IMG/VR virus record: IMGVR_UViG_3300037461_000170
Coordinates: 1 to 39,910 of that record
Strand: one strand, 5' to 3'
DNA length: 39,910 bases
Source of the DNA: a virus
Taxonomy: Duplodnaviria > Caudoviricetes
A model generated the notes under the pieces. That model was not told the origin of the DNA. It worked only from the letters and a program-made list of their open reading frames with translations, and did not search any database. This document shows positions 1 through 39,910 of the stretch, in pieces. A program made the translations under genes and the position numbers. Position 1 is the first letter of the stretch. Each line of letters starts with the position of its first letter.

Positions 1-1893
1 GGTGCTGTCGCGGCAACGGGCTTTGCGCCGACGGTATCGATACCGCGCTATGTGCGCGCGACATGGGCGAAGCTGGTTGCGCCCGCGGCAACCAATGACC
101 CGACCAGCGTCAGCCGCAGCCCGGCAGCCGCGTCGGTCGCAGCGACGGGCCTTGCGCCGGCGATTCAAGTCACAGCCCACGTCATCTGTTCGCCAGGCGT
201 TGGATCGGTCACGACAACGGGCTTTGCGCCGGTAGCGTTCCGACAGGATGGGGCATATCCGGGTGCCGGTACGGCGATGGTTACGGGTCTTGCGCCAACG
301 GCGGCCACGACCGAGCACCGCAATATCGCGGTGGCGGCAGGGTCGATCGTTGCCACCGGCTACGCGCCGAACGCGGACCGCACGGACAACCAGACGTGTG
401 CACCGCCGGTCGGGTCGATCGTTGCGCAAGGGTTCGCGCCGAGCCTGACGGCTGAGGCGCATCAGTTTGCGTATCCCGCTAACGCGAGCCTCGCGGTCAC
501 GGGGCTGGCGCCAACGGCAAACGCGACCGCGCACGTTCTGGCCTACCCTGGGGCCGGCAGCATCGCGGCTGTCGGGCAGACGCCGACGACGGGCGGCGAT
601 GTCATTGCCGAACCGGCAGCGGGCAGCGTCGTTGCCACCGGCTACGCGCCGAGCGCGACCAATAGCGGCGATCGTGCGCTGCGAGTGTCGTGGGCGCGGC
701 TGGTGGTCCCTGCGGCCGAGGGTAGCCGCACGTTGTATCCGGCGGCCGGCAGCATCGCCGCAGTCGGGCAAGCGCCGAGCACAACCGTACCGGGCAACAC
801 GAACGTCTCGCCGGGTGCGGGCAGCATTGCTGGCACCGGCTACGCGCCCACGGCGGGTTGGTATAGCGTCCTCATCGAGTGGTCGGATATCACTGGGGAG
901 GACGGATACAGAATCAAGTGGGGCACGGCCAGCGATACCTACTCGTGGTCGGCGGATGTCGCAGCGGATGCGACCAGCTACACGATCCGTGGGCTGGTGG
1001 GGACGCAGTTGTACTTCGTCCGCATCTACGGCCTCGTTTCCGGCGTCGAGCAGGATCCGTCGGCAGAGATCGTCCTGACGCCGCTGTACGGGTTCGTACC
1101 CGACCCGGCGACGATCGTTGCGCAGGGCTTCGCGCCCACGGTATCGGTCAGCGGCAACGTCTCGGCATCGCCGGCAGCGGGCAGCATTGCGGCGGTAGGC
1201 ATCGCGCCGACGGTCAGTGCATCCGCATACCAGACGGTTGCGCCGGGGGCCGCCAGCGTTGTTGTAGGCGGCTTTGCGCCGACTGCGGATGTCAGCAGTC
1301 CCAGCAATACCAATCGGTTGCCGGCGGCCGGATCGGTCGCGGCAGTCGGGCAAGCGCCGACGGTGCAGGTGTCCGACGTGCGTTCGGCATCGCCTGGGGC
1401 GGGGTCGATCGCGGCCACGGGCTATGCGCCCGGCGTAGAGGTCACGATACGCGCCGACGTGCCCGCCGGCAGCGTGGCCGTTGCCGGGTTCGCGCCGACG
1501 CTCGAACAGACGACGGCCGCAACGCTGGCGCCGGGCGCCGGCAGCATCGCAACGCAGGGCCTCGCGCCCACCGTGCAAGTCTCTGGCGGCGGGTACGAGG
1601 ACGATTACGGCTGGATACCTTCGGGCGGGTGGGAACACCGCAAGCCGAAGAAGCCGAAAACTGAATCTGAACGCGAGGCCGAGGAGCGCCAGGAAGCACC
1701 GGACGCCCCTGCGGTCATCACGCAAACGGCGCACACGCTGCACCTGCCACCGGATGTGCCGGTGGTGACGTATCCCACGCTTGATATGACGCCGTTGGTC
1801 ATACGCGAGCGCAAAGCCCTCCAGAAGTTGCGCGCGGCCCAGCTGCGCGCAGCCCTCGAGGCAGATGACGAAGACGTACTGCTGTTGCTGTAA
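1..1893 (+). CDS. Repeat-rich virion fibre backbone protein, C-terminal part (5'-partial; continues from 38832..39910)
   Basis: Frame 1 is open from base 1 (GAVAATGFAPTVSIPRYVRATW...). It has ~18 copies of P-x-x-G-S-[IV]-x-x-x-G-[FYLQI]-[AT]-P, an Fn3-like segment (~859-1083) and a charged tail ending DDEDVLLLL. Confidence 0.75.
   Translation, partial: GAVAATGFAPTVSIPRYVRATWAKLVAPAATNDPTSVSRSPAAASVAATGLAPAIQVTAHVICSPGVGSVTTTGFAPVAFRQDGAYPGAGTAMVTGLAPTAATTEHRNIAVAAGSIVATGYAPNADRTDNQTCAPPVGSIVAQGFAPSLTAEAHQFAYPANASLAVTGLAPTANATAHVLAYPGAGSIAAVGQTPTTGGDVIAEPAAGSVVATGYAPSATNSGDRALRVSWARLVVPAAEGSRTLYPAAGSIAAVGQAPSTTVPGNTNVSPGAGSIAGTGYAPTAGWYSVLIEWSDITGEDGYRIKWGTASDTYSWSADVAADATSYTIRGLVGTQLYFVRIYGLVSGVEQDPSAEIVLTPLYGFVPDPATIVAQGFAPTVSVSGNVSASPAAGSIAAVGIAPTVSASAYQTVAPGAASVVVGGFAPTADVSSPSNTNRLPAAGSVAAVGQAPTVQVSDVRSASPGAGSIAATGYAPGVEVTIRADVPAGSVAVAGFAPTLEQTTAATLAPGAGSIATQGLAPTVQVSGGGYEDDYGWIPSGGWEHRKPKKPKTESEREAEERQEAPDAPAVITQTAHTLHLPPDVPVVTYPTLDMTPLVIRERKALQKLRAAQLRAALEADDEDVLLLL
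344..398 (+). repeat. 55-bp exact direct repeat, identical to 39856..39910 (window end)
   Basis: CGATCGTTGCCACCGGCTACGCGCCGAACGCGGACCGCACGGACAACCAGACGTG occurs at both sites in the same codon phase. Confidence 0.95.
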
Positions 1894-1938
1894 CCGCTTA
1901 CGGGCAGCGCATGCCCGGCACCCTCACGGGAACCGAAG

Positions 1939-2769
1939 ATGATCGAGCAAGACACTGGCGACGTATCGCCTGCACCGGAAGCGGATGTACCCGCAGCACC
2001 GGAACAAACTCAAGAAGCACCGCCGCCCGACGAATCCGGGGCGCAAGCGGAGGGAGAACAGCCAAAGAAGGCCGACATCCCGCCCGTACAGAAGCGGATC
2101 GACCAATTGACGTGGCAGAAGCACGAGGCCGAACGCAGGCTAAACGCGGAGATCATGCGCCGCGCCGAAGCCGAGCAGCAGGCCCAGCGGTTGTACGAGC
2201 AGCAGCAAGAGCTTATGCGGCTCGCCACGATGCCGACGATGGATCAGGTAGGACTTGATCCCGACGCATACCAGCGAGCAGTGCGTGAGCACAACGAGCG
2301 TTTTCTGCAACAGCAACGGCAGGCACAGTACGAGGCGCAATCCCGGCAGCAACAAGTGGCCGACCGGATGCAATTCGAACAGGTGCTGAACCAACGCATT
2401 GCCGAGGGGGTGCAGAAATATCCTGATTACAACGAAGTGGTAGGGAATCCATCCCTGCCGCCGTTGCAATCGGTCAACCCTGCACTACTAGGGGCCATCC
2501 TAGGGCACGAATCCATGCCCGAACTGACCTATTACCTTGGCAAGAATCCCGCAGAAGCGCATCGCATCGCTGCCCTACCGCCTGCCCGCGCCATCCTGGA
2601 GGTCGGCAAGATTGCGGCGAAGTTGCCGATGCCGACCAACAAATCGAACGCACCGCCCCCACCGGCTCAAGTGTCGGGGACGACCGGAACGGTACAGCGA
2701 GACCCTTCCAAGATGTCCTACGACGAGTTTGTGAAGTGGCGGCGCAATTCCATCGCTCAACGGCGGTGA
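1939..2769 (+). CDS. Capsid scaffolding protein
   Basis: Acidic/Pro-rich N-terminus, VQKRIDQLT coiled coil, ELTYYLGKNP motif and C-terminal MSYDEFVKWR helix; lies directly upstream of the coat gene. Confidence 0.85.
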   Translation: MIEQDTGDVSPAPEADVPAAPEQTQEAPPPDESGAQAEGEQPKKADIPPVQKRIDQLTWQKHEAERRLNAEIMRRAEAEQQAQRLYEQQQELMRLATMPTMDQVGLDPDAYQRAVREHNERFLQQQRQAQYEAQSRQQQVADRMQFEQVLNQRIAEGVQKYPDYNEVVGNPSLPPLQSVNPALLGAILGHESMPELTYYLGKNPAEAHRIAALPPARAILEVGKIAAKLPMPTNKSNAPPPPAQVSGTTGTVQRDPSKMSYDEFVKWRRNSIAQRR

Positions 2770-2787
2770 AACTCTTGAGGTAACACA

Positions 2788-4023
2788 ATGAGCAACACCA
2801 ACACTGTCATCGACATGGTTGCCAAGGAGGCGCTGCGACTGGCGCACGAAAAGGCAACTTTCATCGGCACCATCAATCGGTCCTATGACGACTCGTTCGC
2901 CAAGACCGGCGCCAAGGTCGGCAGCACGCTTCGCGTTCGCAACCCGAACGAGTACGTGCGGCGCCAGGGCTCGCGCATCATGGATGTGCAAGACCAGGCC
3001 GACACCACGCAGACCATCACCGTCGCAACGCAGGACGGCGTTGACATGCGTTTCAACTCGGCGGAACTGGCCCTCGACATCGATGAACTGTCGCGGCGCT
3101 ACATCGAGCCCGCGATGAACGTGCTCGTCAGCGGCATCGACGGCGACTGCATCATCCAGGCGACCAAGGACACCTACAACGTGGCCGGCTCCCCCGGCAC
3201 CGTCGTCGGTACCGTGGCGTCGGGCTTCTCCGACACGTCGGCACTGGGCCTCGCTCGCGCGAAGCTCAACCAAGGGCTCGCGCCCAAGGATCGCAACCGC
3301 GCGGTGCAGATGGACAGCGTCACGATGGCGTCGGTGTCCAACGGCATCAAGGGGCTGTTCCACCCGTCGTCCGAAGTGGAGAAGGCATGGCGCGAGGGCT
3401 TCATCGCCCGCACCGCGATGGCTGACTTCTACGAGAACGAGCGGACCTGGACGCTGACCAACACCGACGACGTGACGGCGGATACCGATGCCGACGCTGG
3501 CGTGACCAACGGCGGCAACACCATCGACGCGCATACCCTGCTCCCGGTGGCGAAGCAAACGGTCGGCTCGGTGTTCACGATCGCGGGCGTTTACGCCTGC
3601 CACCCGGAGACGAAGGCCAAGTACGCGCACCTTCAGCAGTTCGTGGTGACGGCGGTGGGCGCAACCCTGACGACCGTTTCGCCGACGATCTGGTTGTCCG
3701 GTCCGAAGCAGAACGTGTGCTCGTCCACGGGCGCGGTGCTGGCGGCGACGGCGTTCAACGCGGCCACGATGACGTTCATCGGCTCGGCCTCGACCTCGTA
3801 TCGGCAGAACCTGATGTACCACCAGGACGCCTTCACGTTCGTCACCGCCGACCTGCCGTTGATGGACGACGCGCACAAGTGCGTGCGGATGCAGAAGGAC
3901 GGGCTCTCGCTGCGCGTCTGGCAAGCGTCCGACATCCGCAACGACGAGTTGCTCATGCGGATCGACATTTTGTATGGGTTCAAGACCCTTCGCCCGGCGT
4001 GGGCCTGCCGGATCACTAACTAA
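2788..4023 (+). CDS. Major capsid protein, P22 coat (gp5) family
   Basis: 411 aa with AKVGSTLRVRNP, QNLMYHQDAFTFVTADL and RIDILYGFKTLRP motifs; GAGG RBS. Confidence 0.92.
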   Translation: MSNTNTVIDMVAKEALRLAHEKATFIGTINRSYDDSFAKTGAKVGSTLRVRNPNEYVRRQGSRIMDVQDQADTTQTITVATQDGVDMRFNSAELALDIDELSRRYIEPAMNVLVSGIDGDCIIQATKDTYNVAGSPGTVVGTVASGFSDTSALGLARAKLNQGLAPKDRNRAVQMDSVTMASVSNGIKGLFHPSSEVEKAWREGFIARTAMADFYENERTWTLTNTDDVTADTDADAGVTNGGNTIDAHTLLPVAKQTVGSVFTIAGVYACHPETKAKYAHLQQFVVTAVGATLTTVSPTIWLSGPKQNVCSSTGAVLAATAFNAATMTFIGSASTSYRQNLMYHQDAFTFVTADLPLMDDAHKCVRMQKDGLSLRVWQASDIRNDELLMRIDILYGFKTLRPAWACRITN

Positions 4024-4041
4024 CCGCCGGGAGACATCAAC

Positions 4042-4281
4042 ATGGCGACTTACGAACGACTGGACTACGGCAGCCCCGACGGCTGCCACATCGGCGGCAA
4101 CGCTTCGGACAAGGTGGGGTTCTTCGGGGCCACGCCGACTTCGCGGCGCGCCGCTGCAGCGCAGGCCACCTCCAACGTCGGCACCGCCTCGTCGGCGGAT
4201 GTGACCACGGGCCTCAAGGCGGCGGTGATCGAGATCATGGACACCCTCGCGGCGCTGGGCATCTGGAAGGGTGCGGCCTGA
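4042..4281 (+). CDS. Small capsid-associated protein (decoration/head-fibre-like)
   Basis: 79 aa immediately after the coat gene; GGAG RBS; VGFFGATP motif and C-terminal LAALGI helix. Confidence 0.5.
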   Translation: MATYERLDYGSPDGCHIGGNASDKVGFFGATPTSRRAAAAQATSNVGTASSADVTTGLKAAVIEIMDTLAALGIWKGAA

Positions 4282-4799
4282 TGTTGGTGAGGGGGGAGCA
4301 ATCCCCCCTCCGCATCTTGCATTGCGGGTGTGGGCGCGAGCCCCTGCCCGAGTGGATGGAGGGCGTCGAGACGAGGCTGGACATCGATCCCGACGCCCGC
4401 CCCCACGTCGTTGCAAGCATGACGGACATGGGGGAGATCGGGCCGTTCGACATGGTGTACTCGTCGCACGCGATTGAGCACTTGGCGGCGCATGAGGTGG
4501 TGCTGGCCTTGCAGGAGATGCGGCGCGTGCTCGTTCCCGGTGGACGTGTGGTGGTCATCGTGCCGAACCTGGACGGCGTGCGGCCGACGCTCGACGTGCT
4601 GTACGAGTCGGACGCGGGGCCGATCACTGGATTCGACATGATCTACGGGGCGCGCTGGCTGGTGGCGGCGAACTCTTACATGGCGCACAAGTCGGGATTC
4701 GTCGCTGAGACGCTGAAGGCAGTGCTTTGCGATGCCGGGTTCCGTGACGTGGATGCGGCGCCGCAGTCGTACAACCTCTATGGGACGGGAATTGCGTGA
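4281..4799 (+). CDS. Class I SAM-dependent methyltransferase
   Basis: ILHCGCG (motif I), RLDID, YSSHAIEHL and RRVLVPGG motifs. Confidence 0.85.
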   Translation: MLVRGEQSPLRILHCGCGREPLPEWMEGVETRLDIDPDARPHVVASMTDMGEIGPFDMVYSSHAIEHLAAHEVVLALQEMRRVLVPGGRVVVIVPNLDGVRPTLDVLYESDAGPITGFDMIYGARWLVAANSYMAHKSGFVAETLKAVLCDAGFRDVDAAPQSYNLYGTGIA

Positions 4800-5482
4800 A
4801 GGTCGTTTTCGCTACGCCAACGAGGGACCAGCCGAGCGCCCCCTACCTCTCCGCACTGGAGACCTGCCTGCCGGCGATCGAGGCCGAAGGATTCACGCAC
4901 CAGAACGTAAACGACATCGGATGCCCGTACATCTCGGCATCGCGCTGCCGGATGCTCGGCAAGGCGCTCAAGGTCGGATTCGATTACGTCGTGTTCATCG
5001 ATGACGACGTGTCATGGACGCCGGCCGACATGGTGAAACTGCTCAAGGCCGAAGGCGACGTGGTCGGCGGGACGTATCGATTCAAGAACGACGACGAGAC
5101 GTACATGGGCGTCCCGATGCTGGGCGCGACCGGTAGACCGCTGGTGCGGGACGACGGCTGTATCGAGGCGGATCGGCTGCCGGCGGGTTTCCTGCGCGTG
5201 TCATGGCGCGCGGTGTGGCGCTTCGCTGCGTCCTACCCGCAGCTGGTGGTGTGGGCCGATCCCGACCCGAGCGTGGACCTGTTCAATCACGGCGCGCATA
5301 CGGATGGGCTGTGGTGGGGCGAGGACTACTCGTTCTGTCGTCGCTGGCGCGGCCTGGGCGGTGATGTCTGGCTCGTGCCGGATCTCGACCTGACGCACCA
5401 CGGCAAGGACAAGGCGTATCCGGGGAACTATCACCGATGGCTGCTGAAGCAGCCTGGAGGGAGTGAACATGGCGCTAGCTAA
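4796..5482 (+). CDS. GT-A fold glycosyltransferase (GT2-like)
   Basis: VVFATP start, FIDDD DxD motif, AGFLRV, and WGEDYSFCRRW catalytic-base motif. Confidence 0.8.
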   Translation: MKVVFATPTRDQPSAPYLSALETCLPAIEAEGFTHQNVNDIGCPYISASRCRMLGKALKVGFDYVVFIDDDVSWTPADMVKLLKAEGDVVGGTYRFKNDDETYMGVPMLGATGRPLVRDDGCIEADRLPAGFLRVSWRAVWRFAASYPQLVVWADPDPSVDLFNHGAHTDGLWWGEDYSFCRRWRGLGGDVWLVPDLDLTHHGKDKAYPGNYHRWLLKQPGGSEHGAS

Positions 5483-6113
5483 CTACACCGAGTTGAAAGC
5501 GGCGGTGACGCGCGCCATCAAGCGGTCCGATATGTCTACGGACATCGACGACTGGATCGTGCTACGCGAGGCGGAGCTAAACCTCGTGCTGCGCCGCCGC
5601 GAGATGTCGAACCGTGCGACGACTACGACGGTCGTGGGGCAGGCGGCTTACGCGCTGCCGACCGACTTTGGCGATGCGATCTCCATGCACCTGAACGACG
5701 GCGATCGGCAAGTGGTGCTGTCGCCCTCCGACTTCGATCGCATTCGCACCGGATGGACGGAGCAGGGCGAGCCCGAGGAATGGGCTATCACGAATAACGA
5801 GTTCCTGCTCGGCCCGACGCCGGATGCGGTCTACACGCTGGAATTGCATTACTACCAAGGCATTACGTCGCTGTTGACGACGAGCAGCAATTGGTTACTT
5901 GACCGGCATCCGGGCATTTACTTCTGGGGCACGCTGGTCAGTGGCGCGTCCTACCTAGGCGACCCGCAGGCGGAAGCGTGGGCGATGTCGTACCAGAACG
6001 CGCTGCGGCTGATGCTCAAGGATCAGGTCAAGGAACGCGGGTTTGGCGGTGGTCCGCTGTTGCGGACTGACATCTTCGGCGGATCGCCGGTCAGTATCTT
6101 TTCGGGAGAGTAA
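5469..6113 (+). CDS. Head-to-tail adaptor protein
   Basis: NYTELKAAV, YALPTDF, GPTPDAVYTLELHYY and NWLLDRHPGIY motifs typical of podovirus adaptors; gene position. Confidence 0.75.
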   Translation: MALANYTELKAAVTRAIKRSDMSTDIDDWIVLREAELNLVLRRREMSNRATTTTVVGQAAYALPTDFGDAISMHLNDGDRQVVLSPSDFDRIRTGWTEQGEPEEWAITNNEFLLGPTPDAVYTLELHYYQGITSLLTTSSNWLLDRHPGIYFWGTLVSGASYLGDPQAEAWAMSYQNALRLMLKDQVKERGFGGGPLLRTDIFGGSPVSIFSGE

Positions 6114-6116
6114 CGC

Positions 6117-6536
6117 ATGGCGACATTTAACAAAACGTATGCGGCGTCGGAGTACATTGCCGAGAGCACGCTGGACCTTGATCTGGACGACAAGTATATC
6201 TGTCTGACCAACACGGCGCCGACGACGGCGACGACCACGTATAGTTCGCTGACCGAGATTGCATCGGGCAACGGTTACACGACGGGCGGCAATGCGGCGG
6301 CACTGGTTACGTCTGCGCAGTCGTCGGGCACTTACAAGCTCGTTCTTACGTCGCCGGCAACGTGGACCGGGAGCGGCGCAGGCATGGCGACGTTCCGCTA
6401 TGCGGTGCTCTACCAAAACAGCGGCACGAAGCCGGTAGTGGGTTGGTGGGACTACGGTTCCGGCGTGACGCTCGCAGCGGGTGAGACGTTCACGGTCACG
6501 CTTGACGGCACGAACGGCGTGATTCAACTCGCCTAA
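6117..6536 (+). CDS. ~140-aa beta-rich fibre subunit (cassette B); paralogue of 35424..35858
   Basis: TEIASGNGYTTGG, TWTGSG, RYAVLY and VTLAAGETFTV...NGVIQL line up with GEISARGGYAANG, VFTASG, KFAVVG and FTVTSPNTLTIV...NGLFEM. Confidence 0.65.
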   Translation: MATFNKTYAASEYIAESTLDLDLDDKYICLTNTAPTTATTTYSSLTEIASGNGYTTGGNAAALVTSAQSSGTYKLVLTSPATWTGSGAGMATFRYAVLYQNSGTKPVVGWWDYGSGVTLAAGETFTVTLDGTNGVIQLA

Positions 6537-8866
6537 TGCCGCGTCGTCTGCGCATTGCGTTTCCCGGCGGCTCGCCGCAGGCGCCGCGCACGTTGAGCGG
6601 GGATCATGGGCGCTTCACGCTCACGGGCCGCGCGGCGGCGCTGACGAAAGAGGTTCCGCTCGTTGTTAATGACGTTTGGGAGCCGTTGTTTACAAGTAGC
6701 ACGATCGGCGCTAGTCCGACGATGGCGAACGCATGGGTAGCTGGGTGCGTTATCAAGACGACGGGTGAGTGGTTCTTTCCACATCAACAAGTGGCATCCT
6801 CTACGGGCGGTCCGTGGTTGTTTAATCCCGGCACATTAACGTGGCGGCGCACGAATACGAATACAACGGACTGGTGGAAAGGCATAGCCTTCCGCGAGAA
6901 TTACGATGTTTGCTACGACGCCGACCGCGATGTGGTGTGGATCAGCACGGGCGGTCCGGTTGGGTGGAATGGTGCGCCTAGTTCTCCGGTCTATGGCGGA
7001 ATGCGCTATGACTTAGCGACGGACGTTTTCTACAATGTATGGCCGCAATCGGATGGCACTTACGTTGCGACAACGGACGCGCAATACTTCCTGACCGCGA
7101 ACAAGGGTCTAGGGCTTAAAGGCTTCGACCATAAGTGGTTCTATGCCGGCGGCTATCTGTTTACGCTCGGCGGCTGGTCGGTCGGCGGCGATCAATCATT
7201 CCGCAAGATTGACCCGGCGACAAACGTCCAGACATCGCTAACGGCCTACGGTGCCGGGCTCCCGCCGATGAATCAGGACGACGGTCGCTACACGGTGACG
7301 CGCGCGTTCCGAGATTCGCGCAGCAATCGGTTCTATCTGTTCGCGGACGATGGGGCGCTTTACACCTACGACAACGTAGCGAGCGCGGCCACGCGAACGT
7401 GGCAACTGCTCACCACAACGGGCAGCGGCCCGGCGACGACGGTTGGCGATCCGACCGGGGGCGATACAGGCGGCGTGGTCTACGGCTGCGACGAGAACAG
7501 CAACAACATTGTTGCATGGGCGGGGTCAGGTCTGGTCATCGGCACGCCCGGTGGAAACTATAGGCGGTCATGGGTGCTTGACATGAGCACGCTGCAATGG
7601 CGTGCCGGTCCGAGCGCGGTAGGCGGTGATACAGTTCCTGGTCCCGGTGCAGCAGTGCAAATGTCGATCGACTATGACCCCGTAGGCAAGCGCACTATGC
7701 TCGCCTATTCCCCAGCGGGAACGTTTACGACCGAAATATGGGCATTCCGTGGAGGTTCGCCGCATCCTGGGAAGATCACCAGCTTCGCGTTGCCGGCGCA
7801 CGCAGGATCGACCTACGGCGTCAGCTATTACGGATATCCATACACTGCAAACGGTAGCAGCAAGCACACAAATATGTGCTACTGCCCGCTAGACAATCGA
7901 ATTTATGTAACCGGCGGTGATACGGCATCATCGGCAACCGATGGCGTATGGTCGGTGTCGCTTGTAGACGGTTCGTGGCGCCTAGATTATGGGCGCCCGG
8001 CATACCCCGAAACCGTCGCGCCGTTTGCTTATCAGGACAATGAGGGCTTGGAATGGGACAGCAATAGAAGCGCGTTTCTATTCTGGCCGGGCTCTGGCGC
8101 TTTTGGATACGGGCCTGCTAATACTGTTCCGACGAATTCGCCCTATGCAGAAGGAATGTGGTGGTTTGATCCCGTAGCGAAAAGCTGGACACAAGATACG
8201 ACGATGTTTTATGGGTATCTGGTTACTCTCGCATCACCTAATTCTACGGTAGGCAGTTCGGGCGCTTTCGCAAAAACGGGGATGATCCACGGCGGCATTT
8301 ATGATGCGCAGACGGACATCATTTACGCATCCACCAGCGTAGCCGGCATGAGCCGATATGACGTGGCGACGCGCACGCGGCTTGGCACAACGTCTTTCGT
8401 CGGATCGACCGCGAGTCCATTAGCCAGCACGGGTTATACCGGGGTGTATTGGGGCGAAACGAAATGGGAACGCATCGGCCGATGGATATATATGCCGACT
8501 GCACTATACAACGGGACGAATGGCTACTTAGCGCTGGCTAAGTACAACATCGACTCGCGGGCGTTTGTCTGGTGTGCGTTGCCGCCGATTCCGCAGTTTT
8601 CCGGCACGCCATCAATCAAGGAACAACGCATCGGCGTTTCCCGCGACACGATTGTGTGGCCGAAGACAGTCGGACCGGACGGCGTGATTAGCGGCATCTA
8701 CCTGTATGACACGGTCAACGATACGTGGCAGGTGGATACGCAGGTTCCCGGCTACGGCAACATGTTGTGCAATGCGATCACGTCGCTGCCGGACGGTCGC
8801 GTAGCGTTCTCCGGCGGTGTGTTCGGTCCGCAGATGACGCATATCTGGTTCTATGAGGCGTTCTAA
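6536..8866 (+). CDS. Large beta-propeller (Kelch-like) receptor-binding/fibre cargo protein
   Basis: Repeated GG...W/YD blades; Trp/Tyr/Gly-rich. The N-terminus carries one GRFTLTGRAAAL motif. Codon usage is visibly more AT-rich than the flanks. Confidence 0.6.
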   Translation: MPRRLRIAFPGGSPQAPRTLSGDHGRFTLTGRAAALTKEVPLVVNDVWEPLFTSSTIGASPTMANAWVAGCVIKTTGEWFFPHQQVASSTGGPWLFNPGTLTWRRTNTNTTDWWKGIAFRENYDVCYDADRDVVWISTGGPVGWNGAPSSPVYGGMRYDLATDVFYNVWPQSDGTYVATTDAQYFLTANKGLGLKGFDHKWFYAGGYLFTLGGWSVGGDQSFRKIDPATNVQTSLTAYGAGLPPMNQDDGRYTVTRAFRDSRSNRFYLFADDGALYTYDNVASAATRTWQLLTTTGSGPATTVGDPTGGDTGGVVYGCDENSNNIVAWAGSGLVIGTPGGNYRRSWVLDMSTLQWRAGPSAVGGDTVPGPGAAVQMSIDYDPVGKRTMLAYSPAGTFTTEIWAFRGGSPHPGKITSFALPAHAGSTYGVSYYGYPYTANGSSKHTNMCYCPLDNRIYVTGGDTASSATDGVWSVSLVDGSWRLDYGRPAYPETVAPFAYQDNEGLEWDSNRSAFLFWPGSGAFGYGPANTVPTNSPYAEGMWWFDPVAKSWTQDTTMFYGYLVTLASPNSTVGSSGAFAKTGMIHGGIYDAQTDIIYASTSVAGMSRYDVATRTRLGTTSFVGSTASPLASTGYTGVYWGETKWERIGRWIYMPTALYNGTNGYLALAKYNIDSRAFVWCALPPIPQFSGTPSIKEQRIGVSRDTIVWPKTVGPDGVISGIYLYDTVNDTWQVDTQVPGYGNMLCNAITSLPDGRVAFSGGVFGPQMTHIWFYEAF

Positions 8867-9546
8867 TGGCGATTGCCTTCGATGCAACGAGTGGCTTGAC
8901 GCCGGGATGGGCAACGTCGAGCACGTTCGCGCATACCTGTAGCGGTTCTGATCGTCTGCTGCTGTTCTGGGTGTTCTTTGACCGTGGCGCAGGGACGTAC
9001 AACGTATCGTCCGCAGCCTATGCGGGAGTCGCCATGACGCAGATTGGTACGGTGACTGACTCAGCGCGGCATGTCGAGCTATGGGCTCTCGCGGGCCCGG
9101 CGTCGGGTACGAATAACGTCGTGGCGACGTACAACAATACGGGGCCGACCGCGAAGCTCATTATCCGCGCGGTGTCGTATAACGGGGTAGACGGCACGAC
9201 GCCCTATGGAACTTTCGCATCTGCAACCGGATTCACGACCTCGGCGACGGTCAATGTCGCGAGCGCGACGGGTGAGATGGTCGCGGACTTCTGCGGCGTG
9301 CAGAGTGGGGGCGCGTCGATCACGGTCGGATCGGGGCAGACATCGCGGTATGAAATCGACGGCGGCGCGAGTGGCGTCGGGGCGGTGGGATGGAGCGATG
9401 AGCCAGGGGCCGGGACGGTCACGATGTCATGGAGCGGATGGATTACGGATAACTGGCTGATCGGCGCGATTCCGCTCAAGCCCGTTGGCGTCGCCGCAGG
9501 TGGCGTGCCGAAGACAACGAAGCAAACTTTGTTGGGAGTGGGTTAA
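8866..9546 (+). CDS. Ser/Thr-rich beta-sandwich virion accessory protein
   Basis: HTCSGSDRLL, YAGVAMTQI and SYNGVD motifs; C-terminal TLLGVG; TAATG-coupled to the upstream gene. Confidence 0.55.
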   Translation: MAIAFDATSGLTPGWATSSTFAHTCSGSDRLLLFWVFFDRGAGTYNVSSAAYAGVAMTQIGTVTDSARHVELWALAGPASGTNNVVATYNNTGPTAKLIIRAVSYNGVDGTTPYGTFASATGFTTSATVNVASATGEMVADFCGVQSGGASITVGSGQTSRYEIDGGASGVGAVGWSDEPGAGTVTMSWSGWITDNWLIGAIPLKPVGVAAGGVPKTTKQTLLGVG

Positions 9547-10059
9547 ATGGCTGATGACTTCGTAGGTGGTTCCTATACGTTCGCGGGCGATGAAATCTCG
9601 TCTAAGGTATACGCGCGGATCAAGCTGATCCACGGCGCGGACGGGGTGAACGCGGGGGACGTGGCGCTTGCCAATCCGCTGCCGACGACGCCGATCGGCA
9701 TCGCCACAAACGGCCTGACGATCCATCGCTCCATTGACCTGGACGAGTCCGAGGAAGAAGTTAAGGCGACGGCGGGCGTGGTCTACGGCATGTGGGTGTG
9801 CAATCTCGCCACGACGACGCGCTATATCAAGTTCTACAACGCGGCAGCGGCCGACGTGACGGTGGGCACGACGACGCCGGTCATCACCATCCCGATCCCC
9901 GGCAATTCAGCCGACGACGTGAGCGGAGCGTTCAACGTCGGCGGGATGGGGATCGGATTCGGCACGGCGATCTGCATCGCTGCGACGACGGGGCTGGCGG
10001 ACAACGATACCGGGGCACCGAGCGCCGGGGATGTCGTGGCGAACGTGTTCTTTAAATGA
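9547..10059 (+). CDS. Virion accessory/fibre protein
   Basis: 170 aa, beta-rich (VKATAGVVYG, YIKFYN, VTVGTTTP, GIGFGTAI); lies inside the tail cassette. Confidence 0.55.
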   Translation: MADDFVGGSYTFAGDEISSKVYARIKLIHGADGVNAGDVALANPLPTTPIGIATNGLTIHRSIDLDESEEEVKATAGVVYGMWVCNLATTTRYIKFYNAAAADVTVGTTTPVITIPIPGNSADDVSGAFNVGGMGIGFGTAICIAATTGLADNDTGAPSAGDVVANVFFK

Positions 10060-10823
10060 CCTTCGGTCCTGCCCCGCTGCCGTCCATCGGGTTGCTGTAT
10101 GACCCGACGGCGTACGAGCCGGGGCTATTTGCCCTTAGAGGATACAAAGCGGAACTGCTCTACGGCCGTAAGCTCGCGGCCGAGTATGCCGAGTACGCGA
10201 TCACCGGGCAGGATGCCGATCTTACGAAGGACACGCCGACGCCGATCGGTGCGGGTCCGCTGCCGCCGTTCACCTACCTGACGTTCGGTGCGGCAGGCGT
10301 ATCCGTCATGCCGGCGGAGACGGGCTACTACGCGCTCAACGGGCAGGCAGCGGCGTTGCTCAAGGGTCGCGGGCTGACGGGCGAGCCGGGGCTGTGGACG
10401 ATCAGCGTGGCGCCCGCGCTGCGCGACATTGAATTGACCGCAGCGGTGCGGTTGTTCCAAGTGCTCGGGCAGGATGCGACGATGACCTGGGCGCGCGGCA
10501 TGGCCGGGGCGTATGGCAGCTATACGCTGACCGGGCAGGCGGCGGGATACGTCCTCGTTTCCGGCCCTGATCGCAGCATGTCGGCAGACCCCGGTCGCTG
10601 GTACATGAACCTTATTGACCGATTGCCTCCCGGTGTCGGCTATGAAAACGCAACGCTGATCTATACGCGGCAATTGCAATGCGACGCAGGGGTGTTCACG
10701 TTGACGGGGCAATCCGCGACGTTAGCGGGGCCAGTATGGTCCGATGTGTCGGATAGTTCGGGCACATGGACCTATGTCACGCCGGGCGGGGGAGTGTGGA
10801 TAGATGTCGATCCAGATAGTTGA
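10056..10823 (+). CDS. Repeat-containing fibre backbone protein (cassette B)
   Basis: About 7-8 copies of G-x-[YFW]-x-L-x-G-Q-x-A-x-L, two GPxPLP/GAGPLP motifs and a C-terminal W-x-x-V triplet. Confidence 0.6.
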   Translation: MTFGPAPLPSIGLLYDPTAYEPGLFALRGYKAELLYGRKLAAEYAEYAITGQDADLTKDTPTPIGAGPLPPFTYLTFGAAGVSVMPAETGYYALNGQAAALLKGRGLTGEPGLWTISVAPALRDIELTAAVRLFQVLGQDATMTWARGMAGAYGSYTLTGQAAGYVLVSGPDRSMSADPGRWYMNLIDRLPPGVGYENATLIYTRQLQCDAGVFTLTGQSATLAGPVWSDVSDSSGTWTYVTPGGGVWIDVDPDS

Positions 10824-12345
10824 TGCGACGTACGTTCCCGATCTCGACGGGGCGCGGATTCCCGGCGCGCTGATCGGCATGACCGGGTTTGCCCCGCTGC
10901 AGCGCGGGCCGTACGGCAGCGTGAGTGCCAATGACGTGTTCCAAGTGCTCGGCGTCGATGTGCTGCGGGCGCAGACGTTCCGGCAGGTCGACGACAGCGT
11001 GCGCCTGCTGGTGTTCAGCAAGGAGAAAATCCACGAGTACACCACGGCGGGCGTGCGGACGGAACGGGGCAGCGGCTATAGCGCGAGCACGACCGACTGG
11101 GACGCCGCAGCGTGGGGGAACAATATCTACGCCTGCAACAAGCTCGACGCCACGCAGGTCAGCACGGGCGCCGCGTTTGCGGCGGTAGGTGACGATTGCC
11201 CGAAGGCGCGCTACATCGCGGCCAACGTCAACTTCGTCATGCTGGCCGACACCCACGACGGGTCCGATGATCTCTCGGATCAGGTCTGGTGGAGTGCGCT
11301 GCAAAACCCTACCGAGTGGACGCCGGCCATCGCCACGCAGGCGGGCAAGGTCCGGCTGCTGGATGCGCCGGGGCCGATCAAGCAACTGGTGGCGTTCCGT
11401 GACCTGTTCGTGGCGTTCAAAGAGTCCAGCGTCTTTGTGGGCGAGTACGTCGGCCCGCCGTACATCTTTCAGTGGCGCATGGTGTCATCGCGCATCGGCC
11501 TGTCGGCGCCTAACGGCGTGGTGGAACTGGACGACAAGCTATATTGGGTGCATACGAGCGGCATCTACCAGTGGGACGGCAACACGTTGCAGAACATCGG
11601 CTTGCCGGTGTGGCAATCAATCCTGAATCAGTTCGGACACAACGGCTATCCCGCCGAGGCTGAAATCCCGTCGCCTGGGGCGGGCTTTGTAGCCACGTCG
11701 ATTGGACAGCTGCGATTGGCGGCCGACGACGTGGATGGCGTGGTGTGGCTGTCGTGCTACGCGCAGAAGCTACTCGACTCGACCTACAACGTGTTCATGT
11801 GGGGGTACAACGCCCGAACAAACAAGTGGGCGACGGTGGGCGCGGCGGGCATCAGCGGGGTCACGCCGCAGCCGTGGGTCACCACGACGCATGCGGATAT
11901 GCGGGCGTTTCTTGCGACAACGATGCCAGCGCAAGCGCGGGTGTGGTATCTGGACAACCGGGCTAACGGATCGGATGGCGGGGTCAGCCTGTCGACGCTG
12001 CGCGACCTGCGCTACCCGGATGCGTGGGGGAGCGACATTACCGGCTCGGTATCGACGGCGGCGCAGGGCACGCCGGAGCGCAGCACGGATGCGATGCGGG
12101 TATACGCACGCTGCCTGCCGGGGTCGGATGCGGCGCCGTTCTCGGCCTGCACACTGTACGGTTATGTGAACGAGTCGCGCAGCCTGGGCACGCAGACGGC
12201 GACGTGCGTGCTGAATGCCGAGTTGGATTCATTCGATGGGCGACTATCAACGCGGTTCAAGCTGGCGAACCTAGTGGGCACGCGCAACAAGTGGTGCTTG
12301 CTCGCGGGCATCGGCATTGAGTATCCGCAGACGGGTGGCCGATGA
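10804..12345 (+). CDS. Tail nozzle / packaged-DNA stabilisation protein (P22 gp10-like)
   Basis: 513 aa with propeller-like motifs (VWWSALQNPTEW, LFVAFKESSV, GIYQWDG); sits before the ejection genes. Confidence 0.7.
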   Translation: MSIQIVDATYVPDLDGARIPGALIGMTGFAPLQRGPYGSVSANDVFQVLGVDVLRAQTFRQVDDSVRLLVFSKEKIHEYTTAGVRTERGSGYSASTTDWDAAAWGNNIYACNKLDATQVSTGAAFAAVGDDCPKARYIAANVNFVMLADTHDGSDDLSDQVWWSALQNPTEWTPAIATQAGKVRLLDAPGPIKQLVAFRDLFVAFKESSVFVGEYVGPPYIFQWRMVSSRIGLSAPNGVVELDDKLYWVHTSGIYQWDGNTLQNIGLPVWQSILNQFGHNGYPAEAEIPSPGAGFVATSIGQLRLAADDVDGVVWLSCYAQKLLDSTYNVFMWGYNARTNKWATVGAAGISGVTPQPWVTTTHADMRAFLATTMPAQARVWYLDNRANGSDGGVSLSTLRDLRYPDAWGSDITGSVSTAAQGTPERSTDAMRVYARCLPGSDAAPFSACTLYGYVNESRSLGTQTATCVLNAELDSFDGRLSTRFKLANLVGTRNKWCLLAGIGIEYPQTGGR

Positions 12346-12611
12346 GCCTTGTTCGTCCGCGCTATCCGGCCTCGCAGCGGGACTATGACCGCATCGCCAC
12401 GGCCATCCGGCAGGTCAATGAGGGGCGGCTAACGGGCGCCATTGCGTTGACCGCAGCGCCGACGCAAGGCCAGTGGGCGGCGGGTGACATCGTGCGCAAC
12501 AGTGCGCCCGCGAAGGTGACGGGCGGCGCGTTTAACTATGTGCTCATGGGATGGATTTGTGTCGCGTCCGATCCGCTCGCGTTCGAGGAAATGCGGATAC
12601 CTTGCGCATGA
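12342..12611 (+). CDS. Short tail needle/spike-like protein
   Basis: N-terminal helix plus APTQGQWAAGDIVRNSAP...GWICV, a motif typical of tailspike ends. Confidence 0.5.
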   Translation: MSLVRPRYPASQRDYDRIATAIRQVNEGRLTGAIALTAAPTQGQWAAGDIVRNSAPAKVTGGAFNYVLMGWICVASDPLAFEEMRIPCA

Positions 12612-12997
12612 TCGAACAGGCGAAGAACTGGCGATCCCTGTGGCCTTGGGTATCGGACGGGCTGTGGGACATCATCGAGCGGACCAATCCGACGTGGATA
12701 CCCGAGGACGTTTACGCGGAACTGAAGGCGGGCTCGGCGGTGCTGATGACCATCGACGGCGAGCGCGGATTTGTGATCGTCAAGCGGCTGCAGGACTACG
12801 ATGGGCCGAGTCTGTTCCTGTGGGTGATGTGGGGGCCGGGCGAGTTGGCGCGGATGTACGACGGGATTATGGACGAGTTAGACAATTTGGCGCGTGCTGC
12901 CGGGTGTGAGCGCATTCGGATGATGTCGCCCCGCAAGGGGTGGCACAAGGTCCGTGGCTGGCGCGAACGCGATACGATTTATGAGAGGTCACTATGA
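12608..12997 (+). CDS. GNAT-fold-like tail assembly protein (P22 gp14/T7 gp13 position)
   Basis: ATGA-coupled; ARAAGCERIRMMSPRKGW motif; position between nozzle and ejection genes. Confidence 0.55.
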   Translation: MIEQAKNWRSLWPWVSDGLWDIIERTNPTWIPEDVYAELKAGSAVLMTIDGERGFVIVKRLQDYDGPSLFLWVMWGPGELARMYDGIMDELDNLARAAGCERIRMMSPRKGWHKVRGWRERDTIYERSL

Positions 12998-13866
12998 GCG
13001 GAATGTTCGGCAGCGATAGCCAGTCCACGCAGGAATGGAAGCCGCCAGATTGGACGCAGGACAAGTGGCAGGAGGGCGTCAATCGCGCCTACGAGATCAG
13101 CAACGCCTACGGCAGCGGCAAGGATCTGTCGTGGCAAGGCCCGTTCTCGGCGCCGCTGACGACGGAGCAGGTCGATGCGATCGGCGGCCTGCGCGGCATG
13201 GCGATGCCCCTGTTCGGCAATCCCCAATCCATGCAGGACGAGCAGGGTGCGCAGCACAACACGATGATGCAAGGGCTGACCGGCGGCATGCAGAACAGCT
13301 ACGGCGGGCAGTCTAATCCGTTCGGCGGCGCGACCAATCCCGAGTTCGAGAAGATGCTCGCATCGACCCGGCAAGGGATGGAGGACAGCTTTGCGAGGGG
13401 GACGGCCGCGAACACTAACGCGGCAGCGGCGCGCGGTGGTGCGTTCGGCGGCTCGGCGCACAACGAACTGGCGGCGGTGCAGGGTGGCGAGCTCGCCAAG
13501 CAGGTCGCAGGCATGGAAAGCGGGATGCGCAACGACCAGTACAACCGCGCGGCGGGACTGTGGGGGCAGGACATCGGCAGGAACGCGGGCTTGGAGGAAA
13601 CGGGATTTGGCCGGCAGCTGCAGACGTTGTCGATGATGCCAACTTTCCAAGCCGGGAATGTGAATTTATTGAACGCGCTGCTCGGCGGGGGCGAACTCTC
13701 GCGCGGGCTGGATCAGCAGGAGTTGCAGGGCCAGATGGGCCGGCACCAGCAGAACGTGCAGCAGCCGATTGCTGCGCTGAACATCCTGATGGATGCGCTG
13801 GCGCGGGCGTCGGGCGGCGGCGGCACGTCGCGCACGTCGATCAGCGGCGGCGGCCTGTTCGGGTAA
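12994..13866 (+). CDS. DNA ejection (internal virion) protein
   Basis: G/Q/A-rich helical protein with a GGAFGGS motif; position. Confidence 0.7.
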   Translation: MSGMFGSDSQSTQEWKPPDWTQDKWQEGVNRAYEISNAYGSGKDLSWQGPFSAPLTTEQVDAIGGLRGMAMPLFGNPQSMQDEQGAQHNTMMQGLTGGMQNSYGGQSNPFGGATNPEFEKMLASTRQGMEDSFARGTAANTNAAAARGGAFGGSAHNELAAVQGGELAKQVAGMESGMRNDQYNRAAGLWGQDIGRNAGLEETGFGRQLQTLSMMPTFQAGNVNLLNALLGGGELSRGLDQQELQGQMGRHQQNVQQPIAALNILMDALARASGGGGTSRTSISGGGLFG

Positions 13867-13874
13867 GGGGCGAC

Positions 13875-14351
13875 ATGAGCGGATTTACTGGACTGGATCT
13901 GTTGAAGACCACGACGCTCGGCGGCAATCCCGAGGCCAATGTAGCGATTGCGACGGCGATGCTTGGCGGCATGGGCGGCGGGCCGGGAGCTTCGACAGGT
14001 AGCGCCGGCATGGAAGGCTTGTTCGGCGCGGGGCCGGGTACGTCGGCAATGAGCAAGAGTCTGATGGCACCGGAAGCGGCCACGCCGTGGGTGACGGAAG
14101 CGGCCACGAGCGGCGATGCACTGGCGAAGTTCCTATCGCCGGAGACGTTCGGCATGGGGGCGCCGCCGGGGGCGGAATCGTCGTTCCCGTGGGGCAAGGT
14201 GACGGACGCGCTGGGGCAGATGAAGAACGACACGGCGACACCGCCGACCGCGATGGGCAGTCGCCCGCCGGGGTATGACCCGAAGGCGTCGATGGAAGAC
14301 CAATTCGCCGCCATTATGGGCTGGCTAAAAGAGAACGGAGGTCGGGTATGA
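13875..14351 (+). CDS. Putative ejection protein (Gly/Ala/Met-rich)
   Basis: AAGGGG RBS before ATG 13875; inside the ejection cluster. Confidence 0.55.
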   Translation: MSGFTGLDLLKTTTLGGNPEANVAIATAMLGGMGGGPGASTGSAGMEGLFGAGPGTSAMSKSLMAPEAATPWVTEAATSGDALAKFLSPETFGMGAPPGAESSFPWGKVTDALGQMKNDTATPPTAMGSRPPGYDPKASMEDQFAAIMGWLKENGGRV

Positions 14352-15346
14352 GCGGCGGCGGATACGGGCAACAACAGGGATCGCCCTGGGGCGCGCAGAG
14401 CGGCGGCAACATGTACAGGCCTGACGGCTTCGGCGGCGGCAAGGGCTACTCGCTCACCGGCTCGCAGCCGTGGCTGAATCAGCCGACGACCAATCCCGTC
14501 AGCCAGCCGTCGCCGATGGATCAGGCGTTTGCGCCGACGCAGGGCATGGGCGGGCCGATGCCGTGGTCGGGCGATCCGGCGGCGATGGGACAGACCAACG
14601 GTCAAATTACGGGCACGGGCCAGTTCGGCGGCACCATGGGCCAGCCGCTTGGTATGGACGCAGGTCAAGCGGGCGGCAACATGGGCGCGCAGTGGAATTA
14701 CGCTGGTAGGCGTACGGATCAAGGCAGTGGCGGGGTCAATCCCCTGGCCGGTATGGCGACGACGAATCCCGTCGGCGGGGGTGGGTACGGGCCTGACGGC
14801 TTCGGGGGTGGGCCTGGGTATTCGCTGACCGGCGGTTCGCAATCAGGCGGGAGCGGTTTGCTAGGCAGCCGGTCGCAACCGGGTAGCTATCAAGACTATA
14901 TGAACCGCCGTCAGGCGTGGAGCGATCAACTGCGCGGCTACGTTTCGCCTCCTCCGCAGCCGACGTGGGGCGGTCAGCCTGGACCGGGACAGCCGCCGGT
15001 CACGTCGGTGCCACCGGGCGGTCCCGCGCCGAAGCAGGGCGTAGGTCCGAAGCAGAGCGGCGCATCATCGTGGGCGCCTGAACAGTACAACAACAACGGC
15101 GCGACGATGCAGCAGTTCGATCAACTGTTCAAGGAAGATCCGCGTCTGGCGTATCAACTGATGCTGCGCAACGGGCCGCAGCCTTGGAATCAAAACAAGT
15201 CGGCCATCCAACAAAAGTACTTTGGCGGTGACGCGAACGCTTATAACAATTTCGTGAACACGTCCGGGTCTAGACCGCTGTCGAATCAGGAACGGTGGCG
15301 CTTGAACGACATGATTGGTCTTCCGTCGCCGGATCGGATGGGATAG
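14348..15346 (+). CDS. Low-complexity G/Q/P/M-rich putative ejection protein
   Basis: Mostly disordered composition; duplicated PDGFGGGxGYSLTG motif. Confidence 0.55.
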   Translation: MSGGGYGQQQGSPWGAQSGGNMYRPDGFGGGKGYSLTGSQPWLNQPTTNPVSQPSPMDQAFAPTQGMGGPMPWSGDPAAMGQTNGQITGTGQFGGTMGQPLGMDAGQAGGNMGAQWNYAGRRTDQGSGGVNPLAGMATTNPVGGGGYGPDGFGGGPGYSLTGGSQSGGSGLLGSRSQPGSYQDYMNRRQAWSDQLRGYVSPPPQPTWGGQPGPGQPPVTSVPPGGPAPKQGVGPKQSGASSWAPEQYNNNGATMQQFDQLFKEDPRLAYQLMLRNGPQPWNQNKSAIQQKYFGGDANAYNNFVNTSGSRPLSNQERWRLNDMIGLPSPDRMG

Positions 15347-15355
15347 GAGATCGCT

Positions 15356-16687
15356 ATGCCGGGCCTGTTCGGAATGGACGAGGACACGCAGCTGGGCCTG
15401 CTGTCGGCGGTGCTGGGCGCGATGTCCGCGACCGGCGTGAAGCCGGGGACGGCGCTCGCGCGAGGCGGGCTGCTGGGCATGAGCGCGATGCAGAACGCGC
15501 GGGCGGGCAAAGACGAGGCGGCGCGGCGGCAGCGCGAGGACGAGTTCCGGCAGATGCAGATGGAGGATTACCGCCGGAAGTTGGCCGATGCGGAGCGCAC
15601 TAAGCAGGGCTACGGCAACGCGCTAAATGCCGCGATCAATCCAGGCAGTCCAGGCGGCATGGGTGCTGTGGATATGGGTATGGACGCGGGCGTGCAGCCG
15701 CCGACGCCGGCCTCGTTCGATCTGCAAAAGTATGCGATGGGGCTGCGTGATGTTGATCCGGTGAAGTCGGCGGAACTGCTGATTCCGAAAGCGCAGAAGT
15801 CGCCTTATGCGGAGATCGACCCGAGCAAGTACACGGCGGACTCACTGGCTGCGTTTAAGCGCACGGGCGACCATTCAATGCTGCGGACACCGCAGAAGGC
15901 GCCGGAGTCGCCCATTAGCAAGGTATCGCCCGGAGACTTCACGCCCGCAAGCGTAGCGAAGTACCAGCAGACGGGAAACTATGCCGACCTAGTACTGATT
16001 GACAAGACGCCGCGCATCTCCAATACGACCATCGTCGCTCCCGGTCAAAACGAGTTTGATAAGACGATGGGCAAGGGGCGCGCGGAATCGTACCTTGATC
16101 TGCAAAAAGCTGGAAACTCGGCGCGAGCGAAGATCGGCAGGCTAGATGCAATCGGGGCATTGCTTGACGGCATCGACACGGGAGGCCTTACGCCGACCGG
16201 CGTGGCTGTTGCCAACTATGCCAAGTCTCTTGGTATCACGCTCGACCCGAATCTAGGGCCGAAACAAGCGGCCGATGCGTTGAGTAAGGAGATGGCGCTG
16301 CAGATGCGCAACCCAAGTGGTGGCGCAGGGATGCCGGGCGCGTTGTCGGATCAAGACCGGAACTACCTAACTGCGATGCAGCCGGGGATCGAGAAAAGCC
16401 CGGAGGGGCGCAAGCAAATCATCGTCGTCCAGAAGGCTATCGCCAAGCGCGATATGGAAGTTGCAGAGAAGGCACGGCAATACGTCGCCAAGCACAAGCA
16501 ATTGGACGAAGGGTTCTATACGGAACTCGCGCAATTCGCAGACGCCAATCCGTTGTTTGGCAATAAGCAGGGGCTGGCTACGGGCGGCAGCAAGAGTCCT
16601 GCGCTGCCAAGAGTTGGCGAAGTCAAAGACGGATATCGCTATCGCGGCGGCGATCCCGCGAATCCGACCAGTTGGGAGAGGCAGTAA
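15356..16687 (+). CDS. DNA ejection protein
   Basis: AGGAG RBS; GALSDQD motif; two internal ~30-aa repeats; C-terminal GEVKDGYRYRGGDP...W. Confidence 0.7.
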   Translation: MPGLFGMDEDTQLGLLSAVLGAMSATGVKPGTALARGGLLGMSAMQNARAGKDEAARRQREDEFRQMQMEDYRRKLADAERTKQGYGNALNAAINPGSPGGMGAVDMGMDAGVQPPTPASFDLQKYAMGLRDVDPVKSAELLIPKAQKSPYAEIDPSKYTADSLAAFKRTGDHSMLRTPQKAPESPISKVSPGDFTPASVAKYQQTGNYADLVLIDKTPRISNTTIVAPGQNEFDKTMGKGRAESYLDLQKAGNSARAKIGRLDAIGALLDGIDTGGLTPTGVAVANYAKSLGITLDPNLGPKQAADALSKEMALQMRNPSGGAGMPGALSDQDRNYLTAMQPGIEKSPEGRKQIIVVQKAIAKRDMEVAEKARQYVAKHKQLDEGFYTELAQFADANPLFGNKQGLATGGSKSPALPRVGEVKDGYRYRGGDPANPTSWERQ

Positions 16688-18228
16688 TGGCGAAGCCATG
16701 GGAAGCGTATCAACAACGCGGACCGTGGGACGACTATCGCGCGCCGGATGCCGCTACCGATGTATCGTCACCGTGGCAAGCCGCTGCTATCGGCATGGGT
16801 CGTGCGTTTGATCGACAAGCAACCGGGCTGCGCTCGGCCATCCCGCAAGCGATCCGCGACCCCATCGACAAGCTCGGGCGTGCGCTCGGCATGGCCGAAT
16901 CTCCGTCGATCGACCCGGCGCAGATGCAGGCCGACACGGACGCCTATGCCAAGCTGGAGGAGAAGTTCCCGAAGGCAACGCTTGCCGGCGAGGTAGCGGA
17001 GCGATTTGTAACGCCGAGTCTTAGCGGTCAAGTTGCTCTGTCGCTCATGGAGCCTGGATCATGGGACGAGCGTGCTGTGCGCGGGGCGTTCACCTATGGC
17101 GCGGGGAAGGCAGGCGAGAAGGTCGGCGGGTGGGCAGCGGATAAGCTTGGCAAGATGGCGGCTGGCAAAGCGGCAGGACGGGCCACGCAGACGGCGCAGC
17201 AACAAACGGCAGAGGAAGCCATGCGCGCGGGCTACAAGCTGCCGCCGTCGCAGGTCAATCCGTCCGTGCTCAATCAACTGGCCGAGGGATTCTCCGGCAA
17301 GATCAAGACGCAACAGGCGGCGGCGGTCGCAAACGAGCCCGTGTCGATCGCGCTGGCAAAGAAGGCGATAGAGTTGCCCGACGATGTGCCGCTGACTCGC
17401 GCTGCCGTCAAGCAAGTGCGGCAAAAGGCCGGTGAGGTCTATGAGACGGTCAAGAAGTTCGGGACGATGCAGGCCGATGACGCCTTCAATAATGCCCGCG
17501 ATGGCATCTTTGCCGAATATAGACAAGTAGCGGCAGAGTTCCCGAGTCAGGTCAATAAGCGGCTGGAAGCACTCGCGGAAGACCTATCCAAGCCGCAATT
17601 CTCTAGCGCCGGCATTGTCGAGCTAGTCAAATCGCTGCGGCATAGCGGGCACCAGTTGATGCGCAAGCTCGACGCATCGCCCGAGGATATTGCGCTCGGT
17701 CGTGCGCAGCTAAAGGCGCAGGAAGCACTGGAAGACCTGATCGAAAGCAACATGAAGGGCTGGGGCATCTCGCTTGATCCGTTCCGCAAGGCGCGGACGT
17801 TGATCGCCAAGACGCACACCGTCGAGCGTGCGCTAGAGGAATCGACGGGCAAGATCGTAGCAAGCAAGATCGGCCGTCAGTATGCCAGCGGCAAGCCGCT
17901 CACAGGCGAACTAGCGACAATCGGCAAGACGGCCGAAGCGTTCCCGAGGGCGGTTCAGAACGTCAACACGTCGATGCCGATGATCTCGCCGCTCGACGCG
18001 GTGACGGCGATCGGCATGGGCTTTGTGCATCCTGCGGCAGCGGCGGGCGTGTTCGCGCGACCGGCGGTGCGTGCCGGCATCCTATCTGGCCCCTTCCAGC
18101 GCGGGTTGCTATCTAACGCACCGAGCGTCGGCGAACGCATGATGGCGCTTGCCGGCCGGAACCCTGACGAGCTTGCGCAACTCGGCGGGCTATTGGGCGC
18201 CATAGGCGGCCAGCGCCTAGGCCGATGA
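16687..18228 (+). CDS. Large DNA ejection protein
   Basis: N-terminal PWExY/PWDxY motifs, GYKLPPSQV, Ala-rich helices; last gene of the ejection cluster. Confidence 0.7.
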   Translation: MAKPWEAYQQRGPWDDYRAPDAATDVSSPWQAAAIGMGRAFDRQATGLRSAIPQAIRDPIDKLGRALGMAESPSIDPAQMQADTDAYAKLEEKFPKATLAGEVAERFVTPSLSGQVALSLMEPGSWDERAVRGAFTYGAGKAGEKVGGWAADKLGKMAAGKAAGRATQTAQQQTAEEAMRAGYKLPPSQVNPSVLNQLAEGFSGKIKTQQAAAVANEPVSIALAKKAIELPDDVPLTRAAVKQVRQKAGEVYETVKKFGTMQADDAFNNARDGIFAEYRQVAAEFPSQVNKRLEALAEDLSKPQFSSAGIVELVKSLRHSGHQLMRKLDASPEDIALGRAQLKAQEALEDLIESNMKGWGISLDPFRKARTLIAKTHTVERALEESTGKIVASKIGRQYASGKPLTGELATIGKTAEAFPRAVQNVNTSMPMISPLDAVTAIGMGFVHPAAAAGVFARPAVRAGILSGPFQRGLLSNAPSVGERMMALAGRNPDELAQLGGLLGAIGGQRLGR

Positions 18229-18370
18229 GGTAGCCGACGTTCGAGATCGGGCCGAACAGATACGGCTCAGAACGAGGAAAGAACCGACGCACAAACCACA
18301 GGCAAAGCGCGAGGATCGTTGCCCAGAACAGCGGCGCTAGGAACGCGACCCAAAGTCCGCTAGTTTCCAT
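18113..18370 (-). CDS. Small membrane protein, antisense to the late operon (possible superinfection exclusion)
   Basis: GGAGG RBS 7 nt upstream of the ATG; N-terminal TM helix; position after the ejection genes, as for P22 sieA. Confidence 0.45.
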   Translation of the reverse strand: METSGLWVAFLAPLFWATILALCLWFVRRFFPRSEPYLFGPISNVGYLIGLGAGRLWRPIARRVAQARQGSGRQAPSCVRRRSVR

Positions 18371-18371
18371 C

Positions 18372-18395
18372 AGCCCGCCTCCGTGCGGGCTTTTT
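18372..18395 (+). terminator. Rho-independent terminator
   Basis: AGCCCGC-ctccgt-GCGGGCT followed by TTTT. Confidence 0.7.
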
Positions 18396-18421
18396 CATGC
18401 CCGCCGCAGGGAGTGTATCGC

Positions 18422-18739
18422 ATGACCAATCACGAGGAGCACGACGCGCCCACGGAGTCATTTTGGGCCGGCAGCGTGTCCTGGGCGCAGTTGATGATTG
18501 CGCTCGTCACCATGCTGGCCGGCGGCGCCGCGTTCCTGATGGCGACCGAGCGCCGCATCACGCTGCTGGAGGAGCGGCAGTCCTACGTCCTGCGCACGAT
18601 CGCCAGCCACGAGGCCGAGATGGTGTCGCTGCGGCGCGAGATCCTGACCAAGCTAGAGACGATGGCGTCCGACATCAACCTGCTGCGGCTGGAACTCGCC
18701 AAGCATCAGGCGGCGATGAACGGTAACGCCGGCCGATGA
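18422..18739 (+). CDS. Single-TM coiled-coil lysis-cassette protein (holin/antiholin-like)
   Basis: GGGAG RBS; TM segment followed by a coiled coil; directly upstream of the endolysin. Confidence 0.5.
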   Translation: MTNHEEHDAPTESFWAGSVSWAQLMIALVTMLAGGAAFLMATERRITLLEERQSYVLRTIASHEAEMVSLRREILTKLETMASDINLLRLELAKHQAAMNGNAGR

Positions 18740-19245
18740 TCTCTGACGAGTTGGTTGATTTCGTCGCAGCCTGGGAAGGGTTCAAGGCATCGCCCTCGCG
18801 CGATCCGTTGGTGCCCGGCGTGTGGGACGTGGGACACGGATTTGTGCTCACGCAAGCGGACCGGGACCATCCCATCCTCGGCAGGTTCTTTCACCCGGAC
18901 GGGCGCATCAACGAGTACGCGACCCTGACGCGGGACGAGGCGCGGACGGTGCTACAGGACGAGCTAGAGGACTACGCGCAGGAGGTTGCTGATGCTGCTG
19001 ATCCGTTCATCCTTTCGCAGAACGAGCTGGATGCCTGTACGAGTCTGGCGTACAACGTCGGCGTCCGCGCGTTCCGCGAGTCTTCGCTGGCGCGGCGGCT
19101 GCGCGAAGGGAACCCGTATGCGGCGTTTGAAGATGAGATGCCGAGGTGGCATCGCGCGGGTGGACGGGTGGTTCCTGGCCTACTGAAGCGGCGGCGCGCA
19201 GAGCAGCGCATTGCGATGGATGCCGAGTACGGAGGCCGACCGTGA
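18736..19245 (+). CDS. Endolysin, GH24 lysozyme
   Basis: WEGF...RD...GVWDVGHG, NELDACTSLAYNVG and GLLKRRRAE motifs. Confidence 0.92.
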   Translation: MISDELVDFVAAWEGFKASPSRDPLVPGVWDVGHGFVLTQADRDHPILGRFFHPDGRINEYATLTRDEARTVLQDELEDYAQEVADAADPFILSQNELDACTSLAYNVGVRAFRESSLARRLREGNPYAAFEDEMPRWHRAGGRVVPGLLKRRRAEQRIAMDAEYGGRP

Positions 19246-19544
19246 AGATCGCTAAGGACATTCTCACCGATTACGATAACGAGACCTACGATACCGGGCG
19301 CGTGCTCGCGGTGCTCGTGGTCCTGTCGATGACCGGGATGCAGGCGTGGGCGGTGTACAAGGGCGGCACGTTCGATGCCGGCGCCTACGGTGCGGGCGTG
19401 GCTGCGGTCATCGGTGCGCTCGGGATAGCCATTTTCGGAGACAACGCGAAGCGGGATGTAGCGGCTAAAGGGCTGGGGACGGCGAACAAGGCGAACGAGG
19501 CGAGCGAGGCGAAGGAAGCGGCAAAGGACGCGGAGGACAAATGA
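19242..19544 (+). CDS. Holin (2 TM, charged C-terminus)
   Basis: GGAGG RBS with GTG start; two hydrophobic helices; highly charged tail. Confidence 0.6.
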   Translation: MKIAKDILTDYDNETYDTGRVLAVLVVLSMTGMQAWAVYKGGTFDAGAYGAGVAAVIGALGIAIFGDNAKRDVAAKGLGTANKANEASEAKEAAKDAEDK

Positions 19545-20644
19545 ACATTGCCGACATCCTTGGCTACATCGACTCGCTGAAGCGCCAGTACGGCGGCACG
19601 CTATCCGACATCGCCGCCAACCCGAAGCAAGGGCTGCTTGGCGTGGGCGACAAGCTCAACCAAGGCGCGCGCGAGTGGAACCGCGACATGACACAGCAGA
19701 TGGGCGGCCTGCTGTCGGTGCGCCCCGAGGTGCAGGAACAGAGCATGGAAGGGCTGCTCGGTACGTTGCCGATGCCGGGCGGGATCAACGCTATCCGCGC
19801 GTTTCATGGTAGCCCGCACAAGTTCGACAAGTTCGACCTATCGAAGATGGGCACGGGTGAGGGTGCGCAGGCGTATGGATGGGGCGGATATGTGGCCGAG
19901 TCGCCGGGAGTAGCGATGGATTACAAGTTGCGTTTGTCTCAAGGGAAACCAGCCACAATCGAGGGGGGGAAAGTTCGCGCCGAAGTTCCGGCATGGCTTG
20001 CGAACAAGATTGATGATAATGGCATTGATTGGGCCGTAAACGAATGGACAAAGCGAGTTGATGAAACAAAAGCCGGCATTGCTAAATCAATGCAACCGTG
20101 GCTAGAAGAAGAAAAACTAGCAGGACTTGAAAACACATTGACGGCTTTGCGTGCTGTAAAAGCGGCCGGAGTTCGCAACATTGAACGGCCAGGCAACCTC
20201 TACGAACTCGACCTCCGCTGGCCTGACGCTGCGCGGGAGGCGGCCGACCCGATGGGGCCGCAGCACTTCCTGGACTGGGATAAGCCGCTGAGTCAGCAGG
20301 GTGCGGGGGTACGCGAATCGGTAGCAAAGTTTTTGCCGCCCGCACAAAAAGGTGTCGATCCGAAGTGGGGCGATCTTGGTGGACCGTTCGATCCGTCACA
20401 GGAATATACGGGACAGCAGGTGCTTTCGATGCTGCGGCCAGAGGGCGCGACCGCAAGCAATATTATCGGCGGCGGTGGGCGTGAAACGGCAGAAAAGTTA
20501 CGCAACGCAGGCATCCCCGGCATTCGCTACCTCGACGCGGGCAGTCGCGGCGCAGGCGAGGGCACCGCCAACTATGTCGTGTTCGATGACGCGATCATCG
20601 AACTGCTCAAGCGCAACGGTATCGACATCCCGAAGGGGAAATAA
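19541..20644 (+). CDS. ADP-ribosyltransferase-like protein (ART domain of phage polyvalent proteins)
   Basis: AFHGSPHKFDKFD...GTGEGAQAYGWGGYVAE, GNLYELDL and GIPGIRYLD...NYVVFDD motifs. Confidence 0.7.
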   Translation: MNIADILGYIDSLKRQYGGTLSDIAANPKQGLLGVGDKLNQGAREWNRDMTQQMGGLLSVRPEVQEQSMEGLLGTLPMPGGINAIRAFHGSPHKFDKFDLSKMGTGEGAQAYGWGGYVAESPGVAMDYKLRLSQGKPATIEGGKVRAEVPAWLANKIDDNGIDWAVNEWTKRVDETKAGIAKSMQPWLEEEKLAGLENTLTALRAVKAAGVRNIERPGNLYELDLRWPDAAREAADPMGPQHFLDWDKPLSQQGAGVRESVAKFLPPAQKGVDPKWGDLGGPFDPSQEYTGQQVLSMLRPEGATASNIIGGGGRETAEKLRNAGIPGIRYLDAGSRGAGEGTANYVVFDDAIIELLKRNGIDIPKGK

Positions 20645-21252
20645 TGAACCAGCGCGGCTTTGTGATTCCGGGCCTCATGGCAATGTTGCCGTGGATTATC
20701 GGAGGGATTGCTGCGGCAGCGTTAGCGGGATGGTTGTGGTGGAAGATTGACAACCACTGTAACCGGGCCTGTCGGAATCAACAGGACATTGCCCAAGCCG
20801 CAATCTTGCGTGTTGGTGACTTGGAGCAGGCTATTGCCGAAGCACAGAAACGTGCGACGGATCTTGCGCTTCTATGGTCGGAGGCTATCCAGCATGAGAA
20901 AGTCCGATTTGTCGAAACCATCAAGTGGCAAACCCGCGTATTCACGCAGTACCGTGAGCGCACGACGAGCGTGGGCGCTAGCGGCAGCATTCGCCTGTCT
21001 GACGACGCTCGTGTCCTGCTCGGGGACGCTGCCCGTAGTAGCGGGCAAGGCGGCGCAAGTGCCGCCCCTGCCGCCGGAGATCGCAGCCCCGATGCGCCCG
21101 CTCCCGCTCCCTCCGGGGGCGAGGTAGACACAACGGCGCAGGAGTGGGTGGCGTGGTCGGTGGCGGTCGCGGAGTGGGCGAGCGAGGCGCGGGCCAAGCA
21201 CCAGTTCTGCGTCGAGGCGTACGGCAAGATACGGGAGGCATCCAATGAGTGA
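20644..21252 (+). CDS. Rz: i-spanin (Rz-like)
   Basis: N-terminal TM, coiled coil, C-terminal Cys; contains an embedded lipoprotein gene. Confidence 0.7.
   Translation: MNQRGFVIPGLMAMLPWIIGGIAAAALAGWLWWKIDNHCNRACRNQQDIAQAAILRVGDLEQAIAEAQKRATDLALLWSEAIQHEKVRFVETIKWQTRVFTQYRERTTSVGASGSIRLSDDARVLLGDAARSSGQGGASAAPAAGDRSPDAPAPAPSGGEVDTTAQEWVAWSVAVAEWASEARAKHQFCVEAYGKIREASNE
20954..21127 (+). CDS. Rz1: Embedded o-spanin lipoprotein (Rz1-like)
   Basis: +1 frame inside Rz; signal SARRAWALAAAFACLTT, lipobox LVS-C, Pro-rich mature part (VPPLPPEIAAPMRPLPLPP). Confidence 0.75.
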   Translation: MSARRAWALAAAFACLTTLVSCSGTLPVVAGKAAQVPPLPPEIAAPMRPLPLPPGAR

Positions 21253-21598
21253 CGACATCCTGCGGCGGTTGGAACGTATCGAGGCGGGCATCGCCGTCCT
21301 CGCGGAACTGATCCACGGCATGGCGCCGGTCAAGGTGCAGGAACCCGGCGGGGCTGATTCGCTGCCGGACCCGGTGCCGGGGGAAGGCATCGCCAGCTAT
21401 GCCATGCGCTGCGGCCAGTTCGTGGGCGGCGAGAAGGGCGCGCAGGCAGTGAGAGGTGCGGGCGGGCTGTTCGGCGGCATGGGGCAGCATCTCGTCAACA
21501 AGCACGGCGGCAAGTGGAAGCCGGCGATATGGGAGTTTATCCACGGCGACCCGGCCTACGTTCCCGACCCGGCGTGGGGCTCATACCAGATTAGGTAG
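21245..21598 (+). CDS. Hypothetical protein (last late gene)
   Basis: GGAGG RBS; 117-aa ORF overlapping the Rz stop. Confidence 0.55.
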   Translation: MSDDILRRLERIEAGIAVLAELIHGMAPVKVQEPGGADSLPDPVPGEGIASYAMRCGQFVGGEKGAQAVRGAGGLFGGMGQHLVNKHGGKWKPAIWEFIHGDPAYVPDPAWGSYQIR

Positions 21599-21821
21599 CG
21601 GAAAGCGCGCGGATCGCGGCGGCGCAGTCCATCATCGCCGGATAGCTCTTGTTGTAAATCTCTATCGGGCCGCGCCGCTCATCGCACACCTTCGCGCATT
21701 CCTCGATAGCCTCCCGCCGCGCCTCGCGGGCGACACTGCGGGCGAAGGTCGTGAGCGTCACCCCGACCGGATCGTTGCAGGCAGCGGCCCATAACCGGTA
21801 GATCCGTTCCTCGCTAATCAT
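21591..21821 (-). CDS. Mosaic mini-gene (MISEER...EECAKVCD...CAAAIRAL)
   Basis: ATGA-coupled; shares modules with 22975..23391 and 23388..23675. Confidence 0.6.
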   Translation of the reverse strand: MISEERIYRLWAAACNDPVGVTLTTFARSVAREARREAIEECAKVCDERRGPIEIYNKSYPAMMDCAAAIRALSAT

Positions 21822-22099
21822 TTCCCCTCCCCCGCGAGCGCGGCGTCGATGCGCTTGAACGCCTCATCCCACCACCACGCTCCAAACTCGGCGGGCTGTT
21901 CCTTGCGTAACTCATGCAATGAGGCGACCCACTCAGCGACCACCTCAAGGCGCACCTGCGCTGCGGCAAGTTCCGCCCGCGCCGCCGCGAGGTCGGCCTG
22001 TAGCTTGTCGCGTTCGGCGACGGTTTGCTCAAACAGTTCACGCGCATCGTTGATCTGCCGCGTCAACTCCACGATCTTGCGGTCAGGTATGTAGCTCAT
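21818..22099 (-). CDS. Mosaic mini-gene, coiled coil, ends RIDAAL
   Basis: ATGA coupling; shared C-terminal module. Confidence 0.6.
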   Translation of the reverse strand: MSYIPDRKIVELTRQINDARELFEQTVAERDKLQADLAAARAELAAAQVRLEVVAEWVASLHELRKEQPAEFGAWWWDEAFKRIDAALAGEGK

Positions 22100-22368
22100 G
22101 TCGCATCCTTCCCGGTCAGCGCGGCGTCGATGCGGGCCATATAGTTATCGTCGCGGTACAGTGGCAAAACGTAGCGCGTTTCGCGCTCCCGCGCCTCCCG
22201 CAGCAGCGCCTCTGCTGACTCAACCCGACGACGTAGCGAACCCCAATCATCGTTGCGCATGGACTCGATACGCGCCTCCGCTTCGGCGAGCCGGGCGGCG
22301 AGGGCTTGATACCCTGCGCACGGATCGGCACCGTCGGGCATCATGCAATCGGGCAGAATTTGTGTCAT
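22096..22368 (-). CDS. Mosaic mini-gene (MTQILPDCMMPDGADPC...RIDAAL)
   Basis: ATG at 22368 overlaps the upstream stop; shared modules. Confidence 0.6.
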   Translation of the reverse strand: MTQILPDCMMPDGADPCAGYQALAARLAEAEARIESMRNDDWGSLRRRVESAEALLREARERETRYVLPLYRDDNYMARIDAALTGKDAT

Positions 22369-22691
22369 GTCGATTGCCCCTCTCCACGTTCGAGCGCCAA
22401 CGATGCATCTACGATTTCCGTGCTGCGCTCCAACGCCTGATCGAACTCGTGCCAATAGTCGAGCATCGCGCCGCGTCCCATGCCGTCGTCGAATGAATAT
22501 TCCTCGGCTTCTGCGTCGAGTCGGTTGCAAGCCGCGATCAAGACGCGGTGAGCGCCAATCTCTGTCATGGCGGCGCTATACCGGCGAGCATCCATGATGG
22601 CGTCACGAAGCATCTGCGCCAACTCGCCGTGTCCGTCCATCGCTAGACGGTGAGCGTGCTTCATCAGTTGGCGAAAGGCGTCATCTGTCAT
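22365..22691 (-). CDS. Hypothetical early protein
   Basis: AAGGAG RBS; ATGA coupling. Confidence 0.55.
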   Translation of the reverse strand: MTDDAFRQLMKHAHRLAMDGHGELAQMLRDAIMDARRYSAAMTEIGAHRVLIAACNRLDAEAEEYSFDDGMGRGAMLDYWHEFDQALERSTEIVDASLALERGEGQST

Positions 22692-22978
22692 GTCTTCTCC
22701 TTCGTGAGCGCGGCGTCTACTCGGTCTTCAAGCCATCCTTCGGGCGCGTCATAGCACCACGACGTTTCCGGCTCAATGTGTCCGCGCGCCTCCCGCAGCA
22801 GCGCCCGCAGCGCATCCCGCTCGGCCTCCAACTCGCGCACGCGGGCGGCGAGCCGCTCGACATCATCAATGCTCGGCACATAACGGTGTTCACACTGATG
22901 CCCCGCAGGCTCGACGCAAAAGTATTTCACGTTACCAACGGAGCGCGGTTCCATACATTGCCCGATGCGTTTACTCAT
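22688..22978 (-). CDS. Mosaic mini-gene (Cys/His N-terminus, ends RVDAAL)
   Basis: GGAG RBS; ATGA coupling; shared modules. Confidence 0.6.
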   Translation of the reverse strand: MSKRIGQCMEPRSVGNVKYFCVEPAGHQCEHRYVPSIDDVERLAARVRELEAERDALRALLREARGHIEPETSWCYDAPEGWLEDRVDAALTKEKT

Positions 22979-23391
22979 GGCGTCTCCTCCAGCGCGCGTA
23001 TCGCATCGGCGCAGTGCCGCGTTGCCATGTTGTATTCCTCATCCCCCATTCCGGCGTTTTCAACCGCCTCCGCTTCGCACACCTTTGCGCACCGCTCACG
23101 TTCGTTGCGTAGCGCAGCCCGCAGCCGCTCGTTCTCGGCGCGCAGCGCATCCCGCTCGGCCTCCGCGCGCTCGGCGCGTTCGTGCCAATGAAAGATTGCT
23201 TCGCTACCATCGCGCGCCTCATCAACTGTCAATCGCTCGGCAAGCTCGGCCTCCAATTCGCGGATCGCGGCGGATAGCTTGTAGATCAGGCACAGGTCAT
23301 GGTCTGTCTCGCATCCGACCCAATGTGTTGCCACGCGCTCGTCGTCAGCAAGGCGCTTGTTTGCAAGCGCGATCAGGTCGTCGTGGGTCAT
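22975..23391 (-). CDS. Ead/Ea22-like mosaic early protein
   Basis: ERAERAEAERDALR coiled coil; ERERCAKVCE...CADAIRAL module. Confidence 0.6.
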   Translation of the reverse strand: MTHDDLIALANKRLADDERVATHWVGCETDHDLCLIYKLSAAIRELEAELAERLTVDEARDGSEAIFHWHERAERAEAERDALRAENERLRAALRNERERCAKVCEAEAVENAGMGDEEYNMATRHCADAIRALEETP

Positions 23392-23675
23392 GGCGTCTCC
23401 TTCAGCGCGGCGTCGATGCGGTCGCAAACGTCCCGGCACGCCGCTACATCCTCATGGCTTGCGCCATAGCCGACCTTGATCCAGTCCTCGCGCGCTTCCC
23501 GCAGCAGCGCCTCCGCTTCGGCGAGCCGGGCGGCGAGGGCTGCCGTGGCCTCGCCCTCGACGGCGCGGGCAAGTGTCCGCTCATCGCGCCACGCACCCCA
23601 ATACCGCGCGACGGATTCCGGTGTTAGCCCCCATGTGTCCGCGATCAATGCTTGCAGCCGTTCCTCGCTAATCAT
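23388..23675 (-). CDS. Mosaic mini-gene (MISEERL...RIDAALKETP)
   Basis: AAGGAG RBS; ATGA coupling. Confidence 0.6.
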   Translation of the reverse strand: MISEERLQALIADTWGLTPESVARYWGAWRDERTLARAVEGEATAALAARLAEAEALLREAREDWIKVGYGASHEDVAACRDVCDRIDAALKETP

Positions 23676-23902
23676 GGCGACTCCTTCAGCGCGGCGTCGA
23701 GCCCTGCTAACCACGCTTGGCATCCTGCGCACTTGCACGGTTCGCCTTCCTTCCATGTGTCGGTGCCGCATAGATTCTTGGTCACATGACAGCGCAGCAG
23801 CGCCCGCAGCCGTTCGATCTCCGCAGCGCCCTCGTCGAGCGCGTCGATCGCCGCGCCCAAGGTCGCCGCACTGCGCATCCTTGACAGTAGATCGGTTGGC
23901 AT
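23672..23902 (-). CDS. Mosaic mini-gene with Cys cluster (ends LDAALKESP)
   Basis: GAAEIERLRALL module; CGTDTW...PCKCAGC. Confidence 0.55.
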   Translation of the reverse strand: MPTDLLSRMRSAATLGAAIDALDEGAAEIERLRALLRCHVTKNLCGTDTWKEGEPCKCAGCQAWLAGLDAALKESP

Positions 23903-23905
23903 GAA

Positions 23906-24153
<248 letters not shown>

Positions 24154-24169
<16 letters not shown>

Positions 24170-24414
24170 TTCGCCTCGATCACGCTGATAACCGCACGCA
24201 TCGGGGCGCGCACCGTACCGACCGGATCAAGCTCCGTGGTTTTGGTCGGTCCGGTGACAAGCTCGCCAAGTCCTTTTGTGGTTCCCCATCGCCGGATGTT
24301 CTTCGCGTTGCGGATCACGCACCACTGTTCATCGCACTCGACATCCCCGACGTACACAAAACCACGGTCAAGCACGACGATGGCAAAACCTTTTAGTACC
24401 GTTTTTGTTTCCAT
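24154..24414 (-). CDS. Small beta protein, DUF6948-like
   Basis: VVLDRGFVYVG...NAKNIRRWGTTKGLGEL...GP; to my recollection this family often precedes GYG-repeat genes in phages. Confidence 0.6.
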
Positions 24415-24475
24415 GATTCCTCACGTTACGGATAGATTTACGTCGCCGCCGAGCGCATGCGGGTTAGGAGGTCGC

Positions 24476-24664
24476 TCATGCCGCCACCTCGTACCGATAG
24501 CTGCGCCGCGCACCCTTGCGCACCAGTTGCCCGCGCTCGGTCATCGTGCGCAGCAGCCGGCACGCCTCGTCCAGCCGTATGCCGAGCCGGAATGCAGCGT
24601 CGGCGCTGCTAATCGCGCCCTTGCGGGCGATCTTCAGGATGTCCTTCTCTCGTTCAGTCATCAT
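24476..24664 (-). CDS. Small winged-helix DNA-binding protein
   Basis: ISSADAAFRLGI...ACRLLRTMTERGQLVRKG...YRY wHTH pattern. Confidence 0.6.
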   Translation of the reverse strand: MMTEREKDILKIARKGAISSADAAFRLGIRLDEACRLLRTMTERGQLVRKGARRSYRYEVAA

Positions 24665-24962
24665 CGCCTTCCAGGTACACGCCGCGTTCTGCGCAGTCAG
24701 CCATGACCGCATCCAAGTAGCGGCCGAATTCGTCAACGTCTAGCGTTGACGTACTGTGTGGGATTGCCAGCGTCTTGCCATTCGGCAGCGCAACGTCATC
24801 GCAGCCGAGGAACTTGCTCGCGTAGTAGCGATGGAAGCCCTCGGCGGAGAATCGCTGCCCGTTCCATTCCCGTTCTGCCATGCGGTGCAGCAACGCCCAG
24901 TAGAGCGCGTTGCTATGCGTGCTGCGCTTGTAGCGACGCCGGCAGGTCGGGCAGCGGTCCAT
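24654..24962 (-). CDS. ninB: NinB/Orf-family recombination accessory protein
   Basis: RSTHSNALYWALL and STSTLDVDEFGRYLDAV...AERGV motifs. Confidence 0.7.
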   Translation of the reverse strand: MDRCPTCRRRYKRSTHSNALYWALLHRMAEREWNGQRFSAEGFHRYYASKFLGCDDVALPNGKTLAIPHSTSTLDVDEFGRYLDAVMADCAERGVYLEGDDD

Positions 24963-24963
24963 G

Positions 24964-25260
24964 TCACCAGAAGTCGCCGCGTGCGTGGTCTCGCGGGGCG
25001 AAGGGGATGTCGCTATCGTCAAACGCAGGCGGCGGCTTCGCGGCAGGCTTCGCGGCCGGCTCCGTCTTGTCCTCCTTCTCCTTTGGTTCGGCCAGCGTGA
25101 TCCAACCATCGAACACGGTCGGCAGGGCTTCCAGCTTCAGCGTCAGGCCGCCGCTCTTGGTGGTCATGACCACGCCGCACTTTACCCATCGCTTCTTTTC
25201 CTGCCCATCGGCGCCGGTGTACGTGCCGGTCGTTGCGATTGCTTCGTATACGATTGCCAT
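24964..25260 (-). CDS. Phage single-stranded DNA-binding protein-like
   Basis: GTYTGADGQEKKRWVKCG...LKLEALP, acidic FDDSDIPF motif; adjacent to the Sak gene. Confidence 0.65.
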   Translation of the reverse strand: MAIVYEAIATTGTYTGADGQEKKRWVKCGVVMTTKSGGLTLKLEALPTVFDGWITLAEPKEKEDKTEPAAKPAAKPPPAFDDSDIPFAPRDHARGDFW

Positions 25261-25892
25261 CACTTCTCCTTGGCTACACGTTTGAGGGTGGTTCGCACCG
25301 AGGCGGGCAACTGGCTCCAAATGGCGAGACGATCGTCGGCCTCGGGGCACTTGTCCGCGATGAACTCAAGCGCCTGCTCGGGCTTGTTGTCCTCTACGAA
25401 CGCGATGACTTCGAGCGCCCACTCGCGCACGGCCTGCTGCGCCTCTGCGGGCAGGGCGTCAAACTCGTCCTGCGCAACCTGCCTGCCACTGATGGGGCGC
25501 GGCGGCTCCGGCTTCTCCTCGTCCGGTGCGCGCGGTACGTCCTCTCCGGCGTAGATGTAGAGGCCGAGCCCGTGCAGGGCGATAGCCTTCACCAGACACC
25601 GCTGCATTGCGGTATTGATCGCAAACGCATCGGGATTTGGGATCGGCTTGTTCCTGTGATCCATGACCGGCAGGAAGGCGCGGCGTTGCTTGCCGAACGC
25701 TTGCACGACGCACGTCACCATCTGCGTCTCGTGGCCGCAGGCGATGGAATCCCCGTACTCCCACGAGGCGTCGGGATCGAGGCGCAGCAGTTGATCGACT
25801 GCCCAGGCCCAACTTAAATAGGTGAGCCCGTTCTTCTTCTCGACGTACTGGCTAACGTCGATGGAGGCAAGTTCCACAAAGCGGTTTGTCAT
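25260..25892 (-). CDS. Sak/Rad52-like single-strand annealing protein (DUF1071)
   Basis: EKKNGLTYLSWAWA, LPVMDHRNK and INTAMQRCLVKAIALHGLGLYIYAGED motifs. Confidence 0.88.
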   Translation of the reverse strand: MTNRFVELASIDVSQYVEKKNGLTYLSWAWAVDQLLRLDPDASWEYGDSIACGHETQMVTCVVQAFGKQRRAFLPVMDHRNKPIPNPDAFAINTAMQRCLVKAIALHGLGLYIYAGEDVPRAPDEEKPEPPRPISGRQVAQDEFDALPAEAQQAVREWALEVIAFVEDNKPEQALEFIADKCPEADDRLAIWSQLPASVRTTLKRVAKEK

Positions 25893-26176
25893 TTGCTTTC
25901 TCCTGCACGTTCCCGCACTCGTGCAGCAACCTCTTCGTACCAGTCACGGGCCTCAGCATCCATATAGACAAGCTCCTCCCCTTCGCAATCCGACTGAGGA
26001 TATTTGCCAAACCGATACGATCCTCCGTCAATATCAATTGCATCTAGCGAATACAGGTAGGGCGAACCACAACAGCCGCAGCCGCCGATAGCGATACGAT
26101 GCTTTATGGCGAGTGATTCCAAATCACGCAGGAACAGTGCCAGCGCATCGCTAGTCGGCCGTTCTGTCTTGCTCAT
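25889..26176 (-). CDS. Hypothetical protein with GGCGCCGSP motif
   Basis: ATGA-coupled; 95 aa. Confidence 0.55.
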   Translation of the reverse strand: MSKTERPTSDALALFLRDLESLAIKHRIAIGGCGCCGSPYLYSLDAIDIDGGSYRFGKYPQSDCEGEELVYMDAEARDWYEEVAARVRERAGESK

Positions 26177-26352
26177 CGCAGCGCCCCCGCGACGATCAGC
26201 GCGATCACCAGCAGGCACGCGATCACTACGATGCGGTCGGCCCAGCGGTCGGCGTGCGTCTCGCGCGGTTCGTCGGGATACCAGCCGGGGTAGGTACGCC
26301 GGAAGGTGTAGTGGTCTGGATTCAAGTCCGTGACGGGGCGGAAGTCGCTCAT
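26173..26352 (-). CDS. 59-aa membrane protein (not in ORF track)
   Basis: MSDFRPVTDLNPDHYTFRRTYPGWYPDEPRETHADRWADRIVVIACLLVIALIVAGALR; GAGGGG RBS; fills the gap between its neighbours. Confidence 0.6.
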   Translation of the reverse strand: MSDFRPVTDLNPDHYTFRRTYPGWYPDEPRETHADRWADRIVVIACLLVIALIVAGALR

Positions 26353-26353
26353 A

Positions 26354-26749
26354 TCACCCCCTCAGCGCCGCGTTGTACGCATCCACGTTGCGATCGTCGG
26401 CCAGATCCCTGGCACGCTCGGCCTCGTCGGATATCGCGTTGTTCACCGCATCGGCGGCCTCGGCGGCGTACAGGCCGTGGGCGCTGGCGTGCTCGACGTA
26501 GGCGTCGCGGAGCAGGTAAGTGGATCGGTATAGGCCCGCGATAAGCCACGAATCGTTCTTGCCGTCAGCGAACCACCGGACAGCCGCCCACATAACGCCC
26601 TTCGCCGCTTTCTCCGCTGCATCCCCCCACTCGCCCACGAACGCATCCCTGACCCACTGCTCAATCTCGGGCAAGTAGCGATCGAATGCCTCGGACGCCA
26701 GTTCGTCGGCTTCGTGCTGCTCCTGATCTTTCCTGTCCATCGTTCTCAT
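26354..26749 (-). CDS. First gene of the leftward early operon, hypothetical
   Basis: GGAGGG RBS upstream of ATG 26749; acidic helical protein. Confidence 0.6.
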   Translation of the reverse strand: MRTMDRKDQEQHEADELASEAFDRYLPEIEQWVRDAFVGEWGDAAEKAAKGVMWAAVRWFADGKNDSWLIAGLYRSTYLLRDAYVEHASAHGLYAAEAADAVNNAISDEAERARDLADDRNVDAYNAALRG

Positions 26750-26761
26750 AGTGCCCTCCGT

Positions 26762-26829
26762 CAATATGTCGCCAATATAGCGCCAATAGTGGAGGATGCC
26801 AATTCACTCTTAGTTATCGGGCGATAACT
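26762..26829. promoter_or_regulatory. Operator-like sites in the divergent control region
   Basis: CAATA at 26762, 26773 and 26784 (11-bp period); palindrome AGTTATCG-gg-CGATAACT at 26812-26829. Confidence 0.55.
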
Positions 26830-26882
26830 TTTGGTATGTGGTAATCGACAGTAGGTGGGGGTAGTATTCCAATGCAATGTCT

Positions 26883-26976
26883 GTGTAGAGCCATTGCCGA
26901 GAGTCCATAAGTCTGGGTCGCCCCCGCGAGGGGGTCTGCGCTACACCGCAGCCCAGACTCCTGGGCTCTTTTTTTT
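26883..26976 (+). ncRNA. Structured cis-regulatory RNA leader (three-way junction alternative to a terminator)
   Basis: AGTCTGGG(26910-17) pairs with CCCAGACT(26952-59) and encloses two hairpins, CCCCC-GCGA-GGGGG and CTGCG-CTACAC-CGCAG. Confidence 0.55.
26950..26976 (+). terminator. Rho-independent terminator (attenuator) upstream of the replication gene
   Basis: AGCCCAG-actc-CTGGGCT followed by C and T8. Confidence 0.8.
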
Positions 26977-27018
26977 CGTCCGTTGTACGCGACAACAACA
27001 AGAACGTAGGGGAGTCAG

Positions 27019-27813
27019 ATGAGTTTCCAGTTCATGGCCCTGTATACAGGCGACTATCTGCGCGATACGCGGCACTTAACGCCGCTCAAGCACGGCATCT
27101 ATCTTCTGCTCCTGATGCACTGTTGGGACCAGAAGGGACCGCTCCCGCTAGACGAGCAGGAGTGCGCCGGCATCGCTAACTGCCGCTCCGCTGACGAGGT
27201 TGACGCGCTGCGATACATCATCGGGCGGTTCTTCGTTCGCATGGAGGACGGGCACTACAACAAGCGTATGCAGCTTGAGGTAGAGCGTGCGGAGGCGGTC
27301 AGCCGGGAGCGTTCTGAGGCCGGGCGAAAGGGCTACGAAGCCCGTGCGAAGCGTCTTACAAGCAAGAGTAAATCACTTGCCAAGCAAGTGTTAAGCAATT
27401 GCCAAGCAAGTGCATCTACCCCTACCCCTACCCCTACCCCTACCCCTACCCCTACCCCTACCCCCAAAGAAGAAAACACTTTTGTCGGGATAAATCCCGA
27501 CCCCCCCGTTCGATCAGGGACGAAAGACGAAAAACGGCAAGCAGCGAAGCGCGTGCTGGACTGCCTGAACAAGAACGCGGGGCGGCGCTATGAGCCTGTA
27601 GACGCCAACATCAACCCGATCCTTGCACGACTGCGTGAGGGGTATTCAGAGGCCGAGCTACGCGCCATTGCTGCGGTCAAGGCTCGGCAGTGGGCTGCAG
27701 ACGAACGGATGGCGGTCTACATCAGGCCAAAGACGCTCTACAACGCGACGAACGCGGCGCAGTACCGGGCCGAGTTACCCATGAACGCCATGCCGGAGGA
27801 TGGGAATGATTGA
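27019..27813 (+). CDS. Replication initiator-like protein (DUF1376/YdaU N-terminus plus conserved phage C-terminal domain)
   Basis: LYTGDYLRDTRHLT...HGIYLLLLMHCW; C-terminal ARLREGYS...YIRPKTLYN; iterons in the linker. Confidence 0.8.
   Translation: MSFQFMALYTGDYLRDTRHLTPLKHGIYLLLLMHCWDQKGPLPLDEQECAGIANCRSADEVDALRYIIGRFFVRMEDGHYNKRMQLEVERAEAVSRERSEAGRKGYEARAKRLTSKSKSLAKQVLSNCQASASTPTPTPTPTPTPTPTPKEENTFVGINPDPPVRSGTKDEKRQAAKRVLDCLNKNAGRRYEPVDANINPILARLREGYSEAELRAIAAVKARQWAADERMAVYIRPKTLYNATNAAQYRAELPMNAMPEDGND
27360..27412. other. Putative replication-origin iterons within the rep gene
   Basis: AAGCAA at 27360, 27382, 27393 and 27404 (11-bp register); GCCAAGCAAGTG twice; inverted pair CACTTGC/GCAAGTG. 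Confidence 0.65.
27416..27463. repeat. (CTACCC)8 tandem repeat encoding a Thr-Pro linker
   Basis: Eight perfect units. Confidence 0.95.
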
Positions 27814-28195
27814 CTGTCCGAAGTGTGGTGCTCACGTCGATGGCCCGTGGTGCAAAGTCTGTGGGGAGGGGAAAGGAGCTGCGGTCAAGTCCATTGCCGA
27901 CCCTATGCGCTACCTCTGCCATTACGAGGATCGTGGGCAGCGATGCGCGAACCTCGGCACATTCTCACCGAACATCTTTGGAGACCCGAAGGGCGGGCCG
28001 CATCCGGGGCCGTGGTACTGCCCGCAGCATGTCCCCGGTAGCGCCGACCCTGCCGACACAAAGCGGACGCCGGAGGGGGCTCGCAAGTTGGCTGCCATGC
28101 TGGAGTTCTTGCGGCCGAGCGGAGCCGACCTAGAGGCGATTGAGGAACGCAAGGCTATCCAACACGAGGGGAATAGCAATGCCGCAAATCCCTGA
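27806..28195 (+). CDS. Zn-finger-like hypothetical protein
   Basis: GGAGG RBS; CPKC, CKVC and WYCPQH motifs. Confidence 0.55.
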   Translation: MIDCPKCGAHVDGPWCKVCGEGKGAAVKSIADPMRYLCHYEDRGQRCANLGTFSPNIFGDPKGGPHPGPWYCPQHVPGSADPADTKRTPEGARKLAAMLEFLRPSGADLEAIEERKAIQHEGNSNAANP

Positions 28196-28478
28196 CTTGC
28201 CGTACTTGGCCGCGCAGATGCACTCGCAGCCGTCGATCGCCGCTGCCGAGGCTGCGCTGCCGAATGCCGGCACCCTGCGTCGACGGGTCTATGACCAGCT
28301 ACGCCAGTGGCACGCGACCGGGGGCACGGACGAGGACTTGCAGATCGGCCTCGGCATGGATCCGAGCACGCAGCGACCGCGCCGGATTGAGCTCGTCAAC
28401 GCGGGGCTGGTGCGGGACAGTGGACGGACGCGCAAGACCCGGAGCGGGCGCAGGGCGACGGTGTGGGTGGCGGTATGA
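28179..28478 (+). CDS. Winged-helix DNA-binding protein
   Basis: GTDEDL...STQRPRRIELVNAGLVRDSG...TRSGRRATVW. Confidence 0.7.
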   Translation: MPQIPDLPYLAAQMHSQPSIAAAEAALPNAGTLRRRVYDQLRQWHATGGTDEDLQIGLGMDPSTQRPRRIELVNAGLVRDSGRTRKTRSGRRATVWVAV

Positions 28479-28582
28479 TGGTCCCCACCTGGAAGCGCAT
28501 GGGCGTGGCCGTGCTCGCCTTCGTGCTGTCGATCGTCGTCGCCGGCACCGTCGGCTACCTGCTCGCGGGGTGGCTGCCGTGA
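28475..28582 (+). CDS. 35-aa single-TM peptide (not in ORF track)
   Basis: MMVPTWKRMGVAVLAFVLSIVVAGTVGYLLAGWLP; coupled by ATGA at the start and GTGA at the end. Confidence 0.5.
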   Translation: MMVPTWKRMGVAVLAFVLSIVVAGTVGYLLAGWLP

Positions 28583-29007
28583 CCGCATCGCAGCGCCGCA
28601 AGGGGGCCGGGGGTGAGCGGGAGGTGTGCGCCCTGCTCCACGGGGAGTTCGGCGTTACCGTCGGCCGTGAACTAGGGCAGGCGCGGGATGGTGGCTGTGA
28701 CATCCGGGTGCGCCCCTACGCCATCGAGGTGAAGCGCCGTCTCCGCATCACCGGCCTCTACCAGTGGATGTTCCAGGCCGAGGTGGCCGCTGCGTCGAAC
28801 GAGACGCCCGTGGTCATGTGCCGGCAAGACGGGGGCGACTGGCTCGTGGTCATGCACTTCGAGGACTGGGCACGGCTGGCACGGGAGGAAATCGCATGCG
28901 GTGGGAACGACTCTCGGACTACGCTATCCGCTCCGGCGACTGGTGGATCGCCAAGTTCTGCCTCGGCGACCGATGCCGATTTACCGTCTACCACGACCGC
29001 GCCCTAG
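28579..29007 (+). CDS. Holliday junction resolvase-like PD-(D/E)xK nuclease
   Basis: SQRRKGAGGEREV, GGCDI, AIEVKR and PVVMCRQDGGDWLVVM motifs. Confidence 0.8.
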   Translation: MTASQRRKGAGGEREVCALLHGEFGVTVGRELGQARDGGCDIRVRPYAIEVKRRLRITGLYQWMFQAEVAAASNETPVVMCRQDGGDWLVVMHFEDWARLAREEIACGGNDSRTTLSAPATGGSPSSASATDADLPSTTTAP

Positions 29008-29087
29008 TCGGCGTGTTCGACAACCCCAAGGACGCCAAGGCATGCGCGACTGGTCCGAAGCCCTCCTATCCGCACAAACCCGCCTAA
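28896..29087 (+). CDS. Small hypothetical protein
   Basis: GGAGG RBS; MRWERLSDYAIRSGDWWIAK...GVFDNPKDAKA. Confidence 0.55.
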   Translation: MRWERLSDYAIRSGDWWIAKFCLGDRCRFTVYHDRALVGVFDNPKDAKACATGPKPSYPHKPA

Positions 29088-29230
29088 AAGCCGCTCAGAA
29101 GGCCCTGACGCTCGTCAACGTAGGTGGAGGGCAGGGACACGACCTGCGCCGCGCAGACGAGGCGGAAACCCTGCTGCTGTACGCAATCGAGGATGTCCGT
29201 GATGCGATAGCCTGGGCGAGGTCGCGTTGA
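29042..29230 (+). CDS. Small hypothetical protein
   Basis: MRDWSEALL...; its stop overlaps the TTG start of the next gene. Confidence 0.45.
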   Translation: MRDWSEALLSAQTRLKAAQKALTLVNVGGGQGHDLRRADEAETLLLYAIEDVRDAIAWARSR

Positions 29231-29619
29231 GCCTGTCCCACCTGCGCGACCGGCTCCACAACTGGTCGAGATGGTGCCGGCAGGATGAGGCATCTGTCCG
29301 TTCCTGCATCGCCGGATTCTGGGCGCGTTGGATCCCCAGCAAGGGCTGGATGGCCGAGTGGGGCGATCCCGACGCCGTGCCCGAGCACGACGAGCACGCC
29401 ATCGACGCCGAGGACGCGGAGCGCATCGACGCCTTCGTGCGCCAGCTGTGCATGGGCCACCGCAGCAGCCTCATCCGCCGCTACGTCCACGGCCACCGCC
29501 CGCAGACGCCCTACGAGCGCGACAACCTGCGTCAGGCCATCGACGCCCTGGCCGACCTGATGGGCGAATCCACCCGCACCGTGCGCCACCTCCGCATCCT
29601 CGTCCGAGGCAGAACATGA
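29227..29619 (+). CDS. Late-gene regulator, antiterminator Q-like
   Basis: RLHNWSRWC, DAERIDAFVRQL and LIRRYV motifs; position upstream of the late genes. Confidence 0.6.
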   Translation: MSLSHLRDRLHNWSRWCRQDEASVRSCIAGFWARWIPSKGWMAEWGDPDAVPEHDEHAIDAEDAERIDAFVRQLCMGHRSSLIRRYVHGHRPQTPYERDNLRQAIDALADLMGESTRTVRHLRILVRGRT

Positions 29620-30065
29620 CCGGCCGCGCCCGCATCTACGACCGAACGCGCATCCAGCACGTCTGGGAACTGCTCCAGGCCAGGCCGGCCACCTGCATCA
29701 CCGTGTGGCTGCACCTGCGGCAACTGGAGTCCTGCACCCACACCGCCGTGGACAAGACGCTGCGCGACATGGTGCGCAAACGCTACCTCACCCGCACCCT
29801 CGTCCCCGCCGATCGCGGCCAGCGCCAATACCTCTATGCCGCCCACGGCAACGAGCCCCCCACCGACGGCCGCGTCACCAAGATCCCCGCCGCCGTCGCC
29901 GCCTCCGTCAAGGCCCGCAAAGACCGCGTTTCTGCTCGCATAGCCCCCGTTGACCCTGACGACGACGCGGACGACAATTGGGGTAGGGGCCGGTGCGCCA
30001 AGAGAACAGGCACACCAGATGAATTGCCGGGAATCCCCTCCCTGGCCGACCTTCTCGCCCGCTGA
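29616..30065 (+). CDS. Winged-helix-like hypothetical protein
   Basis: ATGA-coupled; AVDKTLRDMVRKRYLTR...YLY. Confidence 0.5.
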   Translation: MTGRARIYDRTRIQHVWELLQARPATCITVWLHLRQLESCTHTAVDKTLRDMVRKRYLTRTLVPADRGQRQYLYAAHGNEPPTDGRVTKIPAAVAASVKARKDRVSARIAPVDPDDDADDNWGRGRCAKRTGTPDELPGIPSLADLLAR

Positions 30066-30082
30066 TGCGGGCGTTTTCATTT
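30056..30082 (+). terminator. Rho-independent terminator between early-right and late genes
   Basis: CGCCCGC-tgat-GCGGGCG followed by TTTTCATTT. Confidence 0.7.
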
Positions 30083-30102
30083 CCAGACTACGGCGCCGGG
30101 AC

Positions 30103-30303
30103 ATGGCTCTAACCCTTGCGGAATTTATCGAACAGATGAACGCAGCTTTGCCACGCATCCCGCGCCACCCATCCCGTGGCATGCCCCAGTCCTCACGCTG
30201 GGACGGCCACAACTGCCACTGCGTCATCGACCTGGAGCCCAAGGAGATCGACCATGAAGCCTGCCCGAGCACCCTCCACGCCCAAGTCCCCGACGAAGCG
30301 TAA
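30103..30303 (+). CDS. Small hypothetical protein with HNCHC motif
   Basis: 66-aa ORF; weak RBS. Confidence 0.35.
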   Translation: MALTLAEFIEQMNAALPRIPRHPSRGMPQSSRWDGHNCHCVIDLEPKEIDHEACPSTLHAQVPDEA

Positions 30304-30350
30304 GCGGCCCTGTTAGTATTCGGCAATTCAAACGGTTGTATTAATTTACA

Positions 30351-30644
30351 ATGGCAGCGCCTACCGGCAACCTGAACTCGGCACGAGGCCGCGAGTGGAC
30401 CTCCGCGTTGCGCCGCGCCATGGCTCACCGGGCAGACGGTGACTACCGCGAAACCCTGCTCAAGATCGCCAATAGCGTGATCGACAAGGCGCTGGAGGGC
30501 GACAAGGACGCTTGGCGGGAGATCGCCGAGCGCGAGGACGGCAAGGCATCGCAAGCCCTGACCCTGGCCGGGGACGAGAACGGCGCCCCCGTTCGCATAG
30601 GCGTCGATGTCGCGTTCGTCAGTAAGCCTCCCAGCAGCGTTTAG
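30351..30644 (+). CDS. terS: Terminase small subunit
   Basis: MAAPTGNLN...KALEGD...EIAEREDGK...LAGDENGAP; directly upstream of terL. Confidence 0.75.
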   Translation: MAAPTGNLNSARGREWTSALRRAMAHRADGDYRETLLKIANSVIDKALEGDKDAWREIAEREDGKASQALTLAGDENGAPVRIGVDVAFVSKPPSSV

Positions 30645-31860
30645 CTTCCTCTGGGACACGCAGGCCGACGATGGCCTGCCGGTGCGCTACCGCGCCGTCC
30701 ACGGAGGACGCGGGTCCGCCAAGTCGCACAGCTTCGCCCAGGCGCTCGTGCTGAAGGCGGCGGAGCGCCCGCTGCGCATCGGCTGCTACCGCGAGATTCA
30801 GCGCAGCATCCGCGATTCGGTCAAGCGACTGCTCGACGACAAGATCCGCGACAGCGGCCTGTCGGCGTTCTTCACCTCCACCGACACCGAGATCCGGGGT
30901 GCGAACGGCAGCCTGTTCGTGTTCGCCGGCCTGCGCACCAATCCCGATGCTGTGAAGTCCACCGAGGGCCTGGACATCGCGGCGGTGTTCGAGGCCAACC
31001 GCGTCAGCCAGCGCTCGTGGGAACTGCTGATCCCGACGGTGCGCAAGGAAGGCAGCGAGATCTGGGCCGAGTGGAACCCGGAAGCGCCGACGGACCCCGT
31101 TGACCAGCTGTTCCGCAACGCGGACAAGGGGCCGCCGCCGGGGTCGATCATCCGGCAGGTGAACTGGGAGCAGAACCCGTTCTTCCCGTCCGTGCTGATG
31201 CAGGAACTTGAGTGGGACCGCAAGCACGACATCGACAAGTACCTGCACATCTGGGCGGGCGGCTATGTCACGCACTCCGAAGCGCGGGTGTTCAAGAACT
31301 GGACGGTGGAGGAGTTTGAAAGGCCCGCTGGGACGGTCTATCGCATGGGCGCGGATTGGGGCTACGCGATCGACCCGTCGGTGCTGGTGCGCTGCTCGAT
31401 CGACGGCAAGCGCCTCTACATCGACCACGAAGCCTACCTCGTAGGCTGCGAGATCGACCAACTGCCCGACCTGTTCGACCGGGTGCCGGAGTCGCGCAAG
31501 TGGTTCATTACCGCCGACAGCGCGCGGCCGGAGACGATCAGCTACATGCGCAAGCATGGCTACCCGAAGATGAACGAAGCGGTGAAGGGCGCCAAGTCCG
31601 TCGAGGAAGGGGTCGCGTTTCTGCAATCGTTCGACATCGTCGTGCATCCTCGTTGTACGCACACGATCGACGAACTGACGATGTATCGCTACAAGCGGGA
31701 TCCGCTCACCGATCAGGTGTTGCCGGTGCTTGAGGATCAGAACAACCACGTCATCGACGCGCTGCGGTATGCGTGCGAGGGCGCGCGTAAGGCGCTGCGG
31801 CCGAAGTCGGACGCGCCGAAGGTTAACTTTGTCGGAGGCGATGCATGGATGGGAATGTGA
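30607..31860 (+). CDS. terL: Terminase large subunit (PBSX/Terminase_3 family)
   Basis: Walker A GGRGSAKS, CYREIQRSI, Walker B-like AVFEAN, nuclease GADWG and NHVIDALRY. Confidence 0.95.
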   Translation: MSRSSVSLPAAFSFLWDTQADDGLPVRYRAVHGGRGSAKSHSFAQALVLKAAERPLRIGCYREIQRSIRDSVKRLLDDKIRDSGLSAFFTSTDTEIRGANGSLFVFAGLRTNPDAVKSTEGLDIAAVFEANRVSQRSWELLIPTVRKEGSEIWAEWNPEAPTDPVDQLFRNADKGPPPGSIIRQVNWEQNPFFPSVLMQELEWDRKHDIDKYLHIWAGGYVTHSEARVFKNWTVEEFERPAGTVYRMGADWGYAIDPSVLVRCSIDGKRLYIDHEAYLVGCEIDQLPDLFDRVPESRKWFITADSARPETISYMRKHGYPKMNEAVKGAKSVEEGVAFLQSFDIVVHPRCTHTIDELTMYRYKRDPLTDQVLPVLEDQNNHVIDALRYACEGARKALRPKSDAPKVNFVGGDAWMGM

Positions 31861-33998
31861 AAGCGCCGGCAAAGAGCAAGGGCGATGACGCGATCCTCGA
31901 GGAAGCGCGCGAACGCTTCAAGCTCGCCAAGGATGCGGACGCCGAGAACCGCACCGCCGCGCTCGATGACATCCAGTTCGCCTGGAACCTGAACGACGCG
32001 CAGTGGCCCGACTCCGCAAAGAAGTCGCGCGCCGGGCGTCCGCGCCTGACCGAGAACCGGCTGCCGCAGTTCATTCGGCAGGTGGTGAACGCGCAGCGCA
32101 TGAACCGTCCCAGCATCACGGTCGCGCCGGTCGATAGCCAGGGCGATCCCGAGGTGGCCGAGGTGTACGAGGGCATGATTCGGCACATCGAGCAGGTATC
32201 GAAGGCCGACCTTGCCTACGACTCCAGCTTCGAGGCGGCGGTGACTGGCGGAATCGGCTACTTCCGCGTCACCACGCGCTACGTTCCCGGCGAGGGCGGG
32301 AATCAGGAACTCGCCATCCTGCCGATCGACAACGCGTTCAGCGTTTACGACGACCCGTACTACCAACTGCCGGATGCCAGCGACCGCTCATGGTGCTTCG
32401 TTACCGAGTGGGTCGATCGCAAGGAGTTTCCCGCGCGCTACGGCAGCGACCCGTCGCCGTGGGAGGAAGGTGGCACGGGCGACCAGGATCAGGACTGGGC
32501 CGACGAGAAGCGCGTCCAGGTGGCCGAGTACTGGCGCACGAACGGGGATGCCATCGAGCAATTCGTGCTGACCTGCGACCGCATCCTGTCGCGCTCGCAG
32601 TGGGCGGGCACGAAACTGCCGATCATCCCGGTGCTCGGCGAGGTCAAGAACATCGAGGGCAAGCGCTGGCGCAAGAGCCTGATCCGCGATACCAAGGATC
32701 TGTGCAGGGTCAATAACTACTACCTGTCGGCCGAGGTCGAGGCCGTTGCCTTGCAGCCGCGCACGCCATTCATTGGCCCGACGGGCGCATTCGAGACCGA
32801 TGCGGCGAAGTGGGCGACGGCGAATGTCGCCAACCACGCATACATCCAGTACGACCCGGTCGAAGGCGCGATGCAGCCGCAGCGCACCGAACCGCCGACG
32901 TTCCCCGCTGCATTCCGCGAGACGCGCCTCGGCGCCATCGAGGGCATCAAGGCGGTCATGGGCATCTATGACGCGAGCCTGGGTGCGCGCAGCAACGAGA
33001 CCAGCGGCGTAGCGATCGAGGCACGGGCGCAGCAGGGCGATCTGGCGACGTATCACTACCTGGACAACATGACGCGCGCGATTCGGTACGCGGGCGAAGT
33101 GCTGATCGAGTTGATCCCGAAGATCTACGATGCGCCACGCGTGGTGCGGATCATCGCCCCGGATGGAGAAGCCGCGATGGTGGCGGTCAATCAGGTGTTC
33201 GTCGATCCGCGCACGATGCAGGATCGCAACCTGAACCTTGCCAGCGGGCGCTATGACGTGGTGGTCAAGGCCGGCCCGTCCTACCAGACGCAGCGGCAGG
33301 AAGCGAGCACCAAGATTGCCGAACTGGTGAAGGGCTACCCGCCGCTGGCGCAGATTGCCGGCGATCTCCTGTTCCGCAATCTCGATATCCCCGACGCCGA
33401 CAAGATCGCGGACCGGATGAAGCCGCAGAACGAACTCCCGCCGCAGGTGCAGCAGCAGATGCAGCAAATGCAGCAGATGATGGAGCAGGGCAAGCAGTAC
33501 ATCGCGGACCTGGAAGCCAAACTGCAAAAGGCCGAGATGACCAGCGCGGGCAAGGATCTGGACAAGAAGAAGGTGGAACTCGAACTCCAGGCCAAGAAGG
33601 CGCAAGACGAACTGATGTCGGGCGATACGACGGGCGAGGAATTGCTGCGGCTGCGCACCGACAACGCCACGCTGAAGATCCAGAACCAGATGGCGAAGCT
33701 GGAGAAGATGGCGCTCGAACTCGGCATGCGCGAGACGCGCATCAGCGAGAGCGAGCAGCAGATGGGACTTGGACCGGCGGAACCGATCCAGGCGCCGGAT
33801 GTGTCGATCGACGATGGCCCCGACGAGAAGACCATGCTGCGCATGATTGCCGAGATGATGCAGCAGATGCAGGCGCATATGGTAGCGCCGAGGAAGATCG
33901 TGCGCGGGCCGGATGGCAAGGCGGCCGGGGTGGACATCGGGGGCATGATGCGAGTGATTGAACGCGACGCCGAAGGGCGTGCGGTGGGGCTGCACTGA
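31845..33998 (+). CDS. Portal protein, P22-like
   Basis: 717 aa; RPRLTENRL, NETSGVAIEARAQQG and YDVVVKAGPSYQTQRQE motifs; long C-terminal coiled coil. Confidence 0.92.
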   Translation: MDGNVKAPAKSKGDDAILEEARERFKLAKDADAENRTAALDDIQFAWNLNDAQWPDSAKKSRAGRPRLTENRLPQFIRQVVNAQRMNRPSITVAPVDSQGDPEVAEVYEGMIRHIEQVSKADLAYDSSFEAAVTGGIGYFRVTTRYVPGEGGNQELAILPIDNAFSVYDDPYYQLPDASDRSWCFVTEWVDRKEFPARYGSDPSPWEEGGTGDQDQDWADEKRVQVAEYWRTNGDAIEQFVLTCDRILSRSQWAGTKLPIIPVLGEVKNIEGKRWRKSLIRDTKDLCRVNNYYLSAEVEAVALQPRTPFIGPTGAFETDAAKWATANVANHAYIQYDPVEGAMQPQRTEPPTFPAAFRETRLGAIEGIKAVMGIYDASLGARSNETSGVAIEARAQQGDLATYHYLDNMTRAIRYAGEVLIELIPKIYDAPRVVRIIAPDGEAAMVAVNQVFVDPRTMQDRNLNLASGRYDVVVKAGPSYQTQRQEASTKIAELVKGYPPLAQIAGDLLFRNLDIPDADKIADRMKPQNELPPQVQQQMQQMQQMMEQGKQYIADLEAKLQKAEMTSAGKDLDKKKVELELQAKKAQDELMSGDTTGEELLRLRTDNATLKIQNQMAKLEKMALELGMRETRISESEQQMGLGPAEPIQAPDVSIDDGPDEKTMLRMIAEMMQQMQAHMVAPRKIVRGPDGKAAGVDIGGMMRVIERDAEGRAVGLH

Positions 33999-35422
33999 TG
34001 CTGAAGCTGGGCGTGAGCGGCTTTGCGCCGTCGGTGGAGATCAAGCCGTACAACCCGGAACTGCGGAAGTATGTGCGCGCGTGGGACGAGATCCCGGCGT
34101 ACCGGGTGGTCTCACCCGGTGAGACGCTGGCGACGCGGTTCCTGCACCAGGCGCAGCCGCCGAAAGATGCGGACGCGATCGACTTCGGCTGCGGGACCGG
34201 GCGCGGCGGGCTGATGCTGGCGCTGATGGGCGGGATGCGGGTGACGCTGGTGGACTTCGCCGGCAACTGCCTCGACCCGGAAGTGGTCGAGATATGCAAG
34301 ACGCAGCCGGATCGGCTCAAGTTCATGCAGCACGACCTGACGCAGTTGCTGCCGATCAATGCCGCCTACGGGTACTGCTGCGACGTGATGGAGCACATCC
34401 CCGAGGCGGACGTGCAGAAGGTGCTCATCAACGTCCTGCACTCGGCGCGGCACTGCTTCTTCAGCATCGGCACGGAGCCGGACAACCTGGGCGCCGAGAT
34501 CGGCGAAGTGCTGCACGTCACGGTCAAGCCGGCGGCGTGGTGGAAGGAGCAGCTTGCCAAGGCGGGTGCGGTCATCCACTGGCAGGAGATGCACGAGGGC
34601 GGGGTGTCGTTCTACTGCTCGGCGTGGCGCGATGCCAAGGACGTGCTGGTGGCCGGCATCGTTAATGTCCCGCTCGACGTGCTCGAAGCGCAGACGGCGG
34701 CCAACATCCGCGCCGAGTACCGGCAAGTGCTGCCGCACCGCAAGCAGGACCGGGAAGTCATCGTGCTCTGCGGCGGGCCGTCGATGCCGGCGCACCTGGA
34801 CGAGATCAAGAAACTACGCGCCGAAGGGGCCGCGCTGGTGACGGTCAATGGGGCGTATCGGTGGGCGATCGAGCAGGGGCTGGAGCCGTCTGCGCAGATC
34901 GTGCTTGACGCGCGCGAGTTCAATGCGCGGTTCGTGGAACCTGTGACGCCGTACACGCAGTACATGATTGCGTCGCAGGCGCACCCGGCGACGTACGCCG
35001 GCCTGCCGTGGGATCGCACGTTGCAGTGGCACTGCGCGATCAGCGACGAGAACGCGGAGTTGGTGCGCGAGGTTCACGGCTGCTACTACCCCGTGATGGG
35101 CGGATCGACGGTGACGCTGCGAGCGATCCCGTTGCTGCGCATGTTGGGCTACTGGCGGATGCACCTGTTCGGGTTTGACTCCTGCATGGTGGGCGAGCAG
35201 CACCACGCCTATGCGCAGGCAGAGAACGACGGCGAACGCACGGTACCGGTGGTGTGCGGTGGCAAGACGTTCGTGTGTGCCCCGTGGCACCTGTCGCAGG
35301 CGTCGGAGTTCCAGGACATCCTTGGCATTCTCGGCAATGAGGTGGAGTTGGCGGTATACGGGGATGGATTGATCGCGGCCATGATGCAGTCGGGGGCCGA
35401 TTTCTCACAGAAGGAGCAATGA
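33998..35422 (+). CDS. Fused SAM methyltransferase + DUF115/Maf-like glycosyltransferase
   Basis: N-terminal IDFGCGTG and CCDVMEHIP; C-terminal VLCGGPS, VNGAY and GGSTVTLRAI...LGY..MHLFGFDS. Confidence 0.75.
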   Translation: MLKLGVSGFAPSVEIKPYNPELRKYVRAWDEIPAYRVVSPGETLATRFLHQAQPPKDADAIDFGCGTGRGGLMLALMGGMRVTLVDFAGNCLDPEVVEICKTQPDRLKFMQHDLTQLLPINAAYGYCCDVMEHIPEADVQKVLINVLHSARHCFFSIGTEPDNLGAEIGEVLHVTVKPAAWWKEQLAKAGAVIHWQEMHEGGVSFYCSAWRDAKDVLVAGIVNVPLDVLEAQTAANIRAEYRQVLPHRKQDREVIVLCGGPSMPAHLDEIKKLRAEGAALVTVNGAYRWAIEQGLEPSAQIVLDAREFNARFVEPVTPYTQYMIASQAHPATYAGLPWDRTLQWHCAISDENAELVREVHGCYYPVMGGSTVTLRAIPLLRMLGYWRMHLFGFDSCMVGEQHHAYAQAENDGERTVPVVCGGKTFVCAPWHLSQASEFQDILGILGNEVELAVYGDGLIAAMMQSGADFSQKEQ

Positions 35423-35423
35423 C

Positions 35424-35858
35424 ATGGCCGCATCGGCATTCAGTCTGTACAACGCCGCAAAGAAGTACATCATGAATGGGACTATCGTATTGGGCACGAC
35501 GGCGCTGAAGCTCAAGCTCTGCAATAGCGCGAGCAACGCGGCGACGCTCACCCTGTCCACGTTCGCTTCGGTGACGGGCGAGATCAGTGCTCGCGGTGGC
35601 TACGCGGCCAATGGCGATGCGCTGCAGAGCATGGAAGTGACCAGCGTGCTGTCGGCGAAATCGTACTCGTTCGACGCGGCCGATCTCGTGTTCACGGCGT
35701 CGGGTTCGTCGCTGATCAACGTCAAGTTCGCGGTGGTCGGGGTGAGCGGCGGCAAGGCGCTGTGCTACTCGAAGCTGTCCACGTCGCAGTTCACGGTCAC
35801 GAGCCCCAACACGCTGACCATCGTGTTCAGCGCCAACGGCCTGTTCGAGATGCACTAA
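35424..35858 (+). CDS. ~144-aa beta-rich fibre subunit (cassette A); paralogue of 6117..6536
   Basis: AAGGAG RBS; FDAADLVFTASG motif; collinear with the 139-aa protein. Confidence 0.65.
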   Translation: MAASAFSLYNAAKKYIMNGTIVLGTTALKLKLCNSASNAATLTLSTFASVTGEISARGGYAANGDALQSMEVTSVLSAKSYSFDAADLVFTASGSSLINVKFAVVGVSGGKALCYSKLSTSQFTVTSPNTLTIVFSANGLFEMH

Positions 35859-35861
35859 CGC

Positions 35862-37697
35862 ATGTACGCGCTGCCGACCGATCGGGCGACGACGTGGCGG
35901 CCTGGGCTCACGCATAACGGAGGCTTTCCGCATGCGTCGTGGCCGCTGCGGTCGGTGCTGTCGTGGGCTAGTGGCGATCAGGTGTCGCGCATTCAGTCCG
36001 AGATAGACGCGGCACATTCGGCGTATCCGAACGGCGTTATCGTGCGTCTTGCGGCAGGGACGTGGAATCTAAACGGCGGTGATCTGTCGATCCCGTCGAA
36101 TACGGTCTTGCGCGGCGCAGGTCTTTCGGGTGGCGCGCAGTCCACGATCCTGACCTGTACCAACGGGGCGACGGACAACAGCTACCAGCCTGGGGCGCGT
36201 GGTTACACGCCGCTGATTACGGTCGGCACGGGCGGCAGTTACGGCACCAGCGTTGCGTTGTCGTCCAATGCGAGCAAGGGTGCAGAATCGGTCGTGGTGG
36301 CGTCGGCGTCGGGCTTGTCCGTCGGGCAGTACGTGCTGATCGACGAGTTATCAGGCGCCGGCTGGCAGACGGACCCGCAGGGGCTTGGGCAGATTTGGGC
36401 TAACGCTGACTTTAGCGTGGTGTGGCAGCGCCATAATCCGGGGCTTGCTACGGACGATCCGTACCCGGATGCCTGGTCATGGTTTTGTCGTGACGATCGC
36501 CCGCAGAACGAGATCAAGAAGATTTCCAACGTTTCGGGGACCACGATCACGTTCGACTCGCCGTTGCACAAGGGCTACACGACGGCGCGCACTGCGCAGT
36601 TGACGCCCTATAGCGGCATCGTCACGAATGCGGGCGTCGAGGATCTTGCGTGTTCGCATGGCAGTAACGGAAACATCAGGCTCACGGGCGCCGCGTATTG
36701 TTGGGTTGCGAGAGTCGATGCCTCGCATTGGCTGAACGAGAACATCTGTATTGACCATTCGTTCCGCTGCGAACTGCGTGACTCTTACCTGCACGATGCG
36801 TGCTGGCCCGTGCCAGGTGGTGGTGGATACGTCATTTCGATGGGATGGGCAACGTCCGAAGTGCTCATCGAAAACAATATCTCCTATTGGGCATGCAAAA
36901 ACATCGTCGCGCGCAGTGCGGGGACGGCGAGCGTCGTCGCGTACAACTACATGGACGTGGCGTTTGACGATGGTTTCGAGGACTGGCAAGAGGTTCATCT
37001 GAATGCCAGTCACATGGTCGGCCCTCATCATGTGCTGTTTGAGGGCAACTACGCGCCGAACGCGGACAGTGACAAGACGCATGGCAACGCGACTTACCAC
37101 ACGTTTTTCCGCAATCATTTGAGTGGAGTGAGAAAGGCGTATACGTCGTACAGCAACGTCTCGCACAACGATGCCACGCAAGGTGCCGGCATGCAACGAT
37201 GCGCCGGCATGGCAGCATTTAGCCGATACCATTCGTGGGTCGGTAACGTGCTCGGGCGTTCGGGGCAGATGTCGGGTTGGGGTTACGAGGACACCACAAA
37301 CTCTGGGATGGTCAGCGGGACCAATTCTATTTTCGTCTTTGGCTGGGACGACTGGTATTCGTCATACCCAACGGTGGACCCCGACGTGGACTTGTTGGCG
37401 ACCATCTTGCGCGATGGGAACTTCGACTATCTGACGAACTCGGTGCGCTGGCACGACGTTGGCGGATCTGGGGAGCAAACGACGCCGCCGGCCGATAGCG
37501 CGCTGCCCGACTCGCTGTATCTGTCGAGCAAGCCGAGTTTCTTTGGCTCGTACACATGGCCGTGGGTTGAGCCGACGGAGACGACGAAGCTATACACGCT
37601 GCCTGCCAAGCAGCGGTTTGAAGACGGCGATTATTTCGACATTCTCGACGCGACTGCATTGCCGGGTCCGACTAACGTGCGTTGGAGGCCGGCGTAA
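35862..37697 (+). CDS. Pectin-lyase-like beta-helix protein (putative polysaccharide depolymerase/adhesin)
   Basis: RIQSEID...VRLAAGTW...IPSNTVLRGAG start; beta-helix rungs (LIENNI, LFEGNY, FFRNH); C-terminal LPGPTNVRW. Confidence 0.75.
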   Translation: MYALPTDRATTWRPGLTHNGGFPHASWPLRSVLSWASGDQVSRIQSEIDAAHSAYPNGVIVRLAAGTWNLNGGDLSIPSNTVLRGAGLSGGAQSTILTCTNGATDNSYQPGARGYTPLITVGTGGSYGTSVALSSNASKGAESVVVASASGLSVGQYVLIDELSGAGWQTDPQGLGQIWANADFSVVWQRHNPGLATDDPYPDAWSWFCRDDRPQNEIKKISNVSGTTITFDSPLHKGYTTARTAQLTPYSGIVTNAGVEDLACSHGSNGNIRLTGAAYCWVARVDASHWLNENICIDHSFRCELRDSYLHDACWPVPGGGGYVISMGWATSEVLIENNISYWACKNIVARSAGTASVVAYNYMDVAFDDGFEDWQEVHLNASHMVGPHHVLFEGNYAPNADSDKTHGNATYHTFFRNHLSGVRKAYTSYSNVSHNDATQGAGMQRCAGMAAFSRYHSWVGNVLGRSGQMSGWGYEDTTNSGMVSGTNSIFVFGWDDWYSSYPTVDPDVDLLATILRDGNFDYLTNSVRWHDVGGSGEQTTPPADSALPDSLYLSSKPSFFGSYTWPWVEPTETTKLYTLPAKQRFEDGDYFDILDATALPGPTNVRWRPA

Positions 37698-38827
37698 TGG
37701 CGACTCGGGTAGGCAACTGGACGGTCTTTGAGGACGACGCGCCGGGAACTGCGACCGTCACGACCGCATCGCGCACGTCGACATCCGGCAACTTTATCGT
37801 TGTGTTCGTGAAGTGGGAAGACACCGGCACGACGCTGCACTCGACAACGCCGATTAGTGACTCGCGTAGCAATGGCGGATGGGTCAAGCTCGCAGAGGTC
37901 AACTATGGCGGCACTGGCGAGCCTCGCGGCGCGATGTTCTACTGTCCGAACATCACGGGCGGGTCGAGCCACACGATTAGTATTCAGTTCAGCAACACCA
38001 GCGCTGGGTACGTTCAAATTTTCGCTGAAGAATGGTCTGGGCTCGCAACGTCGTCGCCCGCCGATCAATCGGTGCAGACCAATACCGGCATCGGGACGCA
38101 GCCCTATGCTACAAGCGCGATCACCACGACGGAAGCGGGCGTCGTGTTCTTCGGGATTAGCGAATACAACGCGCTAAGTGCAATCAGCGGCACAGCGGGA
38201 GACCCGGATTTCACTATTTCGCTGACAGCAACGTCATCGTTCTTTGCGTACTACATTAGCGGTTCGGCGCAGACGATCACGCCCGGAGCGACAGCAACAG
38301 GCAATTCAACGTGGGTTGCCATTGCGCAGGCGTTCAAAGATGCCAGCGGAGTAACGAATACAGATCGTTCGCCCGGGGTCGGCTCATCGGTTTACGGTGG
38401 CCTCGCCCCGTTGGTCAATCCGCAGTTTGCCTCGCCGTCGGCCGATGCCAGCGACGGCAACTGGACGCCGAGCACCGGCACGGACCTGTACGCGGTCATT
38501 GACGAGACGCTGCGCAGCGATACGGACTATGCGCAGTCGGGCACGAACCCGTCGGGTGACGCGATGATTGTCAAGCTGGCGACGATCAACGATCCAGACA
38601 CGGACGCCGGCCTGCATCTGCAATGGGCGGCGGGCGCGATAGGGCAGACGGGGCAGGTGGTCGGCAGCATCCGGCAGGGCAACAGTCCCGGCACCGAGAT
38701 CGCGGCGTGGACGCACACGAACCTGCCCGTGGGGAGTTATCAGGAATTTGACGACGCGCTGACCTCGACCCAGGTGGGCAACATCACCGACTGGTCGGAC
38801 CTGTATCTGAAGATCGTCGCGAGCTAA
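37697..38827 (+). CDS. Two-domain Ser/Thr-rich fibre accessory protein
   Basis: GGAGG RBS and TAATG coupling; one GxAP unit (PGVGSSVYGGLAP) lies between two beta-rich domains. Confidence 0.6.
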   Translation: MATRVGNWTVFEDDAPGTATVTTASRTSTSGNFIVVFVKWEDTGTTLHSTTPISDSRSNGGWVKLAEVNYGGTGEPRGAMFYCPNITGGSSHTISIQFSNTSAGYVQIFAEEWSGLATSSPADQSVQTNTGIGTQPYATSAITTTEAGVVFFGISEYNALSAISGTAGDPDFTISLTATSSFFAYYISGSAQTITPGATATGNSTWVAIAQAFKDASGVTNTDRSPGVGSSVYGGLAPLVNPQFASPSADASDGNWTPSTGTDLYAVIDETLRSDTDYAQSGTNPSGDAMIVKLATINDPDTDAGLHLQWAAGAIGQTGQVVGSIRQGNSPGTEIAAWTHTNLPVGSYQEFDDALTSTQVGNITDWSDLYLKIVAS

Positions 38828-38831
38828 CGCC

Positions 38832-39910
38832 ATGGCCGGCACGCCGCTGATCGAATCCGGCGATTGCACGAACAGCGGCAACAACACGGCGAGCACGTCG
38901 TGGGCGATTGACCGGCCGGCGCAGGCGGCTGGCGATCTCATCATCTGCCATCTGGTCAGCGATGCGAACGTCACGCATGGCACGCTGCCCGCTGGGCCGA
39001 ATGGCGAGACGGCCGTCGTCATCGCGCAGCACATTGGCGATACCGGGACGGCGACGGTTCGCGTTTCGGTCTGGTACTGGGTAGCAACGGCATCGGCGTC
39101 GGCCGGGACGGTAACGGTCACGCCGAGCGCGACCGAACAGTGGACGGCAACGGTGGCGCGGGTGCCGGCGGGCGAGTTCAGTCCGTCAAGCCCGATCCAA
39201 CATAGCAACTATAACGAGGCGGCGACGACGGGGGCGCCGGATTGCCCCTCGTTCACGGCGACGGCGGCCAATGGACGGCCGGTGTTCTTTGCCGGGATCG
39301 ACGCGGATACCTGTACCGGCATCAATGCCACTTCGCCCAGTTGGACGCTAGCGGCGAATGTGGACCGTGGCGCGGTGACGGGCGTGCTCGCGGTGCGCGA
39401 TACGCTCTCGACGGCGAGCGAGGCGATTTCGTCGGGCGCGTTGACCGGCGTCGATGATGGGCGGGTGGCGGTCGGGTATCTCATCAATCCCGACATCAAC
39501 ACGAATTACGCGCCTGCGCCGGGGTCGATTGTTGTCTCCGGCTTTGCCCCGACGGCTAACAACGGCGAACGGTCGGTGCGCGTCACCTGGGCGCGGCTGG
39601 TCGTGCCCGATGCGGGCATCACGAACACGAACGTCGCCCCGGCCGCTGGAACCATCGTTGCCAGCGGGCAGGCGCCGACGATCCGGCGGGATCACATTTG
39701 CACGCCGGGGGCGGGAAGCATCGCGGCGCAGGGTTTCGCGCCCGTAGCGCAGCGCGCCGATAGCGTCTTTCCGGCAGCCGGCAGTATCGCGGCGGCGGGA
39801 CAGGCGCCCACGGCCAGCGTCACGGACGTGCGCAATATCTCGGTGGCGGCCGGGGCGATCGTTGCCACCGGCTACGCGCCGAACGCGGACCGCACGGACA
39901 ACCAGACGTG
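38832..39910 (+). CDS. Repeat-rich fibre backbone protein, N-terminal part (3'-partial; not in ORF track)
   Basis: ATG 38832 (MAGTPLIESGD...) is open to the window end. An N-terminal beta domain (AGDLIICHL) is followed by 5 GxAP repeats of the same type as in 1..1893. Confidence 0.8.
   Translation, partial: MAGTPLIESGDCTNSGNNTASTSWAIDRPAQAAGDLIICHLVSDANVTHGTLPAGPNGETAVVIAQHIGDTGTATVRVSVWYWVATASASAGTVTVTPSATEQWTATVARVPAGEFSPSSPIQHSNYNEAATTGAPDCPSFTATAANGRPVFFAGIDADTCTGINATSPSWTLAANVDRGAVTGVLAVRDTLSTASEAISSGALTGVDDGRVAVGYLINPDINTNYAPAPGSIVVSGFAPTANNGERSVRVTWARLVVPDAGITNTNVAPAAGTIVASGQAPTIRRDHICTPGAGSIAAQGFAPVAQRADSVFPAAGSIAAAGQAPTASVTDVRNISVAAGAIVATGYAPNADRTDNQT

Follow-up and report, generated by a model that had tools for sequence, protein, structure and literature searches.

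A strand-A-less Fn3 domain in a phage rope protein and a strand-A-like tail on a neighbouring beta-helix protein: a candidate plug-and-socket joint

The window analysed here, a whole stretch of 39,910 nucleotides from a virus of the Caudoviricetes (IMG/VR record IMGVR_UViG_3300037461_000170), represents an almost entire phage genome that encodes a terminase, a P22-like portal, a scaffold and a P22-like coat protein; its CheckV completeness is 64%. The last 55 bases (39856-39910) are identical to positions 344-398, and joining 38832-39910 to 399-1893 yields exactly P0121, a protein of 857 aa that was independently assembled on a 4712-base contig. The gene of this long repeat protein, which we call the rope, is split in the record: the N-terminal part lies at 38832..39910 (+) and runs on via the 55-base overlap into the C-terminal part at 399..1893 (+), and positions 1..398 (+) hold a variant rope allele (1-343) followed by the assembly overlap (344-398). 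Given this overlap and the identity with P0121, the rope gene and the gene of a beta-helix protein are near neighbours and not 36 kb apart. The corrected gene order reads portal, methyltransferase/MptE-like, 144-aa phrog_644 protein, 611-aa beta-helix protein, ORF 37682-38827, rope, scaffold and coat, and the genome is probably circular, with a length of ~39.5 kb. With 18 G-x-[AT]-P matches in its 857 aa and a repeat unit of ~22-24 aa, the rope is likely, by analogy, the backbone of a virion fibre. Methyltransferase, glycosyltransferase and MptE-like genes lie within the virion operon (4281-5482, 33998-35422), likewise in the viral loci L001, L029 and L030, and virion glycosylation by their products is possible. 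Elsewhere in the window, 19541-20644 has a weak match to the ADP-ribosyltransferase of polyvalent proteins (PF18760, E 0.0014).

In the frame of ORF 1..1893 (+), positions 859..1083 (+; P0121 residues 514-588) translate from WYSVLIEW to EIVLTP, as quoted in the first-pass annotation, and encode an Fn3 domain with strands B-G only that is inserted in the rope and is here called the socket. The Pfam fn3 profile (PF00041) matched it at profile positions 12-81 of 84 (E 5.8e-6, 26.9 bits, above the cut-off of 25 bits) and left positions 1-11, that is strand A, unmatched; no other Fn3 match was found in the whole genome. An AlphaFold2 model of the preceding repeat plus the domain reached a mean pLDDT of 59 with an alignment of only three sequences. 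It comprises six strands, the first at WYSVLIEW, with upstream residues 1-25 unfolded (pLDDT <50), and a Foldseek search with the socket model returned Fn3 folds (best E 7.5e-4). Profile match and model thus bear out the earlier proposal that an Fn3-like segment opens abruptly at strand B. Its placement directly after a GYAP repeat was also correct: the repeat at 811..849 (+), the candidate for providing strand A in cis, is followed by a linker of three residues and then by the socket.

A family search with a profile built from eight domains retrieved 43 proteins, 19 of which contain 20 strand-A-less domains, some of them near-copies, that score at least 88 bits; the next score is 55. All 20 sit in rope-like proteins, where they stand behind at least four types of repeat with variable linkers and spacings. 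Identity between sockets of distant ropes is 41-63% with an invariant core, and the sockets of loci L002, L005, L007 and L008 are 80-88% identical and form one close clade. One rope of 1235 aa, P0242, carries two sockets (residues 551-624 and 761-833) and three candidate donor strands. The bacterial-type protein P0265 has a strand-A-less Fn3 domain straight after its signal peptide, and its family is a possible parent of the socket. At L078, from 7626 onward, a rope bears Fn3-like domains of another subtype that apparently have their own first strand, and this locus contains no tail gene. Single-protein searches of viral contigs, using the beta-helix or the Fn3 region as query, gave no matches, nor did a tblastn search of cultured phages with the socket. 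One weak match from a search of genome contigs (L018) was dropped as it was not recovered by the socket profile.

The second element of the proposed joint lies at the end of the beta-helix gene. The ORF at 35862..37697 (+) encodes a 611-aa GH55/pectate-lyase-like predicted beta-helix protein, referred to below as the passenger, and terminates at 37656..37697 (+) in ALPGPTNVRWRPA and the stop codon; the C-terminus quoted by the first-pass annotation was therefore read correctly. This strand-A look-alike, the plug, extends beyond the usual end of the family. Nearly all of the best 120 of 2140 beta-helix matches stop just past a conserved L-P-A-K-x-R, the four closest listed relatives (70-72%) have no tail, and besides the window protein only 1 of the 119 listed relatives (P0016) has a strand-A-like one, which indicates that the tail is an appended tag. 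P0016 has a signal-peptide-like start and ends in a canonical strand-A tail with a profile score of 10.6; its sequence suggests that the same tag exists outside phages. Among the 178 stop-to-stop frames of at least 100 aa examined in the window, no other one has the tail motif at its end, and shuffling the window 300 times produced it once. The tail is also covered by contigs of four other runs, in which the three substitutions listed for it are all synonymous. In a further contig, present in two runs of one study, the only bases shared with the window are the 36 at the tail end, and the flanks differ, as expected of a mobile tag.

The beta-helix fold is indicated by Atlas features (0.98) and by a TM score of 0.87 to beta-helix clusters. 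Pfam gave no direct match to the 611-aa protein itself, and PF12708 is found on many of its relatives. These are mostly bacterial secreted GH55/pectate-lyase-like proteins, and 96-97% of the passenger aligns with bacterial ones. The label 'depolymerase' refers to a predicted activity and derives solely from this family likeness. The passenger begins at the conserved domain start, and an N-terminal virion-binding domain is absent; without such an anchor, the beta-helix would need another means of attachment.

For a quantitative comparison of candidate first strands, we scored them with a strand-A profile built from 387 canonical segments; 387 others, held out for testing, gave a median of 9.4 and a 25th percentile of 5.1. 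The training set came from a search of representative proteins, which returned tandem-Fn3 proteins and no new socket. The window's plug scored 6.9, corresponding to the 35th percentile of held-out canonical strands, whereas the segments upstream of the 20 sockets scored -4.0 to 3.5, all below the canonical 25th percentile and with the window's own segment lowest at -4.0. A smaller strand-A profile gave the same picture. The tails of the relatives' passengers scored -2.7 to 3.2 and overlap the best cis segments (up to 3.5); among the plugs of socket loci the window's tail alone is clearly within the canonical range, and an unrelated radical-SAM-like C-terminus in the socket-less genome G001 reached 7.6. 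Since related tails score poorly and an unrelated C-terminus scores well, co-occurrence rather than likeness has to carry the argument. A tail look-alike in L001 was rejected as a plug: its protein looks radical-SAM-like by eye, and the record lacks Fn3. A strand-A regular expression flagged 0/20 sockets but just 43/171 canonical domains, and for the weakness of this test we relied on the profiles instead.

These scores bear on the simplest alternative, namely that the last rope repeat, G-Y-A-P-T-A-G, serves as strand A in cis, which would leave no strand missing and give the tail some other role. G-x-A-P ropes do have the repeat in the exact strand-A register before strand B: G-[YF]-A-P-x-x-G aligns without gaps with the canonical G-L-T-A-T-A-G in P0121, P0122 and P0123, and similarly in P0261-P0263. 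In this alignment, however, the proline falls in the middle of the strand, the segment scores -4.0, the model shows no such strand, and other ropes have unrelated upstream sequence at other spacings. Completion in cis would also leave unexplained why tail and socket track each other, as described below. The earlier view that upstream residues do not complete the fold is favoured by the scores (-4.0 upstream against 6.9 for the tail) and by the variability of the upstream sequence, and is weakened by the register fit in G-x-A-P ropes. On sequence grounds cis completion is disfavoured, and we regard this explanation as unlikely.

Scans yielded ten socket-bearing loci besides the window. Four of them (L003, L004, L006 and L009) begin within the rope, so that upstream genes are not covered, and were left out of the tally. 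In all seven socket loci with visible upstream genes (the window, L002, L005, L007, L008, L029 and L030), a tail gene is found upstream of the rope. The passengers of L002 and L007 end in LLPGPSNFRRI followed by four residues, those of L005 and L008 end in LLPGPSNFRRIP and LLGAAANFRRVA, respectively, and those of L029 and L030 have LPGPNRPRWRPA followed by 16 residues and LLPGPRNVRWRPR followed by 15 residues, respectively. The shared type is L-P-G-P-x-N-[VF]-R, a strand-A look-alike at or near the end of the gene. This motif was set post hoc, and its end-anchored form missed L029 and L030; it was relaxed once and then gave one match in each. Both loci had been fetched only after motif and idea were set. 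As L002, L005, L007 and L008 represent one close clade, the independent cases number about four. For controls, we took 79 more viral loci, each surrounding a relative of the 139-aa subunit; these partial genomes total 1.10 Mb in 58 clusters, a rough count finds a rope-like frame in 52, none has a socket, and 0/79 have the tail near a stop. A hypergeometric calculation with four lineages against 79 loci gives ~5e-7, a value that overstates the case given the post hoc motif and the partial, redundant controls. The first-pass annotation had suggested examining whether strand-A-less Fn3 domains co-occur with tailed proteins, and they do (7/7 versus 0/79). The DNA pattern of the tail was found in ten viral loci, one being the record of L002 again. 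A motif 81 aa from the end of a protein in L026 and a near-match at a frame end in L024 were taken as chance, both in records without Fn3.

The proteins that carry the tag vary widely: besides the beta-helix of 611 aa, they comprise a lyase/lectin-like protein of ~355 aa, a partial one of 148 aa without assigned family, an Ig-containing one of 467 aa, one of 425 aa without Pfam match and one of 314 aa. The tagged protein is exchanged between phages, and tag and socket are retained. Those at L002 7992-9056, L029 3140-4414 and L030 696-1637 have signal-peptide-like starts (by eye; weaker in L030) and several cysteines and lie among virion genes. The window contains one Fn3 domain and one tail, as does the complete record G002, of which ~60 of 62 kb were scanned for the tail. 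Tail types R-W-R-P and N-F-R-R were compared with socket clades on a tree of 17 rows, from which P0262 and P0264 (pattern mismatch) and the near-copies P0253, P0254 and P0256 were left out; 42-47 of 500 shuffles were as low, which is only suggestive of tail type following socket clade.

The variety of passengers also speaks to the idea that plug and socket are leftovers, without function, of a passenger-Fn3 fusion that broke apart. A truncated fusion would indeed leave a lone strand A before a stop. Yet the three frames behind the beta-helix stop contain no Fn3 remnant, sockets of distant ropes still share 41-63% identity and an invariant core, and the tail has changed synonymously and is present on different passengers, which makes such an origin extremely improbable.

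Directly 5' of the passenger lies the gene of the 144-aa phrog_644 protein (35424..35858, +), a candidate rope-binding fibre subunit, and a second phrog_644 protein of 139 aa is encoded at 6117..6536 (+). The order of 144-aa subunit and passenger recurs in L002, L008, L029 and L030, and the tagged gene is 3' of the subunit gene in 5/5 loci showing both. Immediately 3' of the second subunit, 6536-8866 encodes a 776-aa Kelch-repeat protein, a candidate for another passenger in which the strand-A tag is absent. The constant gene order could be taken to mean that the tail binds another partner, for example the 144-aa subunit, with the six-stranded domain being stable alone or self-pairing; Fn3 scaffolds show swapping of N-terminal strands (title of PDB 4m6a). 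This is very unlikely in view of the 79 control loci, which have a subunit of the same family and no tail: the tail goes with the socket rather than with the subunit.

Fibres in which a rope is covered by small subunits have been described as rope-and-dimer chains for phages GP4, VP1 and A1002 and for the Bas63 whiskers, according to the accessible parts of PMC13730344 and PMC12609058, and in the latter source rope strands of Bas63 complete incomplete sandwiches in trans. The locus resembles the fibres of GP4, VP1, A1002 and Bas63 in that the gene of a ~140-aa subunit neighbours that of a long repeat protein, and, as in the accessible accounts of them, rope strands would complete the incomplete sandwiches of other chains. 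It differs in that the rope itself holds an incomplete domain. The accessible description of the A1002 fibre (PMC13730344) never mentions Fn3 or fibronectin, and in the accessible parts of both sources the A1002 and Bas63 fibres show no tagged exchangeable passenger. Sequence and profile searches detected no homology between the subunits and GP4 gp80; hhalign of the subunit against a single 140-aa GP4 protein, taken as gp80 by its length, gave a probability of 0.1-0.2%, and the model of the 144-aa subunit (pLDDT 48.5) was too poor for a fold search. The step in which subunits bind the rope is therefore an analogy.

The lack of detected gp80 homology would also fit a scenario in which plug and socket bind each other outside the virion fibre, with exported passengers and a structure that has its role at the host envelope or assembles only at lysis. 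The signal-peptide-like starts and several cysteines of the passengers in L002, L029 and, more weakly, L030 point in the same direction. We nevertheless consider this quite improbable, since the genes lie between the portal and the scaffold and coat genes, neither the rope nor the passengers of the window and of L008 have a signal peptide, and tblastn matches of the subunit include phage genes annotated as minor tail protein. Assembly at lysis would also be compatible with a plug and socket on a fibre.

Overall, we favour, with a probability of about 0.75, the reading that the C-terminal tail of the beta-helix protein fills the strand-A gap of the rope's Fn3 domain in trans and would thereby hang the beta-helix on a likely virion fibre. 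The sequences directly show the absent strand, the tail, the co-occurrence of the two and the swapping of passengers. We propose that, as in rope-and-dimer fibres, the 144- and 139-aa subunits sit on the rope repeats, which would then not complete the Fn3 domain. The plug P-G-P-T-N-V-R-W could then pair with strand B and close the hydrophobic core, forming a non-covalent tag-and-catcher joint with one passenger per socket and no polymerisation. Any protein gaining a tail of ~12 residues would become mountable, and a lineage could swap glycan-binding or glycan-cutting heads acquired from proteins that bacteria secrete, with no need for fusion to a structural gene. More speculatively, a clip-on joint would allow an exported, disulfide-bonded passenger to be loaded at lysis, which would not apply to the passenger of the window.

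A second split domain of the same logic and opposite polarity, with the rope as donor, is suggested by the sequence of the gene between passenger and rope. The C-terminal domain of ORF 37682-38827 (38423..38827, +) is one strand short of its relatives and ends after an I-T-D-W strand. A similar module in the ropes P0148 (three copies) and P0186, linked by weak phmmer scores and mainly by motif, runs on in cis into a V-x-V-[ST]-W-x-x-L-x-x-P strand; there the module is complete at its C-terminal side and apparently cut N-terminally. Strands of the V-x-V-[ST]-W type occur twice between the repeats of the window's rope, at 39570..39608 (+; P0121 residues 247-259) and 673..711 (+; residues 452-464), as candidate donors, and one to three times in P0122, P0123, P0124 and P0242. 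A tblastn search of cultured phages with this domain found no match. Translation of the ORF probably starts at the ATG that overlaps the stop codon of the beta-helix gene at 37697, and one rope-type repeat lies between its two domains (~38525-38570). Ropes of uncultured phages could then be molecular plugboards that, in addition to binding fibre subunits, hold halves of at least two split domains (acceptor Fn3 and donor V-x-V-[ST]-W) and onto which short terminal tags clip enzymes and lectins taken from the secretomes of bacteria, in clade-specific pairs, with some passengers folded after export and loaded at lysis. To this wider picture we would give slightly less than even odds.

Donor-strand complementation is known from chaperone-usher and type V pili, where an Ig-like sandwich short of one strand receives it from the terminal extension of another chain. 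The socket would likewise be an acceptor fold without one strand, with a candidate for the missing strand at the terminus of another chain. In contrast to these pili, the fold is Fn3, the strand is A and not G as in pilins, an unrelated passenger would be the donor, and the result would be a single joint and not a polymer. Pilin-type subunits accept and donate, whereas here a strand-A tail is absent from the rope and a socket from the passenger, and no chaperone, usher, protease or similar assembly machinery was found among the 30 protein queries scanned. SpyTag/SpyCatcher offers a familiar tag-and-catcher comparison; unlike there, no isopeptide chemistry is implied for plug and socket. Phage tailspike depolymerases carry N-terminal anchor domains. 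The passenger resembles them as a predicted beta-helix glycan-active module among virion genes that is exchanged between phages, but it has no N-terminal anchor and attachment would be via a C-terminal strand of 12 residues.

Strand exchange in Fn3 folds themselves is indicated by the titles of PDB 5j6z (anastellin bound to strands A and B of FN III-3) and PDB 4m6a (strand-swapped Tencon-type Fn3 scaffolds), which imply that Fn3-like sandwiches can accept N-terminal strands from another chain. Those exchanges, as far as the titles convey, are proteolytic, engineered or accidental, whereas here the genome encodes the split, which is conserved and goes together with a tag at the end of a gene. 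A preprint on archaeal pili (bioRxiv 10.64898/2026.09.13.751334) was set aside as irrelevant on the part available. An encoded natural split-Fn3 docking system was not found in the openly accessible literature searched. Donor-strand complementation and rope fibres are themselves already known.

In conclusion, if the proposed joint is real, phages could change receptor-binding or capsule-cutting modules through a 12-residue tail on a captured gene and not by recombination inside the fibre gene. It would explain how anchor-less enzyme genes in the virion operons of environmental phages achieve attachment of their products. Plug and socket would also represent a natural, small and possibly orthogonal tag-and-catcher pair on the fold most used as an engineering scaffold.

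Follow-up and report, generated by a model that had tools for sequence, protein, structure and literature searches.

What kind of structure is built by the five genes that lie between the portal and the scaffold gene of this virus? In the window, the whole 39,910-nt stretch that was analysed, these genes are all on the plus strand and closely packed, with the P22-like portal gene (31845-33998) on one side and the scaffold gene (1939-2769) on the other, just as the original prediction had described them. They encode a 474-aa enzyme fusion (33998..35422), a 144-aa subunit (35424..35858), a 611-aa right-handed beta-helix protein (35862..37697), a 376-aa protein (37697..38827) and a backbone, or rope, in two parts (38832..39910 and 399..1893). 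We consider it quite probable that the cassette specifies a chain-like fibre, in which subunit dimers sit on the repeats of the rope and cargo proteins are plugged in sideways via a last strand borne by the rope. The fibre had been proposed to be a new kind of system, which did not hold: the rope-and-bead fibres of GP4, Bas63 and A1002 have already been solved (PMC13730344, PMC12609058). The core design is already known, and the less familiar element is the branch mount, for which our literature search found no describing paper.

The rope is characterized by a short repeat. G[FYLQI][AT]P units were found 23 times (5 + 18) in the window, mostly 22-26 aa apart, and 2000 residue shuffles gave a mean of 0.36 motifs and a maximum of 3. 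A proline precedes the GxAP proline by 12 residues in 19 of the 22 complete units. The predicted number of at least 23 units was thus recovered with this signature, but the full PxxGS[IV]xxxG[FYLQ]AP pattern given for them fits only 11 of the 23. In relatives, we counted 4-40 repeats per rope. Minus-strand frames were tried as a repeat control and abandoned, since repeated DNA is periodic when read in reverse as well (3 of 8).

The first part of the rope gene (38832..39910) encodes an N-terminal domain of ~220 aa, which falls in unnamed viral clusters, followed by 5 GxAP repeats and a first socket strand; the second part (399..1893) encodes 13 repeats, a second socket strand, an Fn3 domain and a C-terminal tail. 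Joining the ends of the window directly into a circle was rejected, as it creates a frameshift and the window has no terminal repeat. The window's final 55 nt recur unchanged at 344..398, which marks the point where the assembly loops. Positions 39513-39908 are colinear with 1-396. Within this region, 39513-39855 has a variant counterpart in 1..343, either an allele or a tandem copy, which contains four repeats as well as a third strand of the socket type (55-84). In a 4712-nt Logan contig from the probable source run X1 (depth 10), position 39910 continues straight into 399, a path on which the backbone is 857 aa long and carries 18 repeats plus two sockets, and positions 45-219 were found on a separate 175-nt contig of depth 5 from the same run; runs X2-X4, which held a small share in scattered pieces only, were left out. 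Segment 1-343 probably lies outside the majority molecule and double-counts an alternative segment, so that the backbone is likely the 857-aa form and not the one of ~990 aa with 23 repeats and three RVxWA motifs that had been counted originally. A true tandem copy in 1-343, with a backbone of ~994 aa, 23 repeats, three sockets and the same mechanism, is conceivable but doubtful. It would fit the regular 24-aa spacing that about four missing codons at the junction would yield, and the divergence of the copies (just 73 of 136 aligned aa identical), which is high for alleles; a tandem duplication plus a short unassembled gap is possible. Against it stand the contig that crosses directly from 39910 to 399 and the separate position, at half depth, of 45-219.

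The shorter backbone would offer two places for side attachment, and the 376-aa protein is the candidate to occupy them. Its reading frame had been taken to start at 37682 (381 aa); the start at 37697 is more likely (P0271, junction). It consists of an N-terminal domain of no known family, a single GxAP repeat (38360..38410, plus strand), which would provide one bead site on the branch, and a C-terminal docking domain (38408..38824, plus strand). In the homologues P0272-P0278, repeat-like units occupy the position matching this single repeat. The docking domain resembles a carbohydrate-binding module (CBM16, 2ZEW: Z 11.2, rmsd 3.2, 128 aligned), and an alignment with the fused form at locus L085 revealed a CBM-like jelly roll one strand short. 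Among non-redundant forms of this domain 12 were fused, 42 split and 12 internal, and in the 12 fused forms an RVxWAxLxVP-type motif begins right where the 42 split forms end. In a model of the fused form (pLDDT 95) the motif is strand 146-155. The rope carries such motifs at 39579..39608 (socket strand 1, in part 1) and at 682..711 (socket strand 2, in part 2), both on the plus strand. We infer that RVxWAxLxVP is the last strand that is missing from the cargo's sugar-binding-type domain.

The distribution of the motif agrees with this assignment. In its loose form, which was shaped after examples had been seen, it was present in another frame at 26 of 39 split loci and at 0 of 76 control loci; a strict form built from the fused forms alone gave 16/51 versus 0/77. 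Loose copies numbered up to 7 per gene and were confined to loci with a split domain. The fused locus L085 itself runs on into GP4-type rope repeats and adjoins a gp80-like gene; fused docking domains in proteins of more than 668 aa were not found. The idea that the RVxWAxLxVP-type motif is a socket for cargo is thereby supported. Donor-strand complementation of this kind is known from chaperone-usher pili, where another chain supplies the strand that a domain lacks. The likeness ends there, since the domain completed here would be a jelly roll of CBM type and its donor strands lie within a rope, whereas pili use the pilin Ig fold; membership in that system was rejected because of the jelly-roll domain and because the 26 proteins scanned contained no chaperone or usher families.

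A second mount may exist for the 611-aa protein, which falls in pectate-lyase/GH55-like clusters (ESM Atlas: features 0.98, TM 0.87) and is likely a cargo as well; searches of viral, metagenome, genome, phage and plasmid collections and of the collected loci found no relatives of it. The Fn3 domain of the rope (856..1071, plus strand) is indeed incomplete, as had been noticed: it covers only positions 12-81 of the 84 of Pfam PF00041, and an alignment with four full Fn3 domains showed that strand A, the first ~12 columns, is absent. The candidate donor of this strand is the C-terminal tail, 12 aa long, of the 611-aa protein (37659..37694, plus strand). Compared with natural Fn3 first strands, of which just four served as references, the tail ranked 93 of 8810 11-mers and 2nd of 26 C-termini, and several of the rope's own repeats ranked above it. 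The tail had no Pfam match as an Fn3 strand and hhalign found nothing (0.2%); a tail pattern picked after the fact matched 2 of 2933 frames. Split-Fn3 relatives were limited to one weak viral match, in an unrelated tail protein, and five weak phage matches. Possibly the tail donates the first strand and thereby mounts the beta-helix protein on the Fn3 domain.

The weak Fn3 test, together with the 13 of 39 split loci in whose available DNA no socket motif is visible, would fit a plain unbranched rope-and-bead fibre, one that keeps the RVxWA strand and the Fn3 domain as remnants or structural elements of the rope and has the 376-aa and 611-aa proteins mounted at other places on the virion. We consider this improbable, as the motif forms the terminal strand in the 12 fused forms, its loose copies occur only beside split domains, and the cargo bears a bead repeat of its own.

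In the proposed fibre, the 144-aa subunit binds the repeats. This protein matched the PHROG 644 profile over its full length (E 7.7e-15, residues 1-143), and its AlphaFold2 model (pLDDT 89) consists of a helix at 10-17 plus beta strands. With VIA-align, only 7 of 48,161 chains reached Z >= 5, every one a tailed-virus virion protein. The top match was the T4-like baseplate chain 9F4A_AY (Z 12.7), followed among those considered here by GP4 fibre I (8JOU_a: Z 9.3, rmsd 2.9, 118 aligned), the Bxb1 tail tip (9D93_Ra, Z 8.4) and the Sf14 neck (9C39_K, Z 7.0). Since the best match is a baseplate chain, the fold serves in virion roles other than fibre beads too. Foldseek gave an E-value of only 0.049 against GP4. 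Sequence searches of solved chains with the subunit and two profiles as queries returned nothing meaningful, and a 137-sequence profile reached 1.6 bits against GP4 gp80; membership in the gp80 sequence family was therefore rejected, and we describe the subunit as having a gp80-like fold. N-terminally longer subunits had been considered as repeat fusions, which they are not.

A complex of two subunit copies, a number that we imposed, with one repeat was predicted with a score of 0.85 versus 0.14 for the best of 3 controls. Of 157 solved complexes used for calibration, 116 reached the score mark, as did 2 of 215 mismatched pairs; the present job is unlike those used to calibrate it, and resemblance to rope-and-bead structures already solved may account for the score. 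At least 97% of the contacts agreed between runs. In the model, the two prolines 12 residues apart each contact residues 116 and 134 of one subunit copy, subunit strand 130-135 pairs with rope residues 7-12 and 24, and the two copies bind equivalent half-sites through nearly identical residues. The prediction thus implies one subunit dimer per repeat; the clamping of each repeat by the 144-aa protein, as originally proposed, is retained, and the single subunit per unit gives way to a dimer.

The genomic evidence points in the same direction. All 30 non-redundant subunit loci with at least 4 kb downstream had at least three periodic repeats, versus just one among 70 docking-domain loci that lack the subunit, a comparison in which the control loci are mostly one related group and 98 of 165 subunit loci belong to one cluster. 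Where the subunit match at docking-domain loci was weaker, 6 of 10 loci had fewer than three GxxP repeats. The expected co-occurrence of subunit family and repeat genes was therefore found, and the gp80 fold match, the complex score and these loci together support the role of the backbone as a scaffold. Periodic Gly/Ala-rich repeats often form solenoids, and the subunit's top fold match is part of a T4-like baseplate chain, but it is very improbable that the repeats fold by themselves (as a beta-solenoid or beta-roll) next to a separate collar or baseplate-type 144-aa protein, because a single repeat stands alone between domains in the cargo, the pLDDT of the repeat stretch was 86 with the subunit and 30 with the subunit replaced, and subunit and repeats occur together in 30/30 loci.

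The closest solved counterpart is fibre I of the Ralstonia podophage GP4 (PDB 8JOU), reported as gp80 dimers on a separately encoded rope (PMC13730344, PMC12609058). Both systems share the subunit fold, the subunit size (144 versus 140 aa), a separate rope gene and dimers completed by rope strands (here predicted), and the gene adjoining gp80 has Gly-rich units of similar period. They differ in the lack of detectable sequence similarity of the subunit, in the repeat signature (here PxAG...GxAP), in the number of units (five dimers versus 18 repeats) and in the sockets, Fn3 domain, cargo genes, linked enzyme fusion and head-module position found here. The Pseudomonas podophage A1002, in the accessible part of its description, has a gp39 nozzle-rope with 11 gp40/gp41 dimers (PMC13730344). 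It shares with the present cassette a long rope, globular domains inserted in it, dimers in an augmented beta-sheet with the rope (here predicted) and two subunit paralogues per genome (here at 35424 and 6117); unlike here, its rope belongs to the nozzle, and that part of the paper describes no side cargo. The A1002 chains were absent from the fold matches of our subunit, so this likeness rests on the description. The Bas63/Sf14 collar-whisker (9MT4, 9C39), called 'beads on a string' (PMC12609058), likewise has an N-terminal helix and an incomplete sandwich completed by the rope, but only two dimers per rope, an Ig-like collar fusion and no branches. Judged by its genes alone, our cassette matches this kind of fibre in having a linked rope with tandem docking sites of ~20-25 residues (here 22-26 aa).

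Many phages carry these genes, repeats and motifs as a linked set. In the proposed assembly, each repeat would contain two 12-residue half-sites, one per monomer of the dimer, so that fibre length would follow from the number of repeats, and ~36 subunits would load onto a rope with 18 of them. Each RVxWAxLxVP strand would complete the docking domain of one 376-aa cargo, as the fused and split forms suggest, and since the cargo carries its own repeat, a further dimer would sit there, on a short side branch tipped by the N-terminal domain of the cargo. From where the genes lie, the rope may be anchored in the head or portal region. The candidate virion anchor is a C-terminal basic stretch followed by an acidic-then-leucine motif (1804..1890, plus strand); the rope ends of L001 and L005 resemble it, and those of other ropes differ. 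A fibre of this kind, with several different tips, would probably serve to sense the host surface and to adsorb to it.

The remaining gene encodes a class I methyltransferase (PF13649) fused to an MptE-like half (PF01973, 49.8 bits versus a cut-off of 34.6), both above the Pfam cut-off. The latter may be a Maf-type glycosyltransferase; a sequence search of solved Maf chains gave no match. In non-redundant relatives, the subunit is preceded by the PF01973-like half in 40/40 and by the methyltransferase half in 37/40 cases. Ser+Thr make up 24% of the subunit versus 7-17% of the portal, terminase, scaffold, adaptor and coat proteins. This composition and the gene linkage only hint that the PF01973 half may transfer sugar to Ser/Thr; going by gene linkage, the whole fusion may modify the Ser/Thr-rich fibre. 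Conceivable but doubtful is a gene-programmed rope whose length is given by repeat count and branch length by cargo repeats, with two orthogonal kinds of branch point (one lending a CBM-like domain its last strand, the other using the first strand of an Fn3 domain) and beads sugar-coated by the fusion, as a plug-and-play display platform common to many unrelated phages. If the model is right, phages could change host range by exchanging short strands and cargo genes; a ten-residue strand would allow one fibre to bear different host-binding heads, and strand and domain together would make a natural peptide tag.

Rope-and-bead fibres, so far with 2-11 dimers, would reach dozens of repeats, and PHROG 644, a large unnamed family (2237 clusters at 50% identity), gains a testable function. 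Since the family includes minor tail genes of ~200 cultured mycobacteriophage records, laboratory phages offer a way to test the model. The accessible portions of the Douge and Jabs papers contain nothing on ropes, and a search for solved structures of the MooMoo and Pat3 minor tail genes found none. MooMoo gp19-21 and Pat3 gp26-28 include true PHROG 644 homologues (34-37% identity), with the subunit after minor tail genes that have similar repeats and cargo domains; they differ from the present cassette in their two to three repeats per protein and tail-tip position, and the methyltransferase/PF01973 fusion is absent beside the mycobacteriophage modules as it is beside that of GP4.

The window is a complete record on a single contig and reads as a near-complete podophage genome, with genes for terminase (30607), a P22-like portal (31845-33998), scaffold (1939), a P22-type coat (2788) and an SU10-type adaptor (5463). 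As originally noted, a five-gene cassette lies between portal and scaffold, and its stops and starts overlap or nearly touch. In the 63 chosen neighbours that we scanned, the gene immediately upstream was of portal type (portal PHROGs or phrog_332) in 8/25 loci and an adaptor gene in 4/25, with capsid, connector or lysis genes in others.

The 144-aa subunit (35424..35858, + strand) had been proposed to clamp the GxAP repeats of the backbone gene, or rope (38832..39910 and 399..1893, +). A complex predicted from two subunit copies (137-row alignment) and one 34-aa repeat stretch (69-row alignment) reached a score of 0.85, against 0.14 for the best of three controls, with at least 97% contact agreement and a partner pLDDT of 86. 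The calibration, in which 116 of the 157 solved complexes and 2 of the 215 mismatched pairs attained the mark, differs from the present job; the pass may reflect resemblance to solved rope-and-bead structures. Dereplication at 90% reduced 165 subunit loci to 53, and all 30 of those with at least 4 kb downstream contained periodic repeats (4-40 within one frame). Such repeats were present in 1/70 docking-domain loci without the subunit, and three or more were found in 4/10 docking-domain loci with a subunit match. Predicted complex and co-occurrence together support clamping of the repeats by the subunit. Where one subunit per repeat had been proposed, the model, into which two copies had been put, places a dimer on each: two prolines 12 residues apart each contact residues 116 and 134 of one copy, suggesting that one repeat provides two half-sites for one dimer. 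The first proline of the pair occurs in 19 of the 22 complete repeat units.

The two visible rope pieces contain 23 G[FYLQI][AT]P units, whereas 2000 shuffles averaged 0.36 and never exceeded 3. The repeats themselves are thus real, and the total of at least 23 is probably inflated by a segment at the start that resembles the end. The final 55 nt of the window are identical to 344-398, and about 130 codons at its end align colinearly with as many at its start, with identity at 73 of 136 aligned residues. A 4712-nt contig from the probable source run carries 37600-39910 (contig 291-2601) and 319-2509 (contig 2522-4712); the two stretches overlap on it, so the contig runs from 39910 directly into 399. 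This path gives a rope of 857 aa with 18 repeats and two sockets. In the same run, of which about 88% was read and which is not independent of the window, 45-219 form a separate contig at half depth. That the first ~130 codons are instead a true tandem copy appears rather unlikely, if still a serious contender. Very long ropes (1355-1572 aa, about 30-40 counted repeats) occur in three relative loci (L010:14040-18758, L177:4826-9328 and L005:10788-14855). The C-termini of ropes vary between groups of loci; in a large related group (many of L020-L081), the rope gene is preceded by an adaptor gene and another PHROG 644 paralogue, and the rope terminates in repeated W-x-x-[IV]-N-D-x-Q-T-P-N-W units, a candidate anchor motif.

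The RVxWA-type motifs of the rope had been read as cargo sockets, and comparison of related genes argues for this. Relatives of the C-terminal docking domain (38408..38824) of the putative 376-aa cargo protein (37697..38827, +) occur at L002, L007, L011 and L013, four subunit loci with a VxW strand in their ropes. From 92 docking-domain matches we removed 4 partial ones and reduced the remainder to 12 fused forms (socket strand in the same gene), 42 split forms (without it) and 12 internal forms. Split forms end at the point where fused forms enter the socket strand, and this strand was found in another frame, in up to seven copies, in 26/39 split loci versus 0/76 subunit loci without the domain. 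After exclusion of seven duplicate and four unrelated loci, a strict pattern built from fused forms only matched 16/51 versus 0/77 loci, and a loose pattern 31/51 versus 4/77. The model of a fused domain (pLDDT 95) has the socket motif as strand 146-155 and is predicted to be a CBM-type jelly roll (2ZEW, Z 11.2, many ties). The cargo contains one repeat of its own, which would form a short branch. Some genes beside split docking domains (frames L118:10134, L131:4487, L102:4224 and L116:10445) each hold four to seven loose socket strands and may be multi-cargo ropes. At another relative locus (L085:7998-10484) the docking domain runs on into the socket strand and GP4-type rope repeats; next come a gp80-like gene and one of 91 aa that resembles GP4's 93-aa protein. 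One docking mount may thus be used with both bead families.

The rope's Fn3 domain (856..1071) lacks its first 12 columns, and the 611-aa beta-helix protein (35862..37697, +) terminates in a strand-A-like tail. In a weak test as Fn3 strand donor, this tail ranked 93rd of 8810 and second among 26 C-termini, below several of the rope's own repeats, and hhalign gave no match. We give the filling of the Fn3 socket by this tail roughly even chances. No relatives of the beta-helix protein were found in viral, metagenome, genome, phage or plasmid collections or in the relative loci.

By profile, the subunit belongs to PHROG 644. Its relatives numbered 805 among 883 candidates, and the family comprises 2237 clusters at 50% identity; 205 of the 209 matching GenBank phage records are named Mycobacterium phage, and in MooMoo and Pat3 the gene follows minor tail genes bearing similar repeats. 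The subunit model (pLDDT 89) best matched a T4-like baseplate chain (Z 12.7), followed by GP4 fibre I (Z 9.3, rmsd 2.9, 118 aligned), a Bxb1 tail-tip chain (Z 8.4) and an Sf14 neck chain (Z 7.0). Foldseek ranked GP4 first, yet with an E of only 0.049, and sequence and profile comparison found no link to gp80; the bead family here is distinct from that of GP4. The bead fold also occurs within a longer chain, a 502-aa structural protein of Agrobacterium phage 7-7-1 (BFVD J7FA76, TM 0.78).

The rope-and-bead core is already known. One study reports a rope bound by 11 dimers of proteins of 147 and 171 aa, every dimer building an augmented beta-sheet together with the rope, and a separately encoded GP4 rope with five dimers (PMC13730344). 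In another, the dimers of the whiskers are likened to beads on a string, and the rope completes their incomplete sandwiches (PMC12609058). Full-text searching, whose coverage leaves out most subscription journals, brought up nothing on branch sockets that donate a strand; its few hits were either unrelated or the Bas63 paper. The present locus appears to combine beads, sockets and a bead-bearing branch on one rope.

Upstream of the subunit lies a 474-aa fusion (33998..35422, +) of a methyltransferase with a PF01973-like half; this family takes in Maf flagellin glycosyltransferases, which we take as a putative reading of the second half. We examined 40 non-redundant loci that had 2.5 kb or more of upstream sequence. 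The PF01973-like half preceded the subunit in all of them, with its end no more than 150 nt away in 35, and the methyltransferase half was present in 37. This fibre type does not need the fusion, which is missing beside the MooMoo, Pat3, GP4 and L085 modules. The stretch after the coat gene (4281-5482) holds another methyltransferase and a gene with weak GT2 likeness; together with the fusion they may form a virion-decorating set.

A second rope-and-bead cassette (6117-10823) lies between the adaptor and a likely nozzle gene. Its bead is a 139-aa paralogue from PHROG 644. A Kelch-propeller protein of 776 aa carries a single repeat close to its N-terminus, and the rope, of 255 aa, is built on another repeat, of the Gx[FY]xLxGQ type, and finishes in a Trp-rich stretch. 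This one genome would thus contain two kinds of bead and two repeat codes.
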